A stretch of 64,000 bases of DNA. Source: Minisyncoccota bacterium (GTDB lineage Bacteria > Patescibacteriota > Minisyncoccia > Phycocordibacterales > UBA9973). Under the pieces are notes generated by a model, which saw only the letters and a program-made list of their open reading frames with translations, did not search any database and was not told the DNA's origin. The translations under genes were made by a program, and so were the position numbers. The DNA lies in NCBI GenBank assembly GCA_017991515.1, contig JAGOQI010000001.1, positions 41,641 to 105,640 on the forward strand. The letters are read 5' to 3'. The stretch's first letter is position 1. Each line of letters opens with the position of its first letter. Of the stretch, positions 1 through 64,000 are shown one piece after another.

Positions 1-606
1 GCAGCTCTTGGTGCCGGTGTTGCTATTAATGAAGCTCGTGGACACATGATTATCGATAGTGGAGGAGGGACAACAGATATCGCTGTTATATCACTCGGTG
101 GTGTTGTGGCTTCAACTTCTGTTAAATGTGCAGGAAATAAAATAGATAAAGCCATCGTTGAATATTTGAAAAAGACACATAACTTATCAATAGGAGATCA
201 AACAGCAGAAGAAACAAAGAAAAATTTATGTTCAGCTATGGCTGTTTCTCCTGATATGAAAGCTGATATAAAGGGTCGTGATAGCATCACCGGGCTACCA
301 AAAACAGTAACCGTCTCAACTAATGAACTTGTAAAAGCAATAGATCAAGAATTAAAAACAATAATTCGCGCTATTAAAGATGTACTCCAGCAAACTCCTC
401 CAGAACTTGCTTCAGATATTATTGATCACGGTATTGTTATGACTGGAGGAACAAGCCAGCTAGCTCATTTTGGAGACTTAGTAGCCAAACAAACAGGAGT
501 CTCAGTGAGAGTAGCTGACGAATCTCTGTACTGTGTAGTAAATGGCACAGGGGTACTTCTTGCTCACCTTGGGGATTATCAGAGATCTATTTTATCTAAA
601 AGATAA
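1..606 (+). CDS. mreB: Rod-shape determining actin-like protein MreB (5'-partial, continues upstream of window)
   Basis: Frame from nt 1 reads AALGAGVAINEARGHMIIDSGGGTTDIAVISLGGVV..., the MreB/actin ATPase phosphate-2 region; ends TAA at 604-606 overlapping the next ATG. Confidence 0.8.
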   Translation, partial: AALGAGVAINEARGHMIIDSGGGTTDIAVISLGGVVASTSVKCAGNKIDKAIVEYLKKTHNLSIGDQTAEETKKNLCSAMAVSPDMKADIKGRDSITGLPKTVTVSTNELVKAIDQELKTIIRAIKDVLQQTPPELASDIIDHGIVMTGGTSQLAHFGDLVAKQTGVSVRVADESLYCVVNGTGVLLAHLGDYQRSILSKR

Positions 607-1214
607 TGTTTAAAACATTACAAAGTTTTTCTCCTCAAAGAGTTTTCTTGGTTCAGGGAAATATAGAAACTTTTAATACATTAGTAGAAGACACTTTAGT
701 TCAAATTTCTGAATTGGAAAGTCAATCACTTTCTAGGTTTACCATGGAAGACGCGCAGAGAGTAGTTGAATTTAATTTAGAAAGAAAGTCTGGCTCTTGG
801 TGTATTGTTTATTTTGATGTTTTTGTTCCTGAAGCAGCGCAAGTGTTACTCAAAACACTAGAGGAACCTAGAGAAAATATTTATATAATTTTTGTTACCC
901 CTAGACCATATCTGATACCACAAACTATTCGCTCGAGAGTTAGACTTATTCCAAATATTATTTCAAACAAAGAACCAAAATACCTATCCTCAAAACAATC
1001 TCTTCTCGAATATGTAAAAGAAACTTTTGGAGATGATAGTGTAGATGCATCTGTTAGAAGAGCTAAGGCCACTACTTTATTTGATTCGCTTGAGCATTAT
1101 GTTCAAAAAGACAGCGAAAAGTTAAAAGTGGTTTATGAAGCAAAAGATATGCTATTTAAGGCTAATATGCCGACTAAACAAGTAGTGGAGTTCTTAGTAA
1201 CTATGCTCTATTGA
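606..1214 (+). CDS. holB: DNA polymerase III delta'-like clamp-loader subunit (short form)
   Basis: Motifs LLKTLEEP and TIRSRV match the delta'/AAA+ clamp-loader sensor region; 1-nt overlap with mreB stop; TGA stop. Confidence 0.5.
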   Translation: MFKTLQSFSPQRVFLVQGNIETFNTLVEDTLVQISELESQSLSRFTMEDAQRVVEFNLERKSGSWCIVYFDVFVPEAAQVLLKTLEEPRENIYIIFVTPRPYLIPQTIRSRVRLIPNIISNKEPKYLSSKQSLLEYVKETFGDDSVDASVRRAKATTLFDSLEHYVQKDSEKLKVVYEAKDMLFKANMPTKQVVEFLVTMLY

Positions 1215-1314
1215 GTTATCCACAGGTCACTATTGCTTTATTATTACCAATAATCTATATTATCTGAACTGGTCACCTTGAAATGTTTACATGGATTGGT
1301 GACCGGTACACAAC

Positions 1315-1336
1315 ATCCCCGCAAGGGGATTTTGTG
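1315..1336 (+). terminator. Hairpin ATCCCC-GCAA-GGGGAT with GNRA loop followed by TTTTG; likely terminator of mreB-holB unit
   Basis: Perfect 6-bp GC-rich stem with GCAA tetraloop then T-run, read directly. Confidence 0.4.
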
Positions 1337-1407
1337 CTTCTGGGTAAATGTTTGATTGACTGCGCAGGACAGAGAGGATAAAGTGTAAGAAACAAAACTT
1401 AAAGTTT

Positions 1408-1563
1408 ATGAAAAAAATATTATTTTTTGTATTTTTCTTATCCTTATTATCCTTGGCGGGTATATATGGAGGAAGAGATAGTGAAAGTAATGAAATAAAA
1501 AAAGTAGAAAAGGATTCTACTTTTTTACAAAAAAACGGAGGAATTCCTTCTTTAAATTTTTAA
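1408..1563 (+). CDS. Small secreted/lipo-like peptide (51 aa, N-terminal signal-peptide-like hydrophobic segment)
   Basis: ATG 1408..TAA 1563 gives MKKILFFVFFLSLLSLAGIYGGRDSESNEIKK...; below ORF-track size cutoff; preceded by TTGACT-N17-TAAAGT promoter-like sequence at 1353-1381 and followed by terminator. Confidence 0.3.
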   Translation: MKKILFFVFFLSLLSLAGIYGGRDSESNEIKKVEKDSTFLQKNGGIPSLNF

Positions 1564-1582
1564 ACAAAAACAAATTTAAAAA

Positions 1583-1617
1583 GCCGTTCAGTAATACTGA
1601 ACGGCTTTTATTTTTTT
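1583..1617. terminator. Bidirectional rho-independent terminator (GCCGTTCAG-taata-CTGAACGGC) flanked by A-run and T-run
   Basis: 9-bp perfect stem, T-run 1606-1617, A-run upstream; sits between + small ORF and - strand gene end. Confidence 0.6.
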
Positions 1618-1622
1618 AAACT

Positions 1623-2018
1623 TTAATACCTTTCTGTTTTTAGATATTCACCATTATTAGAATAATAAATATTTTTATTTTCTCCCCAATCACCAAATTC
1701 GTAAATCTCCCAACACCCATAATGTATTTCTTTTTCTTTAAAATACCTTGAGTAAGAAAAACCTATATAACAAAGAAGTTTAATATTTTGTTCTTCAAAT
1801 AAACTAAAATTAAATTCTGAATGAGGTATTTCTATTTCTTCCACAATAACGGTCACATCCTTGCTGAACCAATTTTGAGAAGAAAGAAGAGTTTCAATTT
1901 TTTGTCTACAAATTTCAATATCTTTTTCTTTAAGATATTTCATGTTGGCTTCGGCAGGAATAGAAAATTTTTCTATAATACCTTTAGAAAGTATTTTGAA
2001 TGTTTTTATTTTTTTCAT
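1623..2018 (-). CDS. Hypothetical protein (131 aa), first gene of divergent pair A
   Basis: Intact ORF; start sits beside the conserved promoter block; SD-like AAGGTGA upstream on minus strand. Confidence 0.5.
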   Translation of the reverse strand: MKKIKTFKILSKGIIEKFSIPAEANMKYLKEKDIEICRQKIETLLSSQNWFSKDVTVIVEEIEIPHSEFNFSLFEEQNIKLLCYIGFSYSRYFKEKEIHYGCWEIYEFGDWGENKNIYYSNNGEYLKTERY

Positions 2019-2033
2019 TTGTTAAGTTTTTTT

Positions 2034-2065
2034 TCACCTTACAACCATCTCTTGACTTTGTCAAA
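2034..2065. promoter_or_regulatory. Conserved bidirectional promoter/operator block copy A: TCACCTTACAACC-N5-CTTGACTTTGTCAAA (palindrome TTGACTTTGTCAA at 2052..2064)
   Basis: Near-identical block recurs at 3156..3187. On the + strand it reads TTGACT-N17-TAGAGT; on the - strand it reads TTGACA-N17-TAAGGT. Confidence 0.45.
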
Positions 2066-2115
2066 TAGAGAGGGTAGAGTACTAAAAAATTCATTCTTAA
2101 CTAAAGCAAAATAAT

Positions 2116-2649
2116 ATGAAAGTACTTACAGTAAAACCTGTTCAAAAGATTGAAAATCTAGAAGATTTCTTCAAGTCCAGGTCTTCCAAAAAAACTGAAC
2201 TCAATAATGAGATCCAAGAGCTTATAATTAAGCTAAAAAAAGAAGCTAAGAAACACGAGGAGATACTTCTCTATTCTCTGCAATTAGATGAAATAATTAC
2301 TTTTTTAGGGAAACAATTACGGGAAAATTTTTATAGTAACTTTGTTTATCCAGAAACTGGACTTTTCCTCAGACAAATTGATTTTGTTCACAGAGAATAC
2401 ATTGGTGATTTAGGTCTTAAGTACTGGAACAATGTTTTAATACTGTTTAAGTTTAATGACGAAAGATTCAATGGCGAAATGTCGTTGTCGTCACTTGGTT
2501 TTAATGACGAAAAATTAAGAATCACAGAACAGGTTGTTGGTCTTGGCTTCGACCCTTCATTCGCAGATAAAGATAAGTACCTTTTAGTAAAAACTCTTTT
2601 AAAAGAGGTGAGGAGCACTATTACAAAGGCTGGTGGTATGAGTAATTAG
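2116..2649 (+). CDS. Hypothetical protein (177 aa), second gene of divergent pair A
   Basis: Intact ORF downstream of conserved promoter block; no recognisable family. Confidence 0.5.
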   Translation: MKVLTVKPVQKIENLEDFFKSRSSKKTELNNEIQELIIKLKKEAKKHEEILLYSLQLDEIITFLGKQLRENFYSNFVYPETGLFLRQIDFVHREYIGDLGLKYWNNVLILFKFNDERFNGEMSLSSLGFNDEKLRITEQVVGLGFDPSFADKDKYLLVKTLLKEVRSTITKAGGMSN

Positions 2650-2660
2650 TAAACAATTTT

Positions 2661-2696
2661 AGCAGGCGACCAATAGGTTTCCTGCTTTTTTCTTTT
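2661..2696 (+). terminator. Rho-independent terminator (AGCAGG...CCTGCT + T10)
   Basis: 6-bp stem, 14-nt loop, long T-run directly after 2116..2649 stop. Confidence 0.45.
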
Positions 2697-2753
2697 GTAT
2701 TACAAATAGTATTAGTTTGCTCCGAACTTGGGATGATGTTCGAATAGAAATAA

Positions 2754-2776
2754 ATAAAAAACCGCCTAAAAGGCGG
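2754..2776 (-). terminator. Rho-independent terminator on minus strand (ACCGCC-taaaa-GGCGGT with T-run on minus strand)
   Basis: Reverse-complement reads GACCGCCTTTTAGGCGGTTTTTTAT just past the stop of 2798..3139. Confidence 0.55.
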
Positions 2777-2797
2777 TCATGAGATACTTAAAACTTT

Positions 2798-3139
2798 TTA
2801 ACATTCTTCATATGATACTTCTTTTCCAGTAATTAAACCCATTACACAAGCATCGTTGCCTCCTCCATAGTACAGATAAAGATTGTTTCCTGCCCATTTA
2901 TAATCTTGAATAGTTTCGCCAGGCATTTTGAAATTTTCTCCTGTATAAAATGGTCCATATAAAATTTCTTTACTGTTGTCCCACACTAAGACATTCTTCC
3001 AATTACGGTTTTCATCGAATGTTTTTATTAAGTAAAGGTTTTCAGTAAGTGGTTCATTTACCATGTTAAATAAGTAGTAAACTATTTTTTTCTGAAGTTC
3101 TGTAAGTTTAAGATATAAACTTCTGTCTTTGATTTGCAT
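2798..3139 (-). CDS. Hypothetical protein (113 aa, Tyr/Gly-rich C-terminal half), first gene of divergent pair B
   Basis: Intact ORF; start beside conserved promoter block copy B; SD-like AGGTGAGGG. Confidence 0.5.
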   Translation of the reverse strand: MQIKDRSLYLKLTELQKKIVYYLFNMVNEPLTENLYLIKTFDENRNWKNVLVWDNSKEILYGPFYTGENFKMPGETIQDYKWAGNNLYLYYGGGNDACVMGLITGKEVSYEEC

Positions 3140-3155
3140 AATTTTAAAGTTTCCC

Positions 3156-3187
3156 TCACCTTACAACCTAACCTTGACTTTGTCAAA
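3156..3187. promoter_or_regulatory. Conserved bidirectional promoter/operator block copy B (palindrome TTGACTTTGTCAA at 3174..3186)
   Basis: TCACCTTACAACC-N5-CTTGACTTTGTCAAA, same spacing as copy A. Confidence 0.45.
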
Positions 3188-3216
3188 CAAATAAGTAAAA
3201 TGAAGAAAAAAATAAA

Positions 3217-3549
3217 ATGACAGAGAAAACGAGGTTATTTATTCCTGTAGAAGAAAATTTTGAAATTCTTGATAAGATTCTATTATTTTGTCTAAAACAT
3301 GATTTTGAATCTAATTTTTATCCTAAGTACTCTGAGGAATTTAAAAAAGAAGAAAGGATGCATCAGCTAAAAGAAAACTTTAAAAATCAAAAATACTTAG
3401 TAATTGATTTTACAAAAGATGGGATAAAAGGGGAAGATAAACATGTTTATTTTTATAGAATAAAAAAGAAATATTTTGAACCAGAAGAATTAGAAATAAG
3501 AGTAGAAGATATCAGAAAAATCAAAAAATGGATCAAAGAGAAAAAATAA
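3217..3549 (+). CDS. Hypothetical Lys/Glu-rich protein (110 aa), second gene of divergent pair B
   Basis: Intact ORF after conserved block; terminator follows. Confidence 0.5.
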   Translation: MTEKTRLFIPVEENFEILDKILLFCLKHDFESNFYPKYSEEFKKEERMHQLKENFKNQKYLVIDFTKDGIKGEDKHVYFYRIKKKYFEPEELEIRVEDIRKIKKWIKEKK

Positions 3550-3556
3550 TTTAAAA

Positions 3557-3586
3557 GCCACACTTAAACAGTGTGGCTTTTTTCTT
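3557..3586 (+). terminator. Rho-independent terminator (GCCACAC-ttaaaca-GTGTGGC + T8)
   Basis: 7-bp perfect stem plus T-run read directly. Confidence 0.6.
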
Positions 3587-3604
3587 TGTGTTATAATCTC
3601 ACCT

Positions 3605-4141
3605 ATGTACAACTTAGATTTGTTTAAAAAAGAGGCGAGTGGAACGCAAGAATGGCTTTCCAAAGAATATAGCCAAATACACACAGGACGAGCAAATCCT
3701 GCACTTTTGGATGGTGTTCATGTAGAGAGTTATGGCGCTACACAGCCACTTAAAAATACTGCTTCTATATCTATTGAAGACCCTAAAACTTTGAGAGTTA
3801 TTCCTTGGGATAAAGGCTTGAATAAAGACATTGAAAGAGCTCTTCACGAAGCAAATCTTGGTTTTTCTATAGCACTGGACGATGCAGGGGTAAGAGTTAT
3901 TATCCCGGCTCTTACTACAGAGACTCGTACCAGACTTGTAAAAATAGCAAAAGAGCGAATGGAAGACGCGCGTATCGCTATTCGTAAAGCTCGCGAGAGT
4001 ATGCTTTCTGATTTGAAAGAACAGTCACTACCCGAAGATACTTTTATAAGAGCAAAAGAAGAAGTTCAAAAGTTGGTTGATAATGCTAATGCAAACCTCG
4101 AAGCTTTATTTGAAAAGAAGGAAGCTGAGATCTTAAACTAA
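3605..4141 (+). CDS. frr: Ribosome recycling factor
   Basis: 178 aa; RRF-like throughout (…RANPALLDGVHVESYGATQPLKNTASISIEDPKTL…RTRLVKIAKERMEDARIAIRKAR…). Confidence 0.85.
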   Translation: MYNLDLFKKEASGTQEWLSKEYSQIHTGRANPALLDGVHVESYGATQPLKNTASISIEDPKTLRVIPWDKGLNKDIERALHEANLGFSIALDDAGVRVIIPALTTETRTRLVKIAKERMEDARIAIRKARESMLSDLKEQSLPEDTFIRAKEEVQKLVDNANANLEALFEKKEAEILN

Positions 4142-4143
4142 AT

Positions 4144-5193
4144 ATGACTATCATTTTATTTATTATTGTTTTATTAGTAACTGTTTTAGTGCACGAATGG
4201 GGGCATTATATTGCTGCCAAAAAAAGCGGAATGACAGTCGAGGAATTTGGTTTTGGTATTCCACCTAGACTTTGTTCTTGGAAACGAGGCGAGACTACTT
4301 ATTCTATCAACGCTTTGCCTTTTGGTGGATTTGTGAAAATAGCTGGAGAAAATGGTTTAGAAGAAAAAACTCCTGTTGATAAGCAATTTGAATCAAAACC
4401 TTGGTATAAACAAAGCATTGTTTTGGTGGCTGGAGTAGTTTGCAATATATTGCTAGCTATTTTACTTTTTACTATTTCTTATAGTATTGGCACACCTTCT
4501 TTAAGTGACAATGGAACTCCAACAGTTCTTCATGTGACCAAAGGTTCTCCAATAGATGAAGCGGGTATTAAAATAGGCGACACTATTGTTTCTGTTTCAA
4601 AATACGACAAAGAAATCACGCCTATAGATACCGAGACACTGAGAAATGCGATTGCTGGCTCAAATGATCCATTAGAAATAACCTTTGTTCATGGTCAAAC
4701 AGAATCTAATGTTTCTGTTTCTCCAAGAACAGAAGATGGAGTAACAGCTATTGGTTTAGGAGTAGAAAAAGTTGCATTAGAAAAAACTTCTCTTGGTAAA
4801 TCATTTATCCAAGCCAACAAGCAAACATTTTTTATAACAAAAAGTATCTTTAAAACTGTTGGTAATCTTGTAGCTGGATTGTTTTCAAAAGATAAAAACT
4901 CTCAAGACCTAATAGGTCCTATAGGGCTCGCTACAGAGATCAAAAATGCCTCTAATATAGGCTTCGGATACTTACTGGCATTCACTGCTATGATCTCTAT
5001 AAACCTTGCTGTTATTAACATTTTGCCATTTCCAGCACTAGACGGAGGTAGACTTATAATAGTTCTTCTAGAAAGGATAACTCGTCGAAAATTCTCTAAA
5101 ACAGTGGTCGGAATTATCCATGCAACAGGCTTCGTTTTACTTATCGGCTTAATGATTTTTCTTAGTATTGGAGATGTCGGAAGACTATTATAA
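4144..5193 (+). CDS. rseP: Site-2 zinc metalloprotease RseP-like (M50 family, with PDZ region)
   Basis: N-terminal TM helix with HEWGH zinc motif, internal PDZ-like segment, C-terminal LDGG motif. Confidence 0.75.
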   Translation: MTIILFIIVLLVTVLVHEWGHYIAAKKSGMTVEEFGFGIPPRLCSWKRGETTYSINALPFGGFVKIAGENGLEEKTPVDKQFESKPWYKQSIVLVAGVVCNILLAILLFTISYSIGTPSLSDNGTPTVLHVTKGSPIDEAGIKIGDTIVSVSKYDKEITPIDTETLRNAIAGSNDPLEITFVHGQTESNVSVSPRTEDGVTAIGLGVEKVALEKTSLGKSFIQANKQTFFITKSIFKTVGNLVAGLFSKDKNSQDLIGPIGLATEIKNASNIGFGYLLAFTAMISINLAVINILPFPALDGGRLIIVLLERITRRKFSKTVVGIIHATGFVLLIGLMIFLSIGDVGRLL

Positions 5194-5284
5194 GGGGGAC
5201 TTGACATATTGTTGACTTTTTCTGTATCCATGATAAAGTTCTTCTATTGATATGTTAGTTTTAGATTAAATAAATATTATTTTT

Positions 5285-6325
5285 ATGGCAGTTATAAGCT
5301 TCAAACCAAAACAAGTCACCAAAAGATTGCTTAGCACTCTTCAAGACAGAGCACACGACATTATCCTAAATAGATATGGTCTTGGAGACGACGCTGATTC
5401 AAAAACTCTTGAAGCTATCGGTAAAAAATACGGTATAACCCGAGAGCGAGTAAGACAAATAGAAAATGCTGCATTAGCTGCTATTCGAAAAAGTGAAACT
5501 TTTAAATCTGAACATAAAACATTTTCTGAACTTAAAGATCTTGTAGAGAGTATGGGTACTCTTGTTCATGAAGAAGATTTTCTTTCTGCTGTAGCGAAAG
5601 ATGCTATTACTCAAAACCATATTCATTTCTATTTAGTTCTAGGTGATGAATTTAAAAAATTAAAAGAAGATGAACACTTCAAGTCAAGATGGACAATAGA
5701 TGAGACTTTGTCTGATGTTGTTCATGACGCACTTCATGATGTTTATAAAAACCTAAGTGATAAAGATCTCCTTTCTGAAAATGATTTAGTTTTGCGTTTT
5801 ATCGATGAACTTAAAGATGTTTCTGAACAATATAAAAATGAAGAGATCGCAAAGCGATGGTTATCTATTTCAAAGAAAATAGCAAAAAATCCACTAGGTG
5901 AGTGGGGTCCTTCTGATTCTCAAAATGTAAAAACTCGAGGTATCAAAGACTTTGCTTATTTAATGATGAAAAAACATGGTTCACCTATGCACTTCCGTGA
6001 AGTAGCTAAAGCTATTGTGGATACTTTTGGACGCAAAACTCATGTTGCAACTACTCACAATGAACTTATCAAAGACCCTCGTTTCGTTTTGGTAGGTCGT
6101 GGATACTACGCACTTCAAGAATGGGGCTACAAACCAGGTGTTGTAAAAGATGTTATCGCTGAAATTCTTATCAAAGAAGGTCCTCTTACAAAAGAAGATA
6201 TAGTTGATCGAGTTCTAAAAGAAAGATTCTTAAAGAAAAATACTATTTTGGTAAATCTACAAAACCCAGATCATTTCAAGAAAATGGAAGACGGTCGTTA
6301 TACTGTAGTAAGTAAGAAGAAATAA
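5285..6325 (+). CDS. Sigma-70 region-4-like HTH fused to a HARE-HTH (RNAP delta N-terminal-like) domain protein
   Basis: LEAIGKKYGITRERVRQIENAALAAIRK resembles sigma region 4.2; C-terminal MHFREVAKAIVDTFGRK…ELIKDPRFVLVGRGYYALQEWGY resembles HARE-HTH. Confidence 0.4.
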   Translation: MAVISFKPKQVTKRLLSTLQDRAHDIILNRYGLGDDADSKTLEAIGKKYGITRERVRQIENAALAAIRKSETFKSEHKTFSELKDLVESMGTLVHEEDFLSAVAKDAITQNHIHFYLVLGDEFKKLKEDEHFKSRWTIDETLSDVVHDALHDVYKNLSDKDLLSENDLVLRFIDELKDVSEQYKNEEIAKRWLSISKKIAKNPLGEWGPSDSQNVKTRGIKDFAYLMMKKHGSPMHFREVAKAIVDTFGRKTHVATTHNELIKDPRFVLVGRGYYALQEWGYKPGVVKDVIAEILIKEGPLTKEDIVDRVLKERFLKKNTILVNLQNPDHFKKMEDGRYTVVSKKK

Positions 6326-6331
6326 AATACT

Positions 6332-6826
6332 ATGGCAGATGCACCATCAGGAGGATCAGGCTGGGGAACATTTGAAATAATACTAGGACTTCTCTTGGCT
6401 ATCGCACTATTATCTAATATTGGAAACAAGGGTGAAGTCTATAAACCACTTGAAGTTAAAGATACTCTTAAACAAAAAGTTGTAGAAGACGACACATCAA
6501 ACAGATGTGGTCTTTCTGTTACAGCACCACTTTCATTACAAAAAGTTTCTAATTCAATAAGACTTTCTGGTTCTGTAAATGGGTGTAATTGGAAACCTGA
6601 TGGCAATACCGCACTTTTTGCTCAAGTTGTAGATAAATCAGGGAAACCTGTTTCAGAATTTATAACAGTTGAAAGTAATGGCTCAAGTATTTTAAATACA
6701 GCTTTTGATACAAATATAAATATTACAGGTAATCCATCTGGAGTTGGATATTTGATACTAATACCTGCAACAAAACAAGAAAAATCTATCACTGTTCGTA
6801 TTCCACTTACTTTTGTTCGAAACTAA
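6332..6826 (+). CDS. Hypothetical secreted/membrane-anchored protein (164 aa)
   Basis: N-terminal hydrophobic helix; no recognisable domain. Confidence 0.4.
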   Translation: MADAPSGGSGWGTFEIILGLLLAIALLSNIGNKGEVYKPLEVKDTLKQKVVEDDTSNRCGLSVTAPLSLQKVSNSIRLSGSVNGCNWKPDGNTALFAQVVDKSGKPVSEFITVESNGSSILNTAFDTNINITGNPSGVGYLILIPATKQEKSITVRIPLTFVRN

Positions 6827-6853
6827 TAGCTCTTAATGATATAATCATAAGGC

Positions 6854-8128
6854 ATGCAATCAACAGTTACATCCTCGTACATCTTTAGCCAGATAGGTGT
6901 TTTCATAGTCTTACCAATACTTGTAGTAATGGCTTGGAATTTATGGCTCAGTTATATTCAAACTGTTTTTTTAAAAAGTATCAAATGGAAACTTATTGAA
7001 ATAAAACCACCAAAAGATGTTTTCAAATCTCCACTTGCTATGGAGCTTATGTTGAACTCTCTGTACCAAACAGGAGGAACTGGAAATTGGTTTGATAAAC
7101 ACTGGAAAGGAAATGTTAGAAATTATTTTTCTCTAGAAATAGTTTCAACAGAAGGAAGTATTCACTTTTATATACGGACAAGTGAGAAGTTTAGAAAAAT
7201 AATAGAATCCCAAATTTATGCTCAGTATCCCCAAGCTGAGGTTTTTGAAGTAGAAGATTATGCGACTAAAATACCAGATGTTAAAAAAGATGGACCAACA
7301 TCTCTATGGGGTTGCAACTTTGTATTAACAAAAGACGATCCTTATCCAATAAAAACTTATATAGACTACGGGCTAGATAAAGCGGTAGGGTCTTTAGAGG
7401 AAGAAGAGAGAGTTGACCCTATAACTCCAATGCTTGAATTTATGGGTTCTATTGGTATAGGAGAACATATTTGGTTTCAAATAAATGTTAGAGCGGCAAC
7501 TGATAGATTTTCTATAAAGAAAGATGGTAAAGTAGAGGAAGGGAAGAAGTGGACAGAAAAATCTAAAGAGCTTATAAAAGAGCTTAACGATAAACTCAAG
7601 GAGAAAGAAAAAGATGCTGAGGGTAAAACTACAACTTCTACTCGTAGGGCTACTAAGGGAGAACAAAATGTTATTGAAGGAATAGAGCGAAATGCTAATA
7701 AGTTTGGTTTTGATGCCTCTATCAGAGCTATTTATGTGACTGATAGTGAACATTTTGACCCGAACCGCATTGGTGGACTTACTGGTATGATTCGTCAGTA
7801 CAATACAGGGGACTACAACTCTTTCAAACCAAGTGGTACAACTAGCTTTGATTTTCCATGGCAAGATGTTTTTGGTAATAGAATTATAAAAAAGAAAAAA
7901 CACATCCTTTCTGATTATAAAGATAGGTCTGCTTTCTATGGAAGCTTTAATTTCAAAAAGATCAAAAAGTATTTTACTCATCCGAATAAAAGCGGTGACA
8001 CTCCTTTTATTCTTTCGACAGAAGAGCTGGCTACTATATTCCACCTTCCAGGTCGTGTATCAGAAACTCCTACATTTGCTCGTATCGAATCTAAGAAAGC
8101 TGAGCCTCCAGTAAACCTACCTATATAA
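6854..8128 (+). CDS. Hypothetical membrane-anchored protein (424 aa) with Lys/Glu-rich central linker
   Basis: One N-terminal TM helix; intact long ORF; family not recognised. Confidence 0.45.
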   Translation: MQSTVTSSYIFSQIGVFIVLPILVVMAWNLWLSYIQTVFLKSIKWKLIEIKPPKDVFKSPLAMELMLNSLYQTGGTGNWFDKHWKGNVRNYFSLEIVSTEGSIHFYIRTSEKFRKIIESQIYAQYPQAEVFEVEDYATKIPDVKKDGPTSLWGCNFVLTKDDPYPIKTYIDYGLDKAVGSLEEEERVDPITPMLEFMGSIGIGEHIWFQINVRAATDRFSIKKDGKVEEGKKWTEKSKELIKELNDKLKEKEKDAEGKTTTSTRRATKGEQNVIEGIERNANKFGFDASIRAIYVTDSEHFDPNRIGGLTGMIRQYNTGDYNSFKPSGTTSFDFPWQDVFGNRIIKKKKHILSDYKDRSAFYGSFNFKKIKKYFTHPNKSGDTPFILSTEELATIFHLPGRVSETPTFARIESKKAEPPVNLPI

Positions 8129-8133
8129 AAAAT

Positions 8134-9099
8134 ATGAACTCAAAATCTCAAATAAAAAAAGAGGGGGTCTTATTGCTTATTGTAGGTGTACTTTATGTAA
8201 TGGTCGGTACTGTTAATTGGTTATTGTTACCTCCAAAAACTTTTGAGGCACCATATAGCTTCACAATAGATAGTGGACAGTCTTTATTTTCTATATCTAA
8301 AGAACTCTCTGATGAAGGAGTTATTCGTAGCAGAAGAATATTTGAAATGATAATGCTGACATTGGGTAACGATAAAACTATTAGTCTTGGTCAGTATTAT
8401 TTTGAAAAACCAGTTGGTGTAATAGCTGTAGCTATGCGTATATCAGGAAGAGACTTTGGCATAGATAGACAAAAAGTTACCTTTCCTGAAGGCTTCACTA
8501 ACAAACAAATGTCCGAGAGGTTAAAAAATCAACTACAAAACTTTGATAGTGAATTATTTTTAGAATTAACAAAAGATAAAGAAGGTTACTTATTCCCTGA
8601 TACTTATCATTTTATACCATGGTCTAACCCTGAAACAGTTATTAATACTCTAACAAAAACATTTGATCAAAAAATATCATCTTTAGATACAGAAATATCT
8701 TCTTCTAAAAGAACACTAGAAGAAAATATTATTATGGCTTCTATAATAGAAAAGGAAGCAAAGGGTGAAGAAGACAGATATTTTATCTCCGGTATTTTAT
8801 GGAAAAGAATAGATAGAGGAATTCCTCTTCAAGTTGACGCCCCATTTCTTTACATACTTGGAAAAGAAAGTAAGGATCTTACTCGTACAGACTTAGCTAT
8901 AAACTCACCATTTAACACTTACAAATACAAAGGCTTAACTCCTTCACCTATAGGAAATCCTGGTCTTGATTCTATCAAGGCGGCATTATCTCCAAAAGAG
9001 TCTCCTTATTTATACTATCTACATGATAAAAATGGCAAAATATACTATGCTAAAACCTACGAAGAACACAAACAAAACATTAGTAAATACTTAAAATAA
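8134..9099 (+). CDS. mltG: Endolytic murein transglycosylase MltG/YceG family
   Basis: N-terminal TM helix; YceG-like hallmarks (…LQVDAPFLYILGK…NSPFNTYKYKGLTPSPIGNPGLDSIKAAL…YLYYL…). Confidence 0.7.
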   Translation: MNSKSQIKKEGVLLLIVGVLYVMVGTVNWLLLPPKTFEAPYSFTIDSGQSLFSISKELSDEGVIRSRRIFEMIMLTLGNDKTISLGQYYFEKPVGVIAVAMRISGRDFGIDRQKVTFPEGFTNKQMSERLKNQLQNFDSELFLELTKDKEGYLFPDTYHFIPWSNPETVINTLTKTFDQKISSLDTEISSSKRTLEENIIMASIIEKEAKGEEDRYFISGILWKRIDRGIPLQVDAPFLYILGKESKDLTRTDLAINSPFNTYKYKGLTPSPIGNPGLDSIKAALSPKESPYLYYLHDKNGKIYYAKTYEEHKQNISKYLK

Positions 9100-9100
9100 T

Positions 9101-9640
9101 ATGTTGCAACAACCTCTCGCATTTATAGATATAGAGACTACAGGACTCGACAGAGACACTCACGAGATTATTGAGCTTGGTGCTGTAATAACCAAAATGA
9201 AAGATGGTGTACTAACTGTAGTTGATCAAATAGATTTCAAAATACAACCAAAACATATAGAAACTGCTGAACCTCAAGCTCTTCGTATAAATGGCTACAA
9301 CGAAACTGACTGGCTCTTTGCGGTTAGTTTGGAAGACGCTATTAAAGAACTAGCCAAGAAAACAGATGGAGCAGTCTTTGTCGCTCACAATGTAACTTTT
9401 GATTATGGATTTATAGAAACTGCATTCAAAAAAACTGGAGTAGAAAATAAAATGCATTATCACAAAATAGATACAATATCGCTGGCCTTTGGCATACTTC
9501 ATACAAACGATGATATAGGGAAGTTATCACTCCGGGTTTTGTGCGAAAAATATGGCATAGAAAATAAAAAAGCGCATAGTGCTTTTGCTGATGCCTATGC
9601 GCTTTATGAAGTTTTTAAGAAAATAATGAACTTAAAATAA
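9101..9640 (+). CDS. DEDDh 3'-5' exonuclease, DNA pol III epsilon-like
   Basis: Exo I FIDIETTGLD, Exo II HNVTFDYGFI, Exo III HSAFADAYA motifs. Confidence 0.7.
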   Translation: MLQQPLAFIDIETTGLDRDTHEIIELGAVITKMKDGVLTVVDQIDFKIQPKHIETAEPQALRINGYNETDWLFAVSLEDAIKELAKKTDGAVFVAHNVTFDYGFIETAFKKTGVENKMHYHKIDTISLAFGILHTNDDIGKLSLRVLCEKYGIENKKAHSAFADAYALYEVFKKIMNLK

Positions 9641-10324
9641 AGTTGTATTTTGTAGTATCCTTATTTTTTCCTTAAGAATTAAAAAATCTCCTTTATACAA
9701 CTTATCGCTATCAATTTCTTTTTTTGCTGTAATATTTTGTTTTTTTACAGTACTGTAATCTCTTCCTGAAAAAAATATTCCTATTTCTTTCAAAGAATCT
9801 TTAGTAAACAGTCTTACAAGGTACATTGCCATATTTCTTGCTTTTATAACTGTTTCTTTTCGAATTCTTCCTATTATTTCGTCTTTTGAAATAGAATAAT
9901 AATCACTGACAATAGAAACTATATCTTCCTTTTCAATTTTTTTTGTTCCTCTTATATTTGTTTCATCGCTATGAATTCCATTGTATTGTTTTTGAGTAAC
10001 GATTAACCCAAGTCTTACTAATAAAGATATTTGTTTTTTATAACCCGTAACTGCTATAAATTCAAAATGATCTTTTTGATGTTTTCTAGTATCTTCTACA
10101 AATTTTTCAAGATCACTAGGTTTTGCATCCCAAAATTCAGGTGAAAGAAAGTTAACGATAACAATTTTCCAAGGTGCATGATAGATAATCTCCTGACTAA
10201 AAGATTCTAAGTCTTCTACTTTATGTAAAGTAGCCAAAGGATCTTTTGTCCGATATTTCATTTTTTCTAAAACAGATTCTTCATCGAAAATTTCAGAATC
10301 AAAAATTAATATTTTATTTCTCAT
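9632..10324 (-). CDS. DnaA domain-IV (DnaA C-terminal HTH)-containing protein, not a full DnaA
   Basis: C-terminal …VIKARNMAMYLVRLFTKDSLKEIGIFFSGRDYSTVKK… resembles the DnaA DNA-binding domain; no AAA+ Walker motifs; 230 aa. Confidence 0.45.
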   Translation of the reverse strand: MRNKILIFDSEIFDEESVLEKMKYRTKDPLATLHKVEDLESFSQEIIYHAPWKIVIVNFLSPEFWDAKPSDLEKFVEDTRKHQKDHFEFIAVTGYKKQISLLVRLGLIVTQKQYNGIHSDETNIRGTKKIEKEDIVSIVSDYYSISKDEIIGRIRKETVIKARNMAMYLVRLFTKDSLKEIGIFFSGRDYSTVKKQNITAKKEIDSDKLYKGDFLILKEKIRILQNTTLF

Positions 10325-10391
10325 AATGTAAAAGTTTTTCTTTACTCTAAACCTAAATAGAATTTTGTCAAATTTATGTTAATATCTCTGT

Positions 10392-11444
10392 GTGAAAGAA
10401 AAAGCTAAGAAAATATTTGTTGGTATTTCAGGCGGAGTAGACAGCTCTGCTGTGGCTTATTTGCTTAAAAAAGAAGGTTACGATGTTCATGGAATATTTG
10501 TCAAAACTTGGTCTCCAGAATGGCTTCCTTGTACTTGGATAGAGGAGAAGCGTGACGCTATGCGTGTTTGTGCGACTCTTAATATACCATTTCACTTCCT
10601 TGATGCAGAACAGGAGTATAAAGATGGTGTTGCAGACTATATGATATCTGAATATAAAGCCGGCAGAACACCAAATCCAGATGTACTTTGCAATCGTGTT
10701 ATCAAATTTGGTGCTATGTGGGATTATGCAAAAAATCATGGTGCTGACTATGTAGCCACAGGCCACTACGCTCGAACTGATGGAAAGAGCCTTATGAAAG
10801 GTCTTGATAGTTCCAAAGATCAAAGTTATTTCCTTTGGATGCTTACAAAAGAAGATCTATCACACACTATGATACCAATAGGACATTTACAAAAAAGTAA
10901 AGTTAGAAAAATTGCAGAGAAGGCAAAACTTTTTACAAGTGATAAAAAAGATAGCCAAGGTATTTGTTTCTTAGGGGATGTAGATATGCGAGAATTCTTG
11001 TCACACTATATAGAGCAAAAAAAAGGTTTGGTGAAAAATACAGAAGGGGAAATAGTAGGCGAACATGATGGTATCTGGTTTTACACACTCGGAGAACGAC
11101 ACGGTTTTCGTATAACAAAAAACTCTACAGATCAAAAACCATATTATATTGTAAATAAAAACATAGAAGAAAATGTACTGATTGTTTCTCATAATTCAAA
11201 ATCTCAAACAACAAAATCAAAACAACTAGTCACACTAAGAGAAGTTTCTTGGTTAGAAGTTGTGAGGCAAGACCTCACAATCAGTGCGCAAATTCGCTAT
11301 CACGGAGAACTGATACCTGCCAAAGTTATTGATGAAAATACTGTAGAACTAACACACCAGGGTGTTATAGCCGAAGGTCAATCTCTAGTTTTATATAAAG
11401 GAGAGACACTAGTAGGAGGTGGAATTATAGAAAAAGTCTCATAG
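10392..11444 (+). CDS. mnmA: tRNA-specific 2-thiouridylase MnmA
   Basis: PP-loop ISGGVDSSAVAYLLKKEGYDVHG and conserved C-terminal region; GTG start per ORF track. Confidence 0.85.
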   Translation: MKEKAKKIFVGISGGVDSSAVAYLLKKEGYDVHGIFVKTWSPEWLPCTWIEEKRDAMRVCATLNIPFHFLDAEQEYKDGVADYMISEYKAGRTPNPDVLCNRVIKFGAMWDYAKNHGADYVATGHYARTDGKSLMKGLDSSKDQSYFLWMLTKEDLSHTMIPIGHLQKSKVRKIAEKAKLFTSDKKDSQGICFLGDVDMREFLSHYIEQKKGLVKNTEGEIVGEHDGIWFYTLGERHGFRITKNSTDQKPYYIVNKNIEENVLIVSHNSKSQTTKSKQLVTLREVSWLEVVRQDLTISAQIRYHGELIPAKVIDENTVELTHQGVIAEGQSLVLYKGETLVGGGIIEKVS

Positions 11445-11479
11445 ATTTTTAAGTTAAATCAAAGTATACTTATACCCAT

Positions 11480-11947
11480 ATGCAACAAATATTAAATAGT
11501 GAGTTTTTTGTTTCTTTAGTTATCGCTATGGCGCTCGGCATAGCTATCGGACTTGAAAGATTTATCGCTGGCAAGACTGCAGGTATGCGAACTTATACTC
11601 TTATCTCTATGGGCTCAGCACTTTTTATAATTATTTCCCAAATCGTAGCTTCACAGTCACTCTCTTATAATTTTGATCCACTTCGTATAGCAGCTCAAGT
11701 TGTAGCAGCCGCAGGTTTTCTGGGTGTTGGTGCTATTTTTCAAAAGAACAATCAGATAAGTGGAGTGACAACAGCAAGTGGTATGTGGGTAGCAGCTGGT
11801 GTCGGTATGGCTTGTGGATTTAAACTCTATAATTTAGCCATTACTGTAACCATACTGACTTTATTTACTTTTATAGTACTTTGGTTTATCGAAAAGCAAA
11901 TTTGGAGATTTTCTAGACAAAAACCAAGTTCTGAAGATGATTTATAA
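11480..11947 (+). CDS. MgtC/SapB family membrane protein
   Basis: Multi-TM protein with the GLER motif typical of MgtC N-terminal domain. Confidence 0.55.
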   Translation: MQQILNSEFFVSLVIAMALGIAIGLERFIAGKTAGMRTYTLISMGSALFIIISQIVASQSLSYNFDPLRIAAQVVAAAGFLGVGAIFQKNNQISGVTTASGMWVAAGVGMACGFKLYNLAITVTILTLFTFIVLWFIEKQIWRFSRQKPSSEDDL

Positions 11948-11966
11948 AATGTGTTAAAGTACGATC

Positions 11967-13715
11967 ATGACATCTAGTGAGATAAGGAGTAGATTTTTAG
12001 AATTTTTTGCCAAGCGAGGACATGCTGTGCTTCCAAGTGTCTCTCTAGTCCCTAAAAATGACCCTTCTGTGCTTTTTAATACTGCGGGTATGCAGCCACT
12101 TGTGCCATATCTTATGGGGCAACCACATCCATCTGGGAATAAATTAGCTAGTTGTCAGAAATGTGTTAGGACAGGTGATATAGATGAAATAGGTGATAGT
12201 AGGCATTTAACATTTTTTGAAATGCTTGGTAACTGGTCACTAGGAGACTACTTCAAAGAAGAAGCTATCGGCTGGAGCTATGAATTTTTAACTTCAAAAG
12301 AAGAAGGTTTGGGATTAGATCCAGCTCGCCTTTATATAACAGTTTTTGAAGGAGATGAAGACGCACCTCGCGATACAGAAGCAGTAGAGATTTGGAAAAA
12401 ATTTATTCCAGAGAACCGTATTTATTTTCTACCAAAAGAAAATAACTGGTGGAGTCCAGGAGATAATGGCCCATGTGGTCCTGATACTGAAATGTTTTAT
12501 GATACGACCGAGCAAGGCTTGGGAGATTTGTCACATGAACAATTTGTAACAGCAGATGAAAACGGTCAAGTTGTGGAGATTTGGAACGATGTTTTCATGG
12601 AATATGAAAAACGAGATGGCAAAGTAATAGGGAAATTGTCACAAAAAAATGTTGACACAGGGAGCGGACTTGAGCGCATATCTATGATTGTTCAAGGAAA
12701 AGATAATGTTTATGAAGCAGATATGTTTAAAACTGTTATGGATTTTATTTATACCAACACTCGCAAACCTTATGATTTAAAATCTGCCAGAATTATTGCT
12801 GATCATATTCGTACTGCGACTTTTCTTATTGCCGATGGAGTCACTCCAAGCAATAAAGACCAAGGTTATATCCTAAGACGCCTTATTCGTAGAGCGGTTG
12901 TTCAGGCTGATATCTTAGGGTTGACACATGGAGTTTTGGTTACTGTCAGAGGTTTCTTTGCTTCACAATACAAAGACCAATACCCAGAACTCGAAGGTGG
13001 GCTAGGTATTCAAAACGATATTTTTAAAAATGAATTAGAAAAATTTCAAAAAACTCTTGAGCAAGGACTAAAAGAATTTGAAAAAGGTACTGATCCATTT
13101 ATTTTAGCTACAACTTATGGTTTTCCTATTGAAGTCACTGAAGAAATTGCTAAAGCTCAAGGTTTAAATATAGATAGAGAATCTTTTGATAAACAAATGA
13201 AGGCTCATCAAGACGCATCTCGCTCTGGAGCAGAACAAAAGTTCAAAGGTGGACTTGCAAATACTAGCGAACAAACAACTCGTCTTCATACTGCGCATCA
13301 CTTACTTTTAAAAGCATTGCAAGAAGTAGTTAGCCCTGATATTCATCAAAAAGGCTCAAATATCACTGAGGAACGACTGCGTATAGACTTTAACTTTGAT
13401 AGAAAGCTGACAGATGAAGAGAAAACTTTAGTTGAAAACAAGGTGAACGAATGGATATCTCAAGATTTGAAAGTTGTTAAAAAAGATATGCCTAGAGCTG
13501 AGGCTGAAACTATTGGAGCTGAAATGGAATTTGGAGTTAAATATCCTGACCTTGTATCTGTTTATTTTATAGAAGATGCAGATGGTAATGTTATTTCAAA
13601 AGAATTCTGTGGTGGCCCGCATGTCCAAAGTATTGGCTCTCTAGGAGAATTCAAAATTCAAAAAGAAGAAGCTTCTTCTGCAGGAGTTAGGCGTATTAAG
13701 GCAGTTTTAATTTAA
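11967..13715 (+). CDS. alaS: Alanine--tRNA ligase, short form lacking C-Ala domain
   Basis: Class II AlaRS catalytic core plus editing domain HxxxH (HTAHHLL); only 582 aa. Confidence 0.85.
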   Translation: MTSSEIRSRFLEFFAKRGHAVLPSVSLVPKNDPSVLFNTAGMQPLVPYLMGQPHPSGNKLASCQKCVRTGDIDEIGDSRHLTFFEMLGNWSLGDYFKEEAIGWSYEFLTSKEEGLGLDPARLYITVFEGDEDAPRDTEAVEIWKKFIPENRIYFLPKENNWWSPGDNGPCGPDTEMFYDTTEQGLGDLSHEQFVTADENGQVVEIWNDVFMEYEKRDGKVIGKLSQKNVDTGSGLERISMIVQGKDNVYEADMFKTVMDFIYTNTRKPYDLKSARIIADHIRTATFLIADGVTPSNKDQGYILRRLIRRAVVQADILGLTHGVLVTVRGFFASQYKDQYPELEGGLGIQNDIFKNELEKFQKTLEQGLKEFEKGTDPFILATTYGFPIEVTEEIAKAQGLNIDRESFDKQMKAHQDASRSGAEQKFKGGLANTSEQTTRLHTAHHLLLKALQEVVSPDIHQKGSNITEERLRIDFNFDRKLTDEEKTLVENKVNEWISQDLKVVKKDMPRAEAETIGAEMEFGVKYPDLVSVYFIEDADGNVISKEFCGGPHVQSIGSLGEFKIQKEEASSAGVRRIKAVLI

Positions 13716-13769
13716 CTTTATAAACTTTTTACTTTATAACTTTCAACTTACTGCTATAATATAAACACA

Positions 13770-14930
13770 ATGCCGAAATCAAAAGGACATAGTTTGCCTA
13801 TTGCAGTATTTGATATTAGTTCAAGTTCTGTAGCTGGCGCACATGCAATAGTAAACAAAGAAAAGTCTTCTATTCTTGCAAGTACAAGGCTATTTTCTGT
13901 GCCTCAAGAAGATTTAAATGTAGAAAGATATATAAATGAAACAATAGAGCAATTAGACAAAGTAATATCCATTTTAAAAAAAGCTGACAACCATACTCCT
14001 TCTATTGTTCAGGTTCTTTTGGCATCACCATGGTTTATTTCTCAAACTAGAACAATTATTTACAACAAAGATAGTGGTTTTGTTTGTAGTGAAAAACTTA
14101 TAAACTCACTTATTGATAAAGAAGTTGCTTACATCATAAAAAATGATATAGAGAAATTTGGCAACTTAGGTAAAGACGCCATTATTATCGAGAAACAAAT
14201 ATCTCAAGTAAAGTTAAACGGGTATACAACCTCTAAGCCTTTTGGTAAAAAAACTAAAAATCTAGAGCTCTTTTTGGTTATAACTGTTTCTCCGAAATTT
14301 ATTATAGATAAAATAAAAGACCAACTTCTCAAAAACTACGCTTCCTCTAGTATCAAGTTTACAACAAGTCCTTACGCGACTTTTGTTGTAGCTAGAGATT
14401 TCTTGCAAGCTCAAGAAGAAATAATGTTATTAGATATTGGCGAAGAGGTGACGGATATGGCTCTGGTAAAAAATAATATTTTTCTTTACCAACATTCTTT
14501 TCCTGTGGGACTGTATAAGTTTTATAGAGATATAACTAAAGATGGTAAAACTAGTCTGACAGAGGCAAAAGCATTGGTAGAATCCTTTAGGCTAGGTAAA
14601 CTTAGTGCCAATATGACAAGTAATGTTCAAAAATCCTTAGACGAATTCAGTCAAACTTGGCAAAAATCCTTTCAGGAAATGATAGATAGTAGTCAAGAGA
14701 GTATAAAAATACCAGAATCTATATATTTTGTTTGTGATCCTAGGTTTAACTCTTTCTTTGAAGGCCTCCTAAAACAAGATATTTTTTTACAACATGCCAC
14801 TGGTTCAACTGATCTAAATCCAGTAGCCATAACATCACAATTATTATCTTCACATATTTCTTCACTTGATTCTGAAAAAATAGATGAAACTATTTCTATA
14901 GCTACATTATTTTCTTCTCGCATCTTGTAG
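13770..14930 (+). CDS. Hypothetical protein, possible actin-like ATPase fold (PilM/FtsA-like)
   Basis: IAVFDISSSSVAGAHAIV and later LLDIGEEVTDMALV resemble phosphate-1 and adenosine motifs of PilM/FtsA-like proteins; weak. Confidence 0.3.
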   Translation: MPKSKGHSLPIAVFDISSSSVAGAHAIVNKEKSSILASTRLFSVPQEDLNVERYINETIEQLDKVISILKKADNHTPSIVQVLLASPWFISQTRTIIYNKDSGFVCSEKLINSLIDKEVAYIIKNDIEKFGNLGKDAIIIEKQISQVKLNGYTTSKPFGKKTKNLELFLVITVSPKFIIDKIKDQLLKNYASSSIKFTTSPYATFVVARDFLQAQEEIMLLDIGEEVTDMALVKNNIFLYQHSFPVGLYKFYRDITKDGKTSLTEAKALVESFRLGKLSANMTSNVQKSLDEFSQTWQKSFQEMIDSSQESIKIPESIYFVCDPRFNSFFEGLLKQDIFLQHATGSTDLNPVAITSQLLSSHISSLDSEKIDETISIATLFSSRIL

Positions 14931-14946
14931 TACAATTAAGTCATAA

Positions 14947-16188
14947 ATGAAACTTTATGATGTTATAGTAAAAGATTCTCCAAAAAATAAATCTCAAGAA
15001 GAGAGTGAGAGAGTATTTGTCCCCACGGAAATTCCTACAAAAAAGAGAAAACCTATTTTAATTTTACTTTTAACAGTGGTAGGTATAGTTGGTGTCTATA
15101 TCGCTGGTGTGTATTTAAATCGTGCAACAATAACAATTGTAGAGAGGACTGTTCCATTTTCTTTAGAAGGAAACATTATAGAATTAACACATGAGACGAA
15201 AAGTGATACTGAGAGACTATCGTTTCAAACTATGACTGTTACCAGTGAAATAAAAAGAGAGGTTTTTGGATCAGAACTAAAAGAGGTAACAGGGAAAGCT
15301 AAAGGTTCAGTAGTTTTCTTTAATGAATACTCAAAAAGCAAAGAAACTATAAAAAGTGGTACTAAACTAGTGGCAACAAATGGAAAAGTATATACAACCC
15401 AACAAACTATTACCATCCCTGGTTATACACTCGATAGTAAAAATAAGAAAGTCCCGGGAACTTCTGAAAGTGTCTCTATCATAGCTTCGAGTACAGGCTC
15501 TTCTTATAACTCTGAGGGAACATCATTTTCTATATCAGGATTTAGTGGTTCTAAAAAAACCCAAATAACGGCTAGGTCTATAGGTAAATTAGAAGGAGGG
15601 GATTCAGGTATGAGATATACAGTTTCAGATGCTGAGAGGCCTGCAATACTTGAATCTCTTAAAACACAGTTGAACGAAAGGCTTCGTAGAGAAACTAGAG
15701 CTCAAATACCAGAGCACTTAATAACTTATCCTGATTTACAATTTATATCTATTGACCCTGATAGCTTAAAATTAGAAGGAGAAGGTATAAAGTTTACCTC
15801 TGCAATAAAAGGTACTTTAACTTCTTATCTTATTCCAATAAAATTATTTGAATCAGCTATAGCTAAAGAGGTGCTAAGTGATCACTCTTATACAAATGTT
15901 TCTATACCAAACATAGCTTCACTGGATGTAGTTCCAGAAAGTTCTATTCCGACAAATATTAAAACTCCTCCAGAATCTATATCTATCAATGTTTCAGGCG
16001 ACGGCACTCTTATAACTAAAGTTTCTATCCAAGACATAAAAGAAATATTACTGGGTTCACCTAGATCTTCTTTTGATACAAAAATATCTAGTTTTAAAGA
16101 GATTTCTTCTGCAAAATTTAAGATGTTTCCTTTTTGGTCACCCTTTTTCCCAAAACAAGACCGCTATATAAAGGTTAATATCAAATAA
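14947..16188 (+). CDS. Hypothetical membrane-anchored Ser/Thr-rich protein (413 aa)
   Basis: Single N-terminal TM helix then long extracytoplasmic region; adjacent to actin-like gene. Confidence 0.4.
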   Translation: MKLYDVIVKDSPKNKSQEESERVFVPTEIPTKKRKPILILLLTVVGIVGVYIAGVYLNRATITIVERTVPFSLEGNIIELTHETKSDTERLSFQTMTVTSEIKREVFGSELKEVTGKAKGSVVFFNEYSKSKETIKSGTKLVATNGKVYTTQQTITIPGYTLDSKNKKVPGTSESVSIIASSTGSSYNSEGTSFSISGFSGSKKTQITARSIGKLEGGDSGMRYTVSDAERPAILESLKTQLNERLRRETRAQIPEHLITYPDLQFISIDPDSLKLEGEGIKFTSAIKGTLTSYLIPIKLFESAIAKEVLSDHSYTNVSIPNIASLDVVPESSIPTNIKTPPESISINVSGDGTLITKVSIQDIKEILLGSPRSSFDTKISSFKEISSAKFKMFPFWSPFFPKQDRYIKVNIK

Positions 16189-16194
16189 CATTTG

Positions 16195-16225
16195 ACCTTT
16201 AAAAGTCATTGTAGTATTATAGATT
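16195..16225 (+). promoter_or_regulatory. Sigma-70-like promoter TTGACC-N17-TATTAT ahead of infA/ribosomal operon
   Basis: Read directly; about 10 nt upstream of infA ATG. Confidence 0.4.
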
Positions 16226-16234
16226 TTACAACTC

Positions 16235-16444
16235 ATGGTAGATCAGAAAAATATAATAAAAGGCGTCATACAAGAAGCCCTTCCAAACACAATGTTCCGA
16301 GTGGAACTAGAAAATGGCGTACTCCAAGTAGCATATTTAGCTGGGAAAATGAGACTGAATCGTATTAAGGTTCTTGTGGGAGATACTGTTGAAGTACTAC
16401 AAGATCCTTATGGTGGAAAAGGGCGTATTGTCAGAAGAATGTAA
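16235..16444 (+). CDS. infA: Translation initiation factor IF-1
   Basis: 69 aa S1-like fold; GKMRLNRIKVLVGDTV. Confidence 0.9.
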   Translation: MVDQKNIIKGVIQEALPNTMFRVELENGVLQVAYLAGKMRLNRIKVLVGDTVEVLQDPYGGKGRIVRRM

Positions 16445-16493
16445 ATAGTATATAATAGCCCGACCTAAAAAAGGTGTCGCTTTCTTATTTTTT

Positions 16494-16604
16494 ATGAAGA
16501 TAAAATCAACTGTAAAAAAAATGTGTGCTAAGTGTAAGATTGTTAAACGCAATAGGCACTTAGTAGTGATTTGCGACAATCCTAGACACAAACAAAAACA
16601 ATAA
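16494..16604 (+). CDS. rpmJ: 50S ribosomal protein L36 (zinc-binding form)
   Basis: [36 protein letters not shown]; below ORF-track cutoff, found by reading the gap between infA and rpsM. Confidence 0.85.
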
Positions 16605-16605
16605 T

Positions 16606-16986
16606 ATGCGTATATTAGGTATAAACATCCCAAACGAAAAGAGACTAGACATTGGATTAACCAGTTTATTTGGTGTTGGAACTACTACAGCTATAAAAGT
16701 TCTAAACCAAGTTAAAGTTTCTCCAGAGACAAAATCAAAAGATCTTACGATAGAGCAAGAAAATGCTATTCGTACTCTTATAGAAGAAATGACCATAGAA
16801 GGTAACCTCAAACGAGAAGTTGCTGGAAATGTTAAGAGATTAAAAGATATTAAATGTTACCGAGGTGTTCGTCACACCAAGAGATTGCCGGTCAAAGGTC
16901 AAAGAACAAAAACAAATTCTCGAACTGTTAGAGGAAATGTTCGAAACACTATGGCATCAGGTCGTCGTAAAGAGAGTAAAACATAA
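16606..16986 (+). CDS. rpsM: 30S ribosomal protein S13
   Basis: MRILGINIPNEKRLDIGLTSLFGVG…. Confidence 0.9.
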   Translation: MRILGINIPNEKRLDIGLTSLFGVGTTTAIKVLNQVKVSPETKSKDLTIEQENAIRTLIEEMTIEGNLKREVAGNVKRLKDIKCYRGVRHTKRLPVKGQRTKTNSRTVRGNVRNTMASGRRKESKT

Positions 16987-16989
16987 CAT

Positions 16990-17424
16990 ATGGGAAAGAA
17001 AAGAATTGCAACTCAAGAAGGTCAATTGGTGGACGCTGACAAGCGCTCTCGTGCTACAGCTCGTGCACCAAAGAAAAAACTTACTACATGCATTTTAGCT
17101 ATAGAGTCTACTTTTAATAATACAAAAGCAGTAGTAAGTGACCTTAAAGGCAATGTATTGTTTTGGTCTTCATCTGGGTCTCTAGGGTTTAAAGGAGCAA
17201 AAAAAGGAACACCTTTTGCTGCTTCAAAAGTAGGTGAAATACTAGCAGAAAAAGCTGTTACAGCAGGCATAAAGGAAGCACATGCTGTAGTAGTAGGAGT
17301 TGGTTCAGGCCGAGAACCATTGATTCGAGCCTTTGTTGCTCCTGGTATCGAACTTTTATCAATCAAGGACCGAACACCTGTTCCACATAATGGTCCAAAG
17401 CCTAAGAAGCCTCGAAGAGTATAA
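16990..17424 (+). CDS. rpsK: 30S ribosomal protein S11
   Basis: Conserved S11 core …GNVLFWSSSGSLGFKGAKKGTPFAA…. Confidence 0.9.
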   Translation: MGKKRIATQEGQLVDADKRSRATARAPKKKLTTCILAIESTFNNTKAVVSDLKGNVLFWSSSGSLGFKGAKKGTPFAASKVGEILAEKAVTAGIKEAHAVVVGVGSGREPLIRAFVAPGIELLSIKDRTPVPHNGPKPKKPRRV

Positions 17425-17427
17425 AAT

Positions 17428-18039
17428 ATGAAAACAGTTGCAAAATACAAAATGTGTCGTCGTCTTGGTTCTGGTGTGTTTGAAAAATGTCAAACACAAA
17501 AGTTTGCTGCAGTTGAACAAAAAACTGTTCGAGGTGGAGCAAATGCAAAGCGCCCTAAGGCTCCATCTGGTTTCGGTCTTCAGCTTTTAGAAAAACAAAG
17601 AGTACGATTTTCATACGGTATCAGTGAGAGACAATTACAAAACTATGTGAAAACAGCTTCACATGTCAAAGGTATGCCTGTTACTGATAAACTACATGAA
17701 GTACTAGAAACTAGACTTGATAATACGGTTTACAGACTAGGCTTCGCTCCAACTCGAAGACAAGCAAGACAAATGACTTCTCATGGACATTTCGTTGTTA
17801 ATGGCAAGAAGTCTACTATTCCATCTCAACAACTACACATCGGAGACATAGTAGCTGTTAGAGAAGGCTCTCGAGGATCTGTCTTATTTACAGACTTCGC
17901 GAAAAAGGTAAAAGATGTAATAACGCCAAATTGGCTAAAATTAAATGCTGAGCAATTATCAGCTGAAGTCGTTGCAAAACCAAAGAACGACGAAGAATTT
18001 CTAAAGTTCGAAACGGTACTTGAGTTCTATAGTCGTTAA
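17428..18039 (+). CDS. rpsD: 30S ribosomal protein S4
   Basis: MKTVAKYKMCRRLG… S4 N-terminus and S4 RNA-binding domain. Confidence 0.9.
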   Translation: MKTVAKYKMCRRLGSGVFEKCQTQKFAAVEQKTVRGGANAKRPKAPSGFGLQLLEKQRVRFSYGISERQLQNYVKTASHVKGMPVTDKLHEVLETRLDNTVYRLGFAPTRRQARQMTSHGHFVVNGKKSTIPSQQLHIGDIVAVREGSRGSVLFTDFAKKVKDVITPNWLKLNAEQLSAEVVAKPKNDEEFLKFETVLEFYSR

Positions 18040-18090
18040 AATAGAACACGAAGTTGCACAAATTACAAAATAATTGTATTATTTAAAACC

Positions 18091-19080
18091 ATGAGTCAGC
18101 AAACAATCATACTTCCATCAAAACCAAAAGCAGTATTAGAAGAAGGATCTAAAGGTGTGTACGAGATAGACGGTCTTGTGCCAGGATACGGATACACCCT
18201 TGGAAACTCACTAAGACGCATTATATTATCTTCACTTCGTGGAGCAGCTCTTACTGCTGTTAAAATCGACGGAGTAAGTCACGAATTTGCAACGATAGAT
18301 GGCATCAAAGAAGATGTTATTGTTATCCTTTTAAATCTAAAAAATATTCGTTTCAACTTAGTAGGTGATGAGCCACAAAAAGTTACTCTTTCTGTAAAAG
18401 GTCCTAAAGTAGTTACAGCAGCTGATATCAAATCAAATGCTTCAGTAGAAGTAATGAACCCTGAACAATTTGTTTGCGAAATAACAGGAAAGTCATCATT
18501 AGAGATAGAACTAACTATTGAAAAAGGTCTTGGATTTGTGCCACGAGATCAGCAACACAAACAAAAAGCTGAAATAGGAACAATTTTCCTTGATGCTATT
18601 TTTTCTCCTATTCGTCGTGTATCTTACGATGTTGAAGAAATGCGTGTGGGGGACAAAACAAACTTCAACAGACTTCGTATGACTATTGAAACAGATGGTA
18701 CTATTTCTCCAAGAGAAGCACTAGAGCAATCAGTTTCTACTATGATTGAACAACTTGCGGCTATTATTTCTGTAAACAGCCAAGAAATTATCGATCAAGT
18801 TCAATCAACATTTGTAACTCCTAAAATAGAAGAGAAGGTAGAAGCTTCAGAAGATGATGATTCTAGTGAAGATGTTACAGATGTTTTGAAAAATCGTATC
18901 GACACAATAGGTCTATCTACTCGAACATTGAACGCTCTTTCTGCGGCAAATATCAGAACAGTTGGAGGTATTGCTCGCAAGAAAATAGAAGACCTTTTAG
19001 AAGTTGACGGTATTGGAGACAAAGGTATTTCTGAAATAAAGGAAGTATTAGCCCAATTTAACTTGTCACTAAAGGATTAA
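18091..19080 (+). CDS. rpoA: DNA-directed RNA polymerase alpha subunit
   Basis: GYGYTLGNSLRRILLSSLRGAA… plus C-terminal alpha-CTD. Confidence 0.9.
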   Translation: MSQQTIILPSKPKAVLEEGSKGVYEIDGLVPGYGYTLGNSLRRIILSSLRGAALTAVKIDGVSHEFATIDGIKEDVIVILLNLKNIRFNLVGDEPQKVTLSVKGPKVVTAADIKSNASVEVMNPEQFVCEITGKSSLEIELTIEKGLGFVPRDQQHKQKAEIGTIFLDAIFSPIRRVSYDVEEMRVGDKTNFNRLRMTIETDGTISPREALEQSVSTMIEQLAAIISVNSQEIIDQVQSTFVTPKIEEKVEASEDDDSSEDVTDVLKNRIDTIGLSTRTLNALSAANIRTVGGIARKKIEDLLEVDGIGDKGISEIKEVLAQFNLSLKD

Positions 19081-19113
19081 TCTGGTAGGCTATTCCCACA
19101 TAAACAAAACATC

Positions 19114-19467
19114 ATGAGACACCATAACGCAAACAGAACATTTGGAAGAAGCAAGAACGGAAGAAGCGCTCTTTTGAAGGGTCTTGCTGCGTCTCTTATA
19201 GAACATGGTAGTATTTTAACTACTGAAGCTAAAGCCAAAGAACTTCGACCAAAAATAGAGAAAATGCTTACAAAAGCAAAAAACCCTACTCTTTCAAATC
19301 GAAGACTTCTTCTTTCTTCTTTATATAACAACACAGAAGTAGTAGAGAAACTTATTTCTGGTATTGCTCCAAAGTTTGCAGAAACAAACGGTGGCTATAC
19401 TCGTATTACAAAAATAGTACAAAGAAAAGGGGACGCAAGTAAAATGGCAGTAATAGAATTTGTATAA
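19114..19467 (+). CDS. rplQ: 50S ribosomal protein L17
   Basis: MRHHNANRTFGRSKNGRSALLKGLAASLIEHG…. Confidence 0.9.
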   Translation: MRHHNANRTFGRSKNGRSALLKGLAASLIEHGSILTTEAKAKELRPKIEKMLTKAKNPTLSNRRLLLSSLYNNTEVVEKLISGIAPKFAETNGGYTRITKIVQRKGDASKMAVIEFV

Positions 19468-19478
19468 TAATAAAATTT

Positions 19479-19826
19479 ATGGAATACACAGTAGACGCAA
19501 CAAATAAATCATTAGGGAGAGTAGCTTCAGAAGCCGCGGCTCTTTTGATGGGCAAAAATACAACTGACTTTGTTCGTAACTCGACTCCAGGTGTTACAGT
19601 TAAACTTACAAACGCTTCAAAGATCAGTATTCCTAATACAAACAAGATGCTTGAAAAGACTTATAACTCTTTCTCTGGTTATCCAGGTGGTTTGAAGCAA
19701 TGGACTATGGCTCATGTCATTAGTAAAAAAGGTTACTCTGAAATCCTAACTCAAGCTGTAAAAGGAATGCTTCCGAAGAATAAACTTCAAAAAGATTTAA
19801 TGAAGCACTTGATAGTTACTGAATAA
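19479..19826 (+). CDS. rplM: 50S ribosomal protein L13
   Basis: L13 core …GYPGGLKQWTMAHV… ; position before rpsI. Confidence 0.85.
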   Translation: MEYTVDATNKSLGRVASEAAALLMGKNTTDFVRNSTPGVTVKLTNASKISIPNTNKMLEKTYNSFSGYPGGLKQWTMAHVISKKGYSEILTQAVKGMLPKNKLQKDLMKHLIVTE

Positions 19827-19833
19827 TAAACAT

Positions 19834-20241
19834 ATGGAAAAAACAACAAAGAAAACATATATAGAAACTATTGGACGACGCAAAACATCAACTGCGCGTG
19901 TTCGAATGACTCCATCTACAAAACAAAGTTATGAAATTAACGGTAAAGACTTGGCGACTTACTTTGCAACTGAAGCCCTCCAAAAAGCTGTTACTGATGC
20001 TTTTACAGCCCTAGAATCAAAAGGCCACTACACTATCACTATCAAGGTTTCTGGTGGAGGTATTAGTTCTCAATCTGAAGCAATTCGTCACGGTATTTCT
20101 CGTGGTCTTGTAAAAGAAGAAGAGACAAACAAAAGTCCTCTGAAAAAAGCAGGTTACCTAAAAAGAGACCCTAGAATGAAAGAGCGACGTAAGTTCGGTC
20201 TCAAGAAAGCTCGAAAAGCTCCACAGTGGAGTAAGCGTTAA
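19834..20241 (+). CDS. rpsI: 30S ribosomal protein S9
   Basis: …GRRKTSTARVRM…GGGISSQSEAIRHGISRGL… C-terminal KR tail. Confidence 0.9.
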   Translation: MEKTTKKTYIETIGRRKTSTARVRMTPSTKQSYEINGKDLATYFATEALQKAVTDAFTALESKGHYTITIKVSGGGISSQSEAIRHGISRGLVKEEETNKSPLKKAGYLKRDPRMKERRKFGLKKARKAPQWSKR

Positions 20242-20250
20242 TCTAAAAAA

Positions 20251-20279
20251 CATCCTCAAAAGAGGATGTTTTTGTTTTA
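20251..20279 (+). terminator. Rho-independent terminator after rpsI (CATCCTC-aaaag-GAGGATG + T-run)
   Basis: 7-bp perfect stem and T-run read directly. Confidence 0.6.
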
Positions 20280-20304
20280 TTTAGAAAAGATATATAATTT
20301 ATGT

Positions 20305-20757
20305 ATGGAAAATATAATGGAAAATCAACAAAGTCCTCGAGAGGTAGGTGAGTCCTTAGGGGTAACTTGTGAACAGCTAAAAACTGAAGTTCAAGAACTT
20401 ATGGATAAAAATGAATACCTTGCCAAAGCAATTAATAAATTTGGAGGAATTGGCATGTTTAATACTTCAGAATCGTTTCGATTTAATGCATTTTCTGGAT
20501 CAGAGTCCGACTCAGAAAGTATTTACCGTTTAATAGATAGTAAAGATAATCTTATAGAGCATTGGGCTTCTGATGGAAAACAAATATCAAATGACGGATT
20601 ATTGTCAATTAAAGAAGAGCTCGAAAATAGAAAAACAAAAATAATAGAAGCTCTATCAAAAGACTTTTCTAATGAAGATGAAGCGTATGAAGCAGTTGAG
20701 AGTATTCATTCAGAATATATTACTCCTTCACTAAATAAAGATCCTATTTTTATATAA
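20305..20757 (+). CDS. Hypothetical acidic protein (about 150 aa)
   Basis: ORF-track start 20266 lies inside the rpsI terminator; an in-frame ATG at 20305 sits 8 nt after a TATAAT (20291-20296), so a later, possibly leaderless, start is more plausible; no family recognised. Confidence 0.4.
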   Translation: MENIMENQQSPREVGESLGVTCEQLKTEVQELMDKNEYLAKAINKFGGIGMFNTSESFRFNAFSGSESDSESIYRLIDSKDNLIEHWASDGKQISNDGLLSIKEELENRKTKIIEALSKDFSNEDEAYEAVESIHSEYITPSLNKDPIFI

Positions 20758-20821
20758 AATTAAAATAAAAAAGTCTTTATACAGGGCTTTTTTTATTGGG
20801 AAAAATCGGTATAATAGCGAC

Positions 20822-21385
20822 ATGAAAGAAGAGGAAGATATTACTATTGAAGATATTGAAATAGAGCCTAGTACTGAGGAAGGACAAGCCCTCTCTGGTG
20901 GCCACAAAATAAAAGAGCTCAAAGAGAAAATCAAAGAGCTCCAAAAAGAAAAACAAGAGTATCTTGATGGCTGGCAACGCGCTCGTGCTGACTATGCAAA
21001 TCTACAAAAAACTTCTGATGAAGAACGCAAAAGAATGCGAACGCTTATCGAAGAGAACTTTATCGAAGAGTTACTACCAACAGTCGATAGCTTTCTAATG
21101 GCTATGAGCAACAAGGAAGCTTGGGAGCGCGTTGAGCCGGCTTGGCGCACAGGTGTAGAATATATTTACAACCAACTCATGAATACCTTAGAATCTCACA
21201 AACTCAAAATCTTTGGAGAAATAGGGGATAGTTTTGATCCACTTAAATATGAAGGTGTAAGTGACGAAACTACAGATGATAAGAAAAAAGATCACACTGT
21301 TTCAAAAGTCCACCAAAAAGGCTTTATGCTAGGCGACTCAATCCTACGACCTGCTAGAGTTTCGGTGTATATACTTAAGAAATAA
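20822..21385 (+). CDS. grpE: Nucleotide exchange factor GrpE
   Basis: Coiled-coil N-term then GrpE core (…LDGWQRARADYANLQKTSDEERKRM…LLPTVDSF…). Confidence 0.85.
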   Translation: MKEEEDITIEDIEIEPSTEEGQALSGGHKIKELKEKIKELQKEKQEYLDGWQRARADYANLQKTSDEERKRMRTLIEENFIEELLPTVDSFLMAMSNKEAWERVEPAWRTGVEYIYNQLMNTLESHKLKIFGEIGDSFDPLKYEGVSDETTDDKKKDHTVSKVHQKGFMLGDSILRPARVSVYILKK

Positions 21386-21417
21386 TAGTTTTTAAATAAA
21401 ATGATATAATTCTATAT

Positions 21418-23037
21418 ATGACAACACAACTACAACAAAGAACTGTCAAGGAAGTTGTACAACAGTATTCTAGTCTATATGGACTACAAGAGTCGAAAGC
21501 TTTTTTATTTTTAGTTATTGAAAAGTATTTTTCAGATAATGATTTAAATAGTATAGATATTGAAGAGGCAATTGTTGATGGTAGTGATGATTGTGGTATT
21601 GATGCAATTGTTATTGATGATTATGGAGACCAACGACCTAATGTATACTTTTTTCAATCTAAATTTTATCAATCCGAAGATGCTTTTGAAAAAAATTTTG
21701 AAGGAGAAGCATTAGACAAAATAAAAAGCTCTATAAACGATTTTGTTTTACAAGGAAAGATAAACAAAAAATATCAAAATACTAGGTTAGTAGACAAACT
21801 TCAATCAGTTAAAAACTTAGGATCTAGAAATCCTCTATACACAATTGTGCTTTGTTCTAATTCAAAAGAACCAACAGATATTGCAAAATCAAGACTTGAA
21901 GAATTTATTACCGAAACAAACAACAGTGCAGCCGGTGAGTATATTTCTATTGAATATCTTCACCTAGACCGAATAACTAAAGAGTTAATCGCACCTCAAC
22001 AACAAAGATTGATTGATATAAACCTACAAACTTCTGGAAAGTTCCTAACTGAAGATACTGGAAATGTTCGATTATTTGTTGGGGCTGTAGAAGCACAGAT
22101 TCTAGCAAGTCTTGTAGAGCAATATGGTAATGATTTGTTTGAGAAAAATGTTAGAGGATTTTTGGGGTCAAATAGTTTAAATAAAAATATTATTCGTACA
22201 GCAACAACAGAACAAAGCCCTTACTTTGTATACATGAATAATGGTATAACTTTAACATGTGAAAGATTTACACATTCTCCAACATCTAACTCTCCATTAC
22301 TAGAAATAAAAAACGCTCAAATTGTTAACGGTCAACAAACAGTTAGATCTTTACACCAAGCAAGTAAATCAGATGAATTAAAACCCGATGTGAAAGTTTT
22401 AATAAGAATAGTAGAGACTACCAACGCCGACTTGTTAAATCAGATAATTGAAGCAACAAATAGTCAAACAAAAGTTACTTCTAGAGATTTACATTCAAAC
22501 GATGAAGTACAAAGACTTATAGAGGAGCATCTAAAAACAAAAGGTTTTTTCTATGAGGCTAGGAAAAATAAATATAAAGGTAAGGATGTATCAAAAAGGG
22601 TTGATGCTGAGATCGCAGCACAGTCTTATTATTCAATTTTTTTTGAACAACCAGCTATAGCTAAGGATAAGAAAAAACTATTATTTGGTGATAAGTACGA
22701 TGAATTGTTTAATCAATACACAAAATCTGAAGATATACTTTACAGTTTTAAACTACTAAGAACTGTTCAAAAATTAAATAATCAAGATAAATATACTAAA
22801 TTTACATTTCTAAACGATGCGACTTTACATATTATTACTTTAATGCAAAAAATATCTGGCAAATTTGATTTTGATAATGACGAAGACATAACGACTAGTT
22901 ATGAAAGGGTCTTAAAAGCATTAAAAATAGTTGTTGATGAAAGAGCAAAAGAAGAGGGTGATAAGTACGAACATAGGAGAACATTTAAAGACCCAGAAAC
23001 ATACGGTAGGGTTGTAGAGGTTTTATTAAAAAAATAA
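21418..23037 (+). CDS. AIPR-family (abortive-infection phage-resistance) protein-like
   Basis: N-terminal region …EAIVDGSDDCGIDAIVIDD…VYFFQSKFY… matches, from memory, the AIPR pattern (D-G-x-D-D-x-G-I-D-A … Q-S-K-Y); 539 aa; inserted between grpE and dnaK. Confidence 0.5.
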   Translation: MTTQLQQRTVKEVVQQYSSLYGLQESKAFLFLVIEKYFSDNDLNSIDIEEAIVDGSDDCGIDAIVIDDYGDQRPNVYFFQSKFYQSEDAFEKNFEGEALDKIKSSINDFVLQGKINKKYQNTRLVDKLQSVKNLGSRNPLYTIVLCSNSKEPTDIAKSRLEEFITETNNSAAGEYISIEYLHLDRITKELIAPQQQRLIDINLQTSGKFLTEDTGNVRLFVGAVEAQILASLVEQYGNDLFEKNVRGFLGSNSLNKNIIRTATTEQSPYFVYMNNGITLTCERFTHSPTSNSPLLEIKNAQIVNGQQTVRSLHQASKSDELKPDVKVLIRIVETTNADLLNQIIEATNSQTKVTSRDLHSNDEVQRLIEEHLKTKGFFYEARKNKYKGKDVSKRVDAEIAAQSYYSIFFEQPAIAKDKKKLLFGDKYDELFNQYTKSEDILYSFKLLRTVQKLNNQDKYTKFTFLNDATLHIITLMQKISGKFDFDNDEDITTSYERVLKALKIVVDERAKEEGDKYEHRRTFKDPETYGRVVEVLLKK

Positions 23038-23047
23038 AATTAATAAA

Positions 23048-23066
23048 CTAGCAAGAACGGCCCTAG
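23048..23066. repeat. Copy 1 (degenerate) of palindromic element CTAGCAAGAACGG…CTAG
   Basis: CTAGCAAGAACGGCCCTAG; shares the 13-nt left arm with copies at 33869 and 34681; overlaps stop codon of 23063..23599. Confidence 0.45.
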
Positions 23067-23599
23067 TTAATCTTTGCTAAATGAAAAAATGCTTGTTCGG
23101 TTTCTTTGTCGAGGGTATTTGTTACAAAAACCATTATTTCGGTAGTGAGTCCGAAATCTTTTTTGATATTTGTGAAGAGATGTTCATAAGGGAAAGGGGA
23201 AACCCAGACACTATTTTTCAAACACATAAAACCAGCCTTCTTTAGAAGGTAACGAAGTGACTCTCTTTCATCTTTTCGAGTCTCTGGAAGATCAAGTATT
23301 ATGATGCGCCATTTACCATCCCATGATGGACTAACTAAGCCATTATCATTATCAAGTTTCAGACTATTTAGCTTCTTTTTACCTTCTTTTGTCAGTCTAG
23401 CGTATTCATTTTGTCCAGAAAAACTTTGTTCTACTAACCCAGTCTCTAGAAGCCCCTTTAAAGAGCGAGAAATGGCCATTTTAGAGCTTTTTTTGTCCTT
23501 TTGAGTACTTACTCGTTCCACTATCTCAGGCACTGAAATAGCCGGCTTTTCAGCTAATAGTTTCAATATTTTCTTCGAGAATGAAGGTTTTATTGACAT
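23063..23599 (-). CDS. PaaX-like winged-helix transcriptional regulator
   Basis: N-terminal wHTH-like (AISRSLKGLLETGLVEQ) and C-terminal WDGKWRIIILDLPETRKDERESLRYLLKKAGFMCLKNSVWVSP motif typical of the PaaX family; divergent from dnaK. Confidence 0.45.
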   Translation of the reverse strand: MSIKPSFSKKILKLLAEKPAISVPEIVERVSTQKDKKSSKMAISRSLKGLLETGLVEQSFSGQNEYARLTKEGKKKLNSLKLDNDNGLVSPSWDGKWRIIILDLPETRKDERESLRYLLKKAGFMCLKNSVWVSPFPYEHLFTNIKKDFGLTTEIMVFVTNTLDKETEQAFFHLAKIN

Positions 23600-23714
23600 A
23601 GTAATATCGTATCAGCTATACTCTTTATATACAAGTATTTCGCGACCGCAAAATTTATGTATTTCTGCACAAAATACTTGCGTTTTTATAAACTTTTAAT
23701 TTTAAAACAAAACT

Positions 23715-25598
23715 ATGGGAAAAATAATTGGAATTGACTTAGGAACTACAAACAGTGCTGTCTCTATCATCGAAGGAGGACAGCCAAAAATTATTGAAAA
23801 TATTGAAGGTTCACGAACTACTCCTTCTATTGTTGCTATTGGAAAAAATGGTGACAGACTTGTTGGCTTGCTTGCCAAAAGACAATCAGTAACAAATCCA
23901 CAAAATACTATCTACGGTATCAAGCGTTTTATGGGTCACAAATATGACGACCATGGTATGGAAAAAGTTATAAAGACTTCACCTTTTAAGGTTTCAAAAG
24001 ATGCCAACGGTGGCGCACTTATAAAACTTGCTGACAAAGACTATAGACCAGAAGAAATCTCTGCTATGATTTTGCAAAAGATCAAAGCAGATGTTGAAGC
24101 AAAGACAGGTGAGAAAATAACAGAAGCTATCATCACTGTTCCTGCATATTTCAACGATGCACAAAGAAAAGCTACGAAGGATGCTGGTGCTATTGCAGGT
24201 CTTGATGTGAAGCGCATCATCAATGAACCAACAGCAGCAGCACTTGCTTACGGATTTAACACTAAAAAAAATGAAAAAATAGTTGTTTATGACTTTGGAG
24301 GTGGAACATTTGATGTTTCAGTTCTTGAAGTAACAGAAGATGTTATTGAAGTTAAATCTACAGATGGAGACTCACTCATGGGTGGACGAGATATTGATTT
24401 GGATATTATCAACTGGATTGCTGAAGAATTTAAAAAGTCATCAGGTATTGATGTTTCCAAAGATCCTCTTGCTTTACAGAGACTAGATGAAGCAGCAGAG
24501 AAAGCCAAGATTGAGCTCTCTACAACTACAGAAACAGAAATAAATATTCCGTTTATTACTTCAACTGATGCTGGACCTCAACACTTACTGTTGAAAATGA
24601 CTCGTGCAAAGCTTGAAGAATTAGCTGATGAGTTTATTGCTCGTTCTATTGAGATAACAAAACGAGCTATGGATGCTTCTCCGTTTAAAGTAGGAGATAT
24701 TAATGAAATCATTATGGTTGGAGGTCAAACTCGAATGCCAAAGATTGTTGAAGAAGTTAAGAAGCTCTTTGGTAAAGAACCAAATCGTTCTATCAATCCA
24801 GATGAAGTTGTAGCTCTCGGTGCTGCAGTTCAAGGTGGAGTTCTTCAAGGAGATGTTCGTGATGTTTTACTTCTTGATGTTATCCCTCTATCTCTAGGTA
24901 TTGAAACTATGGGAGGCGTAGCAACAAAACTTGTTGAAAGAAATACGACTATTCCTTCATCAAAGTCTCAAGTCTTCTCAACTGCTGCTGACAATCAAAC
25001 TTCTGTAGAAATTCATATCGTTCAAGGTGAGCGACCAATGGCGGGAGATAATAAATCTATTGGGCGATTTGTCCTAGAAGGTATTGCTCCAGCACCAAGA
25101 GGTATTCCTCAAGTGGAAGTTTCTTTTGATGTGGATGCCAATGGTATTTTGGCTGTAAAGGCAAAAGATAAAGCAACCGGCAAAGAGCAGTCTATCCGCA
25201 TCGAAGCTTCTTCTGGGCTTTCTGCAGATGATATTGAAAAAATGAAAAAAGATGCAGAGCTTCATGCAGATGAAGATGCTAAGAAAAAAGAATTGGTAGA
25301 TACAAAAAATACTGCTGATCTAACTATCTTCACAGCAGAAAAAGCTCTTACAGAACACAAAGAGCACATAACAGAAGACATCAAAACTGCTGTAGAAGAT
25401 AAAATCAAAACACTTAAAACCACAAAAGAAGGTGATGACAAAAGTGCTATCGAAACTGCAATTCACGAACTCTCTACAGAAATGCAAAAGATAGGTGAAG
25501 CAGTTTCAAAGGCTAAACCAGAAGAAGGTACTGAACCAAAAGAAGGGGGAGTAAAAGACGCAGAAGCCGAAGAGACGTCTGAGGAAAAATCAGAATAA
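23715..25598 (+). CDS. dnaK: Chaperone DnaK (Hsp70)
   Basis: [18 protein letters not shown] and remaining Hsp70 signatures; 627 aa. Confidence 0.95.
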
Positions 25599-25666
25599 AC
25601 AATACTTGACAGTTTTCAAGTAACATGCTATCTTATATCTAGAATTTAATGGGTTAGTAAGTAAAA

Positions 25667-25695
25667 GGGGTTCCAGCCATGGAACCCTTTTTTTG
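25667..25695 (+). terminator. Rho-independent terminator after dnaK (GGGTTCC-agccat-GGAACCC + T8)
   Basis: 7-bp stem and T-run read directly. Confidence 0.65.
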
Positions 25696-25730
25696 TAGCT
25701 TATTTACAGCTTTGTGATACAATCTTGGGC

Positions 25731-25808
25731 ATGAATAAGAAGCGAAAAATTGCAGCAAAGAAAAAGCGAAAGGCTGATGGTAAAACAGTAAATCTAAGAC
25801 ATAGATAA
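25731..25808 (+). CDS. Possible 25-aa very basic peptide (MNKKRKIAAKKKRKADGKTVNLRHR)
   Basis: ATG..TAA in frame, preceded by extended -10-like TGATACAAT; 7 nt before the HAD gene; may be non-coding. Confidence 0.2.
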   Translation: MNKKRKIAAKKKRKADGKTVNLRHR

Positions 25809-25815
25809 TTTTTCT

Positions 25816-26586
25816 ATGACTATACTAAACTCCGAAAAGTATAGCGTTGTCTCATTTGATCTCGACGGTACTATAACTGAAAGTCGACAACCCATAGAGC
25901 CCTACATGGTAAATCTTTTAAATAAGCTCACTGAAAAAGTGTTGGTTGTTATTATATCTGGAAGTTCATTTAAAAATCTTTTAAACCAATTAGATCTATT
26001 TCTAAATCAAGAAAATAAAGAAATATTTAAAAACATACTTCTAATGCCAGCTAATGGTAGCGAGACTTATATCTATAAAACTACAAATTGGGAGATTTCT
26101 GATTCTGAAACTATGGGGAATGAAACTAAGAGTAAAATTATTGAAGTTTTAGAAAAATTAATAGATTCAAAAAATTTTAATATTCCAGAGATGGAAGTAG
26201 GCACTAAAATTGAAGATAGAGGAACTCAAATATCTTTTGCAGCACTTGGTATAGATGCTTCGATAGAAGAGAAAAAACTTTGGGACCACGATCAAGAGAA
26301 AAGAAAAAAGATAGTAAACTTTATAAAGCCACTACTTCCTGAAACTGACATTTTTATTGCTGGAACTACAACAATAGATATTTTACCGAAAGGAATAACA
26401 AAAGGAGTAATGTTAAGAAAAATGTTATCAAAAAGAACTCTCCTTGATACTGACTTACTATTTATTGGGGATGCACTATTTGAAGGAGGGAATGACTACG
26501 AAGTAAAAAAGGAGGGATTTAATACCATTTCAACAACAGGACCAAAAGAGACAGCAAAGATTATAGAAAGTATCTTAGAGAAGTAA
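25816..26586 (+). CDS. HAD-superfamily (IIB/Cof-like) sugar-phosphatase
   Basis: Motif I FDLDGTIT at N-terminus; motif IV-like FIGDALFEGGNDYEV near C-terminus. Confidence 0.55.
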   Translation: MTILNSEKYSVVSFDLDGTITESRQPIEPYMVNLLNKLTEKVLVVIISGSSFKNLLNQLDLFLNQENKEIFKNILLMPANGSETYIYKTTNWEISDSETMGNETKSKIIEVLEKLIDSKNFNIPEMEVGTKIEDRGTQISFAALGIDASIEEKKLWDHDQEKRKKIVNFIKPLLPETDIFIAGTTTIDILPKGITKGVMLRKMLSKRTLLDTDLLFIGDALFEGGNDYEVKKEGFNTISTTGPKETAKIIESILEK

Positions 26587-26588
26587 GA

Positions 26589-28262
26589 CTACTTATACTT
26601 GTGGTCGTGTTTATTATTTAATATTGGTATATAGCATTTATCTGTATATTCTTTCATAACCCTATTGGTTGAAAAATGTTCCTCTATAAGAGACCTAGAA
26701 TTTTTCATACGAGATAGCCATTTAGAATTACCTTGATCAAGAATATGACTATAATACATAGGCAAGATTTCTTCTTCAGTTATATCAAGCATTTTTTTAG
26801 ATAAATTTTCTGATTCATTTAAGACCCAGCCACAATCATTAACATCAACTTCAGCAATCCATCCATCTTTTGTAGAAAATGGAAGAACTCCATTTAATGC
26901 GGCCTTCATTCCGCTTGTACCACACGCCTCTCTACCTATCTCGGGAGTATTAAGCCATACATCACAACCAGCGACCATCAAAGTAGCTATATCGATATTA
27001 TAATGTGGCAAGAAAACAGCAACACCAGAAAGCTTTTCACTTATAATATTTTTGAGCTGTGCTAATAACTCATTATGGTGAACATTATTTGTTGGTCCTG
27101 AAAAAACAATTCTAAAAGGTTTATCACTATTTTGAGCTAATGCTACAAATCTTTCGACATCTTGAATAAAAGCAAGAGGTTGTTTGTATGGAACCATACG
27201 ACGCCCCCAACCAAAAAGTAATGTGTTTTCATCCCAAAGTTCTCCAGTTTCTTCTTTTATATATTGTAATAATTTCTTTTTATTTTCTTGGTGCAATCCC
27301 CATATATTTATACTGTCACTAATTTTGTCCCATCTAGGAATATAAATACCGTTAGTAATATTATCCATTTTATATTCAGGCCAAACATTTTGAGCTTCTT
27401 TGCCATGAAGAATACTGACAGAATTAGCTATAGAAGAAAATCTAAAAGAAAACATAGTCATTGAAAATAGTTTCGGATCATCTGTTATACCCATAGATAT
27501 AATCTCGTCAGTCGTAACACATATCTCTTTTGCATAACCATCTAATGCTTTAGCAATACTATCAACAGCAAAAATCTCTTGCCCAGCAGCAACCAATGTG
27601 TGATTGGTAAACAAAATATGTTTACTCGCATAACTACAAGCTGTACTAAAATCAACACGCTGATGTATCATTTCATGATTGACTAGTTCTAATGCCAAAA
27701 AAGCACTATGTCCTTCATTGAGGTGATAGACACTAGGATGTAACCCTAACAAATGCCTGAGAAATCGAAATCCTCCAATACCTAAAAGTATTTCTTGTTT
27801 CAAACGCAACTCTCTATCTTCTACATATAATTGCTCAGTAATAAGTCTGTCTTCAGCGGTATTTTGTTCAACATCAGTATCAAGCAAGTAAACATTAGCT
27901 CCATTTTCATTCCAGTGCCATATCTGAAAATATATTTGCCTACCACTAATAGGTATAGAGATTACAACAGGAGACTCCTTTACTGAAATAATTTTAATCT
28001 CTTTATTGCTTTCCGAATTATTGGTAATAATGTCGTTTTGTCCTTTTTTATACAAAAGACCAATAAAAACTATTGGTAGATCTTGCTCTGCAGACTCTTT
28101 CACAATATCTCCAGCTAGTATTCCTAAGCCCCCAGCATATATTGGTAGGGTAGGAGATAGTGCATATTCGGCTGAAAAATAAGCAACTGGATTTTCTTTT
28201 AGTGTTTTATAATCTTCTGTTTCTTTAAATTTTGAAGCCCATGTATCTTTGTTTGTTTGCAT
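26589..28262 (-). CDS. Alpha-glucan phosphorylase (GT35 family, short archaeal-like form)
   Basis: GGLGILAGD near N-terminus and the PLP-lysine region EACGTSGMKAALNG. Confidence 0.6.
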   Translation of the reverse strand: MQTNKDTWASKFKETEDYKTLKENPVAYFSAEYALSPTLPIYAGGLGILAGDIVKESAEQDLPIVFIGLLYKKGQNDIITNNSESNKEIKIISVKESPVVISIPISGRQIYFQIWHWNENGANVYLLDTDVEQNTAEDRLITEQLYVEDRELRLKQEILLGIGGFRFLRHLLGLHPSVYHLNEGHSAFLALELVNHEMIHQRVDFSTACSYASKHILFTNHTLVAAGQEIFAVDSIAKALDGYAKEICVTTDEIISMGITDDPKLFSMTMFSFRFSSIANSVSILHGKEAQNVWPEYKMDNITNGIYIPRWDKISDSINIWGLHQENKKKLLQYIKEETGELWDENTLLFGWGRRMVPYKQPLAFIQDVERFVALAQNSDKPFRIVFSGPTNNVHHNELLAQLKNIISEKLSGVAVFLPHYNIDIATLMVAGCDVWLNTPEIGREACGTSGMKAALNGVLPFSTKDGWIAEVDVNDCGWVLNESENLSKKMLDITEEEILPMYYSHILDQGNSKWLSRMKNSRSLIEEHFSTNRVMKEYTDKCYIPILNNKHDHKYK

Positions 28263-28269
28263 AATTAAT

Positions 28270-29760
28270 TTATCCTCGTTGTTCTGGCTGTCCGCCTCTT
28301 ATATGTTTATATTTTTCGGTGTAACGATCAAGTGTCTCTTCGACTTCAAAATTAGGAATCTCTAAACGCAATAACTCTATAGCATGTACTGCATCATAAA
28401 TATCATTTTTTGTTTCAATTTTGTAAATTGCATCACGCCACAAAATAGCTTTTTCATATTCACTGTTAGAAGAAGCTTTTTTCTCTAATGATTTTAACAT
28501 ATCCATAAATGCTTCATATATCCCTTGTTCAACACCACCTTTTTCAAATGTCCTTTCTTTGAAAGGTATTTTTACATTGTTTTGTTGCCCTGCCATCATT
28601 TTATAAATTTTGCCGCTTCTTTTCCATTGAAATGCTGTTGAGACAATTTTTTCATATAAATCCAAAGCTTTGTTTTTATCTTCTTGGCTAACCTTAACAA
28701 TAGACCTAACTATTGATAAATTAGCAAAAGCTCCTTGTTCTATTTCTTCTAAACTCCACCATGGTTTTGCAGATGCCCACCAAAAGTGATCTGACGCTAA
28801 AGCTTGGTCTAGCATACTTCTTATTTTTTTATATTCAGGATCTGCTTCAGACATTAGTTTTACAGATTCTTGCGCCAAATTAACCAAAGACCATTGCCAA
28901 GTGTGTATTTGATTTTCTGGATCAGACCATGATAAAAACTGAATGCCATTTTCAATATCAGACTGACTAGAAGCCCAGGTTGAAGCAATAGGGACAACCT
29001 CATCTGAAACAGGGAAGCTTTCTACTAATTCTGAAATCTTAACTAATTCAAAATCAGGGGAATCAAAAATTTCAAAAAGTAATTTTTCAAGACCTGGACG
29101 ATGGTGACCAAAAGTTTCTCCATCCATAGCTGTTAACAAATATGATTTATTATCCAACTCTTCTCCAAGTGCACTAACTAAAGATTGAGCCGAACGAACC
29201 ATAGAACTCATTATAAGATTACTCGGCCTTCTTTCTCTAAAGAAAACCTTAAGATCTGTACCTTTTAATCTATGGATACCCTCATATGAAAGTTGTTCAG
29301 TCTTACCATTAAAACTAATCTCATCTAATATTATCCATTCAAATCCTAGCTCAGCTATTATTTTCCCAACCTCTTCATCATAGGCCATCTCTGGTGGGAA
29401 AAAACCTTTAGGTTGGAAATCATTTCCTAAATATTTTTGAAGAGTTAGGGTATTAATTTTTATCTGACGGATAACTTCTTCTTTAGTTAAAAATGGTAAG
29501 AGTGCATGGTACTTTGCAGTTCCAGTAATCTCTAGTCTTCCTTCGTCAACTAATTTTTTAATAATATCAATAACATCTGAGTATCCATTTTCATCTAATA
29601 ACTCAAAAAGAGCACCAGTGATATTGATAGTCATCTTAACTTTTGGATTGTTAAGCATTTCGGAGAATATTGGTCTATAACTTTGGTGTACTACCGCTTC
29701 CAAAATATCAGGCTGTTGATTTGCAGGTTGATATATATGTAAAAAGTTGGCCCATTTCAT
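28270..29760 (-). CDS. Glycoside hydrolase family 57 alpha-glucan-active enzyme (branching enzyme or amylase-like)
   Basis: N-terminal …FLHIYQP… and overall GH57-like layout; sits between glgA and the phosphorylase. Confidence 0.5.
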   Translation of the reverse strand: MKWANFLHIYQPANQQPDILEAVVHQSYRPIFSEMLNNPKVKMTINITGALFELLDENGYSDVIDIIKKLVDEGRLEITGTAKYHALLPFLTKEEVIRQIKINTLTLQKYLGNDFQPKGFFPPEMAYDEEVGKIIAELGFEWIILDEISFNGKTEQLSYEGIHRLKGTDLKVFFRERRPSNLIMSSMVRSAQSLVSALGEELDNKSYLLTAMDGETFGHHRPGLEKLLFEIFDSPDFELVKISELVESFPVSDEVVPIASTWASSQSDIENGIQFLSWSDPENQIHTWQWSLVNLAQESVKLMSEADPEYKKIRSMLDQALASDHFWWASAKPWWSLEEIEQGAFANLSIVRSIVKVSQEDKNKALDLYEKIVSTAFQWKRSGKIYKMMAGQQNNVKIPFKERTFEKGGVEQGIYEAFMDMLKSLEKKASSNSEYEKAILWRDAIYKIETKNDIYDAVHAIELLRLEIPNFEVEETLDRYTEKYKHIRGGQPEQRG

Positions 29761-29766
29761 AATGTA

Positions 29767-31224
29767 CTATTTATTAAATTGATTAAGAGCCCTTTCAAAA
29801 AGTTTTATGTATTCTTTTGCTGACTTTTCCCAAGAAAAATTTGTTCCCATAGCTCTCTTTTGTATTTCTCTCCAAACTTTTGGATACCTATATGTCTCAT
29901 AAGCCCTAACAAAAGCCCCAAACAATGCATAGTGATCATAAGCTTCAAAAACAAAACCTGTTCCAAGATTATTTTTTAAGTCGACATCTTCAACGCTATC
30001 TACTAGTCCTCCAACATGACGAACAATAGGAACAACACCGTAACGCATTGCTTCCATTTGAGTAAGACCAGATGGTTCAAACCTAGATGGTATTAATATA
30101 GCATCAGCTCCCGAGTATATAACATGGGGAAGTATGTCGTCATAAGAGAGGTGAGTAGCAACATTTTTGTATTTTTTATCCAGTTCTTCAAAGAAGGATA
30201 AGTACTTAGAATCTCCAGAACCTAAAATAACAAATTGAAAATCAAAGTTATTCAAAAGTGGTTCTACTACCTCCATAACCAAATCAAAACCTTTCTGTTC
30301 CGCCAAGCGCCCTACCATAGCAACAACAAAAGTTTCTTTGTTCTCTGGTAAGTTAAATTTTTGTTGTAAGATTTTTTTATTTTTAAGTCTTTCGTTTAAA
30401 TCTTTAGAGTCGTATTTATATTCAACATAAGGATTAGTCTCTGGATTGTAAGCATCATAATTAATACCATTTAAGATACCAAAGAGTCTGGAGCGTCTCT
30501 CTTGCAACAAAGTATCCAAGGTCTCTCCGTATTCTGGACTAGTTATTTCTCGAGCATAGTTAGGGGAGACAGTATTGATAACATCAGCATAGCGAATACC
30601 TCGACGCATAAAATTTAATTTCAAGAGCCTGGGGTCTGAAATAGATGGGATTTCTGATTGACCATCATCATAATCAAGTTCGCTAATATGGTGATAGTCG
30701 TATGTTCCTTGAAAATGAATATTGTGAATTATAAAAATACTCGCAATAGTAGAGACAATAGGGTCGTCTTTATAATTACACTTCATATAGTTGGCGATTA
30801 ATCCTCCTTGCCAATCATTTCCGATGATAATATCAGGTTTCCATCCATCTTTACTTTTTGCAAATTCAATAGCTCCACGAGCAAGCAACGCCCACCGAGA
30901 CGCGTCATCATCATAACCATAAACACTACCTCTTTTTTCATAATACTCTTCGTTCTCAAGAAAATAAGTAATTAAACCTTCTGAAGACGAATACTCTTTA
31001 ACATTACAAATAATATCTTCGTGTTCTAAATCTGGAACATGCATTTGGTTGACCTTTGTTTTAAATTCAAATTTTTCCTGATCGATAATGCCGTATTTAG
31101 GAATAAGTGTTCGAGCATCATGACCTATTTCATTTAAGGCTTTTGGTAGGGCGTATAAAACTTCTCCTAAACCACCAACCTTAACAAAAGGAGCACATTC
31201 TGATCCCACAAAAAGTATTTTCAT
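29767..31224 (-). CDS. glgA: Glycogen/starch synthase (GT5)
   Basis: MKILFVGSECAPFVKVGGLGEV… ; ORF-track N-terminal extension to 31323 overlaps the upstream cupin gene, so the internal ATG at 31224 is used. Confidence 0.75.
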   Translation of the reverse strand: MKILFVGSECAPFVKVGGLGEVLYALPKALNEIGHDARTLIPKYGIIDQEKFEFKTKVNQMHVPDLEHEDIICNVKEYSSSEGLITYFLENEEYYEKRGSVYGYDDDASRWALLARGAIEFAKSKDGWKPDIIIGNDWQGGLIANYMKCNYKDDPIVSTIASIFIIHNIHFQGTYDYHHISELDYDDGQSEIPSISDPRLLKLNFMRRGIRYADVINTVSPNYAREITSPEYGETLDTLLQERRSRLFGILNGINYDAYNPETNPYVEYKYDSKDLNERLKNKKILQQKFNLPENKETFVVAMVGRLAEQKGFDLVMEVVEPLLNNFDFQFVILGSGDSKYLSFFEELDKKYKNVATHLSYDDILPHVIYSGADAILIPSRFEPSGLTQMEAMRYGVVPIVRHVGGLVDSVEDVDLKNNLGTGFVFEAYDHYALFGAFVRAYETYRYPKVWREIQKRAMGTNFSWEKSAKEYIKLFERALNQFNK

Positions 31225-31252
31225 TTTTTTGCCTTGCTTCATAAAATTCATA

Positions 31253-31843
31253 CTAATTTTTCTCAATAATAATGTTTGGTACATTTTTATAATTAGGATT
31301 TTTAATAAAATCAGGATTACCATCTTTACTTACTACATAATAAGCAAAACCTCTATTGTCTTTAACTGGCTTATAGTCAGCATGTATTGGCCACGAAGCT
31401 TTTTCGTTTTTAGACATTGCCACAGGGCTATCATCAGATGTTACTAACCAAGACTCTCCTATATTAATAATAAGATGTCCTGATTTTGGTGGAACAGTAA
31501 TAACACTTCCTGCGCTAAAATAAATAGCTTTTATACTCTCTACTTCGTTATCGATCAGTTCTCCACTTGAAAGCTTTTTTCTTTCTTGTAAAAGCATTAT
31601 TCCTTCACCGGACAAAACTGTATAAATTTCTGGCAATTCATCTACATGATAGTGACCATAAGCCTTTATATACTCACCACCAACATTTCCACTTTCCAGT
31701 ACTGTGATATTTTTTTTCTGACTTCCACCTCGAATCATATAATAGTGAACATTTGGTCCTGAGCTTTCAGGAGACATCAAAACATCTTTCATCTCTTCAT
31801 GAGTGCGTACAGCCATGATGTCTGTCTTATGCAAAGTATCCAT
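31253..31843 (-). CDS. Cupin-type glucose-6-phosphate isomerase (archaeal cPGI-like)
   Basis: Core GEYIKAYGHYHVDELPEIYTVLSGEG plus later PPKSGHLIIN matches the metal-binding cupin PGI signature (T-x-G-H-x-H … E-x-Y … H) as recalled from Pyrococcus/Thermococcus PGI. Confidence 0.5.
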   Translation of the reverse strand: MDTLHKTDIMAVRTHEEMKDVLMSPESSGPNVHYYMIRGGSQKKNITVLESGNVGGEYIKAYGHYHVDELPEIYTVLSGEGIMLLQERKKLSSGELIDNEVESIKAIYFSAGSVITVPPKSGHLIINIGESWLVTSDDSPVAMSKNEKASWPIHADYKPVKDNRGFAYYVVSKDGNPDFIKNPNYKNVPNIIIEKN

Positions 31844-31965
31844 AGTGAATAAATTGTAACACGGGAAGCCTATATAAATTATTTATTTGAGCGATACAAA
31901 ATAGAAAAAATGTGTTATAATATGCAAATAATAAAGGTTTTTGTAACAAATATACTTATCAAAAT

Positions 31966-33048
31966 ATGTCAAAAGATTATTACAATATATTAGGAGTCGA
32001 TAAGTCAGCTTCAAAAGATGAAATAAAAAAAGCTTTTCATAAAATGGCTCATAAATATCATCCTGATAAATCTGGTGGGGATGAAGCTAAATTTAAAGAA
32101 GTAAATGAAGCTTATCAAACTCTTCATGATGATCAGAAGCGTGCTGGCTATGATCAGTTCGGTAGCGATGGACCACAAATGGGTGGCTTCGGTGGACAAT
32201 CAAGCGGCTTTGGTGGCTTTGACTTTTCTGGATTTAATCAAAGTGGTGGTTCCGGTGAAGCTTTCGAATTCGACCTAGGAGATATGTTTGGAGGGATGTT
32301 CGGTGGCGGACGACAAGCGCGCAAACCTCGAGGAAACGACTTACAAACATCTATGACTATTGATTTCAAGGATTCTATTTTTGGAATTGAAAAAGAACTC
32401 AAAGTTACCAAGCCTTCTGTTTGTAATACATGTAAGGGAGACGGTGCAACGCCTGGAACAAAGCTTGAAACTTGTAGTACTTGTAATGGTAACGGAGTAG
32501 TTCGAAATATCCAACGAACAATCCTTGGTTCTATCGCTACAAATCAAACTTGTACCAAATGTGCCGGCTCAGGAAAAATACCAAAAGACCCATGTAAAAC
32601 TTGTCGTGGAACAGGAGTCGTAAACGACACTCGCACTATCAAACTCTCTGTTCCTGCAGGTATCCAAAATGGCGAGACGCTAAGACTCTCAAGTATGGGT
32701 GAAGCTGTCCAAGGCGGACCTTCTGGAGACTTATATGTACACATCACAGTCACGCCTCACAAAACTATTGCTCGAAAAGGTGCTGACCTCTATACAAACC
32801 TAGACATCAAACTCACTGATGCATTACTTGGCGCACAATACGCCGTTGAAACTCTTGATGGTTCTATGCCTATAGCTATACCTTCTGGAACAAAAATAGG
32901 AAGCACTGTTGTACTCAAAGACAAAGGTGTACCGATAAATAAAAACAAAAGAGGGAGTTTCGTAGTAAATCTAAATATCAAACTCCCAGAAAAACTTTCA
33001 AAAGAAGCTAAAGCTATTATTGAACAGTTGAAAAACGAAGGAATATAA
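31966..33048 (+). CDS. dnaJ: Chaperone DnaJ
   Basis: J-domain HPD motif (KYHPDK), G/F-rich linker, four CxxCxGxG zinc-finger repeats. Confidence 0.9.
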   Translation: MSKDYYNILGVDKSASKDEIKKAFHKMAHKYHPDKSGGDEAKFKEVNEAYQTLHDDQKRAGYDQFGSDGPQMGGFGGQSSGFGGFDFSGFNQSGGSGEAFEFDLGDMFGGMFGGGRQARKPRGNDLQTSMTIDFKDSIFGIEKELKVTKPSVCNTCKGDGATPGTKLETCSTCNGNGVVRNIQRTILGSIATNQTCTKCAGSGKIPKDPCKTCRGTGVVNDTRTIKLSVPAGIQNGETLRLSSMGEAVQGGPSGDLYVHITVTPHKTIARKGADLYTNLDIKLTDALLGAQYAVETLDGSMPIAIPSGTKIGSTVVLKDKGVPINKNKRGSFVVNLNIKLPEKLSKEAKAIIEQLKNEGI

Positions 33049-33051
33049 AAA

Positions 33052-33543
33052 TTAATGCTCGTGCTTATGAGTATGAGGAAGTAGGTGAGAGAGCACACAG
33101 CCCATAACTCCACCAAGGACTATGAACTCAAGTATTGAGGAATGACTCTCTGTTATCGCACTTGCGACTCTAGGAACAAAGAAGTAAATACATATCACGC
33201 CAAGTGTAATACTAGAATACATTTGGTAGCGAACATTATAAAAATGCTTTTTAACTTCTCCCCATAGAAATACATAGTCCATGGCAACATGAACAAGTAT
33301 CCAAAATAGTACAACTGAGGTGAAAGAAAATCCAAGCGAAGCATATTCAATAGCTTCTATGGTCATGTGAGCTACAAGAAAAAGCAAGCTTATGACATGG
33401 CTAGTACGGTGGGAGACCAAAGCTACAACAAATCCTAGTGCTAGAAAAGGCGCAAGGCTCCAAGAAATACCTGTTTCAAAAACATGTACTAATAAAACAC
33501 CTAGATATAAAGCCAAAAAAATTTTCCAAATATATTTCTTCAT
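33052..33543 (-). CDS. Hypothetical polytopic membrane protein with His-rich ends
   Basis: Four or five predicted TM helices; convergent with dnaJ. Confidence 0.4.
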   Translation of the reverse strand: MKKYIWKIFLALYLGVLLVHVFETGISWSLAPFLALGFVVALVSHRTSHVISLLFLVAHMTIEAIEYASLGFSFTSVVLFWILVHVAMDYVFLWGEVKKHFYNVRYQMYSSITLGVICIYFFVPRVASAITESHSSILEFIVLGGVMGCVLSHLLPHTHKHEH

Positions 33544-33570
33544 AGTTATACACCATCATAACATTGACCG

Positions 33571-33600
33571 ACATACTTTAAAATAGTTATAATATTAAGC
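33571..33600 (+). promoter_or_regulatory. Sigma-70-like promoter TTGACC-N17-TTATAAT
   Basis: Read directly; about 40 nt upstream of small ORF 33642. Confidence 0.4.
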
Positions 33601-33641
33601 GAATTAAGTCCAATTCTAAACTCTTTTTAAAAATAGCAAGT

Positions 33642-33818
33642 ATGATAATAAAAAATATTTTTATTGCTTTTGTTGCGGGTATTATTATAGGGTTAATACT
33701 AGGAGTAGTATTTAAAGTACATGGTTGGTGGTGGATGACACTACTATCTTTTTACACAGTATTAATAATAGCTGGATATAAAAGAAATGAAAGAATAGAA
33801 AAAATACAAAACAATTGA
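33642..33818 (+). CDS. Small membrane protein (58 aa, two hydrophobic helices, WWW motif)
   Basis: ATG 33642..TGA 33818; strong promoter upstream and terminator immediately downstream. Confidence 0.3.
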   Translation: MIIKNIFIAFVAGIIIGLILGVVFKVHGWWWMTLLSFYTVLIIAGYKRNERIEKIQNN

Positions 33819-33857
33819 CATCCAGTTTTAATTTATAACTGGATGTTTTTATTTTTT
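33819..33857 (+). terminator. Rho-independent terminator (CATCCAGTT…AACTGGATG + T-run)
   Basis: 9-bp perfect stem and T-run. Confidence 0.6.
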
Positions 33858-33868
33858 AAAACAAAAAA

Positions 33869-33891
33869 CTAGCAAGAACGGTTCTTGCTAG
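33869..33891. repeat. Copy 2 of palindromic element: perfect 23-bp palindrome CTAGCAAGAACGGTTCTTGCTAG
   Basis: Perfect inverted repeat around a central G; flanked by A-run and T-run, so can act as bidirectional terminator for GNAT gene (minus) and small ORF (plus). Confidence 0.55.
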
Positions 33892-33899
33892 TTTTGATT

Positions 33900-34460
33900 T
33901 CATTTTCTTAACTTTAACCAATCTCTTTTGAAAACTGAAAGTAGTACTTGATCATGGTATTTTCCATCACGATAATGATGTCTTTTTAAAACACCTTCTA
34001 CTTTGTAACCACAATTTTGATTATGCTTGATACTTCCTTTGTTTTTTGCAAAAGCATCACTACATATCTTACGGAGATTAAGAGTCATGAAAGCATACTC
34101 CAACAAAAGCATTTTTGCTTCTCTGGCATACCCTTTGTTCCACTCTTCTTTTGCGCCAAGCATAGAACCTGTACAAGCTATACCGCTTACATAATCAATA
34201 CGATGTAGCCCCATAGTACCAAGGAATTTATTGTCTTTTTTCAAAACAACAGCTAAGACAATGTTGTTAGGGTTTCTCGAAGAAACTCTTTTTATCCATT
34301 CTTCTTCGTCTCCTTTAGATAAAGGGTAAGTACTTGATAGATATTTCCTAACATCAGGGTCATTAACAAACCTTTGAACTAAACTCAAATCACTAAGATC
34401 AAGTGGTCTTAAGTAGAGTCTTTTGCCTTGCAAGAAAATTACCGGGGTTTTCTTTTTCAT
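33900..34460 (-). CDS. GNAT N-acetyltransferase (RimJ/RimL-like)
   Basis: …LYLRPLDLSDLSLVQRFVNDPDVRKYL… and GNAT motif A region; internal ATG at 34460 preferred because a hairpin lies inside the ORF-track extension 34461..34526. Confidence 0.6.
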   Translation of the reverse strand: MKKKTPVIFLQGKRLYLRPLDLSDLSLVQRFVNDPDVRKYLSSTYPLSKGDEEEWIKRVSSRNPNNIVLAVVLKKDNKFLGTMGLHRIDYVSGIACTGSMLGAKEEWNKGYAREAKMLLLEYAFMTLNLRKICSDAFAKNKGSIKHNQNCGYKVEGVLKRHHYRDGKYHDQVLLSVFKRDWLKLRK

Positions 34461-34680
34461 AATTTTAATTTTTAAAGTTAAATAATAAAAGAACAACCGA
34501 CTCATCATGAGCCGGTTGTTATACAAGATTGAGAAATAATTACTTATTTATACAAATACCGGACCACGAGAAAAAGCGACAGGGAAGTGAGCTCCTGACC
34601 AAACTTGTTTCATATTAGTTTGTATACATAAATAATGCATAAGCCATATAATACTATATTTTTTGTTTTTGTAAAGTTTA

Positions 34681-34703
34681 CTAGCAAGAACGGTTCTAGC
34701 TAG
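34681..34703. repeat. Copy 3 of palindromic element CTAGCAAGAACGGTTCTAGCTAG
   Basis: Differs from copy 2 by two substitutions in the right arm; about 15 nt upstream of the promoter for 34822. Confidence 0.5.
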
Positions 34704-34719
34704 TTTGAGACTATAAAGA

Positions 34720-34748
34720 TTGACAAAAGGGTATAAATATGCTATTAT
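34720..34748 (+). promoter_or_regulatory. Near-consensus sigma-70 promoter TTGACA-N17-TATTAT
   Basis: Read directly; gives a roughly 65-nt leader before ATG 34822. Confidence 0.5.
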
Positions 34749-34821
34749 ATGGATATAGTTCTTTGAATGTTTTAGTTGGTTTTCCAGAGTTTCTGAAGGG
34801 GGTTTTGGTAAATCAACTAAA

Positions 34822-35226
34822 ATGCAAAATAAAATAATAAATTTAGGAATGCTAAACGCAAGACTCGGTTCAGCAATATTTAAGAATATAGAAAAATTAA
34901 TTCAATTATTTAAATTCACTGAGGATGTAAGAACCTATCAGTTCAGCCACGAAGAAGCTTCTACACATCTTCAGCGTATTTTTACTAATTATAATGGAGG
35001 TCTATTAATTGAACCATCATTCTTAAATGAAGAAAATTACCTCGCAATAAGAGAAGGAGTAGTTGTTGAAATCAGAGGAACTTGGTGTTCAAAATCAACT
35101 ATTATACGAGTTAATAAAACATCAACAGTAGAATCCGTTCTATACGATATTAACCCTTGTAATGGATTGGACAGTTACAGGATGTACCAACATTCACAAC
35201 CTTATCCTTCCTGGATAAAACATTGA
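34822..35226 (+). CDS. Hypothetical protein (134 aa)
   Basis: Intact ORF between strong promoter and strong terminator; no family recognised. Confidence 0.5.
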   Translation: MQNKIINLGMLNARLGSAIFKNIEKLIQLFKFTEDVRTYQFSHEEASTHLQRIFTNYNGGLLIEPSFLNEENYLAIREGVVVEIRGTWCSKSTIIRVNKTSTVESVLYDINPCNGLDSYRMYQHSQPYPSWIKH

Positions 35227-35241
35227 TCTTAATTTAATGAC

Positions 35242-35275
35242 CCCGTATTAATAAAACTAATACGGGTTTTTTTAT
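35242..35275 (+). terminator. Rho-independent terminator (CCCGTATTA…TAATACGGG + T9)
   Basis: 9-bp perfect stem and T-run. Confidence 0.65.
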
Positions 35276-35305
35276 TCGTAAATTCTTGCTAGAATATAGC
35301 TATAT

Positions 35306-36766
35306 ATGGCATCGCTTGAAGAGCTTCGAGAGGAGCGACTTAAAAAGAGACAAATTCTCGAAGAGAAGGGTTTTGATACCTATCCTGCCAAAAGCACTCG
35401 AACACACACTATTTTTGATTTCAACATAGCTTTTGATACTTTGGCGGAGTCTAAGGAGGTAGTTACTATTGCAGGTAGAGTAATGAGTCAAAGAGGTCAG
35501 GGAGCGCTCGCTTTTGCTGACATGTTCGATGGAACGGGAAAAACTCAATTATTCCTGAAGTCAGATGAAATGGATTCTGATATTTATACTCTTTGGAATG
35601 ACACTACAGATGTGGGTGACTTCGTTGAAGCGACCGGTATTGCTTACCTTACAAAGCGTGGAGAGAAAGCACTCTTTGTAAGTGATTGGAAGATGCTAAC
35701 CAAAAGTTTACTTCCGCTTCCTGAAAAGTGGCACGGCATCACAGATCCTGACGAAAGATATCGTAAGAGATATTTGGATATCCTTACTGATCCAGAACTT
35801 CAAGACCTCTTTTATAAGAAATCACAATTTTGGGAAGTCACTAGAAACTTTATGAAAGAAGCAGGTTTTCTAGAAGTAGAAACTCCGACTATCGAAGTCA
35901 CTACTGGTGGAGCCGAGGCCAATCCTTTCAAAACTCGACACAATGACTTTGATATTGATGTCTTTATGCGTATCTCGGTGGGGGAGCTTTGGCAAAAGCG
36001 TTTGATGGCGGCAGGTTTTGCCAAGACTTTTGAAATAGGAAGAGTATATAGAAATGAAGGCTCTAGTCCTGACCACTTACAAGAATTCACAAATATGGAA
36101 TTCTATTGGGCATACGCTGACTATGAAATGGGAATGGATATAGTTGAAAGACTTTATAAGAAGATAGCAGTGGATGTATTTGGAAAAACAGAGTTCACAA
36201 CCCGTGGACATACTTTTGATCTCAACGATACTTGGAAAAAGATTGATTATGTAGAAGAAATAGAAAAACAAACTGGTATCAATGTACTAGATGCAAGTGA
36301 TGCCGATATGAAAGCCAAACTTGATGAACTCGGCGTGAAGTACACAGGAGAGAACAGAGAGAGACTGACAGACACACTTTGGAAGTATTGTCGTAAATCT
36401 ATCTCTGGTCCTGCATTTCTCGTGCGAGTACCGAAACTTGTTTCGCCACTGGCAAAAGCTTGTACTGATGACCCAAGAGTGACTGAGCGTTTCCAAGTAC
36501 TTCTTGCAGGGAGCGAGGTAGGAAACGGTTTTTCTGAACTAAATGATCCTATAGACCAAAGAGCTCGTTTTGAACTCCAACAATCCTTAATAGAAGCAGG
36601 GGATGAAGAAGCTATGATGCCTGAATGGGAATTCGTAGAGATGCTAGAGCACGGCATGCCACCGACCTGTGGCTTCGGCTTCGGCGAAAGACTCTTTGCT
36701 TTCCTTGTCGACAAACCCCTCCGCGAAACACAACTCTTTCCACTACTAAAACCTAAAAATGAGTAG
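35306..36766 (+). CDS. lysS: Lysine--tRNA ligase (class II)
   Basis: Anticodon-binding OB fold then class II motifs (…RVYRNEGSSPDHLQEFTNMEFYWAY…GFGFGERL…). Confidence 0.9.
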   Translation: MASLEELREERLKKRQILEEKGFDTYPAKSTRTHTIFDFNIAFDTLAESKEVVTIAGRVMSQRGQGALAFADMFDGTGKTQLFLKSDEMDSDIYTLWNDTTDVGDFVEATGIAYLTKRGEKALFVSDWKMLTKSLLPLPEKWHGITDPDERYRKRYLDILTDPELQDLFYKKSQFWEVTRNFMKEAGFLEVETPTIEVTTGGAEANPFKTRHNDFDIDVFMRISVGELWQKRLMAAGFAKTFEIGRVYRNEGSSPDHLQEFTNMEFYWAYADYEMGMDIVERLYKKIAVDVFGKTEFTTRGHTFDLNDTWKKIDYVEEIEKQTGINVLDASDADMKAKLDELGVKYTGENRERLTDTLWKYCRKSISGPAFLVRVPKLVSPLAKACTDDPRVTERFQVLLAGSEVGNGFSELNDPIDQRARFELQQSLIEAGDEEAMMPEWEFVEMLEHGMPPTCGFGFGERLFAFLVDKPLRETQLFPLLKPKNE

Positions 36767-37145
36767 TATGAGAGGTGTAATTTTTATTATTACAAAGCCA
36801 GATAAAACATTCCTTCTACAACTTCGTGATGGTAACTCAAAAAAGTTTCCTTGGACATGGTGTTTTCCTGGAGGATCTTCTGAAAATAACGAGCAACCTC
36901 AAGAAACAGTTATTCGGGAAGTAAAAGAAGAATATAATATTGATTTAAATAGAGAGAATATAAAATACTTAACAAATTTTCCAGACGAAAATAATAGTGT
37001 TTACATTTGCCATGTAGAACAAGATTGTAAACCAAAACTCCAAGAGGGTGCTGATATGAAATGGGTTACAATAGAAGAACTCAAGCAAATTGAACTAGGT
37101 TTTGATCAAAAGCCTTTAATAGAATTGTTAGAGAATATATTATGA
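36759..37145 (+). CDS. NUDIX hydrolase
   Basis: Nudix box GGSSENNEQPQETVIREVKEEYNI; 8-nt overlap with lysS. Confidence 0.7.
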   Translation: MSSMRGVIFIITKPDKTFLLQLRDGNSKKFPWTWCFPGGSSENNEQPQETVIREVKEEYNIDLNRENIKYLTNFPDENNSVYICHVEQDCKPKLQEGADMKWVTIEELKQIELGFDQKPLIELLENIL

Positions 37146-37636
37146 AAATCACAGAGGAGCATATAGGATACACTGGGATAAAATATATTCTTGAATACCA
37201 AGATACTGATTCTTTTGATGAATTACCGCTTGATAGATGCAAGCAGTGTTATGGTGTATGTTTTTATGAGGATAAAATATTTATAGGTTACGATGGGAAT
37301 AAAAACTTCTGGGGACTAGTTGGCGGATCAGTTGAAGAAGGAGAATCTTTAGAGCAAACACTGGGAAGAGAAGTCCGAGAGGAATCTAATACAGAAATTT
37401 TAAACTTTATACCTATTGGATACCAAAAAGTGACAAACACTGAGAATGATAAAAATTTTTACCAACTCCGCTACGCTTGTTTGGTTAAACCATACGGGCC
37501 TTTTATCGCAGACCCTGCTGGTTCTGTAACTGAAATTAAACTTATTGACCCGAAAGACTACAAGCAATATTTTGATTGGGGTAAAATAGGAGAGAGAATT
37601 ATAAACCGAGCTATAGAACTAAAAGAAAAATTATGA
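37142..37636 (+). CDS. NUDIX hydrolase (second, divergent paralogue)
   Basis: Nudix box GGSVEEGESLEQTLGREVREESNTEI; ATGA overlap with previous gene. Confidence 0.6.
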   Translation: MKITEEHIGYTGIKYILEYQDTDSFDELPLDRCKQCYGVCFYEDKIFIGYDGNKNFWGLVGGSVEEGESLEQTLGREVREESNTEILNFIPIGYQKVTNTENDKNFYQLRYACLVKPYGPFIADPAGSVTEIKLIDPKDYKQYFDWGKIGERIINRAIELKEKL

Positions 37637-38061
37637 AAATAACAAAATTTGAACAATCTGATTTTAATGCTTTAGAAAATTTAAAAATAAAAGCATGGAG
37701 TTCTGCTGATAAAGAACATTATGGAGATAATCAACCAAATTTCTTTAAAGAAACATTCACACTTATTGCAAAAGATGATTATGAGGTTGTAGGATATATA
37801 ACTATTATTTGTGATAGTGGTGTCGCACAAATAGAGCCTCTTATGGTGGATCCTGACAAAAAAGGACAAGGTATTGGATCAGTGCTCCTACAAGAAGCCG
37901 AAAAGATAGCAAAAGAAAAAAGCATTCATAAACTTTGGCTTGAAACAGGCAAAGACTGGAAATCAAAAGATTTTTACATAAAGCATGGATATATTATTCG
38001 AGTAGAACTTCCGAATCATACTGGTAATTACGACTTTGTTTTAATGGATAAGATGATTTAG
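37633..38061 (+). CDS. GNAT N-acetyltransferase
   Basis: Acetyl-CoA-binding motif QGKGIGSVLLQEAEKIAKE; ATGA overlap with previous gene. Confidence 0.7.
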   Translation: MKITKFEQSDFNALENLKIKAWSSADKEHYGDNQPNFFKETFTLIAKDDYEVVGYITIICDSGVAQIEPLMVDPDKKGQGIGSVLLQEAEKIAKEKSIHKLWLETGKDWKSKDFYIKHGYIIRVELPNHTGNYDFVLMDKMI

Positions 38062-38063
38062 TT

Positions 38064-38633
38064 ATGAAAAACGCAATTATAATTCACGGGATGCCGAGCA
38101 AAGAAGAATATTTTGATGCTTCTTTACCAAAACCTTCAAAAGCACATTGGATACCTTGGTTAAAAGGCGAACTTGAACAAAAGGGAATCAAAACAGAAAC
38201 TCCTGAAATGCCAGAGCCTTATGAACCTAAATATGATTTGTGGGTTAGTGAATTTGAAAAATTAAATGTTGATGAAGATACAATCCTAGTAGGGCACTCA
38301 TGTGGTGGGGGATTTTTGCTACGATATTTTTCTGAACATCCAGAACTTAAACCAAAAAAAATAATACTTGTAGCTCCCTGGATAGATCCAGAACCTCGAG
38401 AGCTAGCTACAGGATTTTTTGAATTTGAAATAGATAAAACTCTAACAGATAGAGTAGAGCTTGTTGTATTTTATTCTACAGACGATGATGAAGTATGTAT
38501 TCGCTCTGCAAACATTATTGAACAAACTCTTCCTAATGCTACATATCACAAGTTCACAGACAAAGGACACTTTACCGAAGGCGACCTTGGTACAAAAGAA
38601 TTCCCAGAGTTGTTAGAGGAAGTATTAAATTAA
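38064..38633 (+). CDS. Alpha/beta-hydrolase fold serine hydrolase (YdeN/RBBP9-like)
   Basis: Nucleophile elbow GHSCGG; later Asp and His in appropriate order; 189 aa. Confidence 0.5.
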   Translation: MKNAIIIHGMPSKEEYFDASLPKPSKAHWIPWLKGELEQKGIKTETPEMPEPYEPKYDLWVSEFEKLNVDEDTILVGHSCGGGFLLRYFSEHPELKPKKIILVAPWIDPEPRELATGFFEFEIDKTLTDRVELVVFYSTDDDEVCIRSANIIEQTLPNATYHKFTDKGHFTEGDLGTKEFPELLEEVLN

Positions 38634-39257
38634 ATCTTTTATCTCACTCAAATTCTCAACATGTTTCCAAGCGTGCTCTTTGAGAGGTTCATAGTCACCA
38701 ATTTGGATAGATTTGTTAGTTTTCTTAAATACTTCAATATCGTTCCCACCATCTCCAACCATAATAGTTTCTTTTGGATCTACTCCATGTTCTGCACAAA
38801 CTCTTTCAAAGATACGTAACTTAGCAGGAGCTTCATCTTTATCATTTGCAATATCTTCAAATGTACCGTCGTCACGAAAAACTATTTCAGAGCAAGTGTA
38901 AGACAGATCAATACCCAGACGAGAACGAAAACTCTCTGCTATTTGCTTCATTGTCCCAGATAAAATAATAGTAATATAGCCAGCTTCTTTACAAGCATTT
39001 ACAAGCTCTTGGGTTTCAGGGCGGGGGACTATAGTCTTTACAAATTCTTCTACTTTATCTTTTGTACACTGATTCTTTTCTCGAAGAATTTTTACTATCA
39101 TTTCATCCCACTCGGAGTAGGTAAGTAATCCGCGCTTATACCAATCAAACATAATATTATCTTCAGCTTCAGACATACCAAAAGCTAAGTTAAATAAATA
39201 CCAACTATTTGTCGGTGAAAGAGTTCCGTCTAGGTCAAAAAATATAAGCTTTTTCAT
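38625..39257 (-). CDS. HAD-IB hydrolase (phosphoserine-phosphatase-like)
   Basis: Motif I FFDLDGTL, motif IV VGDGGND. Confidence 0.6.
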   Translation of the reverse strand: MKKLIFFDLDGTLSPTNSWYLFNLAFGMSEAEDNIMFDWYKRGLLTYSEWDEMIVKILREKNQCTKDKVEEFVKTIVPRPETQELVNACKEAGYITIILSGTMKQIAESFRSRLGIDLSYTCSEIVFRDDGTFEDIANDKDEAPAKLRIFERVCAEHGVDPKETIMVGDGGNDIEVFKKTNKSIQIGDYEPLKEHAWKHVENLSEIKDLI

Positions 39258-39295
39258 GGATTTATTTTAGCACATAAGTTATCCCCAGCTTTTTT

Positions 39296-39325
39296 CTTGC
39301 ATGTGAACGATTGTTCACATATAAT
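39296..39325 (+). promoter_or_regulatory. Promoter TTGCAT-N17-TATAAT with embedded SOS box TGAACGATTGTTCA (39304..39317; GAAC-N4-GTTC, Cheo-box type)
   Basis: Read directly; GAAC at 39305-39308 and GTTC at 39313-39316 lie in the spacer of a good -35/-10 pair upstream of the small-ORF/lexA operon. Confidence 0.55.
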
Positions 39326-39356
39326 AAAAACATAGAAGAATAGTAGAAAAAGGCAT

Positions 39357-39548
39357 ATGACAACAACACAATATCAAAAATCATTACAAAGAGAATTAGT
39401 ACAACTAAACCGTCGCATCGATATGATGATCATAAGAGGACAGTCATATGTAGCAGAATCTAGAAAGCACAAAATGCTATTGCGACAACTACGAGCAATG
39501 CAAGGGCAAAGCTTCTTTGGCAGACTAACTAGTTCAATGAGTTTCTAA
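39357..39548 (+). CDS. Small protein (63 aa), SOS-operon member 1
   Basis: MTTTQYQKSLQRELVQLNRRIDMMI…; paralogous to next ORF; first gene after SOS-box promoter. Confidence 0.4.
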   Translation: MTTTQYQKSLQRELVQLNRRIDMMIIRGQSYVAESRKHKMLLRQLRAMQGQSFFGRLTSSMSF

Positions 39549-39549
39549 T

Positions 39550-39741
39550 ATGACAACCAGTCCACAATTTAAAAAAGCTATACTAAGTAACTTAGAGAGA
39601 CTCAACTCTCTACATATACAAATAGATAGAAGTGCTACAATATATGATATGAGTCTTAGAGATTATTCAAAACGAATATATTTGAGAAATCAAAAGTCTC
39701 CGAGCATATTTCGTCATTTCTTCCTACAGAAAGTTTTCTAA
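39550..39741 (+). CDS. Small protein (63 aa), SOS-operon member 2, paralogue of 39357..39548
   Basis: MTTSPQFKKAILSNLERLNSLHIQI…; same length, same MTT start, alignable pattern; 1-nt gap from previous ORF. Confidence 0.4.
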   Translation: MTTSPQFKKAILSNLERLNSLHIQIDRSATIYDMSLRDYSKRIYLRNQKSPSIFRHFFLQKVF

Positions 39742-39746
39742 TATTT

Positions 39747-40316
39747 ATGAATAGCAACGAACCAACAGAACAATTAAAATCTTTTTATCATTCCGAAAAG
39801 CGTATGCCAAGCTACAGTGAAATGATGGATATGTTTGGCTTCAAATCTAAAAATGCTGTTTATAGATTGGTTCAGAAAATGCTAGACGCTGGCATTGTCG
39901 CCAAAGATCATTTGGGACGACTTTTGCCAACCTCACTTTTCAATGACATACCAGTTGGTGGACTTGTTAAAGCAGGCTTACCATCATCAGTAGACGCTCA
40001 GAGTGAGTCTATTAACCTCAATGATTTATTGATAAGTAAAAAGAGGGAGACTTATATACTAGAAGTAGAAGGACTCTCTATGATAGAAGCTCATATAGAA
40101 CCAGGGGACATGGTAATAGTCGAAAAGACTAATACTGCCAAAGAAGGTGAGATAGTGATAGCTATGGTAGACGGGGAGCATACTATGAAATATTTCCGTA
40201 AAGACAAGTCTGGCAAAGTATATCTAGAACCAGCAAATAAAAGTTTCAAGAATATTTATCCTGAAGAGTCTTTGGAAATAACTGGAGTAGTGAAAGGGGT
40301 AGTTAGAAAGTATTAA
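39747..40316 (+). CDS. lexA: LexA repressor (S24 peptidase)
   Basis: N-terminal wHTH; C-terminal S24 domain with LEVEGLSMIEAHIEPGDMVIVEK (catalytic Ser) and downstream Lys region. Confidence 0.8.
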   Translation: MNSNEPTEQLKSFYHSEKRMPSYSEMMDMFGFKSKNAVYRLVQKMLDAGIVAKDHLGRLLPTSLFNDIPVGGLVKAGLPSSVDAQSESINLNDLLISKKRETYILEVEGLSMIEAHIEPGDMVIVEKTNTAKEGEIVIAMVDGEHTMKYFRKDKSGKVYLEPANKSFKNIYPEESLEITGVVKGVVRKY

Positions 40317-40529
40317 AAAAAGCCCTTAAAGGACTCTTTTGTTTAACATTTTCTTTTTTTTGTTCAGATTCTTTTCGAGCATTTTCTGCTCTAGGCTTTT
40401 CAATGATAATCCAAATTACTAGGATTATCATTGTGGTATAAAAAAATATGTTAAATTGAAGACTATCTCCACTATCTTTTTTCATAAGCTTTTTCTTTTA
40501 GAATACTACTATATAAATATTTGTCAATA

Positions 40530-41384
40530 CTATATTTCTGAAAGAATAGGGGACAAAACGGCGCTAATATCTTCATTAGTTATAGTCATGATATAAGGAT
40601 CCTCAGCAAGCTTTTTCCACGGAGCTACGCTGTCATAACCATATTTACCAAATATAAGAACTGGCGTACCTTCTTCTAGTACTTCATCTTGGTCTGAAAG
40701 CTTCCACTGGTCTACCCAATCATAAAACCATTTGGCGTCTGAGGCAGATAGCCTAACACACGAGTGTGAAGCTGGGTAGCCAGGTAATTCGTACTCATGA
40801 ATACCAATACCGTTAAAATTATCAACATTTACATTCCATTTGAGTATCCATTCATCATTTGAAGTACTTATGACTTCTTTACCTTTCCAGTTAGAATGAA
40901 AAAGCTTGCTCATAGTTGGAGTTGATTTCTTGCCGGTACTTATCCCACCAAAACGAACAAGTGCGCCGTACTCATAAGCCCCAAATTCTTGAATTTCCTG
41001 AGAGATAAGCATCATTTTAGGCACTTCTTTAAGTTCTGGAATATTTCTAGGAAAAGAAGACAGTGAGAATAGGTCATCATATCTATCTGGATAAACAAAG
41101 GTCATACCTTTTTGAAAATGTTTCTGGTCTATTCTATTTAGAGACAAAACAGCGTCTAAATTTTCAAATCCGATTAATTCTGTAGCTTCTTTGGCAGGAT
41201 TTTCTGAATCAAGAACAACAGATGAGTACTTAACTGGTTTTATTTCAGGTTTAATAACTTCATGGACTATATCAGGAATTACAGGGATACTGCCTACTTT
41301 TGAACCACTATTCTTATTGAGAATAAAAATAACACCAATGACTACTACCAACGAAACAGCAATATTTATGTATATTTTTTTCAT
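40530..41384 (-). CDS. L,D-transpeptidase (YkuD-domain) with N-terminal membrane anchor
   Basis: Catalytic motif HEYELPGYPASHSCVRLS (His…Cys) typical of YkuD L,D-transpeptidases. Confidence 0.6.
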   Translation of the reverse strand: MKKIYINIAVSLVVVIGVIFILNKNSGSKVGSIPVIPDIVHEVIKPEIKPVKYSSVVLDSENPAKEATELIGFENLDAVLSLNRIDQKHFQKGMTFVYPDRYDDLFSLSSFPRNIPELKEVPKMMLISQEIQEFGAYEYGALVRFGGISTGKKSTPTMSKLFHSNWKGKEVISTSNDEWILKWNVNVDNFNGIGIHEYELPGYPASHSCVRLSASDAKWFYDWVDQWKLSDQDEVLEEGTPVLIFGKYGYDSVAPWKKLAEDPYIMTITNEDISAVLSPILSEI

Positions 41385-41431
41385 GTTTATATCTATATTA
41401 TATATGAAACTGATGCGCTATAATAGATTAT

Positions 41432-42187
41432 ATGAAATTAATCACACTTAATACCTGGGCGGGAAGAGTAAAAGAGCCTTTTGAAGCATTTTTGAAATCA
41501 CATGCTCCATTTACTGATATTTTCTGTTTTCAGGAAATATACAATGACCTCGATGAATCTTTAGAAACAAATATTGATGAGGAAAATCGTAACATGCATA
41601 TATTAAAAGAAATTACTGAAGTGCTTCCTGATTTTGATGTTTATTTTTGTCCTGTAATTGAAAATGTATATGGTATAGCTATATTTCTTAAAAAGGAATT
41701 TGAAGTTGTAGCCAGCGGAGAAATTATGCTCTATGAAAACCCGAACTTTACTTCTTTTGAAGATACTGAAGATCACGACAGGAAAATGCAATGGGTTCAT
41801 ATCAAAAAAGATAGAAAGGATGTAATTATTATGAATGTTCACGGACATTGGGATGCTGTAGATAAAAAGATAGATACTCCAAATAGGATTGAACAATCTC
41901 AAGCTATTATTGATTTTATTGTAAAAACAGGATCTATACCTAAAATCCTAGTAGGAGACTTCAATTTACTTCCTGAGACAGAAAGTATAAAAATGATAGA
42001 ACAAAACTTCATAAACCTTATTACTAAATACAACATTCCATCAACTCGTACAGAACTGTATAAAGGGGATCTTAAACACGCCGATTATGCTTTTGTTTCG
42101 AATGAAATATTGGTTGAGAAATTTGAGGCCTTGCCCGATGTTGTCTCTGACCATGTACCACTATCACTATCATTTGATGTATTTTAG
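41432..42187 (+). CDS. Endonuclease/exonuclease/phosphatase (EEP) family protein
   Basis: N-terminal LNTWAG…FCFQEI and C-terminal SDHVPLSLSF motifs. Confidence 0.6.
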   Translation: MKLITLNTWAGRVKEPFEAFLKSHAPFTDIFCFQEIYNDLDESLETNIDEENRNMHILKEITEVLPDFDVYFCPVIENVYGIAIFLKKEFEVVASGEIMLYENPNFTSFEDTEDHDRKMQWVHIKKDRKDVIIMNVHGHWDAVDKKIDTPNRIEQSQAIIDFIVKTGSIPKILVGDFNLLPETESIKMIEQNFINLITKYNIPSTRTELYKGDLKHADYAFVSNEILVEKFEALPDVVSDHVPLSLSFDVF

Positions 42188-42280
42188 GCAAAAAGTCTAA
42201 AATTTGACAAATATTATAATATATTGTCTTTTGAAGAGTAAGTGAGCAATATATTTTTTTTGCAGTAGTATATTGATTAT

Positions 42281-42826
42281 ATGAACAACATCACCAACAG
42301 AACCTTGCTGACAGCCATGATTATTATCGGGGCTATTATAGCTATTATGATAGTGCCTCTATACCCGAACAAAGTAGGTGTTTTAAATACTAGAAACCTA
42401 GGTGCTACAGCCTATATAGATAATAACGACTATGCATATACAGGAGGAGCTTACTTAAATACAAACTATCCAGTAACAGCCTTCCGAACAAGTGCTACAG
42501 ACACAATTACAACAACTCAAGTTGTACCCCAGACTACAAGCTACACAACTTATACTTATTCATACCCAGAAACAACAACTCAAAATTATCCTTATGGAAA
42601 TGATGGTATATCTGTATACGACTCATACGGATGTAAAGCTGGTGCTAACTATAGCGTAACAACAGGACAACCTTGTTATGGCTACAACAATAACAATAAC
42701 TACAATCCTTACAACTATAATTACAACAATAACAATGGCGGATACTATAGTAATGGAGTTTATGTAGATTATCGTGGTTGTGGTACAGGCATCATCTACA
42801 GCGTGACAACAGGTCAGCGTTGTTAA
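42281..42826 (+). CDS. Secreted Asn/Tyr/Thr-rich protein with two copies of a Cys-bracketed motif (GC-x2-G-x3-YSVTTGQ-x-C)
   Basis: N-terminal TM/signal helix; internal repeats DSYGCKAGANYSVTTGQPC and YRGCGTGIIYSVTTGQRC; low-complexity NYN tracts. Confidence 0.45.
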   Translation: MNNITNRTLLTAMIIIGAIIAIMIVPLYPNKVGVLNTRNLGATAYIDNNDYAYTGGAYLNTNYPVTAFRTSATDTITTTQVVPQTTSYTTYTYSYPETTTQNYPYGNDGISVYDSYGCKAGANYSVTTGQPCYGYNNNNNYNPYNYNYNNNNGGYYSNGVYVDYRGCGTGIIYSVTTGQRC

Positions 42827-42835
42827 AAAATAAAA

Positions 42836-42860
42836 CCCTCCTGAGAACAGGAGGGTTTTT
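42836..42860 (+). terminator. Rho-independent terminator (CCCTCCTG-agaa-CAGGAGGG + T5)
   Basis: 8-bp perfect stem and T-run. Confidence 0.65.
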
Positions 42861-43240
42861 GGTCGAATACTCTTTGACCTCTAAAGGACTGACCTTAAGA
42901 ATACCAAATAAATATAAATTAGCAAATAAAAATTAATATATCTTATATTAGGTCAAATTTTATAAAAATTAGCAGGGAAGTGGTAAAAGTGGGTTTTTGG
43001 GGTTGGATCAATATATGACCTTTTTTGTATAAATAATATATCCTTCTAGAAAATTATTTATAAATATTTTGACTTCAATGTATAAGAAAGTTGATATATG
43101 TATCAAGTCTCAAAAATTCAAAATAAGCCCTAGAAGTGTATGGTTATGATATGGGCCTTATTTACTCAGTATGAGTTACCGTAAAGATATATTGTGCGAC
43201 ACTATTACAATTTATAAGCACCACTCCCCGAATGGACAAA

Positions 43241-44047
43241 CTACTGAAATGTGGCAATGCATCTATTGAACTCTTTCACTTGAGAATTGTAATTATTAAT
43301 TTTTTGTTTTGATACTTGAAGTTTACTATTATAGTCATCAACATTTTTATTAAACAGTTTTATATTTTCAGAATAGTTTGGACTAGATGATGCGCCTGGT
43401 GCTTCAAGTGCTCTTTTTAAAATATTTATAGTACTCTCCTCCCCTTTAAGCTCGTTATTTGTAACATCTATATCTGTCTTTAATGATTGGTCTATACTTG
43501 GGCAAACAGATCTATTGGTACCAAAATGCTGAACAGCGAACCAAACTTCATCGCCTTTATATAAAGCTCTCTTTACTGAGACACCTATATCTTGATAATT
43601 TTTATTTAAAATATTAGCTCTATGTCCAGGGCTATCCATCCAAGCTTGTACTATTTCTGCAGAATTAGAAAATGTCCCTAATGCCAAGTTCTCTCCCATA
43701 ACAACATAGTCATACCCAACCTTGGTACCCAAATCAGAAACACTGTCACCGTTTGGAGATTGATGTTCAAAATATTGCAAAGCTATCATGTCGTCAACTT
43801 TTAAATCGGCAGAATCACTTAGTAAATTGTTCGTAGATAATGGTGGGAGTCCAGCTAAAACTCTTTCTTTGTTTGTAAGCTCTATAATATCTACAATATT
43901 TATTTTTAGTTCCGCAGCTTGCTTAATAGAGACTTTGCTAGAGAGAATACTACGAGGACCATCTATCCCTTTGATTTTGTTTGCGGTAATCCACAATAGC
44001 GGAACTCCTACAAAAAATATTAAAATGAGTAAAATTCTTTTTAGCAT
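43241..44047 (-). CDS. Secreted CAP/SCP/PR-1-like domain protein with C-terminal coiled-coil
   Basis: Signal/TM N-terminus; CAP signature region …AWMDSPGHRANILNKNYQDIGVSV…VWFAVQHFG. Confidence 0.55.
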   Translation of the reverse strand: MLKRILLILIFFVGVPLLWITANKIKGIDGPRSILSSKVSIKQAAELKINIVDIIELTNKERVLAGLPPLSTNNLLSDSADLKVDDMIALQYFEHQSPNGDSVSDLGTKVGYDYVVMGENLALGTFSNSAEIVQAWMDSPGHRANILNKNYQDIGVSVKRALYKGDEVWFAVQHFGTNRSVCPSIDQSLKTDIDVTNNELKGEESTINILKRALEAPGASSSPNYSENIKLFNKNVDDYNSKLQVSKQKINNYNSQVKEFNRCIATFQ

Positions 44048-44442
44048 GATCCTTTACTATACCCTTGTAGAGTAGCATCTTCTACACTTTGAAACCAAAT
44101 ATAATTTTCTGGTTTTATCCGACTTGTACCAGAACAGCCTGGAGTGTAGTACTTAGTACCATTTTTTGAACCGACAAACATTCCCCTAACTTGATCAGAA
44201 CTCGATACCTCTACAGTAGCTGGTGTATCCAAATTATCTTCTTCAGGTATTTTTTTTTCTTCCATTACAAAAGAGATTTTTTGTTTATCTAAAACAGTAT
44301 TTGGGCAAGAAAAAGTTATACTTTCAGACTCTGATATGTTTCCTCTTCCCTCTTGAAAGCCTAGATAAAAAGAAAGACCTATTGTAATTACTAAAAATAA
44401 TAGGAAAAGTAGTGAATAATATTTTTTAACAAATACTTCCAT
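44041..44442 (-). CDS. Membrane-anchored protein with Ada-like zinc-binding-domain-like C-terminus
   Basis: C-terminal YYTPGCSGTSRIKPENYIWFQSVEDATLQGYSKGSC resembles the Ada N-terminal metal-binding pattern (YHxPxCx5KPENxxxFxSxExAxxxGYxPC); overlaps CAP gene by 7 nt (operon). Confidence 0.3.
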   Translation of the reverse strand: MEVFVKKYYSLLFLLFLVITIGLSFYLGFQEGRGNISESESITFSCPNTVLDKQKISFVMEEKKIPEEDNLDTPATVEVSSSDQVRGMFVGSKNGTKYYTPGCSGTSRIKPENYIWFQSVEDATLQGYSKGSC

Positions 44443-44606
44443 AATAGCTAAATTATACCTGAAAAAGCTTAAATTGTAGCTAAAAAGCCTTAAAATAAGC
44501 CTAAAATTGACAAAAAACTCCCCTATTGAGAAATATCCTTATTTTATTGACATAAATGCTTATTCGCGATATATTATGTGTCTAATTAATATTATTTCTT
44601 AAGAAT

Positions 44607-44885
44607 ATGGCACATAAAAAGCAAGGAGCGGCATCGAAAAACTTAAAAGATTCAAATCCACAATATCTTGGTACTAAGATATATGATGGTGGTCATGCTA
44701 CAGCAGGTGCTATTATTGTGCGCCAAAGAGGGACAAAAATCATGGCGGGTGCTAATGTAGGCGTTGGGAAAGACCATACTTTATTTGCTCTTAAAGAAGG
44801 AGTAGTAAAATTTTCAAATAAAAGAAAACTAAACTTCGATGGTACTACTAGTACTAGAAAAGCTGCAAATATAATAATCGCATAG
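44607..44885 (+). CDS. rpmA: 50S ribosomal protein L27
   Basis: [22 protein letters not shown]…. Confidence 0.9.
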
Positions 44886-44893
44886 TAAATAAA

Positions 44894-44925
44894 AACCCTT
44901 ACAAAAGTAAGGGTTTTTATTTACT
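44894..44925. terminator. Bidirectional terminator (AACCCTTAC-aaaa-GTAAGGGTT) shared by rpmA (+) and rplI (-)
   Basis: 9-bp perfect stem with A-run and T-run on either side. Confidence 0.65.
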
Positions 44926-45361
44926 CTTTTATAACACTGATAGAAATACTTTTTTGATATTCCCCTTCTTTAATTAAAACTTCATAAGTTCCTATGTTTT
45001 TTATAGGGCTCTCTAGTATTATATTTTTTGTAGAAATACTTATACGGTGTTCAAGTAAAGATTCAACTATATTAGTTTCGTCTATTTTAGAAAAAAGATG
45101 CCCTTGTTCGTTAGCCTTAGCTTTTATTTCCAAAGTAGTGTCCGGCAAAGTATTGATAGCTTTTTCAAGAAGTTCGTGTTGTAAAGCCTTTGAATCAGCC
45201 TCAGATTTATTTTTACGATTTAAAGACTCTAAGTTTTTTACTGTTGCAGGTATAGCGAGCTTGTTCGGAAAAAGAGCATTAGCCGCATATCCATCACTAA
45301 CACTGACAATATCTCCTTTCTTCCCTACCTTTGGTACTGATTTTGTTAAAATTACTTTCAT
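44921..45361 (-). CDS. rplI: 50S ribosomal protein L9
   Basis: MKVILTKSVPKVGKKGDIVSVSDGYAANALFP…. Confidence 0.85.
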   Translation of the reverse strand: MKVILTKSVPKVGKKGDIVSVSDGYAANALFPNKLAIPATVKNLESLNRKNKSEADSKALQHELLEKAINTLPDTTLEIKAKANEQGHLFSKIDETNIVESLLEHRISISTKNIILESPIKNIGTYEVLIKEGEYQKSISISVIKE

Positions 45362-45362
45362 A

Positions 45363-46595
45363 TTACTTGAAAAAATTTATCGCATCTTCTAATTGTTGAT
45401 CTTTAATATTGTCTTTATTTGGTTCAAGTTTAATATCTGGAGTTAATCCACTGTCTGAAATAGAAACACCATTTGGTGTATACCACTTTGCAATAGTTAT
45501 TTTAATAGAAGTGTCATTTGTAAGCTTCATCAACTCTTGAACAGAACCTTTACCAAATGTTTGAGTCCCCATAAGTGTTGCTACTCCATGTTCACTCAAT
45601 GCTCCAGCCAAAATCTCTGAGGCAGAGGCTGAGCCTTTATTAACAAGTACTACCATTTGTATTTTATCTTTGAAAATTCCTGGTCCTCTACTCTTATGTA
45701 GTATTATATCTTTGTCTGTTTTACCTATTTCTTTAACTACTACCTTACCATCAGGCAAGAACCAGCCAGCCATAGAAACTGCTGCTTCGAGATATCCTCC
45801 TGGGTTATTACGCAAATCAAGAACTAGTTTGGTATAGCCAGAGTTTGCAAATTCATTTAATGCACCGCGGAATAATTCTGGAGACTGAGCAGAGAAACTA
45901 TAAAGCTTTATAACAAAGACACCTTTTTCTGGATGCTTTTCTGTATCTATTGTTGGTATAGCTATTTTTGCTCTAACTATTTCTATATCTTTTATTTGCA
46001 ACAATCCTTCCCGAACAATAGAAAGCGTCACAGTTGTTCCTGGTTCTCCTCTGATAAGAGTAACTGCTTTATCAACACTGATATCTGCACTTTCTACACC
46101 ATCTATTTTGACTATTTTATCTCCAGATAAAATACCTGCTTTAAAAGCTGGAGTGTCTTTCAACGGGGCAACTACGGTGAGTATCCCGTCTTTTTGTCCC
46201 ATTTCCATACCAACTCCACCAAACTCACCTGAAATTTCACTTTCAAACAACTTGCTTTCTTCAGGTGTAAAAAAAGTAATATAAGGATCTCCAAATGAAG
46301 CTAACATCCCTTTTATAGCACCGTAAACATGCTCTTGATTGTCTGTCTTGTTAGCATCAGGGTATTTTTCTTTTACCAATTGCCAAGCTTTCCAAAAAGG
46401 CTCAAAGTCTGTGTTAACAGCTATTTCTTCTGGAACTTCTTTATTTACTACTCCTACTATCTTCTGAGAAGCTGGTCTATTTTCGAAGCCGATATAAATA
46501 CCAAACAAAAAAATACCTATTATACATAGTAGACCTATAAATACCTGAAAGCCCTTTTTTATATGATGTGTTTCGTTTTGCATAGACTTATCCAA
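45363..46595 (-). CDS. ctpA: C-terminal processing peptidase (S41, CtpA/Prc-like) with PDZ domain
   Basis: N-terminal TM helix, PDZ region, S41 motif GTQTFGKGSVQ. Confidence 0.8.
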   Translation of the reverse strand: MDKSMQNETHHIKKGFQVFIGLLCIIGIFLFGIYIGFENRPASQKIVGVVNKEVPEEIAVNTDFEPFWKAWQLVKEKYPDANKTDNQEHVYGAIKGMLASFGDPYITFFTPEESKLFESEISGEFGGVGMEMGQKDGILTVVAPLKDTPAFKAGILSGDKIVKIDGVESADISVDKAVTLIRGEPGTTVTLSIVREGLLQIKDIEIVRAKIAIPTIDTEKHPEKGVFVIKLYSFSAQSPELFRGALNEFANSGYTKLVLDLRNNPGGYLEAAVSMAGWFLPDGKVVVKEIGKTDKDIILHKSRGPGIFKDKIQMVVLVNKGSASASEILAGALSEHGVATLMGTQTFGKGSVQELMKLTNDTSIKITIAKWYTPNGVSISDSGLTPDIKLEPNKDNIKDQQLEDAINFFK

Positions 46596-46797
46596 TCATT
46601 GTTCCTTGCTGACCTTCTATTCTTTTGAGCTTCAACCTAAGTGTTTTAACACCTCTCTTTATACCAAATGCTAAAAAAACTATACTTATTCCTAGTATAA
46701 AAATTATCATATTTTTTATACTTCTTGGAAAATTTAAAACTGGAACTAGTGCAGTTATAACACCTACTAATAATAGCAATTTGATTTTACTGTTCAT
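46588..46797 (-). CDS. Small membrane protein (69 aa)
   Basis: Two hydrophobic helices; 8-nt overlap with ctpA start suggests co-transcription; weak. Confidence 0.3.
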   Translation of the reverse strand: MNSKIKLLLLVGVITALVPVLNFPRSIKNMIIFILGISIVFLAFGIKRGVKTLRLKLKRIEGQQGTMIG

Positions 46798-46835
46798 GAA
46801 TACTATTGTAACAAAATCTTAGCCAAGGTGGTAGT

Positions 46836-47516
46836 TTAATTTTGAGAAATAACACAAACGAACTCTCCTTTGCATTTACCTGGATTATTTTGATAATAAT
46901 CAAGATGATCTTTTGCAAATCCCCATCGATATTCTTCAAACATTTTTGTCATTTCTCTCCCAATAAACATTTCCCTGTTTGGAATATTTTTGTCTAATTC
47001 TTCTAAGGTCTTTAGTATGCGATGTGGAGATTCATAAAAAGCCACCACATGTTCTAGTTCGCTTATTCGCGCAAATAAAGTCTGACGACCTTTTTTGTGT
47101 GGGATAAAACCTAGAAATTCAAAATGACTTGTAGGATAACCACAAACAGATAAAGCAGAGATAACAGCTGAGGGACCTGGTACCGGTACAATAGACGCTT
47201 CTGGAAAAGCCTTGCGAAATTTGGAGATAAAAAAGCTTCCTGGATCAGAAATAGCTGGTGTTCCGGCATCGGTAACTAAGACTATAAACTCATGGCTCTG
47301 ACAGCGTTCCAGAGCCTTTTTAAGGTCATTTTCACTACTAAATGCATGAGAAGATACAAACTCCCTATCACCCTCTATACCGAGCAATTTGAAGAGTTGT
47401 CCACTAGTGCGAGTATCCTCTGCTACCACCAAAGTCGCCTGTTCCAAGACCTCTTTTGCCCGAACAGAAATGTCCTTCAAATTCCCTATTGGAGTTGCGA
47501 CGATTGAAAGAATCAT
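46836..47516 (-). CDS. rsmI: 16S rRNA (cytidine1402-2'-O)-methyltransferase RsmI
   Basis: …IVATPIGNLKDISVRAKEVLEQATLVVAEDTR… tetrapyrrole-methylase fold; start moved to the in-frame ATG at 47516 because the ORF-track start 47531 would overlap the tRNA. Confidence 0.75.
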   Translation of the reverse strand: MILSIVATPIGNLKDISVRAKEVLEQATLVVAEDTRTSGQLFKLLGIEGDREFVSSHAFSSENDLKKALERCQSHEFIVLVTDAGTPAISDPGSFFISKFRKAFPEASIVPVPGPSAVISALSVCGYPTSHFEFLGFIPHKKGRQTLFARISELEHVVAFYESPHRILKTLEELDKNIPNREMFIGREMTKMFEEYRWGFAKDHLDYYQNNPGKCKGEFVCVISQN

Positions 47517-47520
47517 GATG

Positions 47521-47592
47521 TGCGTGTACATGGAATCGGACCATGGACCTCCGTCTTATCAGGACGGCGTTCTACCACTGAACTATACACGC
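47521..47592 (-). tRNA. tRNA-Ile (anticodon GAU)
   Basis: Minus-strand read GCGTGTA-TA-GTTC-AGTGGTA-GAAC-G-CCGTC-CTGATAA-GACGG-AGGTC-CATGG-TCCGATT-CCATG-TACACGC-A folds as a cloverleaf (7-bp acceptor, 4-bp D, 5-bp anticodon and T stems); anticodon GAT; CCA not encoded. Confidence 0.8.
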
Positions 47593-47653
47593 GTGGGATT
47601 ATTATACTTAATTTCCTTATTTTTTCAACCTTTAACTACTTATTTCTTAAGCG

Positions 47654-47729
47654 AGGGAGCACTTTATAATCTGTGCAGTGAGGACTCTGCGTAGGCATCC
47701 GCAACAAGCAGGTTATAAAGTGCTCCCGA
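47654..47729 (-). other. Long imperfect hairpin (about 15-bp stem GGGAGCACTTTATAA/TTATAAAGTGCTCCC enclosing a roughly 46-nt GC-richer loop) between prfA stop and tRNA-Ile
   Basis: Inverted repeat read directly; function unknown (terminator, processing site or small structured RNA). Confidence 0.3.
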
Positions 47730-47733
47730 GCGA

Positions 47734-48675
47734 CTACTCTTCATCTTCCACTTCCCCAAACTCCCCGCCCTGAAGCGCATCAACAATCTTATCTATTTTG
47801 CCGAGCATTATGCCTTCAATATTTGAAAAGTTTTGTTTAATACGATGATCAGTAACCCTGTCTTGAGGGAAGTTATAAGTACGAATTTTTTCACTTCGGT
47901 CTGCTGTACCTATCTGTGCCTTTCTATCTCCTGAATATTTTTGTGCTTCTTCTGCTTCTTTAAGTTGTTGAAGTTTGGCTGTTAATATTTGCAAAGCTTT
48001 TTCTCTATTGGCCAGCTGACTTCTCTCACTGGTACTTCTCACATCTATACCTGTAGGCTTGTGAATAAGCCTTACTGCTGTTTCAACCTTGTTTACATTT
48101 TGCCCTCCTGCTCCACCACTTCTAGAATATTCCATGTCTAAATCAACAGGATTTATTTCAAATGTTACTTTTTTACGAATTGGTAAAATAGCAACAGAAG
48201 CAGTCGATGTATGTATTCGTCCATTTTTTTCTGTTGCGGGTATTCTTTGAACTCTATGAACACCAGTTTCAAATCTTAGTATTTTGTAAACATCTTTACC
48301 TTTTATTTCCAAAGTGTATGGATCTAATTGTTTAGAGTTCCAACCCTTAGTACTAGAGAACCTCTCGTACATAGCTACAAGTTCAACAGCAAATATTGCT
48401 GCCTCGTCCCCTCCTGCCCCAGCTCTTACTTCCAAAATAATTTCATTTGGAAATTCTTCTTCCTCTTGTTCACTTTTAGCCATAGCTTCAAACTGTTCTT
48501 CTAGAGCTTTCTTTTGTACTAAAATAGTAGCTTTTTCTTCTTCCACCATAGAGGCCAAAGAGTTGTCACTTTCAAGAAGTATATCGAGTTCTTTTTCTTG
48601 CGACAAAAAACCTTCATATTGAGATGCGAGGAATTGAGTTTTTGGATTCTTTTTTAACGATTCTATATCTATCAT
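47734..48675 (-). CDS. prfA: Peptide chain release factor 1 (short form)
   Basis: PAT tripeptide ([17 protein letters not shown]) identifies RF1 rather than RF2; GGQ motif [15 protein letters not shown]; 313 aa. Confidence 0.8.
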
Positions 48676-48706
48676 AATACTTAGACAAATTTACCATAAA
48701 TAAAAA

Positions 48707-48737
48707 CCCTAGGGTACAAATAGACGCTAGGGTTTTT
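48707..48737 (-). terminator. Terminator hairpin (CCCTAG…CTAGGG) after rpmE on minus strand
   Basis: 6-bp stem, flanking A-run/T-run usable from either strand. Confidence 0.55.
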
Positions 48738-48739
48738 AT

Positions 48740-48997
48740 TTATTTTTTCTTTGCACTAGCAGCTCTTCGTTTGTTGAACTTATCAACTCGTCCAGCAGTA
48801 TCGATAACCTTTTCATTACCTGTAAAGAATGGGTGCGAAGCACTTGAGATTTCTACTCGAAAAAGAGGATATTCCTTGCCTTCAAATTTAGCTGTCTCTG
48901 TAGTCTGTACAGTAGAACCAATAACAAATTGCGCCTCAGACGAGTTGTCTGAGAACAATACTTCTCTAAAGTTTTTTGGATGTAGATCCTTTTTCAT
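48740..48997 (-). CDS. rpmE: 50S ribosomal protein L31 (type B, no CxxC zinc motif)
   Basis: [15 protein letters not shown]…HPFFTG…; no cysteines. Confidence 0.85.
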
Positions 48998-49053
48998 AGG
49001 GGCTTATTGTAGCACAACTAATAGTATTTTCAAGTTTTTTTTAAATAGTTATT

Positions 49054-50448
49054 TTATCTTCTAGAAATACCATATTGTACCAAATAGTCAATATCAGACT
49101 GGACAGAGCGAGCAATAGCCATAACACTATTACCATAAAAACTGTTTGCTGGCTTTTTACCATCACAAGCTCGTCCTGAATAGTATCTACAAGCAGCATT
49201 TCTTTCATTTGTCTCACTTCCTACTGCCCCTCTTTTCTTTAGGTATACAGCAGAAGCCATAATAGCGTCTTGTGCTCTCCAAGGGTTTGCGATAGAAACA
49301 CCTAAGTCTGCCGCAACCTCTCCAGCAACTTCTTCCCAAGTAGAAGGAATAAACTGAGCTGGACCCATAGCTCCACCGTAACCTCCCCCAAACGGACAAG
49401 ATACTGGTGTTATATCTGGGTCTAAACCAAGAGATGAGGTAATACGCTTGAAAGGCTCTATATCTCTAGTTGGTTTCATAATATTTACCCAACTCTTAGA
49501 TGGTGGATCTCCTGCTCTATTACAAGTTCCTACATTCTTACCTAGATTTGATTCTTGGGTCAAAATAGCCAAAATAAACGCTGTTCTAACTCCTGTTTTT
49601 CCAGAAGCAACTTCGGCATACGCATAAGCGTCAGCAAAAGGAATAGCTTTTGTACTTCCACCGGCAAAACTAAAAAGTTTATTTTTAATTTCTGTTACTT
49701 TCTTTTGTCTTTCCGCTAAAACTTTTTGATATTCACTTTCCTTACTTTGACTAATTTTGAGCAGGTCTTTCTTTTCTTGTTCAGATTTTTCTACAACTTT
49801 CTTTTGATAGTCTAGAGAGTTTTTTGCATCAAGTTCATCTTCCTTCTTTGCTAGAAGTTGCTCCTTTTGATTTTCATTTAAACTCTTTACTTGCTTGATT
49901 TTGTTTACAGACGCATACAAAGATCTCTTGATAGAAAGAAAATCATCTAAGTCTTTATAAAAGTCAGACACAGAATCAGAGCTCAAAAGTAAATAAGCTG
50001 GACCTTTTTGGTCTATTTCATTTGTTCTCTTTACTAGTTGAGTTAGGGAGTTTTTTTCTCTATCTATTTCAGACTCAAGATCTGTAATAGTCTTTGCTTT
50101 TTGGTTAATTTCTTGGCCTATTCTGTTAATAGCTATAGTTTTAGCTTGTATTTTAAGCCTTGCTGTGTTGATTTGAGAAGTAAGCAAAGATACATCTTTT
50201 TTAAGTGTTCCTGTCTGATTTTGCTGTTGTTTTAGAATAGCCTCTTTTTCTTTGATTTCTTGTTCCAAAATCTTAAGTTCTGCCTCAAGCCTTGCTCTCT
50301 CTTCTGCATCAGTAACCTGTGCAAATACAGAACTTACCTCTGGGGTAAAGTTATCGTAAGAGATACCAAATGGTGCAATTACAGAGAACATCAATATAAG
50401 AATAAAAAGTTTACGCATATAAATAAGACTTGTATTATAACAAATCAT
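49054..50448 (-). CDS. Secreted coiled-coil protein with C-terminal SLT-type lytic transglycosylase domain
   Basis: Signal/TM N-term, long heptad-repeat region, C-terminal …LAILTQESNLGKN…GGAMGPAQFIPSTW… SLT catalytic signature. Confidence 0.6.
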   Translation of the reverse strand: MICYNTSLIYMRKLFILILMFSVIAPFGISYDNFTPEVSSVFAQVTDAEERARLEAELKILEQEIKEKEAILKQQQNQTGTLKKDVSLLTSQINTARLKIQAKTIAINRIGQEINQKAKTITDLESEIDREKNSLTQLVKRTNEIDQKGPAYLLLSSDSVSDFYKDLDDFLSIKRSLYASVNKIKQVKSLNENQKEQLLAKKEDELDAKNSLDYQKKVVEKSEQEKKDLLKISQSKESEYQKVLAERQKKVTEIKNKLFSFAGGSTKAIPFADAYAYAEVASGKTGVRTAFILAILTQESNLGKNVGTCNRAGDPPSKSWVNIMKPTRDIEPFKRITSSLGLDPDITPVSCPFGGGYGGAMGPAQFIPSTWEEVAGEVAADLGVSIANPWRAQDAIMASAVYLKKRGAVGSETNERNAACRYYSGRACDGKKPANSFYGNSVMAIARSVQSDIDYLVQYGISRR

Positions 50449-50493
50449 TACATATTAGACTCTTGACCGATTAGAATTTGTGTCCAGTAATTA

Positions 50494-51126
50494 TTATTCA
50501 GCTGGCTCTGCTTCCTCTTCTTTCTTACCTTTCTTTTCTACTTCAATAGCATCAACATCTAGAACTGGAGCTTCTTCTTTTTCTTCTGCGAAGCCTGTAA
50601 CAGCTGCTACAACTTCTTCAGCATCATCTACAAGAGTTACACCCTTTGGGAGAACAACATCTTTTGCATGTATTGCATCACTAAGAGTTGCCAAACTACT
50701 AACATCAACATGTATTGAGTGAGGTAGGTCTGCAGGCAAAGCACTAACTGTTATTTCATGCATAACCTTCACAACCATACCAATACCACTCTTTTCAGCT
50801 TCAGAAATACCGCTAAATTCTAGAGGGACAGAAACTTCTGTAATCTTGTTCATATCAACAACCAAGAAATCCACATGCACAGGAGCTCCTGTTACTGGGT
50901 CTCTTTGAACATCGTGAATAAGAGTAGAGATTTTCTCACCAGCAACATCTAAAGTTATAGCAGTAGTTTCTCCTGCTTCTCGGAAGAGCTTGATAAAGTC
51001 TACAGATGGTACAGAAATAGAAGTAGCCTCCTTTTTAAATCCATAAAATACAGCTGGAACTAGTCCTTCTGCTCTGATATCTACCATCTTCTCCCCTGCT
51101 CTTTTGTTGGCTTTTAGTATTAACAT
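50494..51126 (-). CDS. rplY: 50S ribosomal protein L25 / general stress protein Ctc
   Basis: N-terminal L25 beta-barrel …RAEGLVPAVFYG… and acidic C-terminal extension typical of Ctc form. Confidence 0.8.
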   Translation of the reverse strand: MLILKANKRAGEKMVDIRAEGLVPAVFYGFKKEATSISVPSVDFIKLFREAGETTAITLDVAGEKISTLIHDVQRDPVTGAPVHVDFLVVDMNKITEVSVPLEFSGISEAEKSGIGMVVKVMHEITVSALPADLPHSIHVDVSSLATLSDAIHAKDVVLPKGVTLVDDAEEVVAAVTGFAEEKEEAPVLDVDAIEVEKKGKKEEEAEPAE

Positions 51127-51183
51127 AGGGCTTCATTATACGGCAAAAGTCTAAAAATGCAACTAGAATTACCAATAAATTTA

Positions 51184-51975
51184 CTACTGCATTGAAGTGT
51201 CTTCGGGATAAATATTTATCGGTATAATCTTATTAATCCCTTGGTAACTAACAGACAAAGTTGTTTCTCCTTCTTTTTTACCCCTAATAGTTAAAGATGT
51301 TCCATTTTTGCGTGTTATTTCTGCATAAGAACTGTCTGAAATTTTAAAATTAAAATCAGATGTATTTACATCTTTTTTTGTTCCATCAGAATAAACTACC
51401 TTAAAAGAAAGAGTGCTTCCTAATTCTAAATTTCTCGTATTAGTCATAATAAAGACGCTTTCTGGATAATACTCAATATCTTTTACAGAAATATTATTTG
51501 AGGCAACTAAGATTAACTTTCCTTGAGCTTTCTCTTCTTTTACGCCAGGAGAATAGATTAATTCCTGTAGTCCTATTTTTATTTCACCTATTTGGTCGGA
51601 TAAATTGCAAGTAAAAGAATGTTCACCTATTCCCTCTTCTTCATTTATCATATGAGTGCAAGACTCTGAGGGACCTATAATAATCGTTCCAAATTTTACT
51701 TGTTGAGATAGTTTATATTTAACCTCTATACTACTCCCAGATGTAAATTTTTGATTGTCTATAGGCGAAATTAGCGTAATTGATCCTGCTTTTAGTAGAG
51801 TACCTTTTTGTTCAGTCAAAGAGTCCTTACTAGTATTAACTTCTTTCGATATATCTTCTTTGTTTATATCATCAACTTTTATAATTTCCTCTGTCTTTAT
51901 CTCATTATTTTTAAGGAAATAATAACCTCCTCCTAAAATAACGACTAAACATAATCCTGCTATTACTTTTTTCAT
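51184..51975 (-). CDS. Secreted protein with C-terminal bacterial Ig-like (Big_2-like) region
   Basis: N-terminal TM/signal; C-terminal …SSYAEITRKNGTSLTIRGKKEGETTLSVSYQG… resembles Big_2 pattern. Confidence 0.4.
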   Translation of the reverse strand: MKKVIAGLCLVVILGGGYYFLKNNEIKTEEIIKVDDINKEDISKEVNTSKDSLTEQKGTLLKAGSITLISPIDNQKFTSGSSIEVKYKLSQQVKFGTIIIGPSESCTHMINEEEGIGEHSFTCNLSDQIGEIKIGLQELIYSPGVKEEKAQGKLILVASNNISVKDIEYYPESVFIMTNTRNLELGSTLSFKVVYSDGTKKDVNTSDFNFKISDSSYAEITRKNGTSLTIRGKKEGETTLSVSYQGINKIIPINIYPEDTSMQ

Positions 51976-52001
51976 TTTATAATTATATCAGTTTTGTTAA
52001 T

Positions 52002-53663
52002 TTACGAAGCGTGATGATCATTATGATCCTTAATCACATGGTCTTGAATGTATTTGAACGAACCGCCAACTTTTTTACCAGGATTGAATATGTTTTGTGG
52101 ATCAAAAATATCTTTGGTCTTTTGGAAAATATCCAGTATTTCTGGAGAGAACATATACGAAAGATATGGTGTTCTGATGATGCCATCATTGTGCTCAGCT
52201 GTAATAGAACCACCAAACTCTCGAACCAAAGAATAAACCTTCTCTGATAAATCTAAAATAATATCTGAAGAAAACGGATTGTTAAGGTCCATAAGAGGAA
52301 TTATGTGGAAGTTTCCATTTCCAGCGTGTCCAGCGATAGTGTAGTCAAGTTTATAGTGAGAAAGTATTTCTTGAAGACGAGGCAGGAACACCGGCATATC
52401 GTGAGGATTTACTATTATGTCATCTATAAATGGTGCAGTTCTTTTGCCTTTTGCATGATTGCGAAGTAAGGCAAAGCTCTCACGACGAATAGTCCAATAC
52501 TTTTCTATCTCACCTTTTGTTTTTGCTATTTTTGTTTGGAAGTTGTATTTACCTACTGCTTCTTTTATTGTTTCCGCTTTTTTTATTAACTCATCTTCAT
52601 CATCCCCTGTCACTTCTATCATTAAAATAAGTTTTGGTACTCCACCTCGAAGAATCAAAAGCATATCAGGTATAAACTGTAGTCCAAGTTTGATAGCCCC
52701 CCAGAATCCAAGCCTTTTGAAAAAGTCTTTCATAAACCGTATAGCGAGTTTCATACTGTAGTCATCAAAAGACTCAAAACTCTCTGGTTCATAATCCATA
52801 ACAGTATCGACGACTTCTCCAAGCCTATCGATTTTGTTCATATATATAACTACCATTTTTGAATATTTTGGTACTGGTACAAGTCCGAGTTCTGCTTCAA
52901 TTGTGATACCGAGAGTCCCTTGAGCTCCAACAAGCAATTTATTTAAATCAAAAATTTGTGTTTCTCTGTCCCAAACATTCCAAAGATAATACCCAGCAGA
53001 GTTTTTTGAAACTTTTGGTTTAGCTTTTTGAATAACATCATAATTATTTTCTATAAGTTCAAAAAGTTTTTTGTAAACACTACCTTCAAAATCATTTTGT
53101 GCCATTTTTTGATCAAGTTGTGACTTGGTCAAAGGTTTTATTTCATAAATATTTCCATCAGAGAAAACCATTTTTTGTCTTTGAAGATATCTTTCTACCT
53201 TGCCGTACTTAATAGTCTTTTCTCCACCTGAGTTGTTACTAACCATTCCACCAATAGCACAAATAGTTTTTGAAGCAGTATAGGCTGGCATTACTCTATC
53301 TATCTTCAAAGTTTCTTTTTCAAAATCACGATAAAAGACACCGGGCTCTGCAATACCCTTATTTTCATCTATAGAAATAATATTATTCAGATAACGAGTC
53401 ATATCCAAAATAATAGAATCATTTAATGGTCCTCCTGACATATCTGTCCCTGCGCTCCTTGCAGTGATAGATAAAGTAGAGTCACTTGGCTTCTGTCCGC
53501 TAATATATTTCACCAAAGCTTTTACATCGTTTGCGTCCTTCGGAAAAACTACCACTTCAGGCATCACTTCAAATAATGATGCATCATGAGAATAACTTTC
53601 AAGAATATCTTTTTCTACTTCAACATCTCCTTTAAAATTCTCTTTTAGTTTTTCTATGTTCAT
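52002..53663 (-). CDS. FAD-linked oxidase (GlcD/D-lactate dehydrogenase-like, PCMH-type FAD-binding)
   Basis: FAD-binding region …ICAIGGMVSNNSGGEKTIKYG… and C-terminal oxidase domain. Confidence 0.55.
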   Translation of the reverse strand: MNIEKLKENFKGDVEVEKDILESYSHDASLFEVMPEVVVFPKDANDVKALVKYISGQKPSDSTLSITARSAGTDMSGGPLNDSIILDMTRYLNNIISIDENKGIAEPGVFYRDFEKETLKIDRVMPAYTASKTICAIGGMVSNNSGGEKTIKYGKVERYLQRQKMVFSDGNIYEIKPLTKSQLDQKMAQNDFEGSVYKKLFELIENNYDVIQKAKPKVSKNSAGYYLWNVWDRETQIFDLNKLLVGAQGTLGITIEAELGLVPVPKYSKMVVIYMNKIDRLGEVVDTVMDYEPESFESFDDYSMKLAIRFMKDFFKRLGFWGAIKLGLQFIPDMLLILRGGVPKLILMIEVTGDDEDELIKKAETIKEAVGKYNFQTKIAKTKGEIEKYWTIRRESFALLRNHAKGKRTAPFIDDIIVNPHDMPVFLPRLQEILSHYKLDYTIAGHAGNGNFHIIPLMDLNNPFSSDIILDLSEKVYSLVREFGGSITAEHNDGIIRTPYLSYMFSPEILDIFQKTKDIFDPQNIFNPGKKVGGSFKYIQDHVIKDHNDHHAS

Positions 53664-53665
53664 AG

Positions 53666-54541
53666 CTATATATTATTAAAAACTTTTAGTTTTTGTAAAA
53701 CTACTTGTTTGATAGCATCTTTAGCCATAGGTAAATATTTGTATGGTGCTATTTCGTCTTTGTTTTCAACTGTCATGCTTTCTATTAAAGCATCTTTATA
53801 GGCGACACGAATCTCTGTGTTGATATGAACTATGGCGACCCCTGCTTCTATGCACGCTCTCACATCTTCATCTGTATTTCCTGAAGCGCCATGGAGAACC
53901 ATGGAAACTTTTGTCTTTTCATATATCTGCGCCACTCTATCTGGGTGAAGTGCTGGTTCCCCACTTTTAACCATACCGTGAATGTTTCCTACTGACGGAG
54001 CAAGCAAATCAATACCAGTATTATCTATAAAATATTTTGCGTCTTCTGGTTTTGTCATAGTCTCTTCGCCTGCACCTTCTGGAACATCATCGAGCATTTT
54101 TGAGGAGCTACCGATAAAACCAAGTTCTGCTTCTATCAAAACATCTTTACCGAGCTCTTTAGAAATTTTGCGTGCATAGTCCACACACTGTTTTGTTATT
54201 TTTATATTTTCTTCAAGTGGAAGTTTTACCAAATCAATAATAGCCATATCAAAACCTGCATCTATTGATTTCTTTACTGATTCAAAAGAGTAGTGATGAT
54301 CAGCGTTTAAGAAAACTGGCACTTTAGCTGTTTGTTTTAGGACACTGACAATGCCTGCTAAAACTTCAGTGCCTATGTACCCCTCCTCTCCTTCTGTTGC
54401 TCCGAGTATAATAGGAACATTTAACTCCTCTGCAGCTTCGACTATGGCATGTATTGCATCTAGATTTGAAACATTGAAATGCCCAATAGCTCTTTTCTCT
54501 TTTCTAGCTTCTTCGATATAACTTCGCAGAGTTTTTTGCAT
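53666..54541 (-). CDS. fba: Class II fructose-1,6-bisphosphate aldolase
   Basis: …GHFNVSNLDAIHAIVEAAEELNVPIILG… and metal-binding His residues in class II order. Confidence 0.8.
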   Translation of the reverse strand: MQKTLRSYIEEARKEKRAIGHFNVSNLDAIHAIVEAAEELNVPIILGATEGEEGYIGTEVLAGIVSVLKQTAKVPVFLNADHHYSFESVKKSIDAGFDMAIIDLVKLPLEENIKITKQCVDYARKISKELGKDVLIEAELGFIGSSSKMLDDVPEGAGEETMTKPEDAKYFIDNTGIDLLAPSVGNIHGMVKSGEPALHPDRVAQIYEKTKVSMVLHGASGNTDEDVRACIEAGVAIVHINTEIRVAYKDALIESMTVENKDEIAPYKYLPMAKDAIKQVVLQKLKVFNNI

Positions 54542-54590
54542 ATAATAATTGTATCACAAAGTAAAAAACCTATTATGTTATAATTATCTT

Positions 54591-55586
54591 ATGCAAAATG
54601 AACAAATAGACTTTTTAGCTATCGGTGACATTGTGACCGATGCTTTTATAAAAATTAAAGACGCTAGAGTAAGTTGTGATGTAGACGACCACAATTGTAG
54701 AATATCTCTTAGTTTCGGCGACAAAGTTCCTTATGAATCAGTAGAAGAAGTACGAGCTGTTGGTAACAGTTCTAATGCGGCTATTTCTGCCGCTCGCTTA
54801 GGGGTAAAAACTGCTTTGATGGCCAATGTTGGTAAAGATATTCATGGGGACAACTGTTTATCTGAATTACAGAAAAATAATGTCAGTACACAATACATGG
54901 GTGTTCACGATGGTATCCCGACCAACTACCACTATGTGCTTTGGTATGATGTAGATCGAACTATTTTGGTAAAACATGCACACTTCCCTACTTCATTCCC
55001 AAAAGACATGACTCCTCCAAAAATGATTTATCTTTCTTCTTTGGGAGAAGGTACAGAAGAATATCATGCACAAATATCTGACTATGTTTCTAAAAATCCA
55101 GAAATAAAATTAGTTTTTCAACCTGGAACATTTCAAATGAAAATGGGTGTAGAAAAATTAAAGGATATTTATGCTAATACAGATATATTTTTCTGTAATG
55201 TTGAAGAAGCACAAAGAATTTTGGGTAATAAAGAAACTGATATCAAAGTACTAGTTTCTTCTTTGCATGCTTTAGGTCCGAAAACTGTTTTTATAACAGA
55301 CGGCATAAAAGGAGCTTATGCTTCAGACGGAAAAGAAGTTTGGTTCATGCCTATCTATCCTCAAACGCCATTTGAAAGAACTGGTGCAGGAGATGCATTT
55401 TCATCAACAGTTTCTGCGGCATTACTTATGGGTAAGACTTTGAGCGAAGCATTATCTTGGGGTCCTATAAACTCTATGTCAGTAGTTCAATATGTTGGAG
55501 CACAAAAAGGTTTACTTACAAAAGAAAAACTTGAAGAGTATCTAAAAAATGCTCCTTCACAATACGCTCCACAACTACTTTCTTAA
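54591..55586 (+). CDS. PfkB-family carbohydrate kinase
   Basis: N-terminal GG-like region and C-terminal TGAGDAFSST anion-hole motif; ORF-track start 54549 trimmed to the in-frame ATG at 54591. Confidence 0.6.
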   Translation: MQNEQIDFLAIGDIVTDAFIKIKDARVSCDVDDHNCRISLSFGDKVPYESVEEVRAVGNSSNAAISAARLGVKTALMANVGKDIHGDNCLSELQKNNVSTQYMGVHDGIPTNYHYVLWYDVDRTILVKHAHFPTSFPKDMTPPKMIYLSSLGEGTEEYHAQISDYVSKNPEIKLVFQPGTFQMKMGVEKLKDIYANTDIFFCNVEEAQRILGNKETDIKVLVSSLHALGPKTVFITDGIKGAYASDGKEVWFMPIYPQTPFERTGAGDAFSSTVSAALLMGKTLSEALSWGPINSMSVVQYVGAQKGLLTKEKLEEYLKNAPSQYAPQLLS

Positions 55587-55610
55587 AAGTTTTAGCTATA
55601 AAAATTAAAA

Positions 55611-55638
55611 ATCCTCACACTATCGTGAGGATTTTTCA
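55611..55638. terminator. Bidirectional terminator (AATCCTCAC…GTGAGGATT)
   Basis: 9-bp perfect stem with flanking A/T runs between convergent genes. Confidence 0.65.
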
Positions 55639-55639
55639 A

Positions 55640-55987
55640 CTAAAGATAATATAATAATCCTGCAGATTGTGGATTATCTTTAACATCAAGATTATGAAAA
55701 CCAACTTCCTCAGATAACCCAGGAGAAAAATAATCTATAGGTTTTTTATCATCATTTATTAAAAAGAAAAAACTATCAAGTTGAGTATTGAACTTAGTTT
55801 GAATTTTAAGATCATTTTTAATTCTAACCAAAGGAACTTCAACAAAGTTGTTTTTGATTATTAGTAGTTCTTCTTTTTCCAAACTTGATCCAAGATCTTG
55901 GTTTGTTTCAAAATCATTAAACAATTTCTTTATTATTTTATCTAATACTTCTCCTGGAAATACTGAATATTCAATTTTTAATTCCAT
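55640..55987 (-). CDS. Hypothetical protein (115 aa), last gene of tkt-containing minus-strand unit
   Basis: Intact ORF; no family recognised. Confidence 0.4.
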   Translation of the reverse strand: MELKIEYSVFPGEVLDKIIKKLFNDFETNQDLGSSLEKEELLIIKNNFVEVPLVRIKNDLKIQTKFNTQLDSFFFLINDDKKPIDYFSPGLSEEVGFHNLDVKDNPQSAGLLYYL

Positions 55988-56040
55988 AACGGTATATTTT
56001 TAATCAAAATACCACAGTATTACACAGAGAGCAATTATCT

Positions 56041-57033
56041 TTATTTCCTGTCCAATACTTTCAATACTGCACTCATGATAGCGTCTCGTCCCATGCCATA
56101 ATGCTCTATGAGTTGTAGTGGTGTGCCAGACTGACCAAATTCATCTTTTACTCCGATAAATTCTATAGGAGTAGGTGTAGACTTCGCCAAACATTCTGCC
56201 ACAGCAGATCCAAGACCTCCTGCTATTTGATGCTCTTCAACTGTCACAATAGCTTTTGTTTCTCTTGCAACTTTTATTATAAGCTCCTCGTCAAGAGGTT
56301 TGATAGTATGAATATTCACCACTATAGCTTTGATATTTTTCTTTTCTAAATCTTTCGCCACTCTCATAGCATTGGCCACAAGTCCTCCTGTAGCAATGAT
56401 GGCTACATGGGCAATACCTTCAGGTCTAAAAAATATTTGTCCCTTTCCAAGTTCAAAAGGCGTGTCTTCACTAGTGATGATAGGAGTCTTTTCTCGAGCA
56501 AGTCGCAGGTATGCAATCTTTGGATCTGCTCCTAGAGCAAGAGTTGCTTTCTTAGCCTGTATAGCATCACAAGGTGATATTACGGTCATACGAGGCAATA
56601 CCCGCATCAAGGCAATATCTTCTACAGCTTGGTGAGTTCCCCCGTCTGGTCCGACAGATATACCAGCGTGGGAACCTACAACTACAGCCGGTCTATCGTT
56701 ATAACAAATAGTAGTTCTTATCTGTTCCCAATTTCTCCCGGGAGAGAACATGGCATAAGAAGAAAAGAATGGATACTTGCCCATCGCACTCATACCAGAG
56801 GCAACAGTTGCTAAGTTTTGCTCTGCTACACCTATCTCTACAAACCTCTCTGGAAATTTATTTTTGAAAAAATGCATTTGTGTAGACTCTGTTAGGTCAG
56901 CAGACAAAGCCACAATGTTTTTGTTTGTTTCCCCTGCCTGCGCCAAGCCTTCACCAAAGCCTTTACGAATAGGTACTTGTTCTACATCGTCATTAAAAAC
57001 TTTATTATTTAATTTTAAATCAGGATTTAACAT
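56041..57033 (-). CDS. Transketolase, C-terminal subunit (pyrimidine-binding and C-terminal domains)
   Basis: Split-tkt organisation; …GEGLAQAGETNKNIVALSADLTESTQ… and C-terminal domain. Confidence 0.8.
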   Translation of the reverse strand: MLNPDLKLNNKVFNDDVEQVPIRKGFGEGLAQAGETNKNIVALSADLTESTQMHFFKNKFPERFVEIGVAEQNLATVASGMSAMGKYPFFSSYAMFSPGRNWEQIRTTICYNDRPAVVVGSHAGISVGPDGGTHQAVEDIALMRVLPRMTVISPCDAIQAKKATLALGADPKIAYLRLAREKTPIITSEDTPFELGKGQIFFRPEGIAHVAIIATGGLVANAMRVAKDLEKKNIKAIVVNIHTIKPLDEELIIKVARETKAIVTVEEHQIAGGLGSAVAECLAKSTPTPIEFIGVKDEFGQSGTPLQLIEHYGMGRDAIMSAVLKVLDRK

Positions 57034-57036
57034 ATT

Positions 57037-57918
57037 TTAATTATGTTCACTCTTAATCTTACCGTTTAATGTTCGAAGTTCTTGAAGAGCCATATTTGCT
57101 TCTTCTTTATTTGGAGCTTTGCCATGCCATTCAAACTTGCGTTCGAATTCACGCACACCTTTTCCGGGAATAGTGCGAGCAATGATCACCGACGGTTTTT
57201 CAAAGACAGCTTTTGACTTGTGAACTGCATCTATTATTTCCTCTATATTGTGCCCATCTATTTCCTGAACATGCCAGTTAAATGCTTCCCACTTTGCAAT
57301 GAGAGAGTCTAGTGGCATCACATCTTCAGTGTAGCCATCTATTTGAATATTGTTTCTATCTACTATCGCTATCAAGTTACGAAGTTTTTCTTTACCAGCG
57401 AGCATCATAGCCTCCCAGTTATTTCCCTCGTTAAGCTCTCCATCTCCTAGTAAACAATAAAAATACTTATCACTTGTGACTCCATGATCCATCCGCTCTG
57501 CCAGAGCCATGCCTACTGCTTGAGAAAGACCTGAACCAAGAGGTCCTGAAGAGTTTTCAAGCATTGGCAACCATTCTCTATGAGGATGCCCTTGGAGTCG
57601 TGAACCAAACTTGCGAAGCGTCTGTAGTTCTTCTACTGGGAAATATCCTGCATGTGCCATGGTCGCGTATAAAACAGGATTTATATGTCCATTTGAAAGT
57701 ACTAGGCGATCTCTATCTTCCCAATCGGGTTTCTTGGGATTGTGACGAAGTAAATCAAAATAAAGTGCAGTAAAAACATCAGCCATACCGAGGGGTCCAG
57801 CGGTGTGACCTGAACCAGCAGATAAAAGCATTGAAATAATACTTTCTCTTATTTCATTTGCCTTAAGTGCCAGCTCTCTAGTTGTATACGTGCCAATATT
57901 TTTCATTAAATTTTTCAT
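57037..57918 (-). CDS. Transketolase, N-terminal subunit (TPP-binding)
   Basis: …RHNPKKPDWEDRDRLVLSNGH… and GDGELNEG TPP motif. Confidence 0.8.
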   Translation of the reverse strand: MKNLMKNIGTYTTRELALKANEIRESIISMLLSAGSGHTAGPLGMADVFTALYFDLLRHNPKKPDWEDRDRLVLSNGHINPVLYATMAHAGYFPVEELQTLRKFGSRLQGHPHREWLPMLENSSGPLGSGLSQAVGMALAERMDHGVTSDKYFYCLLGDGELNEGNNWEAMMLAGKEKLRNLIAIVDRNNIQIDGYTEDVMPLDSLIAKWEAFNWHVQEIDGHNIEEIIDAVHKSKAVFEKPSVIIARTIPGKGVREFERKFEWHGKAPNKEEANMALQELRTLNGKIKSEHN

Positions 57919-57923
57919 TTAAA

Positions 57924-58622
57924 TTAAGAGTGTGCAGTATCTTGTAACATCTCTATTGTACCGTGTGGATCGACACTTTCAAATATAGCAGAGCCAACAA
58001 CAAGTCTGGTAGCTCCTGCTTCAACAAGAGCTGGTATATTTTCTTTATTTACTCCCCCATCAACACTCACTCTGATAGACTCTCCATAAAGTTCATAAAC
58101 CTTTTTTACCAAAGGAATAACTTTGTCAGAAAAAGGCTCTCCTTGAACACCAATATGCTCTATACCCATACACTGTACTCGTCGCAAATAAGGTATCAGT
58201 GGAGCTATCTCTGCGGGATCATCATCGTGACAAAGCGCAATACCAAAAGAAATAGTTTGTCTAACAGCTTCAGGTAAAGATTCAAAATATTCTACTAAAG
58301 CATCGACTGAAATAGTTTTCTTATGGAAAATTATTTTTGATGGACCAAGCGCAATGAATGTGTCCATCAGAGACAATGGATCTGAAACCATCAAATCAAA
58401 TTCATAATTTACACTTTGCCAAAACGGCATCCCCTCCTCTTCTTTTACAATAGCGTCTTTTGCAAATACATCTTTGCCATTGAACCACCAAGTTTTACTC
58501 TCTACATATTTACCATCACAAAAATCCACCTGTATAGTCGGCGCTATAGACCGTACTACTCCTACAGAGTCTTCTAGTTGTTTATATGTTTGTGGCAATA
58601 CTGCTGGAATTATTTCTATCAT
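57924..58622 (-). CDS. rpe: Ribulose-phosphate 3-epimerase
   Basis: …VDFCDGKYV… and C-terminal VDGGVN…AGATRLVVGSAIF TIM-barrel phosphate-binding motifs. Confidence 0.7.
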   Translation of the reverse strand: MIEIIPAVLPQTYKQLEDSVGVVRSIAPTIQVDFCDGKYVESKTWWFNGKDVFAKDAIVKEEEGMPFWQSVNYEFDLMVSDPLSLMDTFIALGPSKIIFHKKTISVDALVEYFESLPEAVRQTISFGIALCHDDDPAEIAPLIPYLRRVQCMGIEHIGVQGEPFSDKVIPLVKKVYELYGESIRVSVDGGVNKENIPALVEAGATRLVVGSAIFESVDPHGTIEMLQDTAHS

Positions 58623-58623
58623 C

Positions 58624-59058
58624 TTAAAACTTAGCTAATCTTCTGATATGACGCTCTTCGCCTGAGAAAGGGGTATTTAACCACAAAGTAACTGCTTCAT
58701 AGGATTCTTCTGCTGTTACAAATCTAGCACCGATGGACAAAATATTTGCGTCGTTGTGCTCTCTTGAAAATTTCAAGATATCTTTATTTCCACCATAATA
58801 AACAACAGCCCGAACTCCAGAAATACGGTTGGCACACATAGCTTCACCTTCTCCTGACCCACCGAATATAACGGCCTTATCTCCTTCCGAAATAGATATC
58901 GCTTTAGCGCATGGAGTTATAAAATCTGGGTAGTCATCATTCTCATCGAGTTTCTCTGGACCATGATCAAATATTTCATATCCATGAGCCAACAAATAAC
59001 CTTTCAAAGATTCTTTGTGTTCAAAACCAGCATGATCTGTAGCTAAATGTATTTTCAT
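58624..59058 (-). CDS. rpiB: Ribose-5-phosphate isomerase B
   Basis: MKIHLATDHAGFEHKESLKGYL… RpiB/LacAB fold. Confidence 0.85.
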   Translation of the reverse strand: MKIHLATDHAGFEHKESLKGYLLAHGYEIFDHGPEKLDENDDYPDFITPCAKAISISEGDKAVIFGGSGEGEAMCANRISGVRAVVYYGGNKDILKFSREHNDANILSIGARFVTAEESYEAVTLWLNTPFSGEERHIRRLAKF

Positions 59059-59063
59059 ATTAA

Positions 59064-59705
59064 TTAAGGTGTATAAAATGATAACTTCTTAAGTGGTACT
59101 ACTACAGAAACCTCTACTACTTCATTGGCAAATGTCTGATCAATACCGAACTCTTTCATATCAATGTTGAACTTTGCTGTATAAGATCTTGTAGCACTTG
59201 AGAAAGATATAGGGAAAGACACTTTCTTTGTTACTCCGTGAATAGTAAATGTCCCCGTAGCATTAGCGCCTTGAGCATCTAAACCAGTAACACTTTCGAG
59301 TGTGAACTTTGCTGTTGGATATTTTACTACATCAAAGAATGCATCTGTCTTGAGGTGTTTTGTTACATCATCAACGTTTGCCTTAAGACTATCCATACCA
59401 ACAATTATGGTACCTGTTAGGTTGTCCGATGCATCATAAGAAAGGTTTGACCTAACATCAGAAAAATCTCCTGTATGCTCCTTTCCTGGACCAAAACCTT
59501 TGAAAGAAATAGTTACTTTTTCATTATCTATTTCTTGGCCGGCCGGCATAGTTTTTGTTATATCTCCTTGAAAATTTACATTTTCATTTTCTGGAACATC
59601 ACTTACTGTTGCAGTTGGAAGACTTGCATCTGGTTTTGTTTGAATAGTTTTCCAAATAAAGTATCCTGCTACTAAAACGATGATTGTGATTAAAATTGCT
59701 TTCAT
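59064..59705 (-). CDS. Secreted YceI-like family protein
   Basis: Signal/TM N-term and YceI-like beta-barrel region (…GTFTIHGVTKKVSFPISF…). Confidence 0.6.
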   Translation of the reverse strand: MKAILITIIVLVAGYFIWKTIQTKPDASLPTATVSDVPENENVNFQGDITKTMPAGQEIDNEKVTISFKGFGPGKEHTGDFSDVRSNLSYDASDNLTGTIIVGMDSLKANVDDVTKHLKTDAFFDVVKYPTAKFTLESVTGLDAQGANATGTFTIHGVTKKVSFPISFSSATRSYTAKFNIDMKEFGIDQTFANEVVEVSVVVPLKKLSFYTP

Positions 59706-59722
59706 AATATTCTTACTCTAGA

Positions 59723-60745
59723 TTATTTAATAGTATTGGCTGTCTTTATAACATGGTCAACTAGTGTATATGTATACCCCATTTCATTATCATACCACCC
59801 CATAACTTTCACCAAGTTTCCTCCCACCACCCGAGTCATTTCAAGGTCGGCAATAGAAGCGTGACTGTTGCCAAGTATATCGCTTGAAACAAGATGATCC
59901 TCGGTAACATCAAAAAGATTTTTCCATTTTGGATCTTGTGAAGCTTTTTTCAAAACCGCATTTACTTCTTCGGCTGTGGTATCTTTTTTAGAGATAAATG
60001 TCACATCCACAATAGACCCGGCTGGTACCGGTACTCTGATAGATATGCCATCAAAGAGACCTTCAAGTTCTGGAAAGGCCTTTGTTACCGCAATAGCAGC
60101 ACCGGTTGAAGATGGCACTATATTTTGTGCAGCCGCTCTCCCCTCTCTCAAATCCTTTTTACTTGGACCGTCCACGAGAGATTGCGAAGCAGTATATCCG
60201 TGAACAGTATTTAAAATAGCTTTTTCAATACCGAAAGCTTCGTGAAGTATCGCAATCAAAGGACTTGAGGCATTTGTAGTACAAGAAGCATTACTTGTTA
60301 TGTCGCAAGTACCGAACTTCTCTTCATTAACACCGAGAAGAATAGTTTCCCCTGGGAAAGATCCGTCTCCTTTACTAGGAGCTGAAATAACCACCTTTTT
60401 TGCTCCTTGGTCTAGGTGGAACTTTGCTTTTTCAAAGGCAGTAAATAATCCTGTAGACTCTACAACTACATCTATGTCCAAATCTTTCCAAGGAAGTTTT
60501 GTAGTATCTTTTTCTGAAATAAATTTCACTTGCTTACCATCTATAACAAGGTCGCTTCCAGAAACTTCTACTTTGTGTCCCCAAGACCGATAGACAGTAT
60601 CGTGTCGGAGCAAATAAGAAAGACTTTCTATAGAGCCAAGATCATTGACCGCCACTATTTCTATCTCTGGTCTCTCCCATGCTATTTTCAAAAATGCTCG
60701 ACCGATACGCCCAAAACCGTTTATTGCTACTTTTATCTTTTTCAT
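59723..60745 (-). CDS. gap: Glyceraldehyde-3-phosphate dehydrogenase
   Basis: NGFGRIGR Rossmann motif and catalytic SCTTN. Confidence 0.9.
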   Translation of the reverse strand: MKKIKVAINGFGRIGRAFLKIAWERPEIEIVAVNDLGSIESLSYLLRHDTVYRSWGHKVEVSGSDLVIDGKQVKFISEKDTTKLPWKDLDIDVVVESTGLFTAFEKAKFHLDQGAKKVVISAPSKGDGSFPGETILLGVNEEKFGTCDITSNASCTTNASSPLIAILHEAFGIEKAILNTVHGYTASQSLVDGPSKKDLREGRAAAQNIVPSSTGAAIAVTKAFPELEGLFDGISIRVPVPAGSIVDVTFISKKDTTAEEVNAVLKKASQDPKWKNLFDVTEDHLVSSDILGNSHASIADLEMTRVVGGNLVKVMGWYDNEMGYTYTLVDHVIKTANTIK

Positions 60746-60803
60746 ATACTTAGTATACCAAACAAAAAAGCCCTTTAATATGGCTTTTTTATCAATATAT
60801 TGT

Positions 60804-62219
60804 CTAGCTAGATAATTCCTCTTTAAAGAGCTTCAAAGCTACTTGAGGATTTGCGCTACCTTTTGTCTCTTTCATCATTACTCCAACAAGAGCTTGGAGG
60901 ATAGACTCTTTGCCTCCTTTGTATTGTTCTACCAGAGAAGTTTGTTCAGAAATAATTTTCTTTACTATTTCACGAAGTGACTCTTCATCGTTTTGTTGAA
61001 GTAGTCCCTCTTTTTCAGCTAGAGCTCTTGGGTTACTATCTTCTTTCATCATCATAGAGAGTATATCTTTTGCTCCACGAGAAGTAAGTTCGGCATTTGC
61101 TACCATATTTATAAGAGCAGAAAAATTATCCGGTGACGGCATTTTTGCCTCGCTATCCTTTTTAAGAATTCCAAGCATATCTGAAACTATATAGTTTGAA
61201 GCAGTTTTTATTTGTTCTTTTGAAGCAAGAGCGCGGACTACTGTTTCAAAATATTTGGACAAAGATTCGTCTTGAACAAATATTTCTGACTCTTCGCCAA
61301 GACCAAAGTCTTTCTCATACCTTTGTCTCTTTTGCCAAGGTAGCTCAGGTAAAGAAGATTGCAATACTCCAATGTCAAACAGCTCATTTAACATAAACTT
61401 TGGAATATCCGGATCTGGAAAATACCGATAGTCATTTGCGTTTTCTTTTGAGCGCTGTGAAAAAGTAGTTTGTTTAGATTCATCCCACCCACGAGTCTCT
61501 TGTACTATTTCGTCTTCTCTTCCCGCTTCATACAATGCTTGCATTCGAGCAAGTTCATATGCTATAGCTTTTTCAACACTTTTAAATGAGTTTAAATTTT
61601 TGATCTCAACTTTAGTACCAAAGTTATTTGGATCATCTGAAATAGAGATATTTGGCTCAACCCGCATTTCCCCTTTTTCCATATTTGCTTCTGACACTCC
61701 GAGAGTTCGTAATAGTAGTTGAAGTTCACGAGCAAAATCAGCCGCCTCTTTGGCACTGTGAATAACAGGTTCTGTCACCATTTCCATCAGAGGAACACCA
61801 GCACGATTAAAATCAACGAGAGTAAAATCTCCTCTATCGTGTTTTGAAAGACCTGTATCTTCTTCTAAGTGAATACGAGTAATATCAAAACTGTTAAGAG
61901 TACCTTTTGTAACTATTGGATATTTGTACTGAGAGATTTGATAACCTTTTGGGATATCAGGGTAAAAATAATTCTTCCGATCAAACTCTGTAAAGTTCGC
62001 AATATCTGACCCTAAAGCTAGTCCAACTTTGATAACATTTTCAATAGCCTTTTTGTTGGGTACTGGCAGAGTTCCTGGGTGCCCCATACATATAGGACAG
62101 ATATTTGTGTTCTGTTTTGTCTCATCAGGGTCATTTTTGCACCCACAAAACATCTTGCTGGCAGTAGAAAGCTCAGCATGTATCTCAAGTCCGATAACAG
62201 GATAATAAGTCTTTGACAT
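60804..62219 (-). CDS. gatB: Asp-tRNA(Asn)/Glu-tRNA(Gln) amidotransferase subunit B
   Basis: …YYPVIGLEIHAEL…CGCKND…CPICMGHPG…; internal start (MSKTYY…) preferred over ORF-track 62297. Confidence 0.85.
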   Translation of the reverse strand: MSKTYYPVIGLEIHAELSTASKMFCGCKNDPDETKQNTNICPICMGHPGTLPVPNKKAIENVIKVGLALGSDIANFTEFDRKNYFYPDIPKGYQISQYKYPIVTKGTLNSFDITRIHLEEDTGLSKHDRGDFTLVDFNRAGVPLMEMVTEPVIHSAKEAADFARELQLLLRTLGVSEANMEKGEMRVEPNISISDDPNNFGTKVEIKNLNSFKSVEKAIAYELARMQALYEAGREDEIVQETRGWDESKQTTFSQRSKENANDYRYFPDPDIPKFMLNELFDIGVLQSSLPELPWQKRQRYEKDFGLGEESEIFVQDESLSKYFETVVRALASKEQIKTASNYIVSDMLGILKKDSEAKMPSPDNFSALINMVANAELTSRGAKDILSMMMKEDSNPRALAEKEGLLQQNDEESLREIVKKIISEQTSLVEQYKGGKESILQALVGVMMKETKGSANPQVALKLFKEELSS

Positions 62220-62601
62220 GGAAGAAGTATACATTACATGCTGATTTGAACAAAAATAGCCTAGTCTCCCCACTAAATCGGCGAGGATGATTGACAAAAA
62301 ATCTCAAAGTTGTAGACTATATACAAACTTATTGATAACCCAAAATCCATTTATTATGAGCTCTAAAAAAGCTAATTGTTCCTCTGCGGCGCAAAAAGAA
62401 GGATTACGCCTTAATGGTGCAAATCATCCAAAAGCCCAACCTCTTGATTACAGGTCTAATAGTGATCAAGGTGTTTTCTTACCATTAGAAAAGAGATCTC
62501 CTCTCTTTAGAACAGATGGTAGAGTAAACAAAACACCTGGCTTAGATCATTACGATCACAGGTAAAACCAGCTTGCTAAACAAAGTAATTAATGAAAGAT
62601 T

Positions 62602-62627
62602 GCCCTGAATGTTGTTCAGGGCTTTTT
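62602..62627. terminator. Terminator hairpin (GCCCTGAA-tgttg-TTCAGGGC + T5) just downstream of obg on minus strand and of a plus-strand promoter/ORF
   Basis: 8-bp perfect stem; T-run on plus strand, A/T-rich flank on minus. Confidence 0.55.
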
Positions 62628-63602
62628 CTATTCCTTATTTTTCAAAAAGTGTATTAAGTCGTCAGAAAAATCTTTGACTTCTTTGTCATCAAATAGTGTT
62701 ATATCAAAAACTTTCTTTCCTAAAGCTCCAAAATCTTTTTTAACCTTTTCTATATTTTCAGTATTTGTCATATCTGTTTTCGTCAGAAGTATTATCTCTT
62801 CTTTTTCTGAAAGACCTTGTCCGAAAGTTTCAAGCTCCCCTCTTATTATCTTGTAAGCATTCATCATGTCTTCTTGTTCAAAAGAAACAAGGTGCAAGAT
62901 TATTTTTGTCTTTGTGATATGGCGAAGAAATGTAGAGCCGAGACCTTTACCTCCGCTTGCTCCCTCAATAAGCCCTGGAATATCAGCAATAATAAAGCCA
63001 AACAAATCCCCCAAATTTGGATCAATGGTAGTGAAAGGATAAGCTCCTACTTTTGCTTGAGCATTTGTCAGAGCATTTAAAAGACTACTCTTGCCTGCAT
63101 TTGGAAAACCGACAAGCCCAACATCAGCGATCAGAGATACCTCTATGTGTAGTTCTGCAAAACCTCCTTCTTTACCAGGAGTCGCTTCTTTAGGAGCTTG
63201 GTTTGTAGAGCTTTTGAAATGTTCGTTACCATGACCACCTTGTCCACCTCGAAGGATTCTTATTTCTTGTCCTTCTTTTGTCAGTTCGTAAATCTCACCT
63301 GATGTTTTATTTGTTATCTTTGAACCTATTGGAAACTCTATATATAAGTCTTCACCATTTGCACCTTTAAAAGACCTCTTACCTCCCGGTATACCGTCTT
63401 CTGCAAAAAATTCTTTCTTGGCTCTATACTGATCAAGTACTCGAAGCGAGCGAATAGCCTTGATGAAAACATCTCCACCTTGACCACCATCTCCACCATT
63501 TGGACCACCTTTTGCGATAAATTTCTCGCGCCTCCAAGAAACGATACCATTACCGCCTTTCCCTGCCTGAGCTGTTATTGTAATTTCATCTAAAAATGCC
63601 AT
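62628..63602 (-). CDS. obg: GTPase Obg/CgtA
   Basis: Gly-rich Obg fold (GGNGIVSWRREKF…GGDGGQGGDV) then G domain GLVGFPNAGKSSLLNA. Confidence 0.9.
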   Translation of the reverse strand: MAFLDEITITAQAGKGGNGIVSWRREKFIAKGGPNGGDGGQGGDVFIKAIRSLRVLDQYRAKKEFFAEDGIPGGKRSFKGANGEDLYIEFPIGSKITNKTSGEIYELTKEGQEIRILRGGQGGHGNEHFKSSTNQAPKEATPGKEGGFAELHIEVSLIADVGLVGFPNAGKSSLLNALTNAQAKVGAYPFTTIDPNLGDLFGFIIADIPGLIEGASGGKGLGSTFLRHITKTKIILHLVSFEQEDMMNAYKIIRGELETFGQGLSEKEEIILLTKTDMTNTENIEKVKKDFGALGKKVFDITLFDDKEVKDFSDDLIHFLKNKE

Positions 63603-63607
63603 AAGTT

Positions 63608-64000
63608 CTAATACTCTACAGCAAGTCGCGCTAATTCCAAAGCACCTTCTTTAGAAGCTGCTGCTGCTAAAAATAAAGCTTTGTGGCAAAATACTGCATC
63701 ATGAACACCTGTTAACTTCTGAAGTGCTTCATCTCGAAGACCTGACCATTCTTTTGGTAAGTCTTTTCTATTATCAAAACTTTTATCTTTTGCGCGAACA
63801 CACTTTAATCCCCACCTGCCATCTTGTCTTAACTTTACAATATATAGTGGCTCACTGTATTTCTGTAGAACATCGTCAGCAGGATATGGTCCGTCTAAAA
63901 CAATAATTCTTTTATCTTCAGTATTTTTATATACATCCTCTACTATACTTTGTGCTTTCAGAAAATCATTAGCTAATACGATTTCTCTTAAAATAATATC
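63608..64000 (-). CDS. Hypothetical protein, 3' portion only (gene continues beyond window end)
   Basis: Minus-strand frame reads …DGRWGLKCVRAKDKSFDNRKDLPKEWSGLRDEALQKLTGVHDAVFCHKALFLAAAASKEGALELARLAVEY* ending at TAG (rc of 63608-63610); family not recognised. Confidence 0.35.
   Translation of the reverse strand, partial: DIILREIVLANDFLKAQSIVEDVYKNTEDKRIIVLDGPYPADDVLQKYSEPLYIVKLRQDGRWGLKCVRAKDKSFDNRKDLPKEWSGLRDEALQKLTGVHDAVFCHKALFLAAAASKEGALELARLAVEY

Follow-up and report, generated by a model that had tools for sequence, protein, structure and literature searches.

Two chaperone genes, dnaK and dnaJ, are 6,367 bp apart in the stretch of 64,000 nucleotides from a Minisyncoccota bacterium that was analyzed here (contig JAGOQI010000001.1; hereafter, the window), and this arrangement raises the questions of what the intervening genes encode and how they came to lie there. 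An earlier reading made from the letters alone (hereafter, the sequence-only reading) had proposed that an alpha-glucan (glycogen-type) module of five open reading frames splits dnaK from dnaJ. This much was borne out: all five reading frames lie where they had been placed (Table 1), and the GH57, GT35, GT5 GlgA, cupin PGI, and HAD-IIB assignments each scored above their own HMM cut-offs.

Organization of the locus

Four of the genes, encoding a cupin-type phosphoglucose isomerase (cPGI), GlgA, a GH57 enzyme, and a GT35 phosphorylase, are separated by gaps of only 1, 6, and 7 bp and presumably form an operon, cPGI-glgA-GH57-GT35; the adjacent HAD gene is convergent with the GT35 gene. Both the sequence and the gene calls place the glgA start at 31251, with 1 bp between it and the PGI stop codon, and the HMM alignment of GlgA begins at an internal methionine at 31224. 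A 518-aa glgA reading frame overlapping the PGI gene was rejected as a longest-ORF artefact, the gene callers giving 494 aa from 31251. Judged from the translations, obvious signal peptides are absent from all five proteins. As a point for reannotation, the GH57 gene is labelled “polysaccharide deacetylase” or “hypothetical,” and the HAD gene is labelled a hydrolase.

Table 1. Features of the dnaK-dnaJ region of the window and the basis of each assignment
Feature	Position	Strand	Basis or context
dnaK	23715-25598	+	Flanking context; ORF, PF00012 HSP70
HAD-IIB protein, PMM/PgmH family, proposed alpha-phosphoglucomutase	25816-26586	+	PF03332, TIGR01484, best PDB match 4BND
Short core-only GT35 alpha-glucan phosphorylase, 557 aa, last gene of the putative operon	26589-28262	-	TIGR02094, PF00343, PDB 9L6I
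GH57 enzyme, orphan patescibacterial subfamily, predicted cytoplasmic	28270-29760	-	PF03065, AF2 model, catalytic residues
glgA, bacterial-type GT5 glycogen/starch synthase, 494 aa	29767-31251	-	TIGR02095, PF08323, E. coli GlgA alignment
Cupin-type phosphoglucose isomerase (F6P<->G6P), first gene of the putative operon	31253-31843	-	PF06560, P. furiosus cPGI alignment
Conserved -10-like box GTTACAAT	31853-31860	-	Upstream of cPGI operon; GTTAYAAT in four syntenic genomes
Conserved extended -10-like box GTGTTATAAT	31912-31921	+	Faces dnaJ; 10-mer invariant in window, L005, L006, L042
dnaJ	31966-33048	+	Flanking context; ORF, PF00226/PF01556/PF00684

Generic scans returned 29 promoter sites (36 expected from shuffled sequence) and five terminator sites (4.9 expected); because these were no better than shuffled sequence, Table 1 is restricted to boxes that four genomes have in common. 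The GTTACAAT box is a putative promoter element of the cPGI operon, and the position of the GTGTTATAAT box suggests that dnaJ has a promoter of its own. Heat-shock co-regulation of the module was considered and rejected, since no CIRCE/HrcA operator was found in the whole window, even when three mismatches were allowed.

Identity of the encoded enzymes

The GT35 protein scored 450 bits against TIGR02094 (cut-off, 192 bits), also matched PF00343, and aligned with an alpha-glucan family phosphorylase of known structure (PDB 9L6I; 263 bits) at both the GGLG motif (AGGLGILAGD) and the PLP-lysine motif EACGTSGMK. By this score and these motifs it belongs to the TIGR02094 branch of GT35 alpha-glucan phosphorylases, as the sequence-only reading had recognized from the PLP site. 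Among the nearest 45 or so clusters at 50% identity, most contain proteins of 525–590 aa, and the short form is a clade of its own. A cluster look-up showed its relatives to be almost exclusively metagenome proteins, and the affinity of the GT35 protein may be archaeal or bacterial. Its description as Thermococcales-like did not hold: the equivalog model of the Thermococcales maltodextrin phosphorylase MalP (NF041129) is 816 positions long and was matched at 340 bits against a cut-off of 1500 bits.

The GT5 assignment of GlgA was upheld by TIGR02095, the model of the bacterial GT5 enzymes (513 bits; cut-off, 328 bits), and by PF08323 (229 bits), and the N-terminal K-x-G-G-L motif is present as KVGGLGEV. 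GlgA of E. coli aligned over the full length (residues 1–478; 274 bits), and that of Pyrococcus over the C-terminal half only (106 bits); as judged from these alignments, the protein is clearly of the bacterial type.

For the isomerase, the proposed cupin-type assignment is confirmed by PF06560 (80 bits; cut-off, 21 bits). All 26 patescibacterial homologues compared have H64, H66, E72, and H123, and in the alignment these residues fall on the metal-ligand positions GHFH...E...H of the Pyrococcus furiosus enzyme. The PF06560 domain and the His-His-Glu-His positions are common to the euryarchaeal cupin PGIs (P. furiosus, 1QXJ), the CPR cPGI clade, and the window protein, but the similarity of the latter to the archaeal enzymes is just 32 bits (E = 8e-7 for P. 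furiosus). The CPR clade, sister to the archaeal cPGIs, has already been reported (Jaffe et al., 2020), and the window cPGI is a member of it; that report makes no mention of the linkage seen here, in which the cPGI gene heads a putative glycogen operon. Because about a dozen species carry a cPGI without a linked module, the enzyme is not dedicated to the module.

The HAD protein had been read as a HAD-IIB sugar phosphatase, of which the HAD-IIB part stood (TIGR01484, 73.8 bits; cut-off, 42 bits) and the phosphatase part was not supported. All 17 of its PDB matches are phosphomutases, the best being the alpha-phosphoglucomutase PgmH of Lactococcus lactis (4BND; E = 2.4e-32, full length, 30% identity), and PF03332 (phosphomannomutase) was matched at 63.7 bits (cut-off, 22.4 bits), above the score of the generic Hydrolase_3 model. 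The HAD catalytic motifs (D15/D17/T19, K196, D219, and G224-D227) are invariant, and the cap residues E133-D134-R135 correspond to an E-D/N-R motif shared with the Lactococcus enzyme; these core motifs and the full-length similarity to characterized mutases place the protein in the family of HAD-type alpha-phosphoglucomutases and eukaryotic-type PMMs (PF03332). A sugar-phosphate phosphatase, which would free glucose or another sugar without interconverting glucose-1-phosphate (G1P) and glucose-6-phosphate (G6P), would agree with above-cut-off scores on the generic HAD-IIB and Hydrolase_3 models, with the NCBI label “HAD-IIB family hydrolase,” and with the DxD core common to HAD mutases and phosphatases. 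This alternative is nevertheless quite improbable in view of the exclusively phosphomutase matches, the higher PF03332 score, and the cap residues; the protein also fell far below the cut-off of every phosphatase equivalog model, and without it the module would have no G1P<->G6P step, yet about 19 species have a PMM-like HAD gene beside the module, and in eight of them it is co-directional and co-operonic. Since the bacterial Lactococcus enzyme is the nearest one of known function, the protein is probably an alpha-phosphoglucomutase, although at 30% identity phosphomannomutase activity is also possible. The mutase reading rests on this similarity to one characterized enzyme and on gene context.

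The fifth protein (496 aa) matched PF03065 at 122 bits (cut-off, 21 bits), in agreement with the GH57 assignment of the sequence-only reading. The top structural matches of its AF2 model (pLDDT, 84.6) are GH57 proteins only, and the nucleophile E124 and acid/base D213, invariant in 41 sequences, align with E123 and D214 of the T. litoralis 4-alpha-glucanotransferase (1K1W); profile, fold model, and catalytic Glu/Asp thus place it in CAZy family GH57. It has more than 3,245 homologues, the top 120 of which are 57–100% identical and 495–518 aa long. The T. litoralis enzyme is its best solved relative in sequence (56 bits, about 20% identity) and in the fold of the catalytic domain, has a nearly equal spacing between nucleophile and acid/base (91 residues, against 89 in the window protein), and likewise has a GT35 phosphorylase as partner. 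The two differ in the C-terminal half, which is all-helical in the model and a beta-sandwich in 1K1W, and at position 23 (Thr versus Lys); the T. litoralis maltodextrin pathway, unlike the window module, is without GlgA.

Read residue by residue, the CSR fingerprints of the GH57 protein are a mosaic that matches no defined specificity group. CSR-I is H8-I-Y-Q11-P12, with Q11 invariant in the subfamily; this region is HxHLP in glycogen-branching enzymes (GBEs) and has Q at position 4 in all other GH57 enzymes (PMC9291813). CSR-IV is E215-T-F-G-H-H, with Thr at position 23, where GBEs have E-L-F/Y-G-H-W with Leu23. No match to DUF1957, the C-terminal Pfam domain of GBEs, was found in the protein, and its E124-D213 spacing of 89 residues, compared with about 170 in TK1436 and AmyC, is too short to hold, in the form known from GBEs, the flexible CSR-III/CSR-IV loop and the beta5-beta6 strands on which branching depends; the Thermococcales branching enzyme equivalog (NF041133) was matched at 33 bits against a cut-off of 1000 bits. 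The 4-alpha-glucanotransferase subfamily has Lys23, a CSR-5 ending in W-H, a C-terminal beta-sandwich, and about 650 aa, and the window protein has Thr23, CSR-5 ALASDHFWW, a helical C-terminal half, and 496 aa. Of the marks of alpha-amylases (YY at positions 35–36, a non-aromatic position 12, and T23), only T23 is present, and the F at position 12 and the H at position 1 are at odds with this group; WW at positions 35–36 fits amylopullulanases.

These features suggest that the GH57 protein is of the transglycosylase/amylase type and not a canonical branching enzyme. Among its candidate roles, chain transfer of the 4-alpha-glucanotransferase/amylase type in partnership with the phosphorylase ranks first, with a likelihood a little short of even. 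Branching ranks second: the protein would be a new type of branching enzyme outside the GBEs, and the cluster would make true branched glycogen. The protein is indeed the sole glucan-acting glycoside hydrolase of the module, is encoded directly after glgA, and keeps E-x-F-G-H in CSR-IV. The GH57 GBEs (T. kodakarensis TK1436, T. thermophilus TTHA1902, and T. maritima AmyC) have the GH57 fold, a helical C-domain, and a similar length in common with it and are likewise often associated with glycogen genes. A similar gene arrangement occurs in Sulfolobus acidocaldarius, in which amyA, encoding a non-GBE GH57 “amylase,” adjoins glgA and is co-transcribed with it, and no recognizable branching enzyme exists (PMC8158581); this amylase is needed for glycogen accumulation, and a 2024 review raises the question of whether GH57 amylases of the Sulfolobus type are the missing branching enzyme. 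That system is archaeal and has GlgC, GH15, and GH133 genes nearby. Against a branching role, HIYQP replaces HxHLP in the window protein, Thr replaces Leu23, ELFGHW and DUF1957 are missing, about 80 residues fewer separate the nucleophile from the acid/base, and the GH57 gene is absent from two modules (L011 and L013), which leaves branching a possible but unlikely role. Debranching or plain hydrolysis ranks third and is doubtful.

Distribution and origin of the module

The window is itself part of a patescibacterial metagenome contig, and it was compared with GTDB species representatives at 35 cPGI loci, 34 of which are patescibacterial or CPR-like. In about 20 of the 35 patescibacterial species these five genes lie together, in several arrangements, and their grouping is therefore not due to chance: glgA neighbours cPGI in 20 loci, the GH57 gene in 18–19, and the GT35 and PMM-like genes in about 19 each, and all five are co-directional in eight. 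Clustering of ORF families across the 35 loci revealed no sixth recurrent gene. The arrangements are deeply diverged (GT35, 34–71% identity; glgA, kept in all of the ~20 linked modules, 49–87% in the 19 modules of typical form and 37% in L034, a divergent one), which points to a long history within the lineage.

A position of the module between dnaK and dnaJ is confined to four close relatives. The order grpE, PaaX-like gene, dnaK, module, dnaJ is also found in L006 and L042 and its dnaJ side in L005, and the module proteins of these three genomes are 55–87% identical to those of the window. The site is therefore clade-specific and old, and the placement represents an old rearrangement of one small clade rather than a recent insertion of foreign DNA. 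The comparison of composition with the flanks that the sequence-only reading had proposed found the module genes indistinguishable from host genes (GC3, 0.21–0.25 against a background of 0.245 ± 0.044; RSCU distance, 0.64–1.03 against 0.90 ± 0.21). Recent horizontal transfer was rejected, since the GC, GC3, and RSCU values of the module genes all fall in the range shown by 28 host genes.

The sequence-only reading had further proposed that a Thermococcales-type archaeal glycogen module may have been acquired horizontally and dropped into the chaperone operon. In keeping with this, the GH57 and cupin PGI families are rich in archaeal members, each of these two proteins has an archaeal enzyme as its best solved relative (the T. 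litoralis 4-alpha-glucanotransferase and the P. furiosus PGI, respectively), archaeal references form the sister group of the CPR cupin PGIs (Jaffe et al., 2020), and the module does lie between the chaperone genes. Such an acquisition is nonetheless extremely unlikely: the similarity to these archaeal enzymes is distant (56 and 32 bits, <30% identity), homologues number in the thousands at 55–85% identity, and the top homologues with named sources are all patescibacterial; synteny is kept in about 20 species, GlgA and the HAD mutase are bacterial-type, composition is host-like, and the Thermococcales equivalogs were missed widely (340 versus 1500 bits for MalP; 33 versus 1000 bits for the branching enzyme). 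The archaeal flavour thus persists in the families of two proteins and not in close similarity, and the cPGI and GH57 genes may still go back to archaeal ancestors at great depth. Same-lineage homologues with conserved synteny, which the sequence-only reading had itself named as evidence to the contrary, are what was found.

A proposed pathway and its significance

It is likely that the module is lineage-typical and vertically maintained and serves the metabolism of a glycogen-like alpha-glucan, the pathway outlined here and the old dnaK-dnaJ placement included. In mobilization, GT35 would free G1P from an intracellular glucan without ATP, the HAD mutase would convert G1P to G6P, and cPGI would convert G6P to F6P, which would enter the reactions of the aldolase, transketolase, and pentose-phosphate genes elsewhere in the window (FBA, PfkB kinase, a split transketolase, Rpe, RpiB, and GAPDH); the net result would be an entry into glycolysis independent of hexokinase. 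Most CPR are without hexokinase and PFK and use a shunt via the pentose-phosphate pathway (Jaffe et al., 2020). In storage, the HAD mutase and cPGI would run in reverse to G1P, an unlinked nucleotidyltransferase would make ADP- or UDP-glucose, and GlgA would lengthen alpha-1,4 chains. The GH57 enzyme would remodel the glucan. The directions and substrates of all of these enzymes are predicted ones.

The complete G6P-to-glycogen loop envisaged by the sequence-only reading was not borne out. No NDP-glucose pyrophosphorylase, the glucose-1-phosphate adenylyl- or uridylyl-transferase of the classical pathway, is encoded anywhere in the window (64 kb) or in the 10 kb around each of the roughly 21 modules, a nucleotidyltransferase motif scan identified only a ManC-like gene at a locus without a module, and no recognizable branching or debranching enzyme is linked to the module. 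Given the lack of a pyrophosphorylase in the window or near the modules, the synthetic arm is incomplete on present evidence. To our knowledge, glycogen has never been demonstrated in these organisms.

A purely catabolic module would make no storage polymer: imported maltodextrins or fragments of host glycogen would be disproportionated by the GH57 enzyme acting as a 4-alpha-glucanotransferase, GT35 would phosphorolyze the products, and the mutase and PGI would lead on to F6P. T. litoralis uses a 4-alpha-glucanotransferase, MalP, and PGM for maltose, and its 4-alpha-glucanotransferase is nearest to the GH57 protein in both sequence and nucleophile-acid/base spacing (91 and 89 residues, respectively). 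The lack of linked GlgC and branching enzyme (in the window and within 10 kb of the modules) also accords with salvage, as does the ATP-free entry point that phosphorolysis would offer to CPR without hexokinase. Salvage alone is improbable, however, since a full-length GlgA (513 bits) is retained in all of the ~20 linked modules, no transporter recurs in the cluster, and none of the five proteins has an obvious signal peptide.

The glycogen-like module preferred here resembles the operons of E. coli (glgBXCAP) and Lactobacillus acidophilus (glgBCDAP-amy-pgm; PMC4282360) in combining a bacterial-type GT5 GlgA with GT35 in one cluster and, in the case of L. acidophilus, in including a phosphoglucomutase gene. 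Unlike these classical GlgC-GlgA operons, it is without GlgC, GH13 GlgB, and GlgX, its mutase is HAD-type and not an alpha-D-phosphohexomutase, its phosphorylase is the 557-aa core form, and cPGI and the orphan GH57 are added. No published description of the five-gene module was found in the literature searched, which only touches briefly on starch/glycogen genes in CPR, reports the CPR cupin PGI, and describes another set of genes in Saccharimonadia.

Patescibacteria/CPR are regarded as metabolically minimal symbionts. It is conceivable, if doubtful, that many of them run a minimal glycogen cycle independent of GlgC and GlgB, in which the orphan GH57, as a new kind of enzyme for branching or chain transfer, would put the polymer into a usable form. 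If true, these ultra-small episymbionts would possess a private reserve of carbon and energy that is mobilized without hexokinase: a conserved operon leading from synthase and phosphorylase to F6P via non-canonical isozymes would let many Patescibacteria bank and withdraw their own carbon, and a phosphorolytic, ATP-free feed into the pentose-phosphate shunt would follow. Surveys usually count GH57 as an “amylose-degrading” CAZyme; here, the enzyme appears to be cytoplasmic and co-operonic with glgA, and its orphan subfamily of more than 3,000 sequences offers a well-defined target for biochemistry that touches the question of the glycogen-branching enzyme in organisms without known branching enzymes.

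Gene content of the dnaK–dnaJ interval

The sequence-only reading had described the genes between dnaK and dnaJ as an archaeal-flavoured, Thermococcales-type alpha-glucan module, possibly acquired horizontally. Its gene order and positions agreed exactly with the ORF map (see table), and curated HMM thresholds were exceeded for every family that it assigned: GH57 (PF03065, 122 bits), GT35 (TIGR02094, 450 bits), GlgA (TIGR02095, 513 bits), cupin-type PGI (cPGI; PF06560, 80 bits) and HAD (TIGR01484, 74 bits). Spacers of 1, 6 and 7 bp separate cPGI, glgA, GH57 and GT35, all on the minus strand, which therefore look like a single operon. The same locus was also assembled from three other samples. 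A 518-aa glgA ORF overlapping the PGI gene was rejected as a longest-ORF artefact, the gene callers giving 494 aa in four independent assemblies. Alignment of cPGI homologues begins only at residue 10–11 of the 196-aa ORF, and a conserved −10-like box stops 10 bp 5′ of the ATG as annotated. Translation may in fact begin at Met10; alternatively, the transcript may lack a leader.

Positions of the module, its surroundings and related loci
Feature	Sequence	Position	Strand	Details
AIPR-family gene	window	21418-23037	+	
PaaX-like gene	window	23063-23599	-	
PaaX-like gene	L006	18513-19040		
PaaX-like gene	L042	10000-10530		
dnaK	window	23715-25598	+	627 aa
HAD-IIB protein	window	25816-26586	+	256 aa
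GT35	window	26589-28262	-	557 aa
GH57	window	28270-29760	-	496 aa
GH57	L042	3667-5157		syntenic slot
GH57	L005	8958-10445		syntenic slot
GH57	L006	12079-13566		syntenic slot
glgA	window	29767-31251	-	494 aa
cPGI	window	31253-31843	-	196 aa
Possible Met10 start of cPGI	window	31816-31843		ATG at 31816
GTTAYAAT box toward cPGI	window	31853-31860	-	putative promoter
Extended -10 box toward dnaJ	window	31912-31921		putative promoter
dnaJ	window	31966-33048	+	360 aa
Central-carbon block	window	53666-60745	mostly -	
Module without GH57	L011	10001-14512		
Module without GH57	L013	10001-14523		
ManC-like gene	L036	10624-12006	+	461 aa

Distribution, genomic site and origin

A search with the cPGI as query, using one genome per GTDB species, identified 35 loci, 34 of which belong to Patescibacteria or CPR-like MAGs (Paceibacterota/Parcubacteria, Taylor-, Kaiser-, Nomura- and Roizmanbacteria), the exception being a Clostridia MAG (32% identity). 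When the window proteins were compared with these loci by tblastn, cPGI was found to be adjoined by glgA at 20, by GH57 at 18–19, by GT35 at ~19 and by a PMM-like HAD gene at ~19. All five genes are co-directional at eight loci (PMM-like > cPGI > glgA > GH57 > GT35); at others the HAD gene is convergent, as in the window, or divergent, and a second architecture is cPGI > < GH57 < glgA < GT35 < PMM-like. GH57 is absent from the module at L011 and L013, where cPGI is divergent from glgA-GT35-PMM-like, and therefore is either dispensable in these species or encoded elsewhere in their genomes. Clustering of all ORFs from the 35 loci revealed no sixth recurrent partner gene.

A contig titled “uncultured Gammaproteobacteria bacterium” (L033; CAZVQS010000001.1, 649 kb) carries a patescibacterial-type cPGI (52% identity), and its taxonomic label may be wrong. 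At L036, which has a cPGI and no glycogen genes, the next gene encodes a ManC-like sugar-1-phosphate nucleotidyltransferase (GGSGTRL motif), which hints that cupin PGI is also used for nucleotide-sugar synthesis in some lineages.

The order grpE, PaaX-like gene, dnaK, module, dnaJ is common to L006 and L042, and the dnaJ side is visible in L005; relative to the window, housekeeping proteins of these three genomes are 79–95% identical and module proteins 55–87%. The placement, shared by the closest relatives only, is therefore inherited inside a genus- or family-level clade. Neither dnaK nor dnaJ was found within 10 kb of the module in any other species of the scan. The 122-bp cPGI–dnaJ spacer contains two boxes conserved in all four syntenic genomes, an extended −10 box (GTGTTATAAT) and an oppositely facing GTTAYAAT box, suggesting separate divergent promoters for dnaJ and the cPGI operon. 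Neither a CIRCE operator nor an hrcA gene was detected in the window. Between grpE and dnaK, in the opposite orientation, lies a conserved gene for a small PaaX-like protein (wHTH and PaaX_M Cas2-like domains) that may be the local regulator of the chaperone genes.

The proposed archaeal transfer is not supported by these data: the best homologues lie in the same bacterial lineage with synteny kept, an outcome that the sequence-only reading had itself named as refuting it. Nor is the composition of the module foreign: its GC, GC3 (0.21–0.25 versus 0.245 ± 0.044) and codon-usage distance (0.64–1.03 versus 0.90 ± 0.21) are indistinguishable from those of 28 host genes. A lone gene of the AIPR family (PF10592, 147 bits), of abortive-infection/anti-phage type and weakly similar to MzaE, occupies precisely the interval from grpE to the PaaX-like gene. 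L006 and L042 have no such gene at this position, and its GC3 (0.17) is lower than that of any other gene examined. It was probably inserted recently as a defence gene and is, therefore, a better candidate than the glycogen module for a gene “dropped into” the chaperone operon.

Considered gene by gene, GlgA is bacterial, matching E. coli GlgA over its full length (274 bits) and Pyrococcus abyssi GlgA over the C-terminal half (106 bits). Among solved structures, the HAD protein is closest to the Lactococcus lactis alpha-phosphoglucomutase; it has further relatives in CPR and Bacteroidota. The GT35 protein belongs to the TIGR02094 branch and scores 340 bits against the Thermococcales MalP equivalog (816 positions; cut-off 1500); because most of its nearest ~45 50%-identity clusters are 525–590 aa, the short, core-only form constitutes its own clade and not the Thermococcales trait for which it had been taken. 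The cPGI matches the P. furiosus enzyme with only 32 bits; it has >2,000 homologues, the top 120 at least 56% identical, and the named sources are patescibacterial. PF06560 PGIs are scattered over CPR as a sister clade to the archaeal ones (Jaffe et al., 2020). The GH57 protein scores 56 bits against Thermococcus litoralis 4-alpha-glucanotransferase, and those of its >3,245 homologues with named sources are patescibacterial. The “archaeal flavour” is thus confined to the family history, already published, of two of the five genes, cPGI and GH57.

The probable HAD-type mutase and the GH57 enzyme

The HAD protein, initially read as a sugar-phosphatase, is instead probably of the mutase type: PF03332 (PMM) outscores Hydrolase_3, all 17 PDB matches are phosphomutases, and every phosphatase equivalog cut-off is missed by a wide margin. 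The best match, L. lactis alpha-phosphoglucomutase (4BND), covers the full length (E 2.4e-32, 30% identity) and shares the cap motif E133-D134-R135; the catalytic residues D15, D17, T19, K196, D219 and G224-D227 are invariant. Together with the co-operonic position in eight species, this evidence makes G1P–G6P interconversion the best reading, and the protein is probably the mutase for the missing step of the module, exactly that required between phosphorylase/synthase and PGI. Public names conceal the pathway: at NCBI the identical GH57 protein carries the name “polysaccharide deacetylase family protein”, which apparently stems from a weak PF01522 match (30 versus 122 bits for GH57), and the identical HAD protein, deposited in an N-terminally shortened 226-aa form, “HAD-IIB family hydrolase”.

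An AlphaFold model of the GH57 protein (41-sequence alignment, pLDDT 84.6) has the GH57 fold and is roughly equidistant from all characterized classes (TM 0.5–0.58, 13–20% identity); a profile search ranked the solved relatives in the order T. litoralis 4-alpha-glucanotransferase (51 bits), AmyC (48 bits), the TK1436 branching enzyme (36 bits) and S. marinus amylopullulanase (31 bits). The nucleophile E124 and acid/base D213 are invariant, align with known catalytic residues and lie 89 residues apart, as in 4-alpha-glucanotransferase (91) and unlike branching enzymes (~170). Compared with published fingerprints, the conserved sequence regions (CSRs) form a mosaic: Q4 of CSR-1 (HIYQP) rules out the GH57 glycogen branching enzymes (GBEs; HxHLP), position 12 in CSR-3 (FPPEMA) is aromatic, unlike alpha-amylases, position 23 in CSR-4 (AMDGETFGHH) is the alpha-amylase-type T (L in GBEs, K in transferases), and the WW of CSR-5 (ALASDHFWW) is amylopullulanase-type. 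A Pfam search detected no DUF1957. Collectively, these features predict an enzyme that is catalytically competent yet outside every defined specificity group. Because it lacks a signal peptide, it would act intracellularly.

A chain-transfer or amylase-type role is tentatively ranked first, branching, rather unlikely, second, and debranching or hydrolysis third. Precedents point in both directions. The nearest relative, T. litoralis 4-alpha-glucanotransferase, works with phosphorylase in maltodextrin catabolism. In Sulfolobus, however, glycogen accumulation needs a non-GBE GH57 whose gene is transcribed together with glgA (PMC8158581), and a 2024 review raised enzymes of this kind as candidate missing branching enzymes.

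The GH57 proteins at the syntenic slot fall into two classes, {window, L042} and {L005, L006}, only 55–57% identical, in genomes that are near-equidistant in glgA (83–87%), dnaJ (79–85%) and dnaK (91–95%). The former class is closest to the distant L017 (70–72%) and the latter to L007 (70–71%), a pattern that points to in-place allele replacement, in which a different patescibacterial GH57 took over the slot within the operon.

Predicted pathway

The complete G6P-to-glycogen loop suggested earlier was not found locally: a glucose-1-phosphate nucleotidyltransferase was detected neither across the 64 kb of the window nor within 10 kb of a module in other genomes, and the synthetic arm therefore would rely on an unlinked gene. 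GalU is reported from some Saccharimonadia (2026 preprint). GH13 enzymes for branching or debranching are likewise not linked to the module. In mobilisation, GT35 would produce G1P, the HAD mutase would convert it to G6P and cPGI would convert G6P to F6P, which would pass to FBA, split transketolase, Rpe, RpiB and GAPDH. These enzymes are encoded by a central-carbon block in the window (class II FBP aldolase, Rpe, RpiB, a YceI-like protein, GAPDH and others), which also includes a plus-strand PfkB-family sugar kinase and a transketolase divided between an N-terminal and a C-terminal gene. Storage would follow the reverse route to G1P, and then an unlinked NDP-glucose pyrophosphorylase and GlgA, with GH57 remodelling the glucan chains.

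Starch/glycogen genes of CPR have been mentioned in passing and their cupin PGI has been described (Jaffe et al., 2020); CPR go unmentioned in a major review of alpha-glucan metabolism in prokaryotes (2024), and the literature searches found no account of the conserved five-gene module, its HAD-type mutase or the orphan GH57 subfamily. The phosphorolytic route would provide a glycolytic entry independent of hexokinase, in agreement with the report that hexokinase and PFK are scarce among CPR (Jaffe et al., 2020).

Follow-up and report, generated by a model that had tools for sequence, protein, structure and literature searches.

A cupin-type phosphoglucose isomerase family protein encoded beside glycogen genes in a Minisyncoccota bacterium

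The cupin gene and its neighbors

The analyzed window, a stretch of 64,000 nucleotides from a Minisyncoccota genome, carries on its minus strand a gene for a cupin protein that stands first in a cluster of glycogen genes. The open reading frame is real, its translation is 196 amino acids long, and the exact protein is found on six public contigs, including NCBI assembly GCA_020054605.1. On the DNA it contains, as the earlier note had described, a GHYH motif, a Glu/Tyr pair and a later His. The features of the locus are listed below, residues being numbered in the window protein and, where indicated, in the phosphoglucose isomerase (PGI) of Pyrococcus furiosus (PfPGI), whose reference sequence is 100% identical to chain A of 1QXJ.

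31253 to 31843, minus strand: gene of the cupin-type PGI family (PF06560), 196 aa, first gene of the glycogen cluster
31646 to 31657, minus strand: codons G63-H64-Y65-H66, equivalent to PfPGI G87-H88-F89-H90, with two metal-ligand His residues (sequence and alignments)
31622 to 31630, minus strand: codons E72-I73-Y74, aligned with PfPGI E97, a metal ligand that is also the putative catalytic base, and with Y99 (sequence and alignments)
31475 to 31477, minus strand: codon H123, aligned with PfPGI H136, the fourth ligand of the metal, inside P118-P119-x3-H123-x3-N127 (sequence and alignments)
29767 to 31224, minus strand (alternative start at 31251 in public gene calls): glgA, glycogen/starch synthase of the ADP-glucose type (PF08323 and PF00534; TIGR02095)
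28270 to 29760, minus strand: GH57 alpha-glucan-active enzyme (PF03065, 122 bits)
26589 to 28262, minus strand: alpha-glucan family phosphorylase of the short GT35 type (PF00343; TIGR02094, 450 bits against a cut-off of 192)
25816 to 26586, plus strand: PMM-like HAD-IIB protein (PF03332, 63.7 bits; PF08282; TIGR01484)

The product of glgA scores 513 bits with TIGR02095, whose cut-off is 328. Its homology to other synthases begins with MKILFVG at the ATG at 31224 and the public calls on identical contigs begin at the ATG at 31251, so the gap to the TAG stop codon of the cupin gene is between 1 and 29 nt. An extension of the glgA frame to 31323, which would overlap the cupin gene, was rejected on the same two grounds. 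The GH57 enzyme may have a branching-enzyme-like role, its NCBIfam match to the branching enzyme of Thermococcales being weak. The PMM-like HAD-IIB protein is a candidate for the phosphoglucomutase of the module, interconverting glucose-1-phosphate (G1P) and glucose-6-phosphate (G6P).

Between 26300 and 32100, the sigma-70 promoter scan returned 17 promoter-like sites against 25.4 in shuffled sequences, and the terminator scan detected no intrinsic terminator inside the cluster; taken together, these counts are uninformative on the transcription unit. Scanned with Rfam and for tRNA genes, the window gave no regulatory RNA near the cluster and a single tRNA, tRNA-Ile, at 47520-47592.

Family assignment and active site

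In the Pfam scan the cupin protein matched PF06560 at 80.4 bits (E = 1.3e-22) over profile positions 50-169 of 182. This score is four times the gathering threshold of the family (20.7 bits) and 59 bits above that of the next family, and Cupin_2, Cupin_1 and 2OG-FeII_Oxy gave weak, sub-threshold matches only. The NCBIfam scan returned no model that names the protein, the best matches (E of 0.035-0.08) belonging to unrelated families. Significant phmmer matches among PDB sequences were confined to the cupin-type PGIs (cPGIs) of P. furiosus and T. litoralis, with E-values from 8e-7 to 1e-5. Similarly, hhalign comparison of a 40-sequence family profile with PfPGI gave a probability of 98% and an E-value of 1.5e-13 over residues 45-186.

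The structural evidence is of the same kind. The AlphaFold2 model, built on the family alignment (mean pLDDT 87.4, pTM 0.85), is an all-beta cupin barrel, in agreement with the double-stranded beta-helix core proposed in the earlier note. It is closest to the Pyrococcus and Thermococcus cPGIs (Foldseek E of about 1e-12), and the top 12 PDB matches are all cPGI structures, with E-values from 1.7e-12 to 8e-11 and TM-scores of 0.63-0.69. The next fold is that of D-lyxose isomerase (E = 2e-6, TM of about 0.41), and other cupins score lower still. On this separation in both Pfam and Foldseek, membership among generic cupins (oxalate decarboxylase-like or RmlC-like), D-lyxose isomerases or mannose-6-phosphate isomerases (PMIs) was rejected. 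The best matches are thus cPGIs, and not generic cupins devoid of the PGI residues; every test that was run supports the core assignment, a member of the cPGI family in a bacterium.

Four residues bind Mn2+ in PfPGI, namely His88, His90, Glu97 and His136, and His158 and Tyr152 are involved in proton transfer (PMC6627849). The four ligand positions are occupied by H64, H66, E72 and H123 in the window protein, in every alignment and in all 120 close relatives, and the metal-binding signature of the archaeal enzymes, recognized in the earlier note, is therefore intact. The same complete conservation (120 of 120) is observed for Y34, T47, E57, G63, Y74, N127 and Y157, which align with PfPGI Y52, T71, E81, G87, Y99, N140 and Y160. 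A five-way comparison of the window protein, its CPR relatives, PfPGI and the Sinorhizobium and Salmonella types of the family revealed invariant columns at Y34, T47, G52, G55, E57, G63, H64 and H66, and further on at E72, Y74, P118, H123, N127, P152 and Y157. Among 105 distant representatives at 50% identity, the core residues are conserved at approximately 93-100%. Three of the PfPGI residues named above, T71, G87 and Y99, presumably correspond to T63, G79 and Y95 of the A. fulgidus cPGI, which were reportedly targets of mutagenesis.

Two sequence signatures were reportedly given for the cPGIs by Hansen et al. in 2005, T-x3-P-x3-G-x-E-x3-T-x-G-H-x-H-x(6-11)-E-x-Y and P-P-x3-H-x3-N. The second is present in the window protein as P118-P119-K-S-G-H123-L-I-I-N127. 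The first is matched at 9 of 11 fixed positions, and 5 residues, in place of 6-11, separate the second His from the Glu. The two deviating positions are S51, in place of PfPGI P75, and A61, in place of T85. Both columns vary in the family at large: Pro fills the first in 68 of the 105 distant representatives, and Thr fills the second in 95 of the 105, with the 120 close relatives divided between Thr (69) and Ala (50). Judged by these alignments, the first signature would be a description of the few sequences available in 2005 and not a definition, too narrow for the family in its enlarged state.

A further set of differences concerns the proton-transfer residues. Exact counterparts of PfPGI Y152 and H158 are absent from the window protein, where W151 replaces the tyrosine and the loop of H158 is two residues shorter (P-x-H154-A-D-Y), so that A155 aligns with H158. 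An invariant histidine, H154, is offset by one position from PfPGI H158, as judged by alignment. The Sinorhizobium-type sequence has Gln at position 158, and His158 is thus not universal in the family.

Relatives and known phosphoglucose isomerases

At E ≤ 0.001 the word-indexed protein search detected 2088 clusters formed at 90% identity, apparently almost all from Patescibacteria. The best 120 of these 2088 clusters are 56-99% identical to the window protein, all belong to PF06560, and, where named, come from MAGs of Patescibacteria, Paceibacterota, Nomurabacteria or Minisyncoccia. An exhaustive search of 50%-identity representatives gave 595 matches at E ≤ 0.001, of which 145 reached E ≤ 1e-10. 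Relatives are encoded in 416 GTDB species representatives, and the 80 of these 416 that were looked at are Patescibacteria-type MAGs under assorted labels. The family was also found in replicons of Sinorhizobium, Rhizobium and Salmonella. The NCBI name for the relatives is 'glucose-6-phosphate isomerase family protein'.

The occurrence of the family in CPR bacteria has been described previously. Jaffe et al. (2020, BMC Biol 18:69; PMC7304191) distinguished three PGI forms across CPR genomes, PF00342, TIGR02128 and the cupin PF06560; about 2% of the genomes had more than one form, and in about 15 genomes, mostly Nealsonbacteria, the cupin form was the only one. The PF06560 cut-off applied there was 30.2 bits, and the window protein, at 80.4 bits, would thus count as a PGI in that survey. 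The earlier note had called the family rare outside Euryarchaeota, a statement contradicted by the 2088 clusters, the 416 GTDB species, the Sinorhizobium, Rhizobium and Salmonella replicons and the CPR survey (PMC7304191). A 2025 review, based on cultured prokaryotes, regards cPGI as typically archaeal with few restricted transfers to bacteria (PMC12525153).

The family, its bacterial occurrence and its presence in CPR are therefore known, and the relatives are already annotated. Since standard annotation and the published CPR survey identify such genes, the gain of the present analysis is confirmation and detail and not discovery. The survey dealt with presence or absence and a gene tree, without residue-level features, the arrangement of the cupin gene with glgA, GH57 and phosphorylase genes, or biochemistry (PMC7304191). 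To this the present work contributes a check at the level of residues, the delimitation of a branch specific to Patescibacteria, with insertions and signature departures of its own, and the conserved arrangement of the cupin, glgA, GH57 and phosphorylase genes. In the literature we found no characterized cPGI from Patescibacteria and no description of a cupin-glgA operon.

Compared with the archaeal cPGIs of P. furiosus and T. litoralis (1QXJ, 1X7N, 1X82 and 1J3P), the window protein has in common PF06560, the cupin fold, the His/His/Glu/His ligands, the PPx3Hx3N signature and a similar size of about 190 aa. It differs in its N-terminal region of about 44 residues, which is shorter and unalignable, and in two insertions of about 12 residues each, one a well-predicted extended beta-hairpin (approximately residues 88-101) and the other a low-confidence loop (approximately residues 136-150). 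The overall identity to PfPGI is about 31%. The hosts of the archaeal enzymes are hyperthermophiles, whereas the source of the window protein is a mesophilic bacterium.

Hansen et al. (2005) reportedly studied bacterial cPGIs from Salmonella Typhimurium and Ensifer (Sinorhizobium) meliloti. We used as comparators a sequence from pSymB of Sinorhizobium meliloti and a 280-aa sequence from Salmonella Typhimurium, which are probably the exact proteins assayed in 2005. The Salmonella type resembles the window protein in the GHYH motif, a hairpin inserted at the same position and a C-terminal N-x-x-Y-x-x-V-P. It differs from the window protein in being longer (about 280 aa), in carrying an additional C-terminal domain and in the 11 residues that separate His from Glu; its gene adjoins ptsG, hxlB and hxlA. 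The Sinorhizobium type has neither insertion and stands near the archaeal enzymes.

In BLASTP comparisons the window protein is 31% identical to PfPGI (54 bits), 32% to the Salmonella type (64 bits) and 30% to the Sinorhizobium type (42 bits), and PfPGI is 30% identical to the Salmonella type and 41% to the Sinorhizobium type. The window protein, being about equidistant from the archaeal, Salmonella and Sinorhizobium types, thus represents a separate, deep branch specific to Patescibacteria. An identity of only about 30% to any characterized or solved cPGI counts against a PGI assignment, as do the departures from the first signature, the missing counterparts of Y152 and H158, the unalignable N-terminal region and the lack of an NCBIfam model that names the protein. 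The Salmonella type, at 30%, is as far from PfPGI as the window protein, and the family therefore spans such divergence.

The conventional PGI (PF00342, as in Pgi of E. coli) and the SIS-type PGI/PMI (TIGR02128) are functional analogs with the same predicted reaction, of unrelated fold and mechanism and independent of metal. The cupin protein had no PF00342 match at E ≤ 1 in Pfam, and no conventional PGI was found among the scanned window ORFs of at least 150 aa. E. coli Pgi, used as the tblastn query, matched nothing in the window (64 kb) or in the sequence flanking the gene in relatives (1.33 Mb). This is a local check on the proposal of the earlier note that the enzyme would replace the canonical PGI.

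Linkage to glycogen genes and proposed role

Analysis of 83 related loci demonstrated that the linkage to glycogen genes is conserved. The glgA gene lies within the flank in 40 of them; it directly follows the cupin gene on the same strand in 25 and is on the opposite strand in 13, and the full trio of glgA, GH57 and phosphorylase genes is present in 35. Of the 51 loci whose flanks extend 5 kb or more in each direction, 28 have glgA. Loci L001 and L018 encode the phosphorylase and the PMM-like domain as a single fusion protein of 797 aa, and the substrate of this domain is thus most simply G1P. On one contig (P0065) the flanking genes are syntenic with those of locus L002 (CCA-adding enzyme, UPF0102, cupin, Zip, LysM-M23) and exactly the glycogen genes are missing, the cupin gene being kept. 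A gene that is glycogen-linked in about half of the relatives, yet is kept without glycogen genes, fits a general PGI better than an accessory of glycogen metabolism only.

The above analysis suggests that the protein is probably a metal-dependent cupin PGI that connects glycogen with central carbon metabolism, for storage as well as for breakdown, and it may well be the only PGI of its host. By analogy with the Pyrococcus enzyme, a metal ion in the cupin barrel would be coordinated by H64, H66, E72 and H123 and chelated by O1 and O2 of the sugar phosphate in its open-chain form, and E72 would act as the base for the hydrogen transfer between C1 and C2 that interconverts G6P and fructose-6-phosphate (F6P). 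The mechanism of cPGIs, via a cis-enediol or a hydride shift, is debated (PMC8378251).

The cupin gene would be co-transcribed with glgA and the GH57 and alpha-glucan phosphorylase genes, beside the gene of the PMM-like HAD mutase. In the direction of storage, F6P would be converted via G6P, G1P and (ADP-glucose) to glycogen, with the mutase step plausibly catalyzed by the PMM-like HAD protein; in the direction of breakdown, glycogen would yield G1P, then G6P and F6P. The F6P side would join the aldolase, transketolase and GAPDH encoded in the window. The proposal of the earlier note that the enzyme feeds directly into the adjacent glgA holds as far as the adjacency and the conserved linkage are concerned, but the word 'directly' does not, since the steps from G6P to G1P and ADP-glucose precede GlgA.

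The source of ADP-glucose at this locus deserves separate comment. No GlgC-like NTP_transferase was found among the window ORFs of at least 150 aa, all but a few of which were scanned. Small sugar-phosphate nucleotidyltransferase-like genes adjoin the cupin gene in 12 relatives, and in many relatives a gene for an RfaE-domain-II-like nucleotidyltransferase of 135-142 aa (PF01467) lies directly upstream of it. A tblastn search of the window with the small nucleotidyltransferase and the alpha-D-phosphohexomutase of relatives gave nothing at E ≤ 1.

A fuller but speculative reading, which we think unlikely to hold in all its parts, would combine these observations into a GlgC-less glycogen module. 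In it the Patescibacteria cPGI would serve as the entry and exit enzyme and as the only PGI, the PMM-like HAD protein, sometimes fused to the phosphorylase, as the phosphoglucomutase, and the RfaE-domain-II-like nucleotidyltransferase as the source of ADP-glucose; the divergent periphery of the active site (A61, W151 and the shifted His154) might possibly alter specificity or regulation.

Those same changes near the active site (A61 for T85, W151 for Y152 and the shorter H158 loop) could also be read as a mark of other or broader specificity, the protein being a PMI or a PGI/PMI and the PMM-like mutase helping to make mannose-1-phosphate or nucleotide-mannose besides or instead of glucose phosphates. 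Known PMIs are cupins as well, a HAD gene of PF03332, the eukaryotic-type phosphomannomutase family, neighbors the cluster both in the window and in many relatives, and the nucleotidyltransferase-like genes beside the cupin gene in the 12 relatives would suit the same interpretation. However, no PMI family of Pfam matched at E ≤ 1, and the best PMI structure, the Thermococcus cupin PMI 7zvm, was found by Foldseek with E = 4.8e-5 and TMq = 0.29, compared with 1e-12 and 0.66 for the cPGIs. The partner genes, moreover, all encode alpha-glucan enzymes, and the fusions in L001 and L018 join the PMM-like domain to an alpha-glucan phosphorylase. The characterized cPGIs are also said to be highly specific for G6P and F6P. 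We therefore regard a mannose-directed function as distinctly improbable.

The tight linkage to glgA in about half of the related loci might instead point to an accessory of the glycogen module, an extra copy in the storage operon of a host whose genome also encodes a conventional PGI at another place. The other half of the relatives, which carry the gene without glycogen genes nearby, and the syntenic relative that lost exactly glgA, GH57 and phosphorylase and kept the cupin gene argue against this. Since two or more PGI forms occur together in only about 2% of CPR genomes (PMC7304191), a second copy dedicated to glycogen is unlikely, and we assign this explanation a very small probability.

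A generic His/His/Glu/His cupin merely resembling PGI, be it oxalate decarboxylase-like, RmlC-like or an isomerase of unphosphorylated sugars, is hardly credible: the HxH...E...H motif is common to many cupins, JGI names the relatives 'oxalate decarboxylase/phosphoglucose isomerase-like protein (cupin superfamily)' and weak matches to the three general Pfam families exist, but these generic models stay below their cut-offs and far behind PF06560, the Foldseek E-values of the cPGI structures are six orders of magnitude better than those of any other cupin, residues specific to cPGIs outside the metal site (the equivalents of Y52, T71, G87, Y99 and Y160) are invariant, and the linkage to glycogen genes is conserved.

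A cPGI that joins the hexose phosphates to glycogen thus remains the preferred interpretation. The upper part of glycolysis is patchy in CPR bacteria, and an enzyme linking hexose phosphates to a storage glucan therefore matters for the reconstruction of carbon handling in these episymbionts; the locus provides a conserved genetic argument for the cupin enzyme as that link. Elsewhere in the window, the region from 53.6 to 60.7 kb encodes a class II FBP aldolase, a PfkB-family kinase, a split transketolase, a ribulose-phosphate epimerase and GAPDH. All of these belong to pathways that use or supply F6P, and the aldolase, transketolase and GAPDH genes lie 22-29 kb from the cupin gene.

Variants of the glycogen cluster in related loci

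Comparison of L002, one of the related loci carrying a cupin-type phosphoglucose isomerase (PGI) gene, with the contig encoding the family member P0065 (the latter by its gene table) revealed common flanks, comprising the CCA-adding enzyme, UPF0102, the cupin itself, a Zip transporter and a LysM-M23 peptidase. From one of the two, precisely the genes for the nucleotidyltransferase, GlgA, the GH57 enzyme and the phosphorylase are missing. The pair differs by a natural indel that comprises the glycogen module and spares the cupin gene.

In relatives with the glgA cluster, a small gene of the PF01467 cytidylyl/adenylyltransferase-like family (135-142 aa) shares the strand of the cupin PGI gene and immediately precedes it (L002 9475-9903; L003 9523-9930 and 6570-7130; also L008-L012, L014 and L020). 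It precedes the cupin gene in 10 of the 40 glgA-positive loci, versus 2 of the 43 glgA-negative ones. The closest NCBIfam model, with a score below the cut-off, is domain II of RfaE, a sugar-1-phosphate adenylyltransferase. Since no GlgC was seen in the glgA clusters carrying this gene, its product might form ADP-glucose in these relatives. The window itself contains no homologue of the small gene.

Two further genes of the window are convergent:

25816-26586, PMM-like HAD-IIB gene
26589-28262, alpha-glucan phosphorylase gene

In some relatives both are united in a single 797-aa protein (L001 13600-15993; also L018), a fusion that points to channelling from glycogen to glucose 6-phosphate by way of phosphorylase and mutase.

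Distant and plasmid-borne members of the cupin family

The Salmonella Typhimurium plasmid pF18S004-1 (L005 1105-4840) encodes a 280-aa Salmonella-type cupin PGI homologue annotated just as 'cytoplasmic protein'. It is flanked by a ptsG-like PTS IIBC gene on one side and on the other by hxlB/hxlA, encoding 6-phospho-3-hexuloisomerase and 3-hexulose-6-phosphate synthase, a context quite unlike the glycogen context of the CPR cupin PGI.

Several distant representatives of the cupin PGI family are very large, namely P0208 (2711 aa), P0266 (2161 aa), P0268 (1705 aa), P0261 (822 aa) and P0193 (542 aa). Their cupin PGI-like domain is embedded far from the termini (e.g. residues 2217-2406 of 2711), and these proteins could be either fusions or mis-joined gene models.

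Other genes of the window

Central-carbon genes are clustered at 53666-60745:

53666-54541, class II FBP aldolase
54549-55586, PfkB-family sugar kinase (ribokinase-like, scores below cut-offs)
56041-57033, C-terminal gene of a transketolase split in two
57037-57918, N-terminal gene of the same transketolase
57924-58622, ribulose-phosphate 3-epimerase
59723-60745, GAPDH

No Pfam family was assigned at E <= 1e-5 to the ORFs at 6854-8128 (424 aa), 13770-14930 (386 aa), 14947-16188 (413 aa) and 51184-51975 (263 aa). A 539-aa protein of the AIPR (abortive-infection phage-resistance) family (21418-23037; PF10592, 147 bits) is encoded among housekeeping genes, just upstream of dnaK. Finally, the 346-aa protein at 5285-6325 combines an N-terminal sigma-70 region 4 domain with a HARE-HTH domain, a domain arrangement that is unusual among sigma-like factors.

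Follow-up and report, generated by a model that had tools for sequence, protein, structure and literature searches.

A small-protein family encoded with lexA behind a predicted LexA operator in Patescibacteria

The window, a stretch of 64,000 nucleotides from a Minisyncoccota bacterium, carries a compact group of three genes on the forward strand. ORF A (63 aa, 39357-39548) lies directly upstream of ORF B (63 aa, 39550-39741), which begins 1 nt past the ORF A stop; lexA (189 aa, 39747-40316) follows 5 nt past the ORF B stop. There are no terminator-like sites between the three genes, and Rfam and tRNA scans of the region gave no matches. A single promoter-like site occurs within ORF B (39682-39710), but it is weak, and its conservation was not apparent in a by-eye comparison with one related sequence. 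The sequence-only reading of this region had described two tandem 63-aa ORFs, each beginning MTT, followed by LexA behind one promoter. Both descriptions are correct; the gene order, the short gaps and the terminator-free junctions all agree with this layout and suggest that ORF A, ORF B and lexA are co-transcribed.

In most related loci, the distance from the ORF A stop to the lexA start is -8 to +23 nt, and in 13 loci the start and stop codons overlap by 8 nt. One reading of this arrangement is that the small ORFs are translated leaders only, controlling lexA by translational coupling, with functionless peptides. The lexA gene has no obvious Shine-Dalgarno sequence and starts right behind ORF B, and stop/start overlaps are common among the relatives, all of which would suit a leader. 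However, the amino-acid sequences are under strong purifying selection, with dN/dS of 0.03-0.15 for ORF A and 0.12-0.45 for ORF B, which evolves faster. Residues are also invariant across 116 diverse ORF A family members, the fold of ORF A is predicted with confidence and its tail motif is conserved. We therefore disfavour functionless leaders as very improbable, and the same dN/dS values uphold the earlier claim that the two small ORFs are real genes.

The promoter upstream of ORF A consists of a -35 hexamer TTGCAT (39297-39302), a 17-bp spacer (39303-39319) and a -10 hexamer TATAAT (39320-39325), all on the forward strand. It had previously been placed at 39296..39325, of which the end is correct, while the -35 begins one base later. 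This -35 is weak, matching TTGACA at 3/6 positions, which is why the promoter is missing from a consensus promoter scan. At the equivalent position, relatives have TTGACA or TTGCAT, and their -10 hexamer is mostly TATACT. The spacer contains the predicted LexA operator GTGAACGATTGTTCAC (39303-39318, forward strand), a perfect 16-bp palindrome of the GAAC-N4-GTTC type, extendable to TGTGAAC/GTTCACA (39302-39319); a box of this type within the 17-bp spacer of a TTGCAT/TATAAT promoter is exactly what had been proposed. As in the Gram-positive Cheo type, the GAAC-N4-GTTC inverted repeat overlaps the promoter, and we take the operator core to be the Gram-positive GAAC-N4-GTTC SOS box.

GAAC-N4-GTTC occurs three times in the window where 0.61 copies are expected, and at least three copies appeared in 2/100 shuffles. 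The other two copies fall within the alaS and rpsK coding sequences, so these statistics are weak by themselves. The real evidence for the predicted operator is its conservation, as each locus has a single perfect box, invariably at the lexA-operon promoter. The copy at 39303-39318 is the sole zero-mismatch operator in the window. It is unchanged in 12 close species, where synonymous sites differ by 47-94%, and in 59 of 61 metagenome loci the operator sits inside the promoter spacer at the equivalent position (family consensus GTGAACGnTCGTTCAC). An SOS-box-controlled operon with LexA autoregulation had been suggested from the window alone; across dozens of lineages, the operator is conserved, keeps its place within the spacer and precedes the genes in unchanged order. 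LexA would thus be expected to bind here, and comparative sequence evidence makes regulation of the operon by LexA well supported; the operon is very probably LexA-repressed.

A scan of the window that tolerated mismatches gave no further LexA box (matches stayed at chance level), and the ~14 kb beyond its ends held none either. Across ~78 kb of the source genome, with its ORFs viewed in part, and ~440 kb of related loci, some judged by Pfam labels, there was neither a second box, an absence that counts against our interpretation of the locus, nor a recognised canonical SOS gene. The SOS network of Patescibacteria is reportedly the subject of a 2017 study by Sanchez-Osuna, Barbe and Erill.

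A DnaA-box-like 9-mer, TTATCCCCA, is also present on the forward strand at 39279..39287, ending 9 bp upstream of the -35; it was absent from the earlier note. Taking the 9-mer TTATCCACA, or the relaxed form TT[AT]TNCACA, as the DnaA box, the window copy is one mismatch away from TTATCCACA, with C replacing A at position 7. Of 56 distinct related promoters, 52 carry TT[AT]TCC[AC]CA at fixed spacing, 46 as the exact TTATCCACA, and in most lineages TTATCCACA is found 7-9 bp upstream of the -35. The 9-mer is present in 59 copies at the lexA-operon promoter vs 11 elsewhere (217 kb). Its match to the consensus suggests that DnaA may bind here, and we consider an input from DnaA at this promoter slightly more probable than its absence. 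The window's own box, with its C at position 7, and its weak -35 both count against an explanation with DnaA input. A literature search for a DnaA box together with a lexA promoter found none. With its conserved position beside the predicted operator, the box suggests that replication initiation is wired directly to the gene of the SOS repressor.

The lexA product is a bona fide LexA, with a probable winged-helix N-terminal domain and an S24 peptidase domain (Pfam PF00717, E=1.5e-25). It scores 113.2 bits against TIGR00498 (cut-off 110.95), while its N-terminal domain scores 13.7 bits against Pfam LexA_DNA_bind, below the cut-off of 23.7. The protein aligns over its full length (residues 13-188) with the solved LexA of T. 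maritima (3k2z, E=2e-18). The cleavage site A76-G77 and the catalytic dyad Ser111/Lys148 line up with solved LexA and UmuD structures and are all invariant in 11 related LexAs. Gram-positive LexA (DinR) proteins share the S24 domain, the Ala-Gly site and the Ser/Lys dyad, and have the winged-helix domain that is probable here; in autoregulated Gram-positive lexA (dinR) promoters, a GAAC-N4-GTTC palindrome likewise serves as the operator of the repressor gene itself. However, the operator here is a longer palindrome (GTGAACGnnCGTTCAC), is single and exactly fills the promoter spacer; lexA closes the operon instead of opening it, and the DnaA-box 9-mer lies upstream of the -35.

To place the small ORFs in a wider context, we gathered LexA loci from metagenomes by a scan with a LexA alignment. 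An ORF A gene lies immediately upstream of lexA in 76 of the 80 loci; three of the remaining four are contig ends, and the last has a decayed ORF A copy beside an intact lexA. Distant members of the ORF A family behave in the same way, with all eight of those checked directly upstream of an S24 LexA gene. The arrangement had been called unusual, but ORF A followed by lexA is in fact the rule in this class of Patescibacteria, and only ORF B is a clade-restricted addition. While LexA autoregulation is textbook, it is unusual for a small-protein family to accompany lexA in practically all sampled members of a large class of uncultivated bacteria, and ORF A is probably an unrecognised part of the damage response in these relatives.

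This near-absolute, one-to-one linkage within one operon, seen from both sides, is what one would expect if ORF A were an accessory subunit of the repressor, binding LexA and tuning its operator binding or its RecA-stimulated self-cleavage, to form a two-protein SOS switch. The 8-nt overlaps in 13 loci suggest translational coupling and matched dosage. Identities to the window proteins also co-vary between ORF A and LexA across loci (r=0.81), although shared phylogeny alone could explain this. On the other hand, ORF A evolves faster than LexA; that it is as conserved can be ruled out, as it has ~39% identity where LexA has ~60%. The lineage with a decayed ORF A has also kept its lexA intact, and LexA is not known to need a partner in any of the phyla studied. 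We regard an accessory subunit as possible, but rather doubtful.

There are precedents for such a partner. Phage GIL01 gp7 (PMC4551915) and Acinetobacter DdrR, with UmuDAb, are small proteins that work with LexA-like repressors, and a small LexA-binding protein that enhances DNA binding and blocks cleavage has been described (PMC4551915); the tie of ORF A to LexA is one of gene linkage. Unlike phage-encoded gp7, ORF A is chromosomal. A PDB sequence search showed no similarity of ORF A to any solved protein, including gp7 if it is present there, which counts against an accessory role. Viral contigs were also scanned, and the close ORF A family had no relatives among them.

The ORF A family consists of 287 clusters from Patescibacteria, all without annotation. 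Neither ORF A nor ORF B matched anything in Pfam, NCBIfam or PHROGs, and a Pfam scan of the 116 family members gave no consistent family (the best was hit by 4/116, at E>=0.0056). Set apart in this way by Pfam, NCBIfam, PHROGs and PDB sequences, the ORF A family is undescribed. Of the homology and structure predictions that had been suggested for the two peptides, those for ORF A thus yielded homologues and a confident fold, but no match to a known family. In the AF2 model of ORF A (pLDDT 86), helices span residues 3-27 and 32-60, and the protein is predicted to be a strongly basic helical hairpin whose C-terminal tail is rich in Phe. The motif N18, I21, D22, G28, Y31 and H38 is kept family-wide. 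Phe accounts for 20% of the tail across the family vs 1.6% elsewhere; a PhiPhi-x-[RK] motif is found in the tails of 75/116 members, and the Phe-rich tail reads [SG]-F-F-x-R-L-F. A beta-clamp-binding motif (QL[SD]LF) was considered for the tail and rejected, as Ser usually stands at the required hydrophobic position and the Gln is absent. Kyte-Doolittle hydropathy revealed no transmembrane segment in ORF A or ORF B, with maximum 19-residue means of 0.17 and 0.13, respectively (ORF A family median 0.15, maximum 1.27).

The family has a median net charge of +8 over ~64 residues, which raises the question of whether ORF A is a small nucleic-acid-binding regulator that occupies TTATCCACA as a second autoregulator, or acts on ssDNA, RecA or the replisome like DinI and RecX. 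A conserved cis element does adjoin the promoter, and the nearest folds to the ORF A model in a Foldseek search against PDB are a bundle-forming helical hairpin and the arm of seryl-tRNA synthetase, an arm that binds tRNA. However, these matches are weak (E>0.7) and only generic helical hairpins were found. DnaA is also the simpler binder, because the 9-mer is exactly the DnaA-box consensus, and a non-palindromic 9-mer is an improbable site for a hairpin dimer. Such a role would also leave the Phe-rich tail unexplained, and we consider it improbable.

ORF B occurs mainly in the clade of the window organism. A single-sequence database search with ORF B returned no matches, not even the query itself, while a profile search found 14 homologs. 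Its AF2 model is helical but of low confidence (pLDDT 66), and was hence not used for a fold search. The two small proteins had been described as paralogous and as aligning along their length. Pairwise BLASTP (25% identity, E=6.3) does not bear out either claim, but profile-profile comparison points to paralogy for the N-terminal half, or helix. Using close ORF B sequences only, hhalign against ORF A gave a probability of 12% (P=0.0024), a score reached by 1/300 shuffles. With four divergent second ORFs added, the probability against the ORF A family rose to 80% (P=1.4e-5; 0/300 column shuffles). Residues 4-31 were the sole aligned part in every run, and the remainder does not align. These results support a remote paralogy of the N-terminal halves, which BLASTP alone would have wrongly dismissed, since the pairwise result is not significant.

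We interpret the locus as the autoregulated lexA operon of a Paceibacteria-type (CPR/Patescibacteria) bacterium. A near-consensus sigma-70 promoter would have its whole 17-bp spacer taken by the 16-bp LexA operator GTGAAC-N4-GTTCAC, and as the operator occupies the entire spacer, LexA bound there as a dimer should keep RNA polymerase out. Once DNA damage had activated RecA, LexA would cut itself at Ala76-Gly77 via Ser111/Lys148 and the promoter would fire. A single mRNA would then yield ORF A, ORF B and new LexA, which would re-silence the operon after repair, and the DnaA-box 9-mer upstream of the -35 would probably add an input from replication initiation. ORF A and ORF B, the latter as a diverged tandem copy of the former, would be small damage-checkpoint effectors, cytoplasmic or membrane-peripheral, that pause division or replication during repair, in the manner of SulA, YneA, SosA or Sda but unrelated to them. 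Taken whole, with autoregulation, DnaA input and checkpoint effectors, this is our best explanation, although we put it at somewhat less than an even chance.

The effector role of ORF A and ORF B is our preferred reading, but a tentative one that could well prove wrong. Known SOS division inhibitors are less conserved than the ORF A motif, which counts against it. In its favour, FtsZ and FtsA are encoded in the source genome, and Gram-positive SOS division inhibitors are characteristically encoded beside lexA, and their groups resemble one another in sequence slightly or not at all (PMC6851548). Being upstream of lexA on one mRNA, ORF A and ORF B should be made whenever LexA is made, basal level included. 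Such expression is hard to reconcile with a growth inhibitor that is stable and well translated, and fits a LexA partner better. Again in favour of an effector, the Phe-rich tail of ORF A, with its PhiPhi-x-[RK] motif, presumably resembles in sequence the amphipathic helices that target proteins such as MinD to membranes by their C-terminus. In MinD, such a helix has been described (PMC8155659).

Membership of the SulA/YneA/SidA class, with which the small proteins had been compared, is not supported beyond analogy: both lack a transmembrane segment and a LysM domain and match no family, and for SulA no Pfam or NCBIfam match to ORF A or ORF B at E<=1. Inhibitors of the YneA/SosA/ChiZ/DivS type have in common with ORF A and ORF B that they are small, LexA-controlled (as is predicted here) and adjacent to lexA. 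However, they are usually divergent from lexA, whereas ORF A and ORF B are upstream on the same strand. They also have one transmembrane segment, with the C-terminus extracellular, and mostly a peptidoglycan-binding LysM domain, whereas ORF A and ORF B are soluble, basic and helical, without either. Unlike them, ORF A and ORF B are conserved across the whole bacterial class in this comparison, although ORF B itself is clade-restricted.

Two other small helical proteins invite comparison. Sda of Bacillus subtilis is a helical hairpin of ~50-60 residues that acts as a DnaA-regulated replication and damage checkpoint; its promoter has DnaA boxes and responds to replication stress, and its C-terminal residues control its stability. 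Its target is a sporulation kinase, which is not expected in Patescibacteria, and ORF A differs from Sda in having no Pfam match to it and in being additionally under a LexA operator. YnzC (UPF0291, DUF896) is a small helical hairpin encoded in the LexA-controlled yneA SOS operon of B. subtilis, beside lexA. ORF A and ORF B gave no match to this family at E<=1, the 116 members gave none at E<=0.1 among their top families, and the conserved motif and tail of ORF A differ from those of YnzC.

ORF A could supply the damage-checkpoint effector that is missing from these minimal, episymbiotic cells, or it could be a LexA cofactor of a new kind; in both cases, a stress circuit that is among the best studied in bacteria would gain a component. 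Perhaps the ORF A family is even an obligate LexA partner, as a co-repressor or cleavage gate, at a promoter that integrates damage (through LexA) with replication initiation (through DnaA), with ORF B a recent diversifying duplicate; we think this combination unlikely. The locus also illustrates how annotation can fall short systematically: the annotation of the source genome apparently omits ORF B, and several ORF A family members have been called too long at the N-terminus, so that the operator itself is translated.

The promoter, SOS box, two small ORFs and lexA described in the sequence-only reading were confirmed in that order. The promoter (TTGCAT, 17-bp spacer, TATAAT; 39297-39325, plus strand) contains a perfect palindrome, GTGAACGATTGTTCAC, inside its spacer (39303-39318), and is followed on the same strand by ORF A (39357-39548) and ORF B (39550-39741), of 63 aa each, and by lexA (39747-40316, 189 aa). 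The intergenic gaps are only 1 nt (ORF A/ORF B) and 5 nt (ORF B/lexA), and a window scan found no terminator-like sites between the three genes. The genome belongs to Candidatus Pacebacteria (CPR/Patescibacteria), and GC content in the window is low (34.9%). The window LexA is a genuine LexA: an S24 domain is recognised (E=1.5e-25), the protein scores 113.2 against the NCBIfam LexA equivalog (cut-off 110.95) and aligns over its full length with the Thermotoga and E. coli LexA structures, and neither the Ala76-Gly77 cleavage site nor Ser111 or Lys148 varies among 11 aligned related LexAs.

The automatic promoter scan skipped this promoter because its -35 fits the consensus in only 3/6 positions; relatives have TTGACA where the window has TTGCAT. 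The GAAC-N4-GTTC core of the operator, which matches the Gram-positive SOS box, has three copies in the window where 0.61 would be expected. As the other two matches (13233-13244 and 17372-17383) are internal to the coding sequences of alaS and rpsK, where they are most likely due to chance, the window statistics alone prove little. Among the 61 metagenome loci with enough upstream sequence, 59 have a perfect TGAAC-N4-GTTCA, every time between -35 and -10, and the promoter family consensus is TTGACA-GTGAACGnTCGTTCAC-tTATACT. No further perfect boxes occur in 226 kb, made up of the window and the first 24 loci, and there is no second LexA box in ~78 kb of this genome or in any of the examined relatives' loci. 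Canonical SOS genes were likewise not recognised by partial ORF inspection of the ~78 kb or among the Pfam labels of some loci.

Its location between -35 and -10 means that the operator predicts repression by RNA polymerase occlusion. LexA occupying the spacer would block the polymerase and keep the operon repressed, DNA damage would induce it, and the operon would then return itself to the off state. Such a LexA-repressed, damage-inducible, self-resetting operon, with predicted LexA binding, is well supported, and this part of the sequence-only interpretation stands; what the small proteins do, we only infer. The circuit itself is of a known type, and what is new in it is a widely conserved small-protein component, although the gene or motif may have been described earlier.

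Several ORF A family entries in the databases (P0034, P0039, P0041, P0054, P0139 and P0149) carry false N-terminal extensions, which are the translated LexA operator and -10 ('ERSFTYT', for example, is GAACGTTCGTTCACTTATACT). This recurrent gene-calling artefact also gives the operator away in distant lineages. In a Zambryskibacteria locus (L014 1886-1915) and a Taylorbacteria locus (L026 2473-2501), ORF A starts just 6-7 nt past the -10, implying a leaderless mRNA. Two other loci (L004 5905-6000 and L010 5904-6000) have a ~40-nt 5' UTR insertion between promoter and ORF A, with two GC-rich hairpins (CCCGCTATGGCGGG and CCCACGCC..GGCGGGG).

A further promoter element had gone unnoticed in the sequence-only reading. 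TT[AT]TCC[AC]CA is present in 52/56 distinct promoters, and in 46/56 it is exactly TTATCCACA, the DnaA-box consensus. In 48/56 promoters, this 9-mer stands 15-17 nt before the operator TGAAC, which puts it 7-9 bp ahead of the -35, and it keeps the same promoter position in most lineages (loci L003-L107). In 217 kb, it was counted 59 times at the lexA-operon promoter vs 11 times elsewhere. The window has a DnaA-box-like 9-mer, TTATCCCCA, at 39279-39287. From these putative boxes we infer a DnaA input to the lexA-operon promoter, which is unexpected in such a circuit. The only exact TTATCCACA of the window lies within 1216-1262 (with a counterpart at L108 10611), 9 nt ahead of a promoter-like TTGCTT-17-TATATT, with the same 9-mer/promoter spacing as at lexA and without a LexA box. 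Downstream are hairpins (~1271-1305 and 1318-1336) and then a signal-peptide-like small ORF from 1409; the site might represent either another promoter under DnaA control or a small RNA.

Both small ORFs are genuine genes, with dN/dS (Nei-Gojobori) of 0.03-0.15 for ORF A and 0.12-0.45 for ORF B where synonymous sites differ at 47-94%; a pure leader-peptide role is highly improbable. ORF A is a member of a large and so far undescribed family. Its close homologs form 27 clusters (73-100% identity), every one named 'hypothetical', and an exhaustive profile search (E<=0.001) yielded 287 clusters at the 50% identity level, nearly all with lengths of 60-70 residues. A source is named for only a few members; these are from MAGs of Patescibacteria, Taylorbacteria, Nomurabacteria and Pacebacteria, where the label is 'hypothetical protein'. 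The signature of the family reads LN..ID.KI..G..Y..E...HK.L, and AlphaFold predicts ORF A to be a helical hairpin (helices 3-27 and 32-60, pLDDT 86). Nothing specific was found for the small ORFs or the ORF A family in Pfam, NCBIfam, PHROGs, PDB sequences or Foldseek. Family members lack a transmembrane segment, and their median net charge is +8. A nucleic-acid-binding role seems rather improbable. Phe makes up 20% of the C-terminal tail vs 1.6% of the rest of the protein, and 75/116 members have the tail motif [SG]-Phi-F-x-[RK]-Phi.

We tentatively favour, at somewhat less than even chances, a role for the small proteins as checkpoint effectors, because in Gram-positive bacteria division inhibitors are encoded in this same location, beside lexA and under LexA control (PMC6851548). 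The cationic, Phe-rich ORF A tail resembles a MinD-type peripheral membrane anchor (PMC8155659), and this genome encodes FtsZ and FtsA, which also counts in favour. A small helical hairpin with putative DnaA-box control is, in addition, reminiscent of B. subtilis Sda. Counting against checkpoint effectors, the small proteins lack both a transmembrane segment and a LysM domain, and their synthesis would accompany that of LexA, basal level included.

An arrangement regarded as unusual in the sequence-only reading turned out, for ORF A and lexA, to be the rule. The gene after ORF A encodes an S24 LexA of 171-190 residues in all 12 GTDB species and 8 distant family members considered, while the remaining neighbours vary from locus to locus. 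Conversely, ORF A lies just upstream of lexA on the same strand in 76/80 metagenome loci (LexA 56-91% identical); in three of the other four the upstream sequence is shorter than 165 nt, and the fourth carries a decayed copy. The ORF A stop is mostly -8 to +23 nt from the lexA start, and ORF A is the faster-evolving partner (~39% identity where LexA has ~60%). The operon linkage, strictly one-to-one, and the overlap of stop and start codons speak for the main rival to a checkpoint effector, an accessory factor of LexA akin to phage GIL01 gp7 (PMC4551915), which we rate as somewhat less likely. The decayed copy (L041 440-700) is the only such LexA locus; operator and DnaA box are intact, and ORF A begins MSQAQY... 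but lacks the family motif further on, apparently owing to a frameshift or deletion.

As a single query, ORF B had no database match, not even itself, and is thus apparently unannotated in its source genome. In 11 related species, a matching frame of 61-63 codons (50 in one) begins one base past the ORF A stop, with conserved N- and C-termini (MTTSPQF[KR]QAI..NLERLN and FFLQKVF), and a profile query found fourteen relatives. Apart from a few other lineages, only the window's clade has ORF B-like genes; elsewhere, ORF A is mostly followed directly by lexA. The two small proteins had been called paralogous and alignable along their length, yet BLASTP between them is not significant (E=6.3), and a close ORF B profile matches the ORF A family with a probability of 12% (P=0.0024), a score reached by 1/300 column shuffles. 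After adding four divergent second ORFs (L032, L089, L068 and L094), picked because they lie between ORF A and lexA, the probability was 80% (P=1.4e-5), and 0/300 shuffles reached the score. On this profile similarity, which concerns only the N-terminal half, ORF B most plausibly arose as a tandem copy of ORF A and then diverged; even the enlarged profile aligns just residues 4-31, leaving the remainder unaligned. In other lineages a second small ORF of their own separates ORF A from lexA (L068 923-1114, L094 1273-1476, L089 1260-1481 and L033 1194-1334); it differs from the window's ORF B and has an ORF A-like N-terminal helix, and some second ORFs keep an ORF A-like tail (e.g. KGFLARVLGN). 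It seems that divergence of the second cistron has happened repeatedly.

DNA-repair genes often adjoin ORF A-lexA in distant lineages (L015-L017 1162-2708; upstream in L020/L021; L022 116-853), including an Ogt-type methyltransferase, a GIY-YIG nuclease, an HhH-GPD glycosylase and a PolB-exonuclease-like gene, none with a perfect LexA box of its own at these loci. In the Taylorbacteria locus L026 (3320-5154), an MgsA/RarA-type AAA+ gene starts 1 nt past lexA and is followed by a TSCPD-domain gene, so this operon may extend into replication and repair functions. In the window, a minus-strand 60-codon ORF with one hydrophobic segment (FNIFFYTTMIILVIWIII; 40303-40485) converges on lexA, overlapping its last 14 nt. 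Small ORFs with such a segment are absent in L010-L012 and present in L001, L005 and L006. The window's 60-codon ORF has a good promoter-like site, TTGACA-16-TATTCT (40527-40500, minus strand).
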